Part shown: positions 1 through 64,000 of the stretch, piece after piece | Numbering within the stretch: position 1 is the first letter of the stretch | Layout of the letters: each line of letters opens with the position of its first letter | From: Paraspadella gotoi | Taxonomy: Eukaryota > Animalia > Chaetognatha | Length of the DNA stretch: 64,000 nucleotides | Direction: 5' to 3' | NCBI GenBank assembly: GCA_051294375.1 | Contig: CM119263.1 | Coordinates: 19,930,115 to 19,994,114 of the forward strand | Translations under genes and position numbers: made by a program | The notes under the pieces: generated by a model | The model's input: only the letters and a program-made list of their open reading frames with translations | Told to the model about the DNA's origin: nothing | Database searches by the model: none

Positions 1-1
1 A

Positions 2-1246
2 CGAGGTTTGCCGAAACCATTTAGAAACCATAAAATCTCAATTATTAAGAAGGATTCACTTTGTGTGGAAAGTTCATTACGGTCACCAACCCATTCAAAC
101 AATCTTAATTCAGATGCCCGAGCTGCCTCCTCCAATGTCGTTTCATATTCCCAGTCAAAACCTAAAAGCGATAAGACTTCCACGAGCTCGTTGAAGACTT
201 TGAGCAAAAGTGTTAAAACTTCCAATCAGCAGGATATTCGAGTTATTGAACATGAGGACGATATTTTCGAAGAAGTTCCTAGGGATCCTTTGGCCATATT
301 TTCTGAAAATCTCGAAGATGATTCCGATCACGAAGGAACCTTACGTATAGACACTACAGATGAAAGTGAAACGGCACAAAACTTAGAGCCCGAGATTAAA
401 ATCGAGCATAACCAAAAGAAGTCCAACTCACAAGTGATCATTACTTCAAGTTTAGATAAATGTGATTTTTGCAGTGACCAGGTAATTTACGACGATGCTT
501 CTCTATTGAAAGAACACATTCAGCAAATTCACCCTTTTCGTTGCAAATTCTGCTTCTTAGATTTTAAAGACGCCGATGAACGTTACACCCATTTAATACA
601 TTGCGTTGAGTATATGAAAGGGCGTAAAGTTTGCTCTTTTTGTGAAACCATCCGTTTTGATAAGCCGATTTCAAAAGAAAGGCATGAAAATACCAAACAC
701 CATAAAAAGTTGCGTCGTCTCACTAATGATGCATATTGGAAAGGGGTCAACGATATGGGCAATAAATATCGTAAGTATGGCTTATACATTGACCCCTTAC
801 ACGCCACACAGGATACCGAGCTCGGACACGCTCTCGATGCTTCACCCGATCCCTCTCGCGATGCCTCGCTCGAGGCCCCTCGCGATGCCTCGCTCGAGGC
901 CCCTCGCGATGCCTCGCTCGAGGCCCCTCGCGATGCCTCGCTCGAGGCCCCTCGCGATGCCTCGCTCGAGGCCCCTCGCGATGCCTCTAGTGATGTCTCA
1001 CGCGATCCCCCTCGCAATGCCTCGCTCGACTGCGCAACTGATGTCGCACTGAATAGTGCTTTAAATACAGCACTAGAAACCACTCTCAATTCCACACAAT
1101 TTACTGAACTAAATGCTATGAACCAAACCGAACAAGAGAGCAACCACATAACCACTAACGATTCTGTGATCGTCAACATGAATTCTGTTGAAGTGCTACT
1201 GCCCGACTTTGCATCGGGTTTTAGAGAATTTGATTATAATTTATAA
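2..1246 (+). CDS. 5'-truncated long ORF/last exon with C2H2-like zinc fingers and an 8-aa repeat
   Basis: Frame open from window start; CxxC...HxxxH motifs (CDFC..HIQQIH, CKFC..HLIH, CSFC..HENTKH); DASLEAPR repeats. Confidence 0.6.
   Translation, partial: RGLPKPFRNHKISIIKKDSLCVESSLRSPTHSNNLNSDARAASSNVVSYSQSKPKSDKTSTSSLKTLSKSVKTSNQQDIRVIEHEDDIFEEVPRDPLAIFSENLEDDSDHEGTLRIDTTDESETAQNLEPEIKIEHNQKKSNSQVIITSSLDKCDFCSDQVIYDDASLLKEHIQQIHPFRCKFCFLDFKDADERYTHLIHCVEYMKGRKVCSFCETIRFDKPISKERHENTKHHKKLRRLTNDAYWKGVNDMGNKYRKYGLYIDPLHATQDTELGHALDASPDPSRDASLEAPRDASLEAPRDASLEAPRDASLEAPRDASLEAPRDASSDVSRDPPRNASLDCATDVALNSALNTALETTLNSTQFTELNAMNQTEQESNHITTNDSVIVNMNSVEVLLPDFASGFREFDYNL
857..1030 (+). repeat. 24-bp coding tandem repeat (CGCGATGCCTCGCTCGAGGCCCCT), about 5 perfect copies plus degenerate ones
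   Basis: Read directly; encodes RDASLEAP. Confidence 0.95.
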
Positions 1247-1457
1247 ATTTGTATAATCCTAATACATTTTTGATTGTTTTATCCTGAAATTTTTCCAGTT
1301 ACTTTCCAAGTCTTATTATCAACATGCAACACCTAAAAAGGTTTTTTGTTTTTCATGATTTGATATTTCGTTAACTTTTTCAGTCGAATCAAATATTTTT
1401 TAAAAGAACCGAGACTTTCGCTGTGATTCTTTTACGTCAACAAACTCTTTATGAACA

Positions 1458-3286
1458 ATGACGTCTCTTCGCCAAACGCCATTAACCTGTTCCGGTCACA
1501 CGAGACCTATTACGAATCTCTCCTTCAGCGAAATTACTGAGCATGGTTATTTCTTGATATCAGCCTGCAAAGATGGAAAACCCATGCTACGACAGGTGAG
1601 TACAATTGAAATACATCAATTAATCTGGTTCATTGTGATTTCTTAGTCCCTGACGAGATTTTTAGTAAGCCCAGTTTGTTTGTGTTGTTGTTTTTGTTAA
1701 GTTTAGTCACTTGCGTTATTATAACAAGTTTCGTAAATAATTAGATAAATTAAAATTATTGATTTCAAATATATTTTGTAATTACATTGTGTACCCAGGG
1801 CGACACCGGAGATTGGATAGGGACTTTCGAGGGACACAAAGGCGCAGTTTGGTCGTCAGCTCTCAACCGTGACGCCACTAAAGCGGCAACAGGTCAGGCG
1901 TCAGTTTGATCTGGTTTCAACGAGATAAATATTTTTAAATTTTTTTCCCTCTCTCCCGAATGTAATCCAGGAGCGGCGGACTTTTCTGTGAAGCTTTGGG
2001 ACGCTTTAAGTGGAGATGAAATCGAAACGTTCCAACACAAACACATTGTTAAGTCTGTCGCCTTTTCTCATGACGAAGGGTCGCGTTTGCTAACTGGTAG
2101 CAACGAAAAAATTGTACGGGTTTTCGACCTCAATAGGCCTTCGGGTACTAATCTTTCACTTTTTTCTTACTAAAATCTACCCCTTTCAAATTATGTGCAT
2201 CTTTTTTCAGCGGAGCCTCAGACTTTTTTGGGACACACTGGCGCCGTAAAAGCCGCCATCTACACCCACGATCACCGACAAATTCTGACGGCTGCTGACG
2301 ACCAAACCATCCGACTTTTTGATGTCAATTCCGGTCAAGAAGTGAACAGGATGGAGGTTCCTGCTTGTCCCACAGATTTGGAATTGAGCCAAGACTCGTC
2401 GATCATCACAGTCACTTTCGGTGAGTTCGTAAATTTGCATTTTTTTCGGTTTGACGCTAATTTTTACCATCAACCAACCTTCAGGTCGACAGGTTTCGTT
2501 TTGGGACACCTCTTTCCATCCCATAAATTCGTTCGAAATGCCTACGACGATAAATTCCGCTTCTTTACACCCGTCCAAGGTTGATACGTAAATAAACTAA
2601 AAAGTGAAGAATTTTTAGTATTCTCGTCAGTCGACACGCGAGTCTCCCTTTTTAATATTTTTTAGGACTTTTACGTTTGTGGAGGAGAAGATTTTAAGAT
2701 GTACAAGTGCTCGTATTCGACCGGAGAAGAAGTAGAAGCGTTTAAGGGTCATTTTGGTCCAGTGCATTGTGTCAGGTAAATTTGAAAGAGAAGAAAATCG
2801 GTATAAAATACTAAACTTTAGTACGTTATCTTTTGCATTTGGTGGGCTGGCTCAAATTAATACGCTCATAAAACTAAAATGAAAATTTTATATCGATTAA
2901 GGTTCTCCCCTGACGGCGAATTGTACGCATCTGGTAGCGAGGACGGTACTTTACGATTATGGCAGACAATAATTGGGAAGACTTATGGTAAGACTGTATT
3001 TTTAAAATTGTATGGGCTATGGGTGATACTTAACAAGAGGATTTGAAACTTTCTCAGCCAATGTTTTTACGGTTTTTCTTAGCATTTTCAAAGGATAATG
3101 GGTAATTTAGAATTTTATTTTATCTTATATCTATCAAATAATTAGCTTATGACTCTTGACGTAATATGAACGAATTCCTTCCCTTCCCCTTTCTCATTTT
3201 TAGGACTCTGGAAGTGTGTAAACCCTTCGTCAGAAGTCGTACCGATCGAAAACGGTTTTGCCGGCGGACGTGGGGTAGAATCTTGA
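1458..3286 (+). CDS. STRAP: Serine-threonine kinase receptor-associated protein (UNRIP), WD40, multi-exon
   Basis: [33 protein letters not shown]|[18 protein letters not shown]; [30 protein letters not shown]; GT-AG introns. Confidence 0.95.
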
Positions 3287-4226
3287 TCGTTTGCGACAGC
3301 TCCTAGTGATCTCACCCGCATCGCCTATTCCGTTAAAATTTTGGGTCAAAGTTCCTATCTGAATGCAAACATACTCTCGTTCTTGGCTTTGCCCCATTGG
3401 TTCTCTCTATTGTCCCTCTTTTGATGTAGTACATACGTCTTGACGTAAGCGTTCTCTCGTGACGCCTCTCAAAGTTTAGCAAGTCCCAACAAGGAGTCAT
3501 TTTTAACTTAAGATACAAATTCCATTGAAAAAACCTAGCGAAATTTATTTTCTTGTTCATCTGTGATTTGATTTTTTTCACGCGTCGTGCCCCTCAACCC
3601 TCTTCTCGGCTGATAGTTCTTCAAAGATTGAGGAACGGGCAAAGTCGTATAGAAAGTATATGTACGAATACGAAAAGTAGAAGCAGAGAGAAATGACGAT
3701 TCGCCAACGTTGTAAGCGATACCTGCTGATCCGTACTTTTGGTTATGCAATATGCAGACAAATATTATATTTTAACTTATTGTTTTCTATCTTGTCTTCG
3801 TGATCCTATTTTTTAAATCAGAAAATATAGTATTCTATTGGATCAGTATTGTTTCGCTGAGCAATTTTTCGATCGTTACATGCAATATGCTTAAATCGCG
3901 GTAAATAAAATGCAAGTATAATGTAAGTACTATATTTGGATTGGTGGGATAATTTCGGCAAGTCTCGTTTTTATTGCATGCCGAATAACACTTATTCTTA
4001 TTTTTTACTCTTTTTTTCGCACTAAGCTGCATGCGACTTCTCCGAACTTGTTTGTTTGGAAAAATTATTCGTTCCGCGATATGACGATTCGACGTCTTTG
4101 GCTTTGCGTTGTGCAACCATCGGTTCACTTTCTCCCCCCAAATCAATTGTTGAACGGTTGATTTCAAGCTTCGATCGAAATTTTTTTATTATATACTAAT
4201 TTACCAGTTGAAGTTGATTTTAAACT

Positions 4227-6275
4227 ATGTCGACGGAAGACCCTGAAGCTCACGTGGCCGACAATTCACGGGGAAAGTTCTCTTCCGGTCACGACTTTTG
4301 GGTGAATTCCTTGGGTGCCGCCGAACGGGTCGTCGCACCCATGGTGGAGCAGAGCGAACTAGCCTGGCGCCTGCTAAGTCGAAACCATGGCGCTCAACTT
4401 TGCTATACGCCTATGATACATGCCAACGTTTTCGCCAGGGACGCCACTTACAGAAAAGAAAATTTTCAGGTATTGAGACTGTATGTCGAACGTTAGTTAC
4501 TTAATTTTAAGTTTCATTATTATTAGTATTTCGTACATTGCACAATGTTCCTATTTTCAGACTTGCTCCGAAGATCGTCCCCTCGTCGCACAATTTTGCG
4601 CCAACGACCCGCAGACTCTTCTCGAGGCGGCGTCGAAAATTCAAGACTACGTCGACGCGGTTGACATTAACCTCGGTTGTCCTCAGACCATCGCCAAGAA
4701 GGGCCATTATGGCGCCTTTCTCCAGGACGAGTGGAATTTGATTGCCAAAATGATCGGCGCCCTCCATCGAGGTCTTGATGTCCCTGTCACTTGCAAGATT
4801 CGCGTCTTTGATGGAGATCCGGAAAAAACCGTTCGCTATGCCAAGGTTTGGTTTTTTTTTTTAGTTATAGGGTATGGATGCGACATCACGAGTAACATAA
4901 TTTATGCTAATTAATGAAGTTTTTTACAATTATATGAGACTTTTTTTTTGCAGATGATTGAAAAGGCAGGCTGTGCCTTGCTTACAGTTCACGGCAGACA
5001 CCGAGATCAAAAGGTATACTATACAGTTCTATCCTCCATTCGGTTTTTAAAAAGAATATTTAATTATTTTTAAAAATTTAGGGAATGCTTACGGGTTTGG
5101 CGGATTGGGACGTGATTCGACGTGTTAAAGAAAGTCTAAGCATTCCAGTCTTCGCGAACGGTAACATTCAGTACTACGAGGATGTTGAAAGGTGTCTAAA
5201 GGTGAACCCTCGATTATGCTTTTGAGATTATAGATTTGAGCCAGAAATTTCGAATTTTTATATGATCGTAAATTGTATTCTGATAACATATATTTGTCTA
5301 ATAGGCAACTGGCGTGGACGGAGTAATGAGCGCCGAAGGTAACCTCCACAATCCCGCTATCTTTGAGAAGGGTCTATTCAAGAATTATGAGATGGCGACA
5401 GAATATATGAGCCTCGCGGCTAAGTGAGTAGAACTGATTTTAATTTTTCTGTCATGCTTCTCTTCATTTTTTGTTTTCTGTATCTTTGAAGGTACCCGTG
5501 TTCAAAGTCTTGCATAAGAGGGCACCTTTTTAAGCTGTTCCATCACTCGCTGGTAATTCATCAAGATCTGAGATCGAAGCTTGCCGTCTGCGACACCCAG
5601 GTTAGATAAAATCCAATTATAATGAATCTTGGTGTACATTTCAGCGCCACATGAATATAATAAGTAATTACCGACTCCATTTTTAGAACGACTTTCTCAG
5701 TTTTATCAGCGAAATAAAATCTCGAATTCTTGTTGATGAACTCCGTGCTGACGCAAAGCTGGAAGACATAAATCGTGATCCCCCCGTTCCCCTTCGCTTT
5801 CCTCACTGGATTTGTCAACCGTACGAACGTCCTAAGTCTGCGCACCCTACGAAAGGCGCGCAGGAACGCCAGGATGTCGCTCATCTGCAGAGAAAGCGCC
5901 ATCTTCAGGCTGCCGGAGAAGAAATGGAGAAAGACGGGAAAAAAGTTTCAAAAAATCAGCTAAAGAAATTATTAAGGTAGGTGAATGAAAACGGGTCAAA
6001 TTTTGACAATTTTCAGTTGTAACTTGTGTGTACATTGTAGAAATCCTGGGAAAACGTTTGGCGCAAAGAAAACGGTATACCAATCATGTTCTAAATGTGG
6101 GAACCCGTCTGGGATGACATGTGCCCATCGCGCATGTCGAGCCTGCTGTCGGAAGTTGTCCATCGAAGAGCGTCAAATCTGCGAAGCTCATTATAAAGAA
6201 AAAATATCCAAAAATAAAGCGGAAGAACCCGCAAAATTGTTGGAAATACCCGACAACAATAACTTTAATTCTTGA
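4227..6275 (+). CDS. DUS1L: tRNA-dihydrouridine(16/17) synthase-like, multi-exon
   Basis: [56 protein letters not shown]-terminal Cys cluster. Confidence 0.93.
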
Positions 6276-6473
6276 GAAATCGTCTATTTATCAATGTTAT
6301 GCTTTATGAGCTCTTTACGAGCCTTCCCCTTTAATGTTATTCCCGTTTTGTTTTTTTTATTTAATTATTTTCTGATAATTATTTTTTTACAATTATAATA
6401 GAAAATGTCACGTGGAGATTCTTTACGAAGGACGGTTACGTTTTGAAACCTCCTATACCTCCGTCTACTCAAG

Positions 6474-8820
6474 ATGGCGGTTGAGTCGACGGTCGTGGCC
6501 GAGTACCGCTTCCGCGGATTCGATTATCACGTTACTCTAGTTGTCGGGGACCGATCGGTGACCAAAGGGCAGACTATGACTGTCGAGGTCGAGGACCGGG
6601 CGACGGCCGATAGGTGGAAGGGCGTCTTCGCTGCCGATTACGTGCAAGAACTGACCCAAAAGACTGGCAACTACAAACAGTTCGACGTTTTTGTCAGCAT
6701 GATGGAATCGGCCTTGACGAAATCTAGCGACTCTGTCACGCTCGACCTGCTGACTTACGCCGATCTTCAGAAGTTGAGAAATCAAGTACTTGACTGATTG
6801 TTGGTTCAACTTCCTCTGTCGCAAAAATTAAGTTCTTGTTACACCTTCAGAAATCTGTCTCGAATCCGCCAGCATCGGAGTCGCTGACGTCGAAGCGTTA
6901 TCTCATCCTTACTTACAGCGTCGAGTTCGATAGGATTCACTACCCTATGCCGCTCCCATACCTTGGCAAACCTGACCCAGTGGCTCTGTTGCAGGTTTTA
7001 ATGCTTTTTTTCAATTAAGCAGCGACTGATGTTTATCTTGTTCAGTATCGGTAAAAAAAAATTGCCTTGCTTCCAATAAGACGATTCGTGATTTACGACT
7101 GGAAAACGATGAATTGAAGCGTCGATTGACCCTTGAATCAACCTTCACCGAAAACGGTGAGTGAAATCCAAGGATTCGTTCATGATTTATACCAATTTGC
7201 CACGACTGGAAAGAAACCTTTGCCCATTTACACCACTCGATTAGATTACGAAAAAAGGCTCGAGGAAGCGATGACGAAAAATCAGGAGTTGGAAGACCGC
7301 GTCCAAGGTAATTCGTCATCGTGCCCTTGCTCTACTCAATAAGTTGTAAATTTCACATCCTTCAGAATTGACGTCAGAATTGGCTGTTTTTCGCGAGGGT
7401 CGAGCCTCTAAAGAAATACGAATGCTCAAAGGGGTCGTGGAGTCGATGGAGAGCGACCTTATGAAAGAAAAAAACAGACATCAGAGATCGGCGGACAAAG
7501 CGCGACAGGAGTCGCGGAGCTTGCGAGAACAGATCGAGACGCTAAGATCTTCTGAAAGCGACCTCAAGGTTTTCGCTCTCGAAGTTTGAAGCCGCGATGA
7601 TCACCCTCAACAAATAACCTGATCCTTCCTCCTGTTTTCTGATTAGTTTCGCGTGAAAAACCTCGTTGCTGAACTTTCCTCTTACAAACGGGCGTCGGTC
7701 GCCCTACGACCTCGGAATTCACCTTCACCTCGTCCCGGGCTTCGCAATTCTCTAGATTCTCGACCCTCCCGTTCCTTGACGCGCACTTCCAGTGGCGATC
7801 GAACAGTGCAGCAACCTGCGCGCAGTTCTTCTCGCGGTGGCGGCGGTTCCTTGTTTCCTCGCGAACGCACCTCTTCTATAGAACGATTCGCCCGACGACG
7901 GACGGCTTCCGGAGAAATGAAGTCAGAGAGGGCGCCGCCGGCGCCCAGAGCGGGGCAGTCGGCGACGAGACTCAGCGATCAATCGAGTACAAGATGGCGA
8001 TCGACCAAAGATAGATCGAGAACTAGATTAAGCGGCGGCGGTTCAGCGGCTAATCGAAGCCCCTCTCCAGTCGCGCCTTTCAAAAGGTTTAATCCCACGG
8101 AATACGTGAAACAGAAAAAAGCAAAAGAACGAGACCGAGATCGAAGGGTTTCGTCCGAAAAGCGTTACAGACTAGGAAGCGGAGGCGGCACGGGTGGCGT
8201 CAAAAACTCCAACGCCCTTTGTCCTAAATATGATGCAACCTCTTCGCGTTCAAGAGGGTTAATGAGCGCCAGTCCGCAAGAGATAGGAAGTGCTCTTCGT
8301 CGACGAACCTCAAGCGGAGAGAGTCTGGCTTCCAACAGCAGGTCTGAAGGAGTGGCGATGCGACATTGAGTTTTCATTTCTATATTATTTTTTATTTATT
8401 TTCTATATATTAATTTTTGTATTTAGAACTTCGTCGGTTGAGTCACTCTGCAGTCAGAGAAGCCACGAACGAAATAGAAAATCCTCCAAATTGAGAAAGA
8501 CGTCACCCGTCAGAACAAAAGTTAACGCAAACGCGAATTCTTATCTTAAACCGAAAGACAGCAATCGGAGCGCAGCTGGTGCAGTTAACAATAAATCGGC
8601 CCAAGCGACGATTTCTCCAACCGTTAAATCTTTGGACAAAGAAAACTTGCCTGCCGAAGATTCTTTGAACGACACGAACGACGTCAGCGCCGCCGTCGAG
8701 GACGTTGGAAATGACCTCAGCGCAGTCTCGTTTCCCGCAGATCATGAAGACGAAATGGCTGAGATTGATGCCCGACTGAATGCCTTACAAAGCTTTATGA
8801 AGTCCATTGGTCATGAATGA
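6474..8820 (+). CDS. CCDC61: Centrosomal coiled-coil protein CCDC61/VFL3
   Basis: ELTQKTGNYKQFDVF, LDLLTYADL, KRYLILTYSVEFDRIHYPMPLPY, RFNPTEYV, C-terminal EIDARLNALQSFM. Confidence 0.92.
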
Positions 8821-9307
8821 AGATTTACGAATTTTCCTTGACCTCTCCGTAATTTTATTAGTATTTGCATGGTTGTTTCTTCTAATTATTTTATACTAGA
8901 ATTATATATTATTACTACATATCCGTCCGTTGTCTAAGAGACAATTTTTTTTAGATCTCGAGCCTAAGTGTTTTTTTTTTCTTGTTGATTTGTACGTTCA
9001 TCTGATGAATTTTCACTCCCGATTTTTTTTCGGCCGAGTAGGGGAATCGACTCGTAGATTTCAAAATGATATAAGGATTTTCTCTCTTTTATTTTAGATT
9101 TAATATTATGACAATGGAGAGGGACGTCAGTTTTGGTTGTACTGGAGAATCGAGAAATTCTTTTTGACTCTTCAAGGCGAAAATTGATATATTTGAAGCA
9201 CAAATCCGTTTAAAACCAAAACGGGAGAAACATTGGTAACTAAATCAAGCTTGAGACGTATTCATAATCGCAATAAATTTTATTGTTTGTTGCACTGAGC
9301 CGTGATC

Positions 9308-12300
9308 ATGACGACAATGGAAGTCCCCGAAACGGAAATGATCGCGCGGATCGAATCCGCTGCTAAAGTGATGATGTCGCCCCCATCGATAGTCAGCAAG
9401 TAAATATAATTCAATGGGGGAATAAATTTTTTGAACTGAAAATGTTTTAAAATATATATTGTAATTCGAAGGGCACAGCGAACGGCGGCTGAGAAAGTAC
9501 TGCTAGACTTTCGTCAATCGGCCAAACCTTTCAAAGTCTGCTCCCACCTTGTCCAGCATTCCAGTAATGATTTCGTCCGATTCCAGGTACAACTGATTAT
9601 CTAATATCTATCTTTGAAAAAAATATTCCTGCTGTTTGTAATTTTTGGGTCCACTCTGAAATTGCGCTCTTTGCTTCTTCGAGGCTGTGTCGACAATGAA
9701 AGACGCCATCATTCGAGAGTGGGCCCTTTCCTGCGATGACGACATTCAGCAGCTTCTGTCTTTTCTCCTAGACTACGTCGTTAACCACGCCAATTCTCAG
9801 GCGAGTTTATTGAACCAAAAAGATTTTGAAAAGTTTTTACTCGACCAGTCAATCGATTTCTCTTTTCCTTTTTTAGGCGTACGTTCGTGAGCAAATACTG
9901 TCCACAATTGCGGTGGTTTTGAAACGCAGTGCCCTAGACAAAGACCCCTCTCGTTTCGCCGCTTACCGCAGCCAATTGTTCGAGAAAGTGGCGGAGCTGC
10001 TAAAGCATCCCGACGAAGCTTTGCGCATGATCGGATGCTCGGTTCTCGGCAATCTGCTAAACGAGTTCTCGTCCTCTTCACGGTCCTCGGCGTTGGGCGT
10101 CGCCTGGGATTTTCACACGGACGCCAAGGAGGCCTTCGAAAAACACGACTTGAAGGAGGTAAGCTTTGTCCTGGATGCTATCCGGGAGACTTCGTAGATA
10201 ATCTCCATTCTCATGATTTGAAATATCTATTTGTCAAGATTCTGACTCTAATCCTCCACATGCTGCATCGTCTCGACGAGTCTCCCCCGTCGGCCTCGAC
10301 CCGCAGCGTGGTCGTCTTATGGAATCGACTTTTGTCCCTCGTCGTTCAAATATTTAGCTGGGAATTTGTTAGAACTCAACCAAAAGGTCAGCGTCGTATA
10401 ACTTGTACGATTAATCAATTAATTAATAATCAATCATCAATCAATGTTAAACGTTAACTAAATTTTTTCTCGCAGCTCTCAAAAGACGATTCGGTTCCTT
10501 CGAGGCCACAGGGACTGTAGCCTTCCGACCTCCGCTCTCTTGGCGCCAGGTTCGCTTCCGTAAATAGGCGAGGTCAAATTTTTTTTTTTATTCAATAACA
10601 TTTTATGAATTCCAGCTTCTCTTTACGTCGTCATTGCTCAAGTTTTTGTTCAAGATTCACCATCGAGTAAGGCATAATTCCGAACTATGTCACCATTTAT
10701 TTCAGGTTTGTTGTTTCATTTATTTATTATTTCAATAATCATACAATGTAACATAAATTATTAGCCATGTTGTTACCGCAGTGCTTAACTCATCTGGCGT
10801 CATTGGGAAACCACATATCCATCTTCGCCAAAGACGATGATCAAGTGGCTTTCCTGAAAGACTTCGTAGAAGGAGTTCTCGGAATAATGCGGACGAGGTT
10901 GAAGCTGTTTTTGAAACATGACTCTTCCGAGCTAAAAATTTTGAAATCACTATCGTTCTGTGAAATTGGTCCAACCAATTTGATCGGATATCCATGCAAT
11001 TTAGTTACCGTGATCTTCTTTTCAGTGCCGTTCAAGATTACGAATCCCCTGGGCTTTCGTCTACGGTCTCTCAGCTTCTTCGATCTTTTTCTCCTTCTGT
11101 CTTTATGTCACTCCCGGGCGAGCTCTTTTCAAATTTCATCTACGGTTTGACACACCTAACGCGCCAGTTTGGTGCTCAAGCCGCGAACGAGGAGTCGGCT
11201 AATAAGGTCAGTGTAAAGGTATATTACGTAATCATAATAATGCAAATTCGAAAATTTTCGTCCTGATTTCGAAATCTCTCTTTGAGCAGGAAGATCATCT
11301 ATTCCTCGAGGGATACGAGACGCTTCTTCGAGCCTGGATGACTCTGTTGGACAACACCAAAGATTTCGCGCCGGCGACTTTTCGTCTTCCGGCGCTCGAC
11401 ATCGTCAATGGTTTTTTGCAGGTGCATCAAATATGACGTTTGTTGGCCTAAGATACCTCATTATTAATGTTAAATATTGTGAGTTAATTTATTTTGTTAT
11501 TTCGTTACCATTTTTCAGAGTCATCTTGCGCCCCCCGACGGAAATCGTGGCGTCGGCGAAAAAGCCGCGGAAGACGACGATGAGATCCAAGATGAAGACG
11601 GCGACGACAAGGAGAACATGAGGCGAGTTCAAAGTTTAAATTCGCAACAACAAACTCTTACTTCTTGTAGGCAAACGCAAACTAATTAGTACTTACTAAG
11701 TACGTACTATTTATTCACAGATCTCAGCTGATTTGTGTGGGAAAGTTCTTCCGCGAAGCCGTGGATCATGGATTGCCTCTTCTCAATCGCGTCCTCGACG
11801 CCAGAATCGTCACGTTTAAGTTGTCTATTCAACGCCTTATCAACGGCGACAACGCGGAGGCCCCCTCTGTGTTTAGCTTGTTCGAGGTTTGTACCAGTTA
11901 AACTTTACCATTTTTTACATTAATTGCTGGTAAGGTCGATCGTTTTCTCCAAGGATCTTCACTGGTTGATTCTTTTGGCATCGCACGCGACAGTCGAAGA
12001 GGATGAGGATTTTTCCAGCTCCTTCAAAGCGCTACCTTCGGCACCCATCCTAGAGCATCTCTCACACAGCGCTAAATCGGGCGCTATTGATGAACAAAAA
12101 ACCGCCGAGGTTTGGCGATTAATTTAGTTCTGCTTTTAATAGGGGTAGCCCAACTCAATAGGGTGAGTCAAAAATTTTGAGTGAGTACATTCTCAAACGA
12201 AAATTTATACACTTTTAAGAATACTTTCAATGGACAGAAAATTTTTAATATGGCTCTATACTCTAGTAATTAATTTTTTAATATTTATTTATAGATAGGA

Positions 12301-15300
12301 AAGGTTAAAAAAAATTTTTTTGAATTTTTAAATTTTAAGACCAGATTCAGATAGCTCATAAAAAGTTGTCTAATTGTGTAATTTTTTTCTCTTTTCGTTG
12401 TTCAATAAAATAGCAGATTCGAAAACAAAAGTTTTGGTATTTTTACAACGATTTTTATTACAAAGTATTGGATATGTTTCGACTCTTGTATTCGAGTCTT
12501 CATCAGCATTTGACAGTTGTATTTTTCACAATCATAAAGTTGGGGATAGAGAGAGTGAGAGAGAGAGAAAGAGAGAGAGAGAGAGATTCCAACAAAGAAT
12601 TGAGAAAGGACAGTGGTCAGATTTCAGGACAGGTGAAGGTAAGGACAGGATAAAATGTAATGTTTCTCTCTCTCTCAAAATCAACTTATTTGCCCTTTCT
12701 CCTGTCCTTACCTTCACCTGTCCTGAAATCTGACCACTGTCCTTTCTCAATTCTTTGTTGGAATCTCTCTCTTTCTCTCTCTCTCTCTCTCACTCTCTCT
12801 ATCCCCAACTTTATGATTGTGCAAAATACAACTCTCTAATGCTGATGAAGACTCGAATACAAGAGTCGAAACATGTCCAATACTTTGTAATAAAAATCGT
12901 TGTAAAAATACCAAAACTTTTGTTTTCGAATCTGCTAATATTTTTATGATAAGTGTATCAAAAATAATAAAAACCGTAAAAAAATCATCATCTTTCGATG
13001 ATTTTTTATAGTTTTTCTTATTTTTTACCTACTTCTCATAAAAATATTTAAAAAAGAATTATACTTTGGGCAACTTTTTATGAGCTATCTGAATCTGGTC
13101 TAAAAATTTAAAATTTTTCCAAAAATTGTTTGGCCTTTCTTATCTATTAATAAATATTAAAAAATTAATTACTAGGGTATATATTTTCATTTGAGCTTGT
13201 ACCTACTCTAAATTTTTGACTCACCCAATTGAGTGCGGCTACCCCTACGTAAGGGAGTGGTCTTTTCATACAATTGAAACATTCTTTGAATCATTATACC
13301 ACTTCATTGATAGGGAAGCCGGGTACTCTGGGAGTAAATAAACGCGACTGAGAAAGTCTTGATTGAAAGCTTGCAGGGACCTGCTATGTTAATATAAATT
13401 AATAAAAATTATCTTGTTAGAGTGATGGATGCCTTAAACCACCAAAGCCTGTCCAAAGTCAGGGGCAAGATAGCTTGTTTATTAAATGAATGGATAATTT
13501 TTATATTGGTTGTACCAATTTTATATTATATAGACTTTTTAAAAAATATTTAGATTTTGAGCGGCGTGACGTCTATGAACTGGTCCGAGCGCTTATTGGA
13601 GGATGGCGTTGGAGTCGACCCACTCGTTCGCCTGTTTGCATCACTACTTCATCTCTCGACCACTACTGCCTTCATTCTGAAAGTAAACAACGCCGTATAA
13701 CCCACCTGCTGACCTTTTGTTAAACTCATCACAATAGTCAATACATATTCTTTTCCCCTCAGTTGCCGACGGATAAAAATGAAGGTTCAGTGCGTCGCGC
13801 TAGCGAACTATTGTCCCCCGAAATCGCCTCCGATTTGTTCTATTTCTTTTCGAGGTGATTTTATGCGTTAATTCCATTTAATTTTATCTACAACTAGATT
13901 CACTTTTTTTTTCAAGGATGAGTCGTATTTATTTTCTCTATGATCTCACGACTTCGTTATCGTCACAATCCCAACCTGAATCTCAAAAGTCGCAGTTGCA
14001 ACCTCCGAAGTAACAACCTTTTTCGCACAAAAATACATGTTTTTGGAAAAAATTCTAAAATTAAATTTATATCCTTAATTTCCCTCAGAGTATTCGCCTC
14101 CACCTCTTCGACCGCTACGTTTATTCTCGACCTATTGCTGGACCATATCATCGCCGTCCTCGTCCACTGGTCTTCTGAGCCCCAGGTCGTGTCGGAAGCC
14201 GTCGCGCTTCTCAAAACTTTCGTGGATACTAAACTCCGAGCCGCATTCGTCGTTTCCAAATCGGCGAAACTGTGGGAACTCACGGAAATAGCCTGCAATC
14301 CCAAGAGTCGATCTCAATTAGCGGCCTCGCTCCCTGTTCAAGTCCAGGTCAGTTGACGGGTTAAAATTTTTAAGACGGTCTTCCCTTTTTATTAATTTGT
14401 CCCTTTTCTTTCTTAAGCGCGACCTAATGCTGTGCTTGACGCTTGTGGGTGCTTCGATTAGCGAGGAATCACTCAAGCAAAAGTATTGGCGCCATGTGTT
14501 GGAACCGATTCGGTCGTTGTTCCAAGGGATCGTCGATAGGATCCCCACGCCTGACAAGGCACGAACAGGTACGATTAACAAACGATGTAGATTAAAAAAA
14601 AATTGATTTGAATTTTACGTGCCAATAAGATTATATAAGATCAAAAGAAAACAAAATATTTCGGGAGATAACATTAGTGGCTTTTTAAATAAGCAGCGAT
14701 CTTCAGAGATTTGTCTCTCTCTGAGGTGTGTAACAAAATGAGATACAGGTTTACAAAACTGTTTTTGGTAAAGTAGAGCGGGGAAATTCGGAACAGGGGT
14801 ATTTCGGAACACTGAACACCTAAAATTATATCAAAAAAATAATTAAATATTTCACCAACTTGACTTTCCATTATCATTATGATAAGCGAGTTAGTTGTAT
14901 AGTATTTTTAAAAAATACAATTAAATTGTGGTAAAAGGGAACAGGAAAACGTTAAGTGTTCTGTGTTGCCTCATATGCTTTTTATAACGTGTTAGTGATA
15001 ATTTACTAAGTAATAAAAACATTTGTTAAAAAATTAGACGGAAAAAATTATTATGCTAATAATATTACAGTAAGAAATTCTATTTTATAAAAGTTTGTAA
15101 TGAAATTTAACGCCGAAATTAAGCTAAAAAATTAGTTTGAGACAAAATTAAGATGAAATTGATAAAAAAATATTAATAAAAATATTTGGAAAAGAAAATT
15201 AAAAATATAATAAAATTTAAAAGGATAAATAAAAATAATAAAAAAAATAACATGGGAAATAAAAAAATGGGCCAAAAACTAATAATAATTAGAAAGGAAG

Positions 15301-18029
15301 ATGGGGACGAAATGCCGGAATGGAAGGAAATAAAAAACTTGGTCAAAAATAATATAAATTAAAAAAATATATACAAAGTTTATATCTATTGTCATTCTAT
15401 AATTTTTGAAAAGTTAGAACTTAGTATTAAAAATCATTTTGCCCACTTACGAATATAAGATCTAAATTTTTTTATACATAAAACATTAATGAAAGTCTCT
15501 ACACGTGATGATAGCGGTTTAGTTATTATTTTCTGTAATATTATATTATATTATAAAAATATACATATATTAAGTGTTCCGAATTACCCCTAGGGGTCGC
15601 AGGATAAAAAATGACTGCATCAACCTGTAGCGGGGACACTTTCCTAGATATATCACTAGAAAAAAACTTTTTCAAAATATATTTACTATGTAAAAAATTT
15701 GATTACTCCCAAAAGTGTTCCAAATTTTTACTCTTTAACCTAAGGTTTTTACTCTTCCACTGAGGGAAAAATCCATTCTTCTAATTCTGGCCATCTCAGC
15801 CTTTAAATTTTAAAAGCTTGTGATGACCTTAAAACAAAAGGTTTCTTTCTTTTGTTGATTACCTTAAAGCTCCTTTGAAAACAGAAGAAAGAAACCCTTA
15901 GGTTTAAGGTCATTACAAGCTTTTAGAATTCAAAGGAAGAGAATAGAAGATATAGCCAGAATTAGAATGAATTTTAAGACAAATGAAAAGGTAGACACCT
16001 TATCGAAAACTGTTTTGTATATCTGTATCTCATTTTGAGGGAGACCGAGGTCTCTAAAGATTAGTGCTCATCTAAATTTAAATATAAATATAAGAATCAT
16101 ATTATCTCCCGGAATATTTTTCATTTTATCTTATTTGCATTTAAAGACCTAATCAATTTTTTTATCTACAACGAAATCTCCTACCCAAATTATGACTCTG
16201 AAACAAACAATTAACTAGCGCCAGGTCGAGGTAAGCCGGTTCGATGACTCTCATCATCCTTTTTTTTTCGCCTCGGATGACAGGAATCATTATTACCCAG
16301 TCCCGCTATCCCCTACCCTCCGTTGTCGTTGGCGTCTTGGAATCGCTTGTCGGCGTTGCCCTCTCGGCACGCGTCCATTCATTACCATGGTTGTTTGACT
16401 TTCTTTCTCCGATGATGGACCAGGTTTGTCCGTCGCAATTGAAAATAATTCGTTTGGCCCTGTAAATGGTTATTTAAAATTCTTAATTTTATTATTTCCA
16501 GTGCCCGTACGTTTTAAGTGCCTTCAATACTTCTCCTGAAGTTGTGGAACCCGTTCTCAGGTGATACTGAAGATTTCCATGGGTCTAAACCAAGAGCTTT
16601 TATAAGTTAGTCAATGGTCACTGTTACTAACAGGCTTGCCAATACTGTGGTTCAACATTCGTTGCCGTCCTTAAACGACACTCAAACGAACCGTCTCTAC
16701 CAAATTTGCATGGACATTGTTCAAACCTATTTTAAGCACAACGTTGGAAAACACTCGTACGAGTCATCTTCGGAAGATGAACAAGTAATTTAAAAATGGG
16801 TATCCCTTTTCCCCCTGAAATTTCACTCGTTTAACTTTGTTTTAATCTTTATTCCAGTTTTCAGATTTGTTCATTCTAATGGACCTGCTTACGAATCTTT
16901 TGAACAAAGACGTTCTCGATTTTTGGTCCGTTGACGAAAATTCTAATCCTTCTGAGCCGGCTTCCTCTGCGCCACCTGTGGTGAGTGAAGCCCTTTGTTT
17001 ATTTCTACCACGCGGTTCTCGAGGCGCGCTGCCATTGTATCCGCCGGTGCTTTTGTTATCGAGTCTATTATGGGTGAAGCCCTTCTTGAAGCCGGAATGG
17101 AATAAAAGAAAGAAATGCCTTCTTGGTTTTCAGATTTCTCGCCTCTCCTCCGCCGACGTCGTTCTCTGCGCTATTAACTTCGTCATTCCGCTCATGAACG
17201 AAGAGCTGTTAAAGTTTCCTCCGCTTTGTTCCCATTATTACAAGGTGCGACTTTTTTTAAAAAAAATTAAAAAATTGGATAATTTTTTAAAACGCGCTTT
17301 TAATAGAAAGTTATATTTTGTTTTTAATAGAAGTTAATATATTTCGTTTCCCCGTTTTTTTCGTCTCCTTAGCTTCTCCAATCTGTCGCTGAGATATTCC
17401 CAGAAAAAATTGCCACCCTCCCTGAAGAAAACTTTCGAACTCTTTTGAACACCATTAGCATGGGGCTGTCCTCTTTTGGTTCGCAGGTAATTCGGAAAAA
17501 ACCCTAAACTTACTGCATTTTTTCATCTCTCCTTAGTCTTATCTTTACTTTCTCCTGACGTCAGGTATCCAGCGCCTCGTTAACTTTTCTCGACGCTCTT
17601 GCTACTCATGTCGGCGATCCCTCCTCCATTCCCCCTCACGTCTTCTCTTCTCTTTCACCTTTTCTTACATCTCTCTTTTCCCTACTGTTGTTGGAACCTC
17701 ATTTTGACATGGAACTCTTAGAAGTTGCGTCACGCGCTTTTTTCGCTCTTATCACGCTTTTCAAGGTAAATAATTGTCCGCTTTGTCCAAGAAACACTAG
17801 TGAATTAAGTGTTTTTCCGGTTTTGAAGGACGACTACTTGCGTTGTGTTAACGAACTGCTGACCGCCCACGCTCACCAACCTCACCAACCACGATTGGTC
17901 GAAGCCTTTCACGCTCTCACGCCTCCCGATTTGCCACTGAGCGCCCAAAACCGAACTGCGGTTCTTACTTTTGTCGAAAATATGCAAAACTTTTTGCTCA
18001 GTGTTCGCGGGTTATTGTGCATGAAGTAA
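9308..18029 (+). CDS. XPO4: Exportin-4, many exons
   Basis: ESAAKVMMSPPS, FQ|AVSTMKDAIIREW, EFSSSSRSSALGVAWDFH, EDLHWLILLASH, IPLMNEELLKFPPLCSHYYK, C-terminal FLLSVRGLLCMK. Confidence 0.92.
12411..12937. repeat. Near-perfect palindrome (about 240-bp arms, 49-nt loop) nested in the MITE; probable inverted Penelope-like pseudo-LTR
   Basis: 12411-12650 is the reverse complement of 12700-12937 with few mismatches; each arm has a GA/TC tract and a hammerhead motif. Confidence 0.9.
12842..12877 (+). ncRNA. Minimal type I hammerhead ribozyme motif (mirror copy at 12471-12506 on - strand)
   Basis: CTGATGA-A-GACTC-gaatacaa-GAGTC-GAAA-CATG-TC: both core boxes, 5-bp helix II, palindromic short helix III, GUC triplet; helix I is weak. 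Confidence 0.75.
14700..16060. mobile_element. Foldback MITE (about 14700-14770 plus 15741-16060) interrupted by a second element
   Basis: AAAATGAGATACAG..CAAAACTGTTTT mirrors 16003-16060; 15741-16002 is itself an imperfect palindrome; removing 14771-15740 restores one continuous inverted repeat. Confidence 0.7.
14771..15740. mobile_element. TA-flanked TIR element (pogo/Tc1-like MITE) inserted in the foldback
   Basis: GGGGAAATTCGGAACA and GGGGTATTTCGGAACACT at left, AGTGTTCCGAATTACCCC (15573) and AGTGTTCCAAATTT (about 15714) at right; TA on both sides. Confidence 0.6.
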
Positions 18030-18441
18030 GAAATCCTGAAGACTTCTCGTTCGGGCTATGTTTTGCCCATGTGTTTTCTGTGCCATTTTCGAGTCGAATC
18101 AATGGGTACAGAAATTTTTGCCATAATTTTTTTTTATATTTGCTTATCAAAGAGCTTTATTTATTTACCGACCGAAAATTTCGAACTTTTTAACTGCGAG
18201 ACGTTGCGCGAAATTTTAGTCTGTTGTTTTAAACTTTTTTAACAGAATGATTTATATTTAAAAAGTATTTGCCAATAGCAGCTTTACTTACTACTTATAT
18301 TTAATAAATATTCATTGCCATTGTTAGTATCGTCTACTTATTGTTCACTAATTTTCAGTTTAAATATACTTGACAAACATCCTACGACAATTTAGAAGAT
18401 GCTTTGAAAGTAATCCACGCAGCATACTTGGATTTAAAGAA

Positions 18442-19430
18442 ATGGCATCAACGACGGTGTCGGACGTCACCAAAAGCTCCTTTTTGCTCACTATTGCCGG
18501 CCAAGTCGAAAGTGCCGAGTTTCCCGAGTTCGACGACATATTCTGCAAGTACTCTTTCGTCTATGGTCAAGACTGGTCCATAACTTCGGGACTCGAGGAG
18601 GGCATTACCCAAATCGCTAAACGTGGTCTTTATTACAACGAAACTACGCCCAAGTTTGTTTTTAACCACCCGTTGGACGTCTCTTTTAAGGTGAATCATT
18701 GTTATGTTTGTTTGAATGGGGGCAAGTGACGGTTAGTGATGATTTTTTTCTGGTCTATTTCAACGCTTTTTCACTTTATTTTTAGAGTACCAACCCTTTT
18801 GGTTGGCCGCAAATCGTCATATCGGCTTACGGTTATGACATTTTCGGTCACGACGTCGTTCGTGGTTACGGAGCAGGTCTGTTCGGAATCTCAAAAAAAT
18901 ATATTTTTCATCATTAATAAAAATTTTCTTTCATTTTATCCTTTCCCTCTAGTTCATTTGCCGATTTCTTCCGGATTGTATACCTTAAACGTGCCTATGT
19001 TCGTCCCTGAATCGAGGTAATCATTTTTTTCTCTGGCTGATCGTTAACTCTCGTTATACATAAATATAAATTAAACCTCAAATATTCTTATTGTGTTCTG
19101 TCAGTTCCTACATGCAAAAGATAACCTCGTGGTTGTTGGGGCGTAGACCGGAATTCGTTGACCCCAATGTCGTCGCTCAGGTACGATAAATATTGAATAG
19201 TTTTATCAATCTGTAATTTTTATCTCAACCCTCAATATAATCAGTCTTTTCCCCGCTTTATTACACGACCCTTTTCTTAGAGTGAAGGACGAGAGGTGAC
19301 CCGAGTTCGGAGTCAAGGATTCGTCAAAGTTAAACTCAACGTGTTAACGAAGGATATGAGGAGACTCGGATACGACGTTTTGCCGTCAGACGTTGCCACC
19401 TCTTCCACCCACGCTGTCGCGCGGGTCTAG
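18442..19430 (+). CDS. B9D1: B9 domain-containing protein 1 (ciliary transition zone)
   Basis: [71 protein letters not shown]. Confidence 0.95.
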
Positions 19431-19960
19431 CGAATTCTTTTTGTGGACTGAAACTTTAAAGTTAATTTACTTTCTGCAATTAACTATGTACTTTTGACGC
19501 AATGAGTGCTCGCCTTATTTTTTTTTTAATTGAAACATTCCGTCCAGTTTTACCTGTTTTACGAATTTACCTTACTTTTATACTTGAATATTTTTTTTTA
19601 TATATAGTAAACTAATTTCGTCGTTTCGGAAACTCTTAAACATTCGGAGAAACACACAAGCAACAAACTATTGTGCCGTCGTTTGCAAAATAATTTGGTT
19701 CATATCTTCTCCGGCAAAGGAGTTGATTTCTTCTTAATTAAAAACATTGCGTGAAGAAATATTCATTAGCCAACTTGGATTTAAAATTTCTGAGCAAGTG
19801 GTTCTATCTTGTAATCGCTTTTGAATTCACGAAATTTTCATTTGTGCTTTGACACGAGTAATAATCAGCGTTATTTCTGCCCACGTCCTGATCCTTAAGT
19901 TTTGATTTTAAAAATTCTTTGGTCGTTTTTGGTGGGACTATATTTCCCCCAAACCCAAAG

Positions 19961-21858
19961 ATGGAGGCCAACATGACGAAAAAGATCAAGGCTGTGATTA
20001 AGGCGAAGCTCATCGAACTGGAAGCTTACGTAAGTAAAGGAAATCCTCCTCCGTTGGTTTTAACTGAAAATAAGCGTAATCGTACATATTTGGTACATAT
20101 TTGCGTCGACAAAGATTTTAAGATTTAAGGTTTTGGAAAGAGTTTAGACTTTCCTTTTTTCATTCCCTTCAATTTTCTAATTTTTGTTAAAACTTTTTCC
20201 CCCTTCCCCTTCATCTCACCCTCTCCTGAAACAGGTCGACGACGAGCTTCCAGATTACATAATGGTGATGGTCGCCAACAAAAAGACACAACCGCAGATG
20301 GCCTCGGATTTATCTCTCTTTCTCGGTTAGTTGATTTCATGGGCCTTTGCGAGGTCCTCACGATTGGCGATAGCGGCGCTCAACGCCGCCTTGTACGCCT
20401 AATATTAGTCGATGGGTCCAGTGGTTCGGCGTCAATTGCGTCGTCGATTTCGCCAAAGCACAGTCGACGGCTTCCGCAGCCACCGATTAAAATCGCTTAG
20501 GGATCCAGGATCGAGGGGCAGAGGTTTCAGCTGCCGTTTGTTCTATACATCTTCCAGGAGAAGACGCTGACAGATTCGCTGCTTGGCTCCAACGGGTCCT
20601 CAACAAGATTCAGAAGATCTCGGAAGCGAAGAAGCCCGTCGCCGGTAAAGAAGGCTCGAAGAACTCGAAGGAAGAGGTTTCGAAGACGCCGACGTCGATC
20701 AAGAAAACCGACAAAGAAACAACGCCCATCGTCTTCTCACTCAAACCGCGACGGCCAACGTCCAAGGAACCGTCGCCGGCCCCAGCCACCCTTTCCAAGA
20801 AGATTGCCATCAGCCTAAAGAAGAAAATTGAGATAAAAACTAAGTCGCAAGCTTCGGACATTGACGCCTCCCCCGCCTCCTCCGCCCTCTCTCCGCGAGG
20901 CGATACGCCCTCGCCCGTCTCAACAGCGACGCCGCGTCAAAACTCCCCGCCGCCCCGAACACCGACGCCTGAGTTGGCGTCAGACGCTGAAGATAGGAAA
21001 AGAAAGGCTTCTCGAGTAGACGCGAGCGATGAAGAGGCGGAGAGGAAGAGGAAACGGGAGACGGAACCCGACTCCAGAAAGAGCGAGCGGCAAAATGACG
21101 TGGAAGAGAAGGAAAAGAATATTATCCTTATCATGGAACAAATCAAAAAGTTAAAAAATAAACTGGTTGAGCGCGCCGAAGAGTCAGCCAGCGATGAAGA
21201 TGACGACGACATGAGCGACGTCATTCGAGATAAGATCACGACATTGAGAAAGAGACTCGAGAGCATCCAAGAAGACTTGGCCGAAGAAGAGGAAGAGGAA
21301 AAAGAAAATAATAAAGAAATAGAGAGCGAGACGACGAAAGAAGGTGAGTTATCTTTAAACGGCAATTATGCAGAAGCCGTCGATATAAACGTTACTAAAT
21401 CCGTGATTGTTTTGTCCAATGAAGCCTCCGAAATCTCGCCAAAACCGACGATCAAAATGGGGAACGTCGACACTCCCGAAGGAGATGGACTCGAGAACGA
21501 ATCGTTGGACTCTCGATGCACGACCCCCGTTCTGGATGAACTCCCGTCGCCGCAATCTCGCGCGACTTCGGAAGACCTTCTCGTCGTCAACATGGAGACT
21601 AAAACTGCTCCGACGACGTTAGTTCACGACGACGCCGAGGCTCTCCAACGCCTCCACCTCCCCCTTTTTCTACTCTCCGCAGAGGACCATCGTCAGTGCG
21701 TCCACTGCAGTGAAGTCGGAGCCGCGGTGCTTTGTTCCGGGTGTCGCGTTGTCCTTCACTGCTGCGCGGAAAAGAACTGCTTCCGTTCGTTTCACGTCGC
21801 GGGATCTAATTGCGACGAGAGTCAGAGGCTCGAAAGCATTCCCATTAACATTCGATAA
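19961..21858 (+). CDS. Protein with ZC3H14/Nab2-type N-terminal PWI-like domain, acidic low-complexity middle and C-terminal Cys/His domain
   Basis: KKIKAVIKAKLIELEAY|VDDELPDYIMVMVANKKTQPQMASDLSLFL|GEDADRFAAWLQRVL; exon 3 (20558-21858) open to the stop. Confidence 0.8.
20341..20540 (+). ncRNA. Candidate structured intronic RNA, family unknown
   Basis: GC-rich intron with many stems (GGGCCT/AGGTCC, GCGGCG/CGCCGC, GGGTCC/GGATCC, GTCGA/TCGAC, CGATT/AATCG, GGCAG/CTGCC). Confidence 0.4.
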
Positions 21859-22289
21859 ACTTAAAAACACCGTTGTTATTCGAACTTTTTTTCGATTTGG
21901 TGATATGAACCAATTTCTTTACCGAATTACTGGAATCTAGATTTATTGTTATTTCGTTTCCCAGGCTGTTTCAATTACAAGCGTCTGTTATAACTGGAGA
22001 ACTAACGTTCAAACTCCGTACCATTAGAATTAGTTAAAATTAATTTGAATTTCACTTTCTTAAAACTTTCAAAACCTCTGAGACAAGTTTTGTTTCAGGC
22101 TAAAACTTTCGCTTGTAATTGGAACTTTCTGTTATTGTTATTGCTTTTAAAGAATCCGAAGAGGTCCAGTTTGTGAATAGTCATTAGTCATCCTTTTATG
22201 GTTATAATGTTTTTTTCAATAATTATCGTCTACTTTCAGGTGTTGCCATATTATAGTGCCTTTGGTTAAACTATATGATAAACTTATAA

Positions 22290-30040
<7,751 letters not shown>

Positions 30041-30276
30041 TCGACTAGGCTTCGATGGACGTGAAGTGGCCCGTTATTTTCTTTCTAATTCCATCGTCTG
30101 GATCGTTTTCATTCTATTCTAGTCTCACACTGTGAATCCCACATTCCTTGTTTTATTGTGATTTATAGTCATAGCGCCTTAGAAAGTCATGTGTTATAAA
30201 CGTCATAGGCAAGAATTTTATCATAAAAATCTCGTTAATTTAGCACTTTTAAGTACACGTTCAAAAACTAAAAACA

Positions 30277-30983
30277 ATGGCGGTGTGTCTCGCTGTTATT
30301 AGCAAGGAAAATTATCCCCTCTACATAAAATGCAGCTCACGGGAGAACGAGCTTAATTTTCATTACACAGGTGGGCAACTTTTTACAACTGATTATTTTA
30401 TATTTATATTCTCCAAAATGATTTTTTGTGAAACTCATTTTTCTTAGTTCACACCTCTTTGGATGTTGTGGAAGAAAAAATTACCGCGGGTAGTAAAAAT
30501 GCAAGTGATATGCGAGAGCTGTACCTTGGACTTCTCTATCCAACAGAGGATTACAAGGTTTATGGTTATGTGAGTAATACAAAGGTAAGTAATTTTAAAT
30601 AAATTTACCAATTTTACATCATTTTAGCGGTGACTATTAATATTAATATTCACCCTGTCCTAACGTCTAATCCCTCACCTTTTAGATCAAATTTGTTATT
30701 GTTGTTGAATCTGCTAATGTTGCGCTACGCGATAATGAGATTCGATCTATGTTTCGTAAACTGCACAACGCCTACATGGACATGATATCCAACCCGTTTT
30801 ATTCCCCAGGTGCCCAGTATTTACTATTTTATATCTTATAAAATAGATGCTCTAATACTTGCTTTTTCATTTAATTTTTTTCCTGCATTTCTTTTTATCG
30901 ATGGCGCAGGCGAAGCCATCACCTCAAAATCATTCCAACGAGTCGTCGGGTCCATGCTTCAATCTCCAAGCCCGGGCGACTGA
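30277..30983 (+). CDS. TRAPPC2L: Trafficking protein particle complex subunit 2-like
   Basis: [68 protein letters not shown]. Confidence 0.95.
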
Positions 30984-31417
30984 TGCTTTTCTTTGCTCCA
31001 GACTCTCAGACTAAAGCATTTTAAAAAAAGGACACGCTTATCGTTTATCGTGAAGCCTCGTTCCTTTTCATATTTCCAGATCAAATTTGTTATGCTTTAA
31101 AAAAATACGATCGATGATTTTATTTTATTTTATTTTATCTTTCACTCTCTCCTGGTGGAAGATACGGCAGTTTCCCAGCGCTGTCTGGTTTCTGTCGAAT
31201 TCTGACTGGAAAATAGAAAAATGTGATAATCCGCGAGATTTTTGCCCCCAATCTCTTCAGAGCGATGAATAAATAAACTAGTCTTACGAGGCCTGTGGGG
31301 CCCTCGGTGCTGATTCTCGATATGTTCACAATTATTTTAATTGTTAATTCTTTGTTCGAACAACTTTGTTACAGTTTTTTCGCCATTTTTAAAACTATTT
31401 TTTAAAACGAAGGAAGG

Positions 31418-32179
31418 ATGTCTTGGGACGCATATATCGACTACGTCAAGGGTTGTTCTGCGAACAAAGTGATCACCGAGGCGGTCATTTATTCTAAAGA
31501 AGGGTCACCATGGACACCGGAAACGGAGAACCTCAAGGTGTTCAAAACTTACACATTTTAACGCAAGAATAAAATGTTTGTTTTTGTAAAGTTTTATCTG
31601 CGCCGCGTACTTGTGCACAATGTGCTGTCGCGTGATCTCCTTAAAAATCGATCACATGACTAAAAATTCATTACTAAATAACTTATAAAACACTAGTCAT
31701 TTTATTTAATTCTTAGCAGGCCAATAAGGTATAAGGAAATGATTTTATTTCATTGTTATGTAGTCACGTAATTACCCGTAAATACACGTTCTTGGTTTTT
31801 TTCGGCGACTCTCCCGCCTTTGACAGGCCCTCGACGCCAAGTGCGCTTCTACGATTACTTCCAAAAAGCCAGATTCGATTACCATTAACGGCGTCAAGTA
31901 CATGTATTTGCGGACGGTTGATGAGGATGAGGCCTACCAAATGTTGTGTGAGTTGAGAGAAGGAAGGGCGCTAGATGCTCAATGGAAAGATTCTAAAGTT
32001 TTGTCACTCCATCCCCAACCCCCTCAGACAAAAAGAAGGATGTCGGTTCACTTTGTGTCGCGGTGACGCAGAAAGCGATCTCTATCGCCTTCACGCCTGA
32101 CAACCTATCGTACGCTTCGGGAGAGGCAAACCAAGCCTCGCAGGAGTTATGCAAATATCTCTTAAGCGTAGGATACTGA
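31418..32179 (+). CDS. Profilin (divergent), 3 exons
   Basis: MSWDAYIDY.., ITINGVKYMYLR, GSLCVAVTQKAISIA, C-terminal LCKYLLSVGY. Confidence 0.85.
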
Positions 32180-33499
32180 TTCCAACATCCTATGCTGACC
32201 AAAGAACAACAAACACCTAGAGGTGCGACGATTTCAATTGAAATATGGAACTCTTAAGGGCTCAAGTTTCGTACCTTTTAAATTATTAATTTTTTTTTTT
32301 TTTTTTATTGAATTATAAGTTTTTCTTCTTTACTATCAGTAAGCTATAAGACTACATGTTGCTGACGTCGGAAAATTTCTTACAATTTGTAAGAATTTTA
32401 TATTTTTTCAGGAGTCGTTGTGGATTGGCATTAATCAAAACAAAGACAATGGTTGTTAACGGCTTCCCTTAATCTTCGACCGTCGCAGGCTGAATCTGCC
32501 TTTCATCAACGAATCGAGTTCTATTTATTTCCAAGGAGTTTTTCTTTTTTAATTTTATGCCAAAAAAAAAAAAAAAGCTGTGAAATTAGGTTTTTTTTTC
32601 GCTAATCCACGAACGGTTCCAATTAATAATGTTCACTTTCCTATTTTCTTGTAAGATCATGTCAACCTTTCAAACTTTTTTATGGTGATACTGTTAAGTA
32701 ACCAAAAGTATAAATTAATTTTTTCCTCGATACGAATAATTGAAATTATTCTTTGGATAGTTTCGCTTTCAAGTTTTACGACGAAGTATTAACGTTTTTT
32801 ATGAAAATATCATTCCTGGAGGCGATTAAGGAGGATATGCAAGGGAAAATAAACATCAATTTCAAAGTTTCTAGTTCAGTTATATAGCCCGTTTCAGCCC
32901 ATTGTTTTAAGCTATGGGCCAACTAGATTTTTGAGACCAAAAAAAATTATTTTATAAGCATTCTGTAATTTAATAGCTCGTTCCATTTTTTAGTTTTATT
33001 ATTCATTTTTTGAGAAGAATGAAAACGAATTTAAAAAAAAATGATTTAAAGAGAAGAACAAAGTTTCCTTGTTAACAAACAACGATTTTTATTTCAAGAA
33101 GAAACATGTTTGTACTCTTGTTTTGCGATCTTTCATCAGCTCATTGTGAAAAAGAAGCGCAAGGCATCTTTCCTAAAGGATTCTTGCTTGACCCAAATCT
33201 TACCAACTCGGCTCCACAATCCTGTCAGCCTATGACCAGAACCCATCGGTCATGCCTCTCAATTGTCAAACCGATTTTTGAGCTTTTTCTTTATCTTAAA
33301 TTTTCTCTTTTCTTCTCTATCCTAGATCTGTTTCACTTTTTCACCATTTCCATTTTCACCAATTTAGTTGAGATTAAATATAATTTTAAGTCTTTTAATT
33401 TATTATTGTTGTTCATTTTTCAAATGTAATGTTTTCCAAATAGTGTCTCCTTCTCCATTCCAACTTACCTTATTTGATTTCCCTTAAATATCCTTCAAT

Positions 33500-33630
33500 C
33501 TCTCCTGTCCTCACCTTCAGCTGTTCTGACCACTAACAACTGACCTTTCTCAATACTTTGTTGGAATCTCTTTTTTTTCACAAATCGCTGATAAAGACTT
33601 AAAAAGTCGAAACATGTTTGTTTTTTGTTA
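33500..33630 (+). mobile_element. Decayed relative of the 12700-12937 arm with a mutated hammerhead core
   Basis: CCTGTCCTCACCTTCA..CCTTTCTCAATACTTTGTTGGAATCTC matches the palindrome arm; CTGATAA-A-GACTT-aaa-AAGTC-GAAACATGTT. Confidence 0.7.
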
Positions 33631-34085
33631 CCAAAAACCTTTTTTTCTCTCTCTTAACCTACAAACGCAACTAAAAGAGTTAAATATGCTATGCTTTACT
33701 TTATTTTCTGTCACACTGGGTTTTTTCCCAATTTTCTGAACTTTCCTTCTAATCTCATTCTTTTGTTATTTTTTATATTTGGTTTCTAATTAATAAACAG
33801 AGCGATACCAAAAGCGAGAACGAAATTATACCTTTGTAGCTATAATTTAATTTTACCGCGAGAGCAATTTGCCATAGATTTATCCGAATCTAGCTAAATA
33901 AAAATTTATAGTGATATAATTCTCTTATATCTGTCGATAATAAAGCATGAAAAACGCTTGATTGCAGAGCAGAGCTCTGGCTCTGTGAAGAAAATGATTC
34001 GAGCTTCTAAGCGTAACGCAGAATGTGACGCTATCATGAAAACGAGCGAAAACATCTCTCGCTAGAGCAGAAAACTCTTGTCAAA

Positions 34086-37000
34086 ATGGAGGGTCCCAAC
34101 TCGTCCCTGCACATTCCTGAGATGGACAAGTATGGCCCGCCAATATTCAACGAACCCGTCAGGGAACGAATACAAGGAGACGTAAGTATTTCTATGCATC
34201 AATAATTTTTAATTAACCGGTCTCAGAAAAGTATTATAATTAAAGCCATAAGTGATAAGACTTATTTTTATTTTTCGGAAGAGCAGTTTCAAAATCTATG
34301 ATTAGTAAACCAGCCATTTTCATCATAATTTTTCTTGTCCGATGATAGCACTTCGTTTGCGCCCCAAAGATTATTTACTTAAACGTTAAATGGAATCGAG
34401 AATTTCCTTCATACTAGATAATGACATGCTGTTTTTTCGAACCGAGAATATTTTTTCTTTTTTTAGTTTTAAACAGTTGTATAGACGTTTATCCATTTTA
34501 CAAACGTTTTTCTTACTACCGAAAAACTTCATGAACATCAGCGGTTCATGCCAGTTACATCAATTTTACATCCAAAATGTTTTTTTATCTCGCTAGACGG
34601 GCGAATGCCCGACTTGGGCGAAATGTTAATTCGTTTCTGCTTCTTTTGACCGTTGTAGTCGTCATCGTCGTCACGCTGTTTTAACATTGAATGTAACTTA
34701 AGTGTGTAACCATAGGAAGCTAAAAATTTAGATATAGCTTCCTACACTCAATTGTTTGTTTTATTTACAAAACAATTTTTATATATATAGACGAGTTTAG
34801 CTCTTAAGCTCTCTCTTAATTATATGTCGCTCTTTTTTTCCGTTGCTGTTTCTTCTGATTCGTCTAAAATCGAGTTGAAGCTCTGCAGCGGCTGTCCAGC
34901 TTCTATCTTTTTTTTTCTTTCTCTCTCTCTCTCTCTCTCTCTTTTTCTTTCTCTCTCTCTTTTTCTTTCTCTCTCTCTTTTTCTTTCTCTCTCACTAATA
35001 CATACATTGAATGACTCATCGCATCAATAAATGACTATCATCGCATCAATGAATGACTTATCGCATCCATGAATGATAGAGCTCCCAGAAATACCATGCA
35101 TTTTATAAAGTTACTGATACCTGCAAAGTTTCTTGTGCCAAATTTAGTGGAGAACACGAATATAACAAGACAAAATTTCCCTGAATGCTCTTGATAGATT
35201 TTCCACGCCAGTTTTTGTTTCGTACCCATTCCGGTTTTAAAAAATCAGAATTTTTGGGAAAAAATGAGCTGTTATTCAGCCAGCATACTTAAATTCATCA
35301 AAATAAAGTTAGTAAAAACCTTATTACTAAATTTTTTGTTGTAGTTTATAAATAAGGTTCAAAAATTAGAATTACGAAAGATTTCAAATTAAAAAAATAT
35401 TAGTTTTTTTAAGCCAAATCGTCCCTGGCCAAATTATTCTACAAAATAAACCAAACAAATAAAAACAGAATTAAGACGTTAACGTGAAGGAAAACAAAGC
35501 TACGAGATCATTTCTATATTTTCATAGAAATAAGACAAAACTTTACTTTTTGTCAAAGTTAAACGTTTCAATTACTATTATTACTATTACATCAATCAAA
35601 CAAATAGTATTACGTCAATCGATTTTTATTATATCAATTATTCATTATGGCATCAATCTTTTTTTTTTTTTTTTTGATTTTTTCATTATATTTTTAAGAT
35701 TTTTTTTATGTGGTTTTTTCATCATTGCTACTGATGTGGCTCATAAATGAAACGGAAAAAAAATTATTTAGGCTTTTTTCTCTCCCTGGGGGTTTTATCA
35801 CTGGCCCCTGTATCTCATCTCAGTGGTTGAATATCAAAAATCCCCTTAAGTTTCATTTGTACAGCCAAAGTCTACCTTCATGCAGAATTTTTTTAAAATT
35901 TGATCAAGTCGTTGGTTCGGAACCGATTCTCGGCTCTAAAAAACGGCGTATTATTTTCTTATATGTAGACCAAATTTAATTAGCTTTAGTAAGACAGTTT
36001 TTGCAGTTAAGGTAGCTTTTATGTAGTACATTAATTTAACGTTTTCACGTTTCCTCGACACCATCGATATTCAGGACATGGGCTTTCCCATCAAGTCTTT
36101 GCATCCTTCCTTCGACGCCGCCCCAGCCGGTTGCCACATGGAGGAGCAGTCGATGCGACAATCCGCGCCTGAAGCGCAGAACGCTCTGTCACCCCAGGCA
36201 GCGCTTTCTCCGCAACCTCATGAGCAAGAAGATGTAAAGGACGTTCACGAGCAGGTTGCCGCAGCGGCTGCGGCGGCCGCGGCAGCCGCGAACGCTAATC
36301 AAGCTGTCGCCTCCGCCGTCAACCCAACCGAGGAAAACGCCAAGACGCATCCTGTAGAAATGCAGGAAGATGAGGAGCAGAAGATGATGGTCGACGGCGT
36401 CCTGTCCAAAGTAGGCGTTTTTTGGTGAGCGGTTCGAAAAACAAAATTGTAGTGATATCATTTACCTTAGGCAAGCTACCGTTGCCCTAATTGCCCCTAC
36501 ATTGGGGGAAGCCTTTCCGACGTGAAGAGGCACGGTTTGGTTCACTCTGGCGAGCGACCCTTTAAATGCCACCATTGCTGCGCTTTGTTCAAGCAGTCCA
36601 ATCACCTTAAGAATCATCTGCTGACCCATTCCGGAGAAAAGGTGGAACACTTGGACTTTATTTTTTCCAATGTCGTTTTTGTGGTCTATGGTAACCGCTC
36701 AGTTTACCGTCCGTCCTCCTCGACAGGCCTACAAATGCTCTCAATGTGGCAAAGGCGCCTCCACGCCCTCCAACCTCAAACGGCACATGTTGACTCATCG
36801 GGAGAAGTTGAAGTGCGTCCAGTGCACCTACACTACGCCTGATCCGGCGCATCTCAAGTCCCATCAGTTGACGCATGGCACTTTTAAGTGCGGCATTTGT
36901 CAGTTTTCCACCACTGAGGTAATGCCTCGAAATAATGAATTGATTAGTGATTGAAATGATTCGTCTCTACCAAAGCCTCGATCTATTTAGGCAACAATCC

Positions 37001-38127
37001 TCTCCAAGCACGTGACGAGTCACGAACGCGTGAGCGCTGGCAAGGAGGAGCACCTTTTCGGAATCCCCACGAACCTCGTCAGGGAACGAGAAGGGAACCA
37101 ATCCTTCAATTGTGATAAATGCTTATTCGTCTCGCAATCTGCGCAAGGTATTCTCATGCTGTACGAACGGTTTTTCTTATCGCGTTACGTTTCAATTTGT
37201 ATGTAACCAAAACAAAATATTTGCAGGTCTTAAAAGGCACGCAATGAGTCATAACACTGACAGAAAGTTTAAGTGCGAATACTGCGATTATTCTACAAAT
37301 AACTCGGCTCACCTCAAAAGTCACCAACTCGTTCATAGCGGCAATCAAATTATTCATCAGCTGATTCCTTCGGGTATTTTTCTATTCATAGAACTCCGGT
37401 GTTCTCTTCTTTTCTACGCCGAACCCGATTTTCATCTGGTCCAGGTGAAAAGCCGTTTAAATGTACTCACTGCGAGTACGCGGCCTCAAAACTCGTCAAC
37501 CTTCAGCGCCACATGAGATGTCACGCCAAAGAAACGTTGCCGTTTCGAACGAAACAAGAGGTGGTGGTTGAACCCGACGCCGAGGCGCCGCCCGAAGACC
37601 TCGATCCAGGCAAGAGTCTGAAGAAGTTCAGCTCGACAGATTGTTAGTTCATTTAATTCCTAATCGGTAATCCCATTTCCTTTTTCAACTTGTTAGCGAC
37701 CGGCGAGTTTCGTCCCCGCCGATTGGATGAAGAGTCTTTGGCCGATTCTTTATCGTCCCCGGCCTCGGGTCTCCAATCTGCCGGCGGACAATTGGCTCCC
37801 ATGGAGACGGCCATCGACGAAGTCGACGACGCTCGCCTACGTCTTCAGAACCATTCGCAGCAGCAACAGCAGCATCTGCCGAGAACCGTTCTCAGCGACC
37901 CACTCGAGGATGACGATGACGACGAGGAGGACGACGACGACGAGGAAGACGAAGAAGAAGGAGAGGAAGTGGAGAATAGAAACGTGGAAAGCGCCGAGGA
38001 AGGCATGAACGCTGCGCAACAACAGCACCAACACCAGCAGCAGCATGAGCTTCCGCATCTTCCAGAACTTAATACGCCTGCGCCACCTCCACAGCCTGAC
38101 TTGGAATCGCACGACTTAAATCAATGA
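34086..38127 (+). CDS. Multi-C2H2 zinc-finger transcription factor with acidic/Gln-rich C-terminus
   Basis: Repeated CxxC..HxxxH with SGERPF/SGEKPF linkers; inferred first exon MEGPNSS..GD|gtaagt splices in phase to 36075. Confidence 0.85.
34640..35080 (-). repeat. Dispersed repeat, inverted relative of 59040-60300
   Basis: Shares ATCATCGCATCAAT units, TC microsatellite and TAAAAATTTAGATAT block in reverse complement. Confidence 0.65.
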
Positions 38128-38909
38128 AAAAAACTGAGATTAAATCTTTAGTTATTTACCTTTTTTTCCCCAGCCTCTTTTGGACACTCCTACTTTGCAT
38201 CGTAGATTCGGATTTACCGTTAATTGACGTTTTATTGAACTAGTCATTGCAGTACATTGTATTTTTAGAAAAATCATGCTATCCAGTATCCTCTGAATGA
38301 TATTAATATTGAATTTGCTTCGCCTATTGGACTTTAATATTCCGTAAATTTGCCGTTTAGTCTGGCGGATAATTCCATTTCGCTTATCCATCTCGTTTTT
38401 TTTTTTTTTTTTTTTTGTCGTATATATCTGTACATAATTAAAATGTTATGTATGATACCTTAAAACTAAACTTAATAAGCTTAACGTTTTATCAATTTTT
38501 TGGAAGTAGTTTGAATTAATTCGGATTCCAGTATTCATATCCCTAGATTAATTATGTATAGATTATCACGTATTTAAATATTAGGAAAAAATGTATTTGT
38601 AATTTCAACAGTACTATTTAATCCTCACGCCGTCATCACATTCTAGTCTTGTGAACAAATTTAGTCTTCGCATGCTATAAGTCCTTTTATCCCAGTCATG
38701 TTACCTCTCCATTGTGCAATATTGTTTTGTTTTTATTGCCTTTTTTCTGCGTTTTGTTTTGGCCATTTATAAAAATCGCCGTGCATTTGTTTTGATTTTT
38801 TCGTTTAACGCATTTTGAAACGAAATTACAGTATTATTATTTAATTTTCACCATCTTTTACCGATTAGGAATTTAAAATAGTATTTCGTGTTAAAATTCA
38901 TTCGTCACC

Positions 38910-39963
<1,054 letters not shown>

Positions 39964-40285
39964 AATTCCGCCTTTCTCGGCCAAGTCCGCAATTTTGAAA
40001 GAAAAAACTCAAATGTGGAAGAAAACGTTGAATTCATCTTTGCGTTTGTTGTTCTTACCGGTCCACCATGGTGACGATTTGTTTCATTTGTATTTTCATT
40101 TATAAATTGCCCATAAGTGGTAAAAAATTAAAGAATCGGCGAAAGTTTCCAATTTCTTAAATTCAATTGTTCTGTTTCCGATAAAATTTTCGACAGATGT
40201 TCAGTGAACGCGTTTTTGGGGATAACCTCAATCGCAGTTTGAATCCTCATCGTTACTCGAATATATTTGCGCAATTAAATCAATA

Positions 40286-42684
40286 ATGACTGTCGTTTTA
40301 ATGAATTCCCTTCGGAGACTGACTCAATGCCCGTGTCGTTGCTCACCAACATTGGTCGATATATTCGCGGGAAAGTCAAATAATTCCGAGCGACGGCGAC
40401 CCCGGGTGTTGGCTCGCGTTTCCTCGAGTTACGTCAAAAGCGACATCACTAATCCAATCCTCCCTGACGTTTGGGAGTTCTCGACGGAGCCCTATGGCAA
40501 ACTCGTTTATAATGTCAGTAAGAACAGTTTGTTGCAATACCACTAAAAGCTGTCTCTCTCGGCTAAGCAGTAAGCGGAATATAGTAAATCAACTCATCCA
40601 AACCGTGCGTCGCGGGCTATATCTCTGCGTATCCTAAGTTTTGGCAAAATTTGACGGGACCGCTTGATACATGCCAGTGACAGACGGCGTTCACTAAGGG
40701 TCCGCAGCCGATACGCGCGATGGGTCAATCCCTCCGTTGCTATAAGTGCTACTTAAGCCAGCGAGCCCCACATATTTTAAGCCCTTAATTTCTGCCGTCA
40801 GGCTCCCTTTCACGTTCGCGTGCAACCTTTGGATCCGGTCAAGTTTCCACGGCAGGACCGAATTCAAGTCACGATGAAAAACGAGGAAGAGCACTTGACG
40901 CCGGATTGGATGAAGGCTGTTGAATGTCAGGTGAAGCCTATTCACTTCTTAATAACACTTCTGTCTTCTGTCCTTCAACTAACTACTTGTTCGATTTCTT
41001 TTAATTTTAAATTTTATGATAGATATAAAGAGGTTACTCTTACAACTTTTGAATATTCTGATGATAAATGTGTCAACAATTTAAAAAAAACCATAATCAT
41101 TATTGGATAAATTTTATAGTTTTTGATGTAATAATAACCTTTATGCTGTATAAGAATCCGATAAAAAAAATTAAAATTTAAAGCAAAAAATTGAAATAGC
41201 ATGTGCAGTTGTCACTATAAGATAATATGAAAACCATTATTATTTTTATGATCTTTAATGGTCACTTTACCAATATCTACGTATACGTATACGCTCAGTC
41301 CTGAATGACAAAGATTTCTTTTCGTGAAAAAATGTAATGCTAAGTAAGCGTAATCTCTCTTCGTCTCATCTTCTTCTCGTCGGCGCCAGGTAGACCTCGA
41401 CCCCCGCGATCGGGTCTTGCGCGTGACCGCAGATCTAACGGAATCGGGCTACTCTCTTTTCCCGTCGCCGGAGTCGCTTCCTGTCTCAATCGACGTTTTC
41501 GTTCCCGTCAAGTTCGACGCTGACGTGACGACGCGTCACCACGGCCGAGTGGCCATTGAGGGGCTCGAGTGCGACGCGGTGGACGTCCGCACCGAGGGCG
41601 GCCAGTCCAACTTAGGCAACCTAAAGGTTTCGAGAATGAGGATCGCCTCCTCCCGCGGGGACATAAACTGTCGGGGCAGCGTGTATGGGGATGTGTGTCT
41701 GACGACCGCCGGCGCCGGAGCCATTGACATGCATAAGCTACAGGTGGGTCGTCTTTCTGTCTTCGTTACTTTCCTGTTAAGAGCGAAGATGAACTTCCCC
41801 GTTGACCAGGGTTCTCTCTACGCGTCGACAGAGGCCGGTGCGTTGATGGTCAAAGCCGCATATGTTACCCGCAGCAGTATTTCCTCTTTCGGCGGCGGCA
41901 TCCGCGTCTCCACTCTCTCGGGACTGGACAATCAAGTCTTTTCGATCCACGGAGATATCATCCTGGATTCGGTCGACGGCTGTCTTGAGGCTTCTACAAT
42001 GGTCAGTATGGGCGAGGAAAATGTTGGAGGCGGATTTATGGGATTCAATATAATATAATGGGGAGACGCTGACCAAGTATTCTGACACATATTTATTACT
42101 TAATAACACGATACTCATTCACAGAAAGGCAAATATTAATAAATGATAATTTAATAATAATTAAACAATTATTATAAATGAAGAACAGTTCGTTTAAAGC
42201 GTTCGTCGCGAATAGTCCATCTCGAGATTCTCGATGTCCTCATCAATTCGTCTCCAACAAAAATTATCTGAAATTCCCGATTATCTGAATATGATAATTC
42301 CTACGTCTTCCTTAGACGGGCGACATGGACGTTACTTTTTCTCGCGTTCCCGACGCCGCCGACTCTTCCTCATCCATCGTCGCTCGTTTGACGTCGGAAT
42401 CGGGTGACGTCGTAGTTAAAGTGGAATCAGATGTCGACGCCTTTTTAGACGTTACCGCCGGTGGCGCTGTTGACGTGGACGAAAGACTTCGGAACGACGA
42501 AGCATCCGCCAATGCATCCTGCAACAACGACGAAGAATCCCTCCTCTCTTCGAACAAAGACTCGCGGACCAAGTTAAAAGTCGGGCGGAGACCATCCGAC
42601 GCCGTCGTGGAGATTCTCACCAAAAGGGGAAAGGTCGCCCTCGCCAGGAAAGACTGGTTCGCCGCTTCCAAGTTTGCTGCCTGA
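40286..42684 (+). CDS. FAM185A: FAM185A-like protein (DUF4097/adhesin-type beta repeats)
   Basis: WEFSTEPYGKL..LPFHVRVQPLDP..P..DRI, VPVKFDADV, GDINCRGSVYG, C-terminal DWFAA. Confidence 0.8.
40585..40700 (+). mobile_element. Diverged tRNA-derived SINE copy in FAM185A intron 1
   Basis: Aligns by eye to the reverse complement of 53235-53345 (TAAATCA.CTCAT, CCGTGCGTC, ACATGCCAGTGACAG). Confidence 0.7.
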
Positions 42685-43495
42685 CATTTTTCGAGATGAC
42701 ATTTTTGAAGCGATCTGACGCAGCATCTTGAAATTTAACAGTATTTTACAGTCCGTCCGCGATACGCTTTTTGCTTTTTTTGAGGAGGACAATATTTTTT
42801 TTTTTTTTTTTTTTTTTTTGTTTGAAGTTTAAATATCGAAAACTTTCATTGTTTTACGAATTGATATGATACGGTGTTTGCCTTGATCAACATGTCTTCA
42901 CGCTCTCTAATTCCAGGCACAATGAAACCAGTGGCTTTTAAAAGCGAATGCAATCCAATTAGAAGTTTGACATCAGATAAAGGTAGTCGTTGAAAAACAA
43001 CACACTCGTTGCTCAAAGCGGTTCCACCAATCCCCGCCCATTTCATTTTATTAGTGACTTTTATGAAAAACACATTTACTCATGTTTTTCAGGTTTTTTC
43101 TCTTTGAGCATCACAACTTTATTTTAAAATTTTTTTATTCGATTAATTCTGATTGTTTGTCGCTTTTTTTATATATTTAATTATGAAACAGTTGCTTCGT
43201 CTTTTTCTAACAATTTTCTCTGTTTTCTTGGCGTGCCTAACGATTTATGATTTTCTTTCTAATGTAGTTTTATTTTTTTTTTCATCCAGTTTTGCTATTT
43301 TACTTCATTTTTTGGATGAATTCATGATTTTATTTCGTCAGTTTTTTCTTCCGTGAGTAAAATAGGGAGAGCGAAATTTTTCTTTCTCTCTCCAACTTTT
43401 TCTACTTCGTCCTTTTTTCTTCTCTCCCGCTAAACAATTTTTATTTCGTCTTCGACGAAAAAATTTTATATAAAAAATTAAATTGAGAAATATTG

Positions 43496-44681
43496 ATGAA
43501 AATGGCGGCGATGGAAGTGACGCCTCAAGTCCAAGTCGAAAAAGGTAGCAATTTAATCGTCAACTATCTTCCCAATGACCTCTCCGATGAGGCCTTTCAC
43601 AACATGTTCAGCGAGATCGGACCCATTTACTCGGCCAAGGTGAGATTAGAAAGCAAGTATTTTCTTTCAAAAAGCCTCCGGGTTTTAATTTTCTATTTAA
43701 ATCTGACAGATCATGCGCAATAAGTTGACGGGTTACTCTTTCGGCTACGGTTTCGTCAATTATCTAAAAGCGACGGACGCCCAACGCGCCATCGCGGAAC
43801 TGAACGGTTTCGAGATCCAGAATAAGCGCCTGAAGGTTGCGCCTTGTCGGCGCAGCGACGGCGGCGATGACATTAAGAATGCCAACCTTTACATAGCCAA
43901 CCTGCCCAAGACCTTGACGGAAGAAGAGCTTAAGAGCATTTTCGAGACCTACGGAGAAGTAATCCGCTCCAAGATCCTGGTAGATCAATCGACGGGTGCG
44001 TCGAAAGGTTGCGGTTTCATTCTCTACGCCAAGACGAATCAGGCCGACGACGCCATTAAAGGTTTGGACGGGCAGATGATTGACGGGGCCACGAACCCTC
44101 TTACAGTCAAGCGAGCCAAGGAGGATCAAAAGCACAACCAACAGCTGGGCATTATGGGTAGCCCCCACCAGAGTGTCCACATTATTCACCACTATGCTCC
44201 TTTTCCTGGAGAACCGAACGGTACTTCGATGGCGCCGGGGCTCGCTGGCGCCCATCCTGGTGCCCCTACTGGTGGACCCATGCGCAACGTAATCACCAAA
44301 ACAGCGCGGTACAACCCCATGGCGGCGCCTCAACCGACACCATCCTACGGCTCCTATGGCGCTGGCTCTACGGCCGCCTCTGCGGCAGCTGCTCCGATGT
44401 CCATGAGCGGCGATTCCTCCGTCGGTCACACTATCTTCGTTTACAACATCGGTGCGGACGCGTCGGAGATCGATCTTTACACCCTGTTCGGTCCCTTCGG
44501 CGCTATCGTCAAGGTTCACATACAGCGAGATCTCCAGACGGGCGTCGGCAAGGGATTTGGTTTCGTCACCTTCGGCGACTTTAATGACGCCCAACTCGCA
44601 ATTCAAGCCATGAACGGTTATCCCTACGAAAAAAACAATTTTAAGCAGTTACAAGTCTCGTTGAAAACCAATAAAAAATAA
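43496..44681 (+). CDS. ELAV/Hu family RNA-binding protein, 3 RRMs, one intron
   Basis: NLIVNYLP, GYSFGYGFVNY, IKNANLYIANLP, RYNPM hinge, IFVYNIG, KGFGFVTF, LQVSLKTNK. Confidence 0.92.
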
Positions 44682-44928
44682 CTTTTCTCCCACTTTTTGT
44701 TAACTGGCCACATCTTCCCTGTAGCGATTGCCTAGTACGCCTGTAACGAGGAAATGTAATTTGTTAAGTGTGAAATTAGATAGACCTAACCTTTTTTAGC
44801 TTTTTTACAATGCCGTTTTGCCGCCGAGCATTGGTTGTAAAGAAGAATACGAATATTTACGATCTGTATTCTCTTTAAGAATTTTTTCTTCAAATTAGTA
44901 GTTATGACGTTAACTTTTCTTCGGTTCT

Positions 44929-47900
44929 ATGGCGAAATTCGAAGGCTTTCTACCCTCGTATGAAAAGGTGAGTAATCTGTTTGGTTAACCCACTCTTTTG
45001 CTGTTATTGATCTAGTTGATTCTAGTTATGTCCTTCGCCAGACGACGTATTACCTCGGACGAGGAATGAAGCTCTCTTGGGCCGTCGTCGTCGTAATCGT
45101 CGTCGCCATCGTGATTTCCAACTACATTCACGAGATCTCTTCCCTGGAGCTGGAAAACAACGATTGCGACATCTGCCAAGGCATGCCTTCCTCGCGAGTC
45201 AAGCAAGGAGAAGGTCATGCGTGCACCGTATTGGACGACAATTTCGTCGGTGAGGCGAGGGGAATGTCGGTGAAAATACATCTCTGCGTAAAATATCATT
45301 TTACTTTGATTCGTTTTTTGTCCTTCAGTCAAGCAAAACGGATCGAAGAGGACTTTGCTGGAAGTCTTTTGCCGTAAAGGGAGGCGACCCTTTTTGCATC
45401 AGTTTTACAGCACGGGTGAGAGAAACAGTAAAATCCCTCGTCACTCTTGATTGATCGATCGAGTAAATTATTTCTTTTTAGTCGGATCAGCATATCCCGA
45501 CTCTATAATTCACTTTGTCGGCCCGGCGGTCCGCCCCCTCAATATTGTCGGGCACACACTTATATCATGTCAAAACATCTAATTTTGATAAATTATGCAA
45601 AAAAAATAATGTCCGTCCGTCCGTCCGTCCGTCCCACCTTAGCAAAAAACACCAATTACTCGTGATTGGAAGGATGGATTGGAATGAAATTTTGTGTGCG
45701 GGCAGGGAAGTGTGTGATTGGATATGAAGTTTCGATGGAATCGTCCCAGTGGAAATGAGTTTAAATGGAAAAAACAAAAAAAATATATTTCACTATTTGA
45801 ACATGAGTGGATTGGGCGATTGACCTTGAATTTTGTATGTGGGTAGGAAAGTGTGTGATTAAGCTGGAAATCAAGTTTCGATGGAATCGAAATGAGTTTA
45901 AATGGAAAAAAACAAAAAACCTGTTTCACTAATTGATTATGCTTCTTTTTCCTTTTATATTAAATGTAAATACAGGATGTATTAATTAATAAAATAATTA
46001 ATCAATTAGTCAATTAATCAATAATTAATCAATCAGTCAATCAATCAATTCAATCGTTATCGGCATTATTCTCATCGTCGTCATTGCTTTTGTCGTGGTT
46101 AGTTACGAAAAGACATAAAAACAAACATTTGGGATCAAATTAATTAATTAATTGCCTAACTGACATTGTTTGCTCAAACTTGTTAATATTTAAATGTCTA
46201 CATGTCTAGGCAATCTCGACGTGCGGTGCGAGTCCGACGACTTCGAGGTTCTCTCCGGCGCCAACGCCTCCGAGGTGCAGCGCGAATTCGCCAAAATGTG
46301 GGGAATTAAGCTCATAAACTATCCGGCCTTTCTCAAGTCCAGGTCTGCGTGAGTCTCGATTTCGAAATCTTCCTCTCGTCTTTTTTTCTCCCCTTTATTA
46401 GCGGTAGCCGACCAAATTTAAATTTTAATGGAAACAGCATTAAACGAATAGATAATTGGTCTTAGTTATTGTGTTAAAATATTTTTTTGCAAAAATGTTC
46501 TGAACCATAAGCAATTCGTTAATTAAAATTATTATAAAGCTATATAATGTCAAGATTTTTTGGGATATTTTAAATTTTTTAAATTGAATCTGTTAGAGCT
46601 TAAAAAGTTAAGCAAAAATTATAATTACAACTTTGTAAAATTTTGATGTTTTAATACTGAAAATTAATAAATGATAATGATGAGAATGATTTTTTTAGGT
46701 TTTTGCCAATTTTGACCCACTTATCATTAAAATATTTGAAAAAAAATTATATTTTGTGTAGATGACTTTTTATAAGCTATCTGAATCTGCTTTTAACAAT
46801 AAAAAATTCAAAAATGTTTTGACATTTCCTATCTATAAATAAATATTTAAAAAAATAATTACTAGTGCTTCTAGCCATTTTAGAAAATTTTGGTCCATGG
46901 AAAGTTTTCTTAGAAATGTATGAAGTTTTATTTGGGAAGGTTCCCAAATCAAACTTTTGACCCACCCCATTGACAAAGTTTGGCCCTACCTTTATTCAGG
47001 CACCGACTCTCGCCTTTTAACGACACTTGCAAGGGCCTGGTACATCGCGATGTTTGTTGGGTTGCCTACTCTTATCATCCTCTGGACGTGCAGCTGGTCG
47101 CCATGTTCGTATTGGGCCTCTTTCTCTTCCTCTCCGCGGACAACTTGTCTAGGAATACAGCGCTGTTTTACTCTTCCGGCGTCGGTCAGTCCCAGCTCGA
47201 GAAATGGGGGGAGGGAAAAATGGTGAGAGGGTCAGTGGAACGCGAAATGGCCCACCTTTAGATTAAATATTTTCTGTTTCGGTCCGATTTAGGTATGGGC
47301 GTCTTCATGTCTCTCATTATCGTGATGTTGGTACTCACTCGGTTTATGTACAAGCGAAGTGGTTTCGTTCTTGGTGAGCAGTATTTTAAAACTCAAATTT
47401 CATTCGTGAGTTTTATTTTTCTTTATTTAATTACACGTTTTAGTTATGATGTTTGGCTGGTCTAGTCTCGTGTACTGCCTAACTCAGCTTTACAACAACC
47501 TTGCATCCATTTACGAAGCTTATCAGGTTTGGTTCCAGCGCTATAAGAATCTTGTCGTCATAGACATAGTGAATTGTATAGTTTGATTCGATTCGATTCT
47601 TCGACTCCAGACGTACATCGTCGCCTACACAACCGTTACGGCTTTCGGGTCCTTCGCCGTATGCTACAAATGCGGACCTCCTTCGTCTCCTCGTACGTTG
47701 GATTTGATTCGATGGACCGTCCAATTCGTCGGATGCCTGCTAATGTTTCAGTCCAGTCACTTGCCACCGTTTTACAGGTTAGCGCTCGCAATTAAATAGT
47801 AATCGATTCATTTTGATCTCAAAAGTTTTTTTTTCCCCATAATATTGGAGAGCTACTTTAAAGAAGAGCAAAGACTTAGAGACATCGTCGACGTAATCTG

Positions 47901-48490
47901 ATCAATCAGAAAGAAATAAATAAATAGCTCATCCCTTCGTTCCTCCTTCTACCAGAATGTCGGTGTTAGTTCTCGTCTTGACTGTCTACTTCTTTCCTCT
48001 TTCCGTCATTGTCCGCGGCGTCCGAGGTAATTCACTCGTCTATCGATTTTTCCCGCCAAAACCCAAACTTCTCACGGAAGAGGAGTATCTGCGACAAGGG
48101 AACGAGGCGACGAGAAAGGCTTTGGATGAACTAAGGAATTACTGCAAGTGCGTCTTTGATCGCGTTTTAACTTACTTTTTCGATTATTTACTGATACGCT
48201 GCATTCTGACTTTTAGGTCGCCCGATTGCAACGCCTGGAAAACTATATCGAGAGTTAAGTCGCCTCAACGTCTTGCAGCCTTTGTCGAGGGCGACTCTCA
48301 CCTTTCGGACACGGAGGTTAGACTTTTAATATCAATTAATTGAAATAAATTTAACAATAGTTTTGAAACTGTCTGTTGTGTTTAGGTCCTGGATTATGAG
48401 AGTGACCCCCAACCTCTTTTTACGGACGACGACGACCTCAGCGACGACGACCTTCACTTCGAACTTCACTCGAGCTCGATTCGCTCATGA
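44929..48490 (+). CDS. NEMP1: Nuclear envelope integral membrane protein (NEMP/TMEM194); start may be 44929 or 45066
   Basis: [74 protein letters not shown]. Confidence 0.9.
45480..46184 (+). mobile_element. DINE-1/HINE-like element, copy 2 (NEMP intron)
   Basis: Same 5' end, (GTCC)n tract, internal duplication and GACATTGTTTGCTCAAACTTGTT end as 24781-25429. Confidence 0.75.
46765..46991. mobile_element. Arm of the GGGGTAGCC MITE family
   Basis: AGCTATCTGAATCTG, AAAAAATAATTACTAG and TTTTGACCCACCC..CTACC match the right TIR at 13075-13245. Confidence 0.6.
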
Positions 48491-48833
48491 CGAAAATAGA
48501 ATTAATAAAATCTCTTAACGAGCATAAAACGCAAACTATAAGTACAACCATAAGATCTCGTTCATTGTTGATTATTAACTATTCACACGTTTTTTTATTG
48601 TTACTAATTCCCGACTTGACGCGGGAGCATTGGTCATTTTTTCAAATGTTTGATTTTCCGATTCATTTATATTTTTGTTGAAAATTTTTTTCATTGTTTT
48701 CCTATTTTATAAGCTCGATTCTCTCCATGCGATGTTGAAAGAAACATTTATCAATTTCTTTTAATGATTGTATCTTTTTGAAAAAAACAAAAACAAACGA
48801 TTAAAGGCCTTTTGAATTGAAGACGACTTCGCT

Positions 48834-51800
48834 ATGGGACTGGAAAATGGTTTCTCCATTGAAGAGCGGACGTCGTCGTTGGACGAAAATAAGAAGATTC
48901 GTCTTAGTGTCAAATGTGCACAGTTCGAGGTGAGGAATCTATTCTTCTTTTTGATGAAAATATTTTGCGTACTTTTTTCGTTTTGCGTTTTTTTTTTTCA
49001 TTTTGAGTGACAATTTATTCAAAAATTGTTTTTATGTCCAAGGAACTGATGCGCCACCGCGGGGTCTCCGCCGAGGAGGTGGCGCGTAAGATAGAGATTT
49101 TCCGAAAGATGATTTTGACGAAGGAAGAGATTGTTGCGCGTCTCGCCCCAGAGAACCCGCCTCCTGAAGAGGACGAGGAGGAAGATGAGCGCCGCTCTAG
49201 AAGTGAATCCCGCGAGTCAGAAAGGTCGCCCCCGCCAAAGTGAGAAAGGCATATTGATTTTGCAATCGTTTTCAAAATCGACAACCTTGTTTTTTTCTTA
49301 GGAATTCTAGGGAAAGACTTATCTTTGTTTTCTTTTATCTTTAATTCGTTTTTCTTCAAATCAAAAACTTCCCGACTTGCTCTTTTATCCCCCCCCCCAA
49401 CGTTTTTTTCCTTTTCCCAGAAAGCGATCTTCCCGTCGTCGTCGTCGCCGTCGCGAGAGATCTCTCTCCGCCAGCGATAAGGACGACGTCGGCGACAAAG
49501 CGGTGGGCGCGTCCCGCGAAAAAAGGCGATCGTCCAAGTGAGTAAAGTGACCCTGAGCCGTTCCATTCCTCTTTTCGATATATCAAGACTAGAAAAACGT
49601 GATATTATATTTCGCCAATCGATCGTGCAAAGTTTTAATCCCTCGCCTTCTTTTTTTTCCTCTCGGATTTTTCCCTTCTTTTTTTACACTTTCACCTCCT
49701 GGTCTCTCTCTCTCGTCTTTGCAGTCCTAAACTGCGCAAATTGTGATGTTGAGAGAGAAATCCTTGTAAGTAAATTTTTATCAAAATAAAAGAAAAAAAT
49801 CAAACACACGCGCACCAAGAGCAAGGAACCAGAAACGAAAAGCCCATCATCGATTTCCATCGCCCCTCGTTTTTCTTTCATCCATCCTCCCAACCACCCA
49901 CTTTTCTATTTTCCAACATTGCGGACGTCGATCTTAGGAGCGCTTCTCCTCCTAATTGGCCCTAGCAGCGGCGTTCCCCTTCCCCCCGTTGACTCAGTGA
50001 ATTTTTTTCTTTCCCAAATATCCCCAGTTCTTTTCTTTTTCCCTCCTTAATTATCCGTTCCCCACTTCAATGATTTCCCTCTCTCCAAATCCTTTCGTTT
50101 CGTTTTGTTCACGTCTAAAATGATCTCTCGTCCAAACTCTGTGCAGAGATGGAGCGGATCCTACTCCACCTCCTCCTACTCGACCCCACCCCAAACCGTC
50201 CCTGCTGGGGACGCCGCCCCCTCACGCCCACGCGCACTTCGCGGGGATGGGAATGCCTCCCCACGCCTTCGGCAACAATCACCCCGGGGTCGGCCCGAGG
50301 GGACGAGGAAGGGGTCCGCACGTTCATCCACCGTCGGCGCCGGGCAGCGGGAGGTGAGACGCGTATTTTATCCTCGTGCGTCGCCTGACGGATATTTCAC
50401 GCGGGTAGGACCGTTTCACGGCTTTACATGGCCACTTATACTCGAAAATTCGCGGTGTTACCCTCTTTTAATTTTACTATTTTTGCGCACATGTAAAAGC
50501 TCTACTTTCAGTTAATCTGCATGGTGAATTTAGATTACTGCTTAAAATTAGTTCAATTAACAAGAATGTATTTTCTCTATTTGACGTTTGTTTTTACGCA
50601 AAAGAATTTTGTTATTGCATAATTATTGGTTATTTGATATTCATTGTTGATCTTCATCTTGTTAAGTCTTTTGGATTTTGCCCAATGTCTCGTTTAGTAT
50701 TTTTTTTTTTTTTTATTAACGTTTCATTCTTTTCTCTTTTTTAACTTCCTTTCTTTTCACTTTTGTCTCTTGTACGCCCAATCTGTTGGATATTTTTTAT
50801 TTTTTATTTTTTGTTACCCTAAACTTCATTTCTCCGCGGCGTGTACCTTTCTCTTCGTCAGGCCTTCGGTCCGCCCACCCTCCCTCATGTCTCAGAATTC
50901 CGGCGCCGCTTCCCTCTTGAACTCCGGCGCTCTAGGCGCTCTCAACCGACCGGACTTGACCCTTCAAGACCGGGACAAGATCGCCGCTGCGTTGATCGAT
51001 GACGAGGCTGAGCTGATGGCGAGGGAGTTGGCCAAGTCTGCCCGGGGAAGAGCTGAGGTGAGTTTTGTTGGTGACTGATTAAGTGCTCGGTGTGGGAATC
51101 AAATTTTGTCTCACTCGGTAGATATCGACTCAGAATACAAGATGATTTGTAAATAAATTTTTTAAATTTTCATCCTTTATTCTGAGATCTTATAGTTAAC
51201 TTTTGACAAAGCTTTTAGTTTTAGAGTTTTGTAGTGATTGAAAACTAATCCTAGATTTAGCTTCGATACGGATTCGTCAATTTTATGGTTTTAGAGACTT
51301 GTATTTTTCTGTTTATGATTAAACTATTTATTTTTTATTTTTACAAAAGAGTAAAATATGCAGAGTTGGTTTATCAGTTTTGTTTCTACTATCTCAATCC
51401 TACTCAGACAGGATATCTTTTGCACGTCGTTTTTTAGCCACTTGGTTGAGTCATACATATTGCAATGCGATACATGAATTAAGTTGATTTTGGTATGGAC
51501 ATTGTTTAATCCAATGAGTTCAACTTTAAAAATATCTTTCATTTTTAGTTCATAATGCAAATAATAAAATAACCATATTGTAAGTTTAAGTTTTATATTA
51601 AGTTTTAATGTAAGTTTATTTTTTCAATTTTTCCAGGTAATTGAAAAAAAGCGTGGGATACGGAGGAACATGATCGGTGGGACTGGAGGAAACAACATCA
51701 TTGGACATCCGGGTCAGGAATCCTCAGCAATTGCAATACAGCCTCAACATGGGTACTTAAGACGCTGGCCTTCATTAATTTACGTTTATCCAATAATTTT

Positions 51801-52200
51801 ATTAATTCGCCATTTCAGCGAAAAATGCAAAAAGTTTTCCGGTTGCCTCGTCACCTCCGCTCGCCCTCTTCGTCAGAAGTCCTCTACTCCTATCGGCGGT
51901 GGAACTCGCGGCCCCAAGTCCTTCGACGACAACCTCAGCGGCGCATCCGTCATCGGGCACGGCCCGAACATGTCGAACAAACTTCCAGGCATTAAGGCCA
52001 ACCTCATTGGGCCTCGGGGCAATCCCTGGCGCTGGTCGGCAGCCGCTGAAGCCGCCGCCAAGTCTGCGGCGGGCGGTGCTAATCGGAGCGACGCCGGGCG
52101 GTTTTCGCGTTCACCGCCGCCGACTCACCACCGCTCTTCCTTCACCAACCGCGGCACTTCGAGGTCGAGAAGCCGATCGGGGTCGAGATCACGCTACTGA
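48834..52200 (+). CDS. cwf21-domain, RS-rich protein (SRRM2/3-like); internal exons uncertain
   Basis: KIRLSVKCAQFE|ELMRHRGVSAEEVARKIEIFRKMI resembles cwf21; RS dipeptides; ends SRSRSRSGSRSRY. Confidence 0.6.
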
Positions 52201-53194
52201 TTTTTTTTTTAGCATTTAGCGGACTTTTTCGAGTAAAAATAGGAGCTCAGTAACTTTGCTGCATATTTCACCTGCGAATTGTGTTTTGTCTTTCTACGTT
52301 CAAAGTTGCCTTTTAATTTTTTATAGAAATGGGCGCCGATTTTATCCGAAGAATCTCGGAATTCTTTTTTCAATTATTATTTTAAAGAATGTATGCCAGG
52401 TTGAAAGAGATTACCAGAGTAAGCTGAATATGTATATATTTAATATATATTAATATAATTTTTAAAATATTATTTTAAAGGCACCCTTTTTTAGGACGGT
52501 TGAAGTAAAATTTTTAATTTTCAATACCCGGAGCTGCCTTATTATTTTCCATCCATGTTTTTTTTTTTCGCTCTTATCTGAATAAGCATTTCAATAGTAT
52601 AGAATTTTGCTATATTTTTCAATAAAATATGTGCTTTGTATATTTTGAATTCAATTATTCTGAAGCAAATTTGAGTTACTACACAAAAAACAATCAGTTT
52701 CTAAGCTATAATATGAAATTGTTTGGTAGAAAAATAACGTCTTGGCGACAATACACTGATACAACTAGACAGAACTGATAGAAAATCTGGCAACCAAAAA
52801 ATTCCGTAGGTTTGTTGACATTGATTGATATTGAGACAGAAAATGAACACCAACTCTTTCAGATCCGTTTTATAGTTACCTAACCATGTAGTGCAGTTTA
52901 CTTAATTAAACTAACCAGAACCAACATTCATTAAAGCGTTTAGTACGTTCCGAAAGAATCGATGCTAAAACTTACCGTCTGCTGTAATTTGAATCGATGT
53001 TCTCATTGTTTAAAACGCCGAAACTAAGCGGCGAAATCGAGAGACAAAAATGTCGAAGACGGACACGGAGGTGGAAGGGAAGCGACGCGTTCACTGGCTC
53101 GGTCGAGATTGGTCACCGAGGAGACAAAGCATTGACATCCGCTCAACGGTGAACGTTTACGTCTTTCTGATTTTCCACAGAATTATTGAGATAA

Positions 53195-53364
53195 CCTATA
53201 ATTGTGATACCCGGGGCGCGGGGTATCTCACCAACTGACCGCCTCCTGTCACTGGCATGTTTATACCGGCACCGTCACATTTAAGCCAGAACCGGGATAC
53301 CCAGGGATTGAACCCGGGACGCACGGATGGAATGAGATGATTTAGCCTGCTCAGCCATTGAGAC
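53195..53364 (-). mobile_element. tRNA-derived SINE
   Basis: Minus strand A box TGGCTGAGCAGG, B box GGTTCAATCCC, body shared with 40585-40700, 3' hairpin GATACCC..GGGTATC. Confidence 0.75.
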
Positions 53365-53669
53365 GAGGCTGAGGACGGACAGCAGTGAGGCAGCTTTAAG
53401 TCTTGCTGCCACAGTATGCAATTTATTTGGTCCTGTTCGCTCATTCGGAATTATTATTTTGTATATTTTCAGCGATCGGCTCCTTTGCAGCTTAGATCGT
53501 TAGACCGCAACTACAACCAAAATAAAGTGTATCGCACGAATCGTCAGACGCGTGCCGGATCCCTCGTCGAATTTGAGTCCTTGGGTGAGGGGTGGGAATG
53601 ATTGACGATGAGCAAACTGCACGAAACTGCACCATTTAGCTCTCTTACAAAACCAATAAAACAAAAAAA

Positions 53670-54245
53670 ATGAAGGGAAACGCAAATGAGAAAGTTCAGA
53701 AACAAAATTATAGAAAACGAATGAACTCTCCTCTCCCTACAGAGGATCAGCTTTTCTCTTACAACGCAATCGACGCTCTCTGTGGCGAAGTTCCCCGGGA
53801 CGAAGCTAATTTCTGCAAGCGCATCCGCCTGCTTAATACTATCATCATGGCCGTTGTTGTCGCCGGCTTCACCGCCGCTCTGCTCATGACTTTCTACTCG
53901 GAGGCGATGCGCAGACGGGCCAAGACCACGCCCTCCCCTACTCCTGAATACGTCGGTGACGAGGAAGTGTCCGCCTTCAACGAGCAAAGCGCTGTCTTAG
54001 TGAACGAGACCGGCGCCATCGTCGACGCTGGCCGCAATAACGAAACGTTTGGTGGAGGCACAGTAGGTTTTCGAGCCGTTCGAAACGGTCGACGTCGAAT
54101 TACCCATACAAACGGTGTTGTTGAGACGGTGATTAAGAAGATGCCCGACGAGCGAGTGTCGACCGTCCCTAAAACGACGACCACAACGACAACGAAGCCT
54201 ACGAAACCACCACCACCACCAATAAGAGAACATAAGATGGGATAA
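53670..54245 (+). CDS. Hypothetical single-pass membrane protein with Thr/Pro-rich tail
   Basis: 191-aa GC-richer ORF, hydrophobic IIMAVVVAGFTAALLMTFY; no recognised family. Confidence 0.5.
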   Translation: MKGNANEKVQKQNYRKRMNSPLPTEDQLFSYNAIDALCGEVPRDEANFCKRIRLLNTIIMAVVVAGFTAALLMTFYSEAMRRRAKTTPSPTPEYVGDEEVSAFNEQSAVLVNETGAIVDAGRNNETFGGGTVGFRAVRNGRRRITHTNGVVETVIKKMPDERVSTVPKTTTTTTTKPTKPPPPPIREHKMG

Positions 54246-56031
54246 GTCGGAATAGCTGGGCTTTAACTAAACTAAAGTAAAGGATTTGCTAAATGGAAAT
54301 GAGAAATTCGACTTAAGTGAAGTCAGGCGAATGCAGAATGAAACAAACCTGAAAGAAAGAATAAGCTGGGGGATTTATTACTGATGGAGCTCTCTAGAGC
54401 CCCAATTATTCAGACATATACGACAACATTTAAACTGAGGTAAAGCCGAAGGAGGAACCTCGCTTAATGAAAGGAATTAAAAGTTTGTTTTTTTCTTATA
54501 TAAGTTTTGTTGCGTTTAAAATAATACATAATATTCGGCCAAACTTTTTGCCTGTGTGGGATAATAAATGAAATAATTTAAAGAAAAGATTTTTCTTAAA
54601 CTTTCTAGATTTTAGTTTAGCGCCTAAATTGGTACAACCAATATAAAAAAGTCAAAGCACTTTTTTGAGAGACTTTCTGTCTGCCTTCAGCGCGAGAACG
54701 GGGACCTGCTTGCTTCCCGAAGTCCCGTGATTGAGTTGCCGTCTCATGTGGACGGAGTTGCTTGACTTTGTCCCCTGATCTCTTTTTGTTTTTTCTTTTT
54801 CTTTTTTGTTCACGTTTATTGTTGACATAAGATATTTTTGCAACCATTCCCGCAATTATTTGTTTGCTCTGTTTTCTTTTCAGAAAAAAACCAAAAAAAA
54901 AAAACCAATGTAATAATTGAGCTAATAATAATCAATAATCGAGCTATTTTACCCCAGACTTAGGGCAAGCTCTGGTGGGTTATGGCCTCCAACTTTTTTT
55001 CAAGTTTTCAATCAATTAGTAGGGAAGTCTGGCGTTAAGCGTCCGAGATAAAAATTAGCGAATAAAAAGTCTTTATTTTACTCACTGAATAGAAATACTT
55101 AAAATACTTACAAAATACATAAAATTGATAAAATTATTATTGGAATAACATTGTTCAATCACATGCAATATATCTAGTGCTTTTTTTTTCATTGAAATCG
55201 ATAGATATTAACTAAAAATATTAGAATTAATTTTTCTTTTTGATACAACAAGAGAACTGAACCTCCGTCGCTTGATGTCGTCAGGTTACTAGTAAATATG
55301 CGTTTGAGGATTCCAAATATGTTTTTAAAATTGACCTACGTAGATGCGCATAGACGCGCATTTCTAAGAGTTTTGCGAGATGGGGGATCAGGTTTCCTGG
55401 AATTTAGGCTTTTTTTTGTGTTCTCCCCACGATTCGAACCACAAGACCCTAATAAATAGTATAAATATGGGCATATTTGGAAAGCTTGGCGTCTTGGGAA
55501 GCCGTTGCCGGTTGAGCGCGAGAAAAATTTGGTCATCTTGATATAAAAACAGGGTCCTAAAGTGGAATGGTTGGCCTGGCAGAAAAAAATAATCACAATT
55601 TTTTTCTTTCCATGTCACAATGTTATCACAAAACAACTTTAATGCATCATGTGAGGCATCATATGAAAGCTAACGATGTCTGCCACATGTCAGCACGTGA
55701 AAAAAATTTTCTTTATAAAAATAAAAAATCACCAGACTACCCAACAATTAGGCTGGTTAATTAACTCTCATAGTGATTGACTTCACTTTCAATAAAGTGA
55801 TTTTATATTTTTCTGTTTTCAATAGGGTAAAATTGGGCCCCTCCGTTCCTTTAAAGTATACACAACAGCTTCAAAAAAGGAGTAACTGATTACGTATTTT
55901 AAAATTTATATTTTAATTGTTAATTATCAATATCGATATCAATTTGTAAGCTCAAATAGTTCAGTCAAAAACGACGACGACAACCAAGTCTTTCCACTTT
56001 GCGACCCGTATGGGTCAGCAAGAATGAACAT

Positions 56032-56649
56032 TAGAGTGGAGCACTGGGGTACATAAATTTTATTTGAGTGATCAAACAAGGATATTTAGACGTGAGATAA
56101 TATGATTAATGAGTATAAAAAATATTTTGCTTATATTGTTTGGGGAACAGTATCATTAATTACAATATATTTATAATAATATTCTTATAAAATCATAAAT
56201 TTTCAAAATAATTTTTTAAAATTTTTATTAAAAATTCTGATTCTTCATAAAAAGTTAGATCAAAAATATAAAATATGTTATAAAAAATTTCAATGTCTTC
56301 AGCGTCAAAAATGAAAAAAAAGGTTAAATTCTCTACTTTTTTATACTTTGTAGTAAAAACTATTATATGATGAAACATTTTGGTCATTTTTCGCAGCTTT
56401 AACCTAAAAATATCATGTAACATATTTTACAAAAGTTTTTCAGTTTTTTCCGGCGAATCCAAAACTGTACTTAAAATTAAAAAAATATGATTTTAAAATT
56501 TTATAAGGATATTATTATAAAAAAAATTTAATTAATGATACTGTTATGCAAATTTTTTTTGAAAAAGGGCTTAATTATTTTATATTACATATATAAAGGC
56601 AGCAAAAAAATATTGTTTCATCGCTCAATCTTTTCATCACTCCACCCTA
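56032..56649. mobile_element. hAT-type MITE
   Basis: TIR TAGAGTGGAG/CTCCACCCTA; exact 8-bp TSD ATGAACAT at 56024-56031 and 56650-56657; internal inverted repeats. Confidence 0.85.
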
Positions 56650-57039
56650 ATGAACATTCGACCATTCGACCTGGAATAAATTGTTAAGGCTGACCTTTTT
56701 TCAGTCAAAGTAAATAGGTAGTTATTGTTGTTATTTTTTCCGTTATTGCTTTTTAGTTTTTACTATGTTTTTCATTAATATACGTTTTACTTATCATACA
56801 AAAAACACGCCTCATGTTTGAAGCCTAATGCGGGTCCGAATGTAACACTTTTTATTATATGGAGCTTATCCCAATTAAATTAATTTCTTCTTCAACTACT
56901 AGTACTAAGTCGAGTTATTTAAATTTTTGAATTAATTCAATAACATATTGGAGAATTTAAATGTATATAATAATTTATAAAAAAATGACTAACATGTAGC
57001 CTACTAAAGTGCGGAGGGAAGACGAAGTATATTAAGTAT

Positions 57040-57160
57040 TGAGTAAAGCCATCAGCTCGTGACCACTAGGTACCGGGTTCATTCCCAACCCGGTACCTAC
57101 CCTGCGGGAAGCGTGAAAGAATAAGTCGCGGTACACACTGCACAGTGCTCAGTCTTGTGG
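57040..57160 (+). mobile_element. Possible tRNA-derived SINE head with a perfect 13-bp hairpin
   Basis: B-box-like GGTTCATTCCC within TAGGTACCGGGTT..AACCCGGTACCTA. Confidence 0.4.
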
Positions 57161-58442
57161 AAAAAACTTATTCACGCTATTCTCATGCAAAATTCTTTAT
57201 CTTGTGACCAAATTTTTGCTGTCTGATTACTAACATATGCCTTATATTCGAACGAACATAAGCTCTCTTTACCATGACTGTTTTTCATCAGTAAGATCGC
57301 AAAGATAATAAAAATATGTAAAAAATCAGGCTAAAAGTAGCTTGAAACGGTGACAAGATTTCTTACCATCGTTATTGTAATTGATCTGGGTTAAGAGCTA
57401 TCTTTTAAATACACGGGCTACGAAAGTTATTGTGGTCAAACTGGTCATGTAATGTCACGTCATCTCATGAGAAACTGCGGCGCAACACATTTGAATTACC
57501 GTTCTTGTTTTTAATTTTTTAGAAACATAATGTAACATCATGTTTCTAAAAATTGAAAAAATCATCCTTGTAAACACAACCTGAGTGGAGATGCACTTCA
57601 ATCTGTACTTCACTCTTTAATTCCCAAAATAGATTATTAGCTCACTATTGGGAGGGTCCTTTCGAATTTCTTTTTTTTTTAATTAAAAAAAAATCATCTT
57701 TCAACTCAAGTTTAGTTCGGTTCGAGATTTTTGTAAGATTTTTCGGTTTCGGTTTAGGATATTATCTTCTTCTGCCCTTAATACCTTGGCCTCAAATCGA
57801 TGAGTTAAATTTAAAGGCAGGTTCGAAGCTGCTACAACGTAATAACATGTGGAATACTTATCTTTTCGTCATGTTCTTCATTGGAAAAATAAAACTGCGA
57901 GGTTGGTCTCAAAATTTTAAATTTCGAATTAGAGATTTTGACAATTATGTGGAAAAAAAAAAAGAAATCGGGCATTCTCAATCTTAGTAAATGCCCTCAA
58001 CATCGGCTTCGACTTTCGCGACGAAATAAGGGCTTTTGAAGAAAATTTTCAAAGGGATTTAAACGATTCAAGAATAGGTAATGACTAATCGTGATTTTGA
58101 AATAATATTAATTCAATTTTTATCGATCACCGATCACAATTCTAATTGTCAGAGAAGACTTGCTTAGTTAACTATTTATATACTTATACTTTTAAAAGCA
58201 GTTTTTTTGGGGGGATATCGTGAATGATGTATAAAAGTCAATTGATATTAATTTCAACTCAAAAATTATGCAGTTGATTATTATGGAAATAAGGAATTAC
58301 AAAAGGATTCCTTTTGCGAGCGATCAAGCCCCCACCTAAACAAATAACCACAAAAAAATACTTTGGGTCCTGTTCTAACAATGAACGAAAGCAATAACCC
58401 TCAGCAATTGCTCCCAATTTTGGGCAATAGCATGACCATAAA

Positions 58443-58910
58443 ATGTTGATAATTTCATTGTTCTTACTCAAAGTTTTCAAAATTGTGTTCTCGGTCTTTC
58501 TCACCGTAGGCAAATTTTTGTTCGTCGAAAGATGCTTCGACGATTTGGGGTGCTTCAAAACGGGTCCACCGTTTTGGAGCATTCGGCGGCCTATCAGTCT
58601 GCTGCCGCAATCTACCGACACAGGTAGGCGTGACAGAGAACGTCGGTCACACACGAATGTTTTTTTATGATTTTAGCGAGCAAGTACAAATTTTTTACCG
58701 TAAACTAAAGCGAAAAGAAATTACAAACCTTCGTTTCAATTTTAAGTTAAACCTCGGTTTTTGTTGAACACGCGGGAAAATTCGGAGCAAAACACAGAGA
58801 TTCTCATCTCGCCCTGGGAACAAAATTCCGCAAAGGAATTCAACGCCACGAAAAAGACAAAGATAATTATTCATGGTTATCTAGAGTCGGGAGATTACCC
58901 TTGGATCAAG
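58443..58910 (+). CDS. Pancreatic lipase-related protein, N-terminal exons only
   Basis: Hydrophobic leader, CFDDLGCF..PPF...RPISLLPQS, RFLLNTREN, FNATKKTKIIIHGY; ends at donor AAG|GTCAGT; no catalytic exon seen in window. Confidence 0.8.
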
Positions 58911-59039
58911 GTCAGTCTTAATCGTCGAAATCACTCGCCAAAATATTGATACACGAAAAGAAAAAAAAATCTTATAAGTAGTATTGATCGAGCCTGCTAG
59001 CTATCAAAGAAAATTAATGAAAAAATCCGGGAAAAAAAC

Positions 59040-59300
59040 GAATGATTGATGTAATAGTAATTTATTGATGTAATAGGAATTGATTATTGATGCGATGATA
59101 ACCAATTCTTGACGCGATGATAACCATTAACCAAATATTGATGCGATGATAACCAATAATTGATGCGATGATAACCAAATGATTGATGTGATAATAACCA
59201 AATGATTGATGCGATGATAGTCATTCATTAATGTGATGATAATCATTCATTGATACGATGATAGTCATTCATTGATGCGATGATAGTCATTCATTGACAC
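59040..59300. repeat. Minisatellite of about 19-21-bp units (ATTGATGCGATGATAACCA-like)
   Basis: Read directly; lies between about 68-bp direct repeats at 58971-59038 and 60141-60209. Confidence 0.85.
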
Positions 59301-59521
59301 GATAAATCATTCATCATAAATAAAACAAACAAATGAGTGTATGAGTGAAAGAGAGAGAGAAAGAAAGAGAATAAATCCACGAAAATCTCGGATGTAAATT
59401 TGGGATTTTGTATTGAGAAAAAAGCGCGGAATAAATGGCGATAATAAAAGTTTTTAAAAGTTTTTAGAAGGAAAAAAATAATCAAAATCTTTCAAAAAAC
59501 TAACGATCACGCTAGAGATCG

Positions 59522-59571
<50 letters not shown>

Positions 59572-60368
59572 GACGGCGAGAGACAGAGAAATCTGGACTG
59601 CCGCTGGAAGGCAGTATACATATAATTTAAAGAAATAAAAGAAAGGCAAAAAAATTTAACAATTGTTTACAATTGGAAATTGTTACAATTTTTTCCAATC
59701 ATAGGTTATAAAAGATTTTATTTTTATTTGTATTAAAATTAAGATATAGCTTCTCTTTAAAAAGGTCTTTTGATTTCATATATTTTTTAATCAAAAATTT
59801 TTTTATGAATTTCATCTTCAATAATATTTACTGCAATATGTAAATTAGATTAAAGCATTTCTATATACTAATTTGGATATTATAAAATGAGTACTATAAT
59901 CTCATTTGCATTTTGCAGTAAATCATAATGAATTAGAAATCGAAACAAAAAATACTAGAATCCAAATGTAATATGAAAATTTAAAAGCTATTTCAAGATG
60001 AGAAGCCATATCTAAATTTTTAACTTACTATGATCGCACATTTTTATAAAACTTTATCGTAATTCATAATAATTTTTATTTAAAAAAAAAGGTAAGTCCC
60101 ACCCAAAACTATAAAAGCGTATAGGTTTTATATAAAAAATCTTAAAAGTAGTATTGATCGAGCCTGTTAGCTATCAAAGAAAATCAATAAAAAAATCCGG
60201 AAAAAAAAAGTCACAGCTAAAACTATAAAAGCGTAGTAGTTTTCATATAAAAAAGCGTGAAGCCGACGACGACGATGACGCCGACGACGACACAAAGAAG
60301 CTGACCCGAAACAAAAGGAAGAATTTAGGGGAAAAAAGAAAGAGACGGTTTTGATGCTTAACAGTTGA

Positions 60369-60371
<3 letters not shown>

Positions 60372-60423
<52 letters not shown>
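60372..60423. repeat. (GA)n microsatellite (another at about 59526-59590)
   Basis: Read directly. Confidence 0.95.
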
Positions 60424-60428
<5 letters not shown>

Positions 60429-60568
60429 TGACTGACTGACTGGCTAATTGATATCCTAAGATAAAATCAATTAAATTATTATTCCCGCTTAAAATGTACT
60501 TCGAAGTAACTAAACGAATTGGTATAAGCAATAATATAACACAATGTTCCAATTAACTATTATAATAT

Positions 60569-63500
60569 TCACTTAATAACTTGGTTGTCTTTAGCAAGCG
60601 CATTGAAAAGGGAGTGTGGATTGGTCAGGAGGATCGACGGGTGATCTTCTTCCATGATTTCACCTTCCTCCATTACGACCACTTTGTCGCAATCTAACAC
60701 ACCGTGAATTCGGTGATCGATGACGATGACTGTCCTTCCCCCCGCCTCTTTAAACACGAGATTTCGAATTCGAGCTTCGATGTCTTCGTCGACTGCAGCT
60801 GCCGCTTCGTCAAGGACAAGCAGCTTGGCGTCTCGTAACAGAGCTCGTGCTACGCAGATGAGTTGACGCTGCCCAACGGAGAGATTGACGCCCGACTCAC
60901 TGACCGCGTTGTCGAGGTCCAGGCCACCTTCGAGCAAAGTCCCCAAACCCACATCCGCCAGGAGCTCTCGGAGTCGATCGTCGTCCGCTCGTCTCAATGG
61001 ATCCAAGTTCCAGCGGAGGCTGCCGGCGAAGACTACGGAATCTTGTGGCACGACTGCGATCCTCGATCTCAAAACCCTCAACTCGACCTCCTCAACGTCG
61101 AGTCCGTCAATTTCTAGAAGACCCCTAGTTTTTTCTCCCAAACGCAACAGAGCCGCCACCAGGCTCGACTTTCCGGCGCCGGTTCGACCGACGACGCCGA
61201 TTCGAGCGCCAGCGTCGACACGAAGGTTAACGCGTTTCAACGCCGCCTCACGCTTTGCCCGATGACTGAAGCTAAAATTGCTAAAAACCACCTCTCCGCC
61301 CGCTGTCCAATTCCCGTCTGAGATTCCAGCGACGGCATCAGTCGCTTCTGCCGGAAGATGACGAAACTGCAGCATTCTATCGACGGCCGTCAGGTCCGCC
61401 TCCAGCTGCGGCAAGACGCGTATAGTCTCCACGAGGACGTGGGCCACGCTCATGGCGTAGCCGACAGTGAGAGCGGCATCACCAGGTGACGCAGAGGCGT
61501 CGAAGCAGACGTCGAGACTGGCGAACAAGACGGGGAGAGCCGACAGAAATTCGAAGACGAGGCCAATCCACTTGTCGGCCGTTGAGGAGAGAAAGGAGGC
61601 GGCAAAATGCGTCTCCGCGCGAACGATCATTTCGTTGAGAAATTCCCGTCGTCGATCGAAGACGCGGATCTCCGGCAGACCCCGCAGCGTCTCGTCAAAA
61701 TGGGAGAGGATCGGAGAACGAGTCGCGGCTTCGAGGCGTCGCAGGCCGCGGGATGCCGGCGCGTGAAAGCGTCGGACGAGGAAGAGAAAAAGGAGGAGAG
61801 GAAAGAGAAATAAGCAAAATAAAGGGGAAACGTTAAAAATGAGGAGGAAGAAAACTGCGACTATGTGAAATAGGGTCTGATACAAAGTAGACAGGTTCTC
61901 CGGAACCTTTTCGTCGACTATCTCTACGTCCGTGGATATCCTGGTCAATACCCTTCCCGTTGGCGTCGAGTCGAAAAAACTCAATTTCATCCTGGCCAAG
62001 AGCTCCGTCATTTCGTCGTGAATCTGACGAGATGCGCGAATCGATCCCAGAATATGACAAGTGAAAGCGACGATCAAGCATGTAGCGGAGCAGATGGCCA
62101 AACGTGTATAATGTGTCAGGATGTAAATATCCCGAGATGTTTCCACGGGACGGTTCGATCCTTTGGCAGTTTCTGCCGATAGTCGAGTGTTCGCGACGAA
62201 TTCAAGCCATCGAAAGCCAGCAAAGGCTAGAAACTGAAAAGCCGTATTGGTCCAACCAAAATATCCTAAGTAGTTGATATAAGTTCTTATTGACGTTTGG
62301 TAGAAACTAAGTCCTTCGTCAAAGGCTTTATTATTTTTTCGATAATTTTCATGGTCTTTGAGAGTGGTTTCATTGGCATCATCCCATTCTTTCTTGTTAA
62401 TCGAATCCAATGGCAACAATGTATCTTTTCCGAACAGATCATCATAACTTCCAGTGTTTTTTACCACTCCTCCTTCAAGACGAACGATTTTGTCCAACTT
62501 TGATAGAAACCGCGTCGAACTGGTCGCCAACACCCGGCACTTTTTTCCCAGTAGCCCCTTGTCTGAGAGCACCGCTTCAAACACCCATTTGGTCACGGTA
62601 GCGTCCAAGGCCGCCAATGGCTCATCGAGTAAATAGACATCATGGTTCGCATAGACAGCACGAGCAAGGGCCAACCTTGACTTTTGGCCGCCGGAAAGAG
62701 CGGCGCCACCAACTCCGATTTCCGTCTGATCTCCCTCCGGAAATGAGAGGAAATCTCGATTCAATGCGCAGGCTTCGACGACGGCGTCGTAATAGGCCTT
62801 GCGATAAGGAAACCCAAAGAGAATATTTTCTTTGATAGACGCGTTTTGAATCCACGGGGTTTGAGAGACGAGCGCGATTCGACCGACCATCGTCGCGAGG
62901 CCATTAACTATTAACAATTGCCCCGCGAGCGCCGCTAGTAACGTGGATTTTCCGGCGCCTACCTCACCGAAGATGGCGATCGATTCCCCTAAAGTTCCAT
63001 GCAGGTCGATGGAGTAAAGACAAATTGCGCTTCCTTGACGTCGGGCGAAAGAGGCGTTGATCAACGTGATGACTTTTTGGTTGTACTCTTTTCCGCGCGA
63101 TGAATTTGAAATCACTCGCCGTCGGTCTGTCGACAAAATGTCATGAAAGTCCGCAGACTCGACGTTGTCGCGAACCTCATCTTCCTCGACGTCATCGTCG
63201 TCGTTCAGATAATCGTCCATCTTTTGACCAGCCACGTACGATTGAGTGACAATCGAAATTGAATAAGGCAGAGTCCAGAGCGCAAACTTGACGCTGTTCA
63301 GCAGCGCCAACGCGACGAATGCTCTTTCCGGCTTCAAGGTCGTGCCAGAAATGGATTCCGCTGATGAAGTGGCGAAGGCCAAGGCGCCAATCAATATAGG
63401 TGCGGCATTAAACAGAAAATGACCAAAACTCTGCCACCGCATTTGAGCTGCGACAACACTTAACTCATTTCGACGCAACTTCTTGACTTTTTCCACAAAT

Positions 63501-64000
63501 GGGGCCTCCCACGTGTTGATTTTTATGGTTTTAGCGCCATCTAACATTTCTTTGAGAGCCCTCGTCCGCGCGTTCTTTAACGCTGAGACTTCGTGGCGCA
63601 TTTTCTTCCAACGCGTTCCGACGAAAGTGTTGACAGGAATCAATGCCGCCAGACATACAACACCAGCCGCGGCGCCGGCGTCTCCGATTTGCGTCCGAAG
63701 AAGATAAGCCGCGACGAGGAGGTGAAAAGGGATGAGGATTCCCGCGACGAAAAAAGGAACACCGTCAGCGAACTTTCGCGCGTCTAAAGCGACGAGATTC
63801 AAGATGGCCGCGTTGGAAGTTTTCGAGGCGTCCACGAGTCTTGTGCGAAGAGAGCGAAGATACAGGGCGACTACCGCGGTGGTTTGTGCGGCCAATCCTA
63901 CAGCATTTCCTTGCCACCAGAAAAAGCAGTGAATAAGCGGATGACAAATAAAGAGAGAAACGAGGAGAAGCGCGTAAAGGAGTTGTGGCCTTGCGTCGGT
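60569..64000 (-). CDS. ABCC/MRP-family ABC transporter, intronless in window, 5' end beyond window
   Basis: TMD-NBD-TMD-NBD; GEVGAGKST, LSGGQKSRLALARA, FFDSTPTGR, GRTGAGKSS, LSVGQRQL; frame open up to base 64000. Confidence 0.95.
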   Translation of the reverse strand, partial: TDARPQLLYALLLVSLFICHPLIHCFFWWQGNAVGLAAQTTAVVALYLRSLRTRLVDASKTSNAAILNLVALDARKFADGVPFFVAGILIPFHLLVAAYLLRTQIGDAGAAAGVVCLAALIPVNTFVGTRWKKMRHEVSALKNARTRALKEMLDGAKTIKINTWEAPFVEKVKKLRRNELSVVAAQMRWQSFGHFLFNAAPILIGALAFATSSAESISGTTLKPERAFVALALLNSVKFALWTLPYSISIVTQSYVAGQKMDDYLNDDDDVEEDEVRDNVESADFHDILSTDRRRVISNSSRGKEYNQKVITLINASFARRQGSAICLYSIDLHGTLGESIAIFGEVGAGKSTLLAALAGQLLIVNGLATMVGRIALVSQTPWIQNASIKENILFGFPYRKAYYDAVVEACALNRDFLSFPEGDQTEIGVGGAALSGGQKSRLALARAVYANHDVYLLDEPLAALDATVTKWVFEAVLSDKGLLGKKCRVLATSSTRFLSKLDKIVRLEGGVVKNTGSYDDLFGKDTLLPLDSINKKEWDDANETTLKDHENYRKNNKAFDEGLSFYQTSIRTYINYLGYFGWTNTAFQFLAFAGFRWLEFVANTRLSAETAKGSNRPVETSRDIYILTHYTRLAICSATCLIVAFTCHILGSIRASRQIHDEMTELLARMKLSFFDSTPTGRVLTRISTDVEIVDEKVPENLSTLYQTLFHIVAVFFLLIFNVSPLFCLFLFPLLLFLFLVRRFHAPASRGLRRLEAATRSPILSHFDETLRGLPEIRVFDRRREFLNEMIVRAETHFAASFLSSTADKWIGLVFEFLSALPVLFASLDVCFDASASPGDAALTVGYAMSVAHVLVETIRVLPQLEADLTAVDRMLQFRHLPAEATDAVAGISDGNWTAGGEVVFSNFSFSHRAKREAALKRVNLRVDAGARIGVVGRTGAGKSSLVAALLRLGEKTRGLLEIDGLDVEEVELRVLRSRIAVVPQDSVVFAGSLRWNLDPLRRADDDRLRELLADVGLGTLLEGGLDLDNAVSESGVNLSVGQRQLICVARALLRDAKLLVLDEAAAAVDEDIEARIRNLVFKEAGGRTVIVIDHRIHGVLDCDKVVVMEEGEIMEEDHPSILLTNPHSLFNALAKDNQVIK

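Follow-up and report, generated by a model that had tools for sequence, protein, structure and literature searches.

The closest described counterparts of the motifs considered here lie in Penelope-like element (PLE) ends. A typical Penelope insert is described as pseudo-LTRs (pLTRs) next to which lies an inverted pLTR, together with a 31-bp tail at one end and a 9-bp target-site duplication (TSD), the head-to-head arrangement being the one seen most frequently (PMC3846280); an inverted, 5'-truncated copy and a tail of 30-40 bp are likewise given as common in PMC8557442, which calls the function of the ribozyme unclear. In metazoan PLEs, minimal type I hammerheads (Cervera and de la Pena 2014, PMC4209133) have an extra base after A9 and a palindromic helix III, occur as opposite-strand pairs 100-700 bp apart, and are reported in that article to be without activity as monomers and to have low activity as dimers; a review agrees on the dimers and on the low rates (PMC6765202). 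For Poseidon PAc of Anolis carolinensis (Frangieh et al. 2024, PMC11167929), two reverse transcriptase (RT) start sites bound the tail and both strands of AT-rich DNA are cleaved; the ribozyme depends on the protein, insertion in vitro proceeds without the ribozyme, and no reads ending at its cut site were found. Metazoan retrozymes, a further class of hammerhead-bearing repeats, are defined as tandem repeats (PMC7229834), and a 2026 preprint describes them as depleted from Xenopus introns, with 1 of 9 dimers cleaved (bioRxiv 10.64898/2026.07.22.740005). As regards ribozymes placed in introns, slow ones leave splicing unaffected and fast ones affect it, and cleavage of an intron need not block splicing (PMC10274809 and PMC4410947, cited second-hand).

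We analysed a 64-kb window of Paraspadella gotoi DNA (the whole stretch, in whose coordinates all positions are given), along with nine public sequencing runs of the organism, in the form of contigs only, and metagenome contigs. Scans and self-BLAST of the window gave seven copies of a hammerhead-like motif at four loci, A, B, C and D/E. Six cores were recovered by a relaxed scan, at 12842(+), 12506(-), 22773(+), 22567(-), 25927(-) and 33588(+); the seventh, copy E at 33139(-), was found by self-BLAST through its likeness to copy A (77% over 66 nt, E 1.4e-6). Hammerhead-like cores at these four loci had been proposed in the initial annotation, and all six that it named were recovered, that at 33588 with the CTGATAA reported for it. 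The positions needed some adjustment: 12471, 22529 and 25888 are the low-coordinate ends of the motifs whose cores start at 12506, 22567 and 25927, and 22770 marks where helix I begins for the core at 22773. Moreover, the 33588 copy, which had been taken for a solo one, has the decayed 33139(-) copy 449 nt away, head-to-head. The sequences of helix II differ and yet pair at each locus, exactly as had been stated. The palindromic nature of the helix III stub held in part: ACATGT is indeed disrupted only in the 12506 copy, but the AATATT assigned to locus B is out of register with the core.

These motifs are real and exceed chance. A strict scan for the core and helix II returned 4 matches, compared to a mean of 0.33 and a maximum of 3 in 200 dinucleotide shuffles, and the subset with a palindromic stub comprised 2 matches, compared to a mean of 0.005 and a maximum of 1. 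Profiles made from the copies detected no further copies in the window at significant scores. The hammerhead family was absent among the 35 Rfam matches to the window (E up to 1); the miRNA and snoRNA matches were rejected as hairpin artefacts with scores under the model cut-offs. Since, in addition, the six isolated motifs fold no better than shuffles (z-scores of -1.84 to +0.17, not significant), the case for the motifs rests on a conserved core combined with a changing helix II, and not on energy.

One family comprises copies A, C, D and E; in alignments, the far end of the longer A arm is shared with C and D. Copy B represents a second family, whose core has an extra base. Both A copies and C have the CUGANGA and GAAA core elements, the G10.1-C11.1 pair of helix II and the extra base after A9 that characterize minimal hammerheads; D and E have decayed away from this consensus. 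The energy of the stub self-duplex is -6.0 kcal/mol for the A sense copy and for C, -2.4 for B and +0.4 for the A mirror copy. The likeness to the metazoan PLE motifs of PMC4209133 extends to the short helix I, the palindromic helix III stub, the variable sequence and the occurrence mostly as single copies or as opposite-strand pairs 100-700 bp apart. Family B differs from the motifs described in the passages of PMC4209133 that were compared by having two bases at position 7 (CUGAACGA); its stub is four bases long. In the B copy itself, the core with its extra base reads CTGAACGA, and standard hammerhead numbering makes ATAT its in-register stub. Most of the differences listed among other B copies are in loop II or further downstream; one copy is altered at G12. 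A full-text search of article text found no literature description of the CUGAACGA core.

The motifs very probably sit in short, 5'-truncated ends (pLTRs) of two PLE families, and their mirror layout very probably comes from the insertion reaction rather than from host selection (Table 1). The assignment to PLEs, whose pLTRs the initial annotation had named, beside metazoan retrozymes, as sites of such hammerheads, is a structural one and is well supported by features seen directly: the head-to-head arms, the one-sided tails, the duplication and empty allele at B, the sequence shared by A, C, D and E, and the many other copies in the genome.

Table 1. Features of the hammerhead-bearing loci and of the introns and repeat that contain them
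Feature	Positions	Strand	Remarks
Locus A, host intron (predicted, Exportin-4-like)	12110..13553	+	GT..AG, frame open across join
Locus A, MITE-like inverted-repeat element hosting the insertion	12138..13250	.	sister copy near 46520-46996
Locus A, one-sided tail, ~21 nt	12390..12410	-	from alignment; profile match reaches 12390
Locus A, left arm, host-antisense	12411..12654	-	hammerhead 12506-12471, helix III stub mutated
Locus A, spacer and right arm, host-sense	12655..12937	+	intact hammerhead 12842-12877
Locus B, host intron (Sec23)	22373..22897	+	spliced GT..AG joint in run X9 contig; tblastn agrees
Locus B, left TSD, 13 nt	22423..22435	+	13-nt direct repeat
Locus B, one-sided tail, 33 nt	22436..22468	-	carried by high-depth contigs; other copies end here
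Locus B, left arm	22469..22664	-	hammerhead 22567-22533; 196 nt, 100% complementary
Locus B, 11-nt loop and right arm, Sec23-sense	22665..22869	+	variant-core hammerhead 22773-22807
Locus B, right TSD, 13 nt	22870..22882	+	13-nt direct repeat
Copy C, solo stump	25812..25941	-	hammerhead 25927-25893, antisense in Sec23 intron 25716-25957
Copy E, decayed	33039..33152	-	hammerhead from 33139, head-to-head with D
Copy D, A-family stump	33421..33678	+	hammerhead 33588-33618, G8-to-A core (CTGATAA)

At locus B, an empty allele was found in a 2786-nt contig of run X6, which omits 447 nt (22422 to 22870) and in which 13 letters fit both sides; the insertion is therefore recent and polymorphic. Pieces from runs X5 and X8 enter the element by 25-28 letters, the bridging threshold being 31 letters; the insertion is likely present in both runs, at a level below this formal threshold. 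The two ends of the element lie 97 and 132 nt from the cores. Other copies of the B family end either at 22426-22437, on the side of the tail, where at least five distinct flanks occur, or at 22870-22874, on the side without a tail, as judged from the best 24 of the 61 rows of loose ends. Among the four joints listed for B, one is the empty site, two fit copies turning head-to-head elsewhere, one is ambiguous and none is tail-to-tail. The turns join 22547 to 22756 in all four runs (with a short side of 23 letters) and 22570 to 22776 in X6. A short hairpin is present at the inverted junction of B (22660-22682), and the sense copy of a second locus likewise begins at 22667 (loose end 22582 in X8), which may be the natural 5' end of the element; the hairpin and the shared starting point together fit fold-back priming. 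Note that run X9, from which the splice joint was taken, is only guessed to be RNA, and that contigs cannot reveal cleavage ends. As both the nature of X9 and its genotype at B are uncertain, the spliced Sec23 contig is no evidence that the insertion-bearing allele splices.

Locus A has the same head-to-head organization, with arms that are 96.7% alike over 244 nt and ends lying 96 and 117 nt from the cores. The tail beyond the left arm is element sequence that copies C and D also carry at their far ends, and the spacer (12655-12695) is element sequence as well, common to D. The sister MITE is without 12390-12935 in the alignment; this inverted-repeat family is represented in the window at 12138-13250, 46520-46996 and 56139-56552. 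A 10-nt near-duplication at A was rejected as a TSD, both half-sites being present once in the sister MITE. The exon at 9877-10194 matches Exportin-4 (5dlq_B, E 8.9e-16), and the predicted splice is absent among the spliced joints listed from the run contigs. Only the host-antisense arm carries the stub-destroying change, the host-sense copy being intact. The exact A core had no match in the metagenome contigs. The frame opened by an ATG within the A core is short, and B is without ATG at that position.

Copy C ends abruptly just upstream of its core. The joint of its intron (GT..AG) was read from an X9 contig, among the best 15 of 680 joints, and tblastn agrees with it. A contig of X6 over C (25407-26234) differs by 27 gap letters and keeps the length of the element, so that C is not an empty site there. 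Upstream of its core, copy D is 84% alike to A over 77 nt; copy E retains CTGATGA, and its helix II and GAAA are broken. D and E are flanked by a profilin gene and a zinc-finger gene. Over the cores of A and C, contig depths added up to ~32,000-36,000, compared to 33-44 for unique contigs (run X1), and over B to ~200-340, compared to 8-19; contig depth is not a copy number, and we take these values only to mean hundreds of copies for A/C and tens for B.

Several hallmarks of Penelope insertion are thus found in the window. An inverted, 5'-truncated copy joined head-to-head is present at A, at B and at other B-family loci, and the hammerhead lies inside the pLTR. Compared to the usual 30-40 bp, the one-sided tail is of typical length at B and shorter than typical at A. 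A 13-nt TSD in AT-rich DNA, with an empty site, is found at B; the search for duplications gave none that was clear at A, C or D/E. The likeness is closest to Pen2a_Av of Adineta vaga (PMC3846280) and to the inserts of PMC8557442 (Fig. 2), which have head-to-head inverted ends of ~200 nt and a one-sided tail of 20-35 nt; inserts of the Pen2a_Av type, as described, also share a TSD in AT-rich DNA, a short junction palindrome (as at B) and insertion into another repeat (as at A). They differ in that here no ORF lies between the ends and the TSD is clear at a single locus. With Poseidon PAc (PMC11167929), the window copies share ends ~100-130 nt downstream of the core, two classes of ends bounding the tail, an AT-rich target and a ribozyme that is uncut in the inserted copy.

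A Penelope master carrying an RT and a GIY-YIG domain, for which the initial annotation had proposed a search, was not found within the window, either by a motif scan or by Pfam on 30 of the 275 candidate ORFs, and the link to a PLE master is accordingly by structure only. Two candidates were rejected. A putative GIY-YIG remnant between E and D (33150-33278) gave 2 matches, both to translations of tandem repeats, with a query that had no Pfam family; an open-ended ORF at 60572-64000(-), considered as a PLE, encodes an ABC transporter. The latter frame is uninterrupted over at least 1143 residues, whereas the other genes are intron-rich.

A degenerate core yielded 45 metagenome loci, which contained 22 pairs of motifs within 1 kb, 5 of them removed as duplicates. 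Among the pairs with motifs at least 80% alike (n=9), 8 were head-to-head, 1 was tandem and none was tail-to-tail, so that near-identical pairs on opposite strands were all head-to-head (8/8); among the less alike pairs (n=8), 5 were tandem, 2 tail-to-tail and 1 head-to-head, these loci possibly stemming from few genomes. We also scanned 42 ORFs from the 45 loci (11 of 53 were left out as duplicates of overlapping loci), two of which gave weak RT matches. Only locus L010, which overlaps L019, has fragments of a PLE-type RT and of GIY-YIG, and it has them beside a hammerhead with a different stub, so that the metagenome loci give no link between the ACATGT type and a PLE ORF. The region in question (L010:1032-2500) has a decayed RT on the minus strand and a GIY-YIG motif followed by the hammerhead on the plus strand, and resembles a 5'-inverted Penelope, a presumed label based on sequence motifs and the weak Pfam match to RT. 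At another locus (L026:1089-1833), a solo hammerhead lies 230 nt from a 7tm_3 exon, on the opposite strand; this single, unannotated case has the direction predicted by the initial annotation.

We propose the following course of events. The endonuclease of the element would cut AT-rich DNA, and reverse transcription would begin either ~95 or 115-130 nt downstream of the core of the hammerhead, the choice between these two sites giving a tail-less or a tailed end. Reverse transcription would stop early, truncating the copy, and the inverted copy would be written by fold-back or second-strand priming, the ribozyme travelling uncut within the inserted copy. Once inserted, single minimal hammerheads would hardly cleave, palindromes would hide them further, whichever of the two strands is read, and neutral decay would wear down the old copies (D, E and the A mirror). 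The ribozymes are thus probably silent in host transcripts, first through the weakness of single minimal hammerheads and second through masking. Indeed, the predicted probability of helix II was 0.78-1.0 for isolated motifs or single arms and dropped to 0.0 in both palindromes, whether the plus strand, the nascent transcript or the minus strand was folded.

The initial annotation had read the placement of the motifs as selection for ribozymes unable to cut host pre-mRNA, from three observations. The first, that each sense intronic copy is preceded by its own antisense arm, is true, and masking is predicted; it holds, however, on both strands of any head-to-head palindrome, so that A and B would look alike whichever way the host gene ran. 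The second, that the solo intronic copy C is antisense, is correct. The third, that the broken core at 33588 fits selection, does not follow: selection of this kind does not predict a broken core in a copy that the initial annotation itself places between genes, where no transcript needs protection, and the antisense neighbour E is broken too; decay explains the breakage of both. With A and B symmetric and D/E broken, only C is informative (1/1 antisense, p=0.5). The head-to-head layout is, moreover, the default PLE product. In this window, selection against pre-mRNA cleavage is unsupported rather than refuted.

The best argument for an orientation bias comes from the host-antisense direction of the two arms with a tail, at A and B, and of the solo copy C (3/3, p=0.125). 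This does not single out the ribozyme and is also expected from a general antisense bias. Antisense bias is generally known for intronic retroelements, and upstream of the core the sense strand is rich in pyrimidines; an intronic bias caused by other signals of the element (pyrimidine tracts, splice or polyadenylation signals, a promoter) and not by the ribozyme would account for the three main or tail-bearing intronic copies. We regard this explanation as unlikely, given the p-value and the fact that both palindromes still place a full sense arm in the intron, but it is compatible with PLE insertion and the two can be true together.

It is considerably less probable that the ribozyme itself is what counts, that is, that solo sense copies are purged from introns because they cut the pre-mRNA while antisense copies and self-masked palindromes persist. 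None of the three intronic loci has an unmasked, intact sense copy, and the predicted masking of the palindromic sense ribozymes is consistent with such purging, as is the finding that fast intronic ribozymes lower splicing (Fong 2009, as reported in PMC10274809); the depletion of retrozymes from Xenopus introns, as reported in bioRxiv 10.64898/2026.07.22.740005, also speaks for it, and we counted it against an explanation by insertion alone. There is, however, a single informative locus; the palindromes are masked on either strand; and the damaged arm in A is the host-antisense one, with the host-sense copy intact, which counts against selection. In addition, minimal ribozymes are described as inactive as monomers (PMC4209133) or as needing a protein of the element (PMC11167929). 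We found no published orientation test of PLE hammerheads in introns in the literature searched.

Finally, non-LTR retrozymes, which resemble the window copies in having a type I hammerhead in a short non-coding repeat (PMC7229834; bioRxiv 10.64898/2026.07.22.740005), or a self-standing palindromic mini-element moving as a unit, with which the lack of an ORF and the perfect, recent and TSD-flanked B unit would agree, are a most improbable explanation, since the seven window copies are inverted or solo minimal ribozymes, none in head-to-tail tandem, and have neither the tandem monomers nor the canonical helix III that define metazoan retrozymes with their active canonical ribozymes in the sources cited, and since the differing turn points of other B-family loci (22547, 22570 and 22582) indicate that the palindrome is made anew at each insertion.

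Under PLE insertion, the window holds a PLE footprint of the ordinary sort, in a new invertebrate. The modest value of this footprint lies in a clean, recent and polymorphic insertion, with filled and empty alleles, TSD and tail, and in an unusual core that can be assayed cheaply. Were only intact solo sense copies missing from introns genome-wide, this would point indirectly to cleavage of RNA in vivo by the minimal hammerheads of PLEs. We consider it improbable that two things hold at once, namely that sense-intronic intact solo hammerheads are missing genome-wide while fold-back copies are tolerated, cleavage thereby filtering PLE insertions, and that the CUGAACGA core with its four-base stub is a working variant.

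As for the setting, eleven genes with family matches lie within 2174-48340, all on the plus strand and some only a few hundred bases apart, in a genome that is compact. Their families are WD40, Dus, Exportin-4, B9, Sec23, profilin, C2H2 zinc finger, ribosomal L5 family, DUF4097, ELAV and NEMP. The survey covered the same 30 of 275 candidate ORFs, mostly on the plus strand, so that genes on the minus strand are possible. The same-strand run could be operon-like, which would blur the sense in which D and E are intergenic. Among named Sec23 proteins, the closest are those of molluscs and annelids (84-85% identity), environmental proteins reaching 93-97%, and ELAV behaves alike. Intronic repeats of very high depth were observed at 24795-25430 and 45486-46060 (with internal units of 140-156 nt) and at 13246-13525. 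The window also contains a 24-nt tandem repeat within an open frame (803-1054), a hairpin with 63-nt arms (15794-15942) and a 22-nt tandem array (59053-59311).
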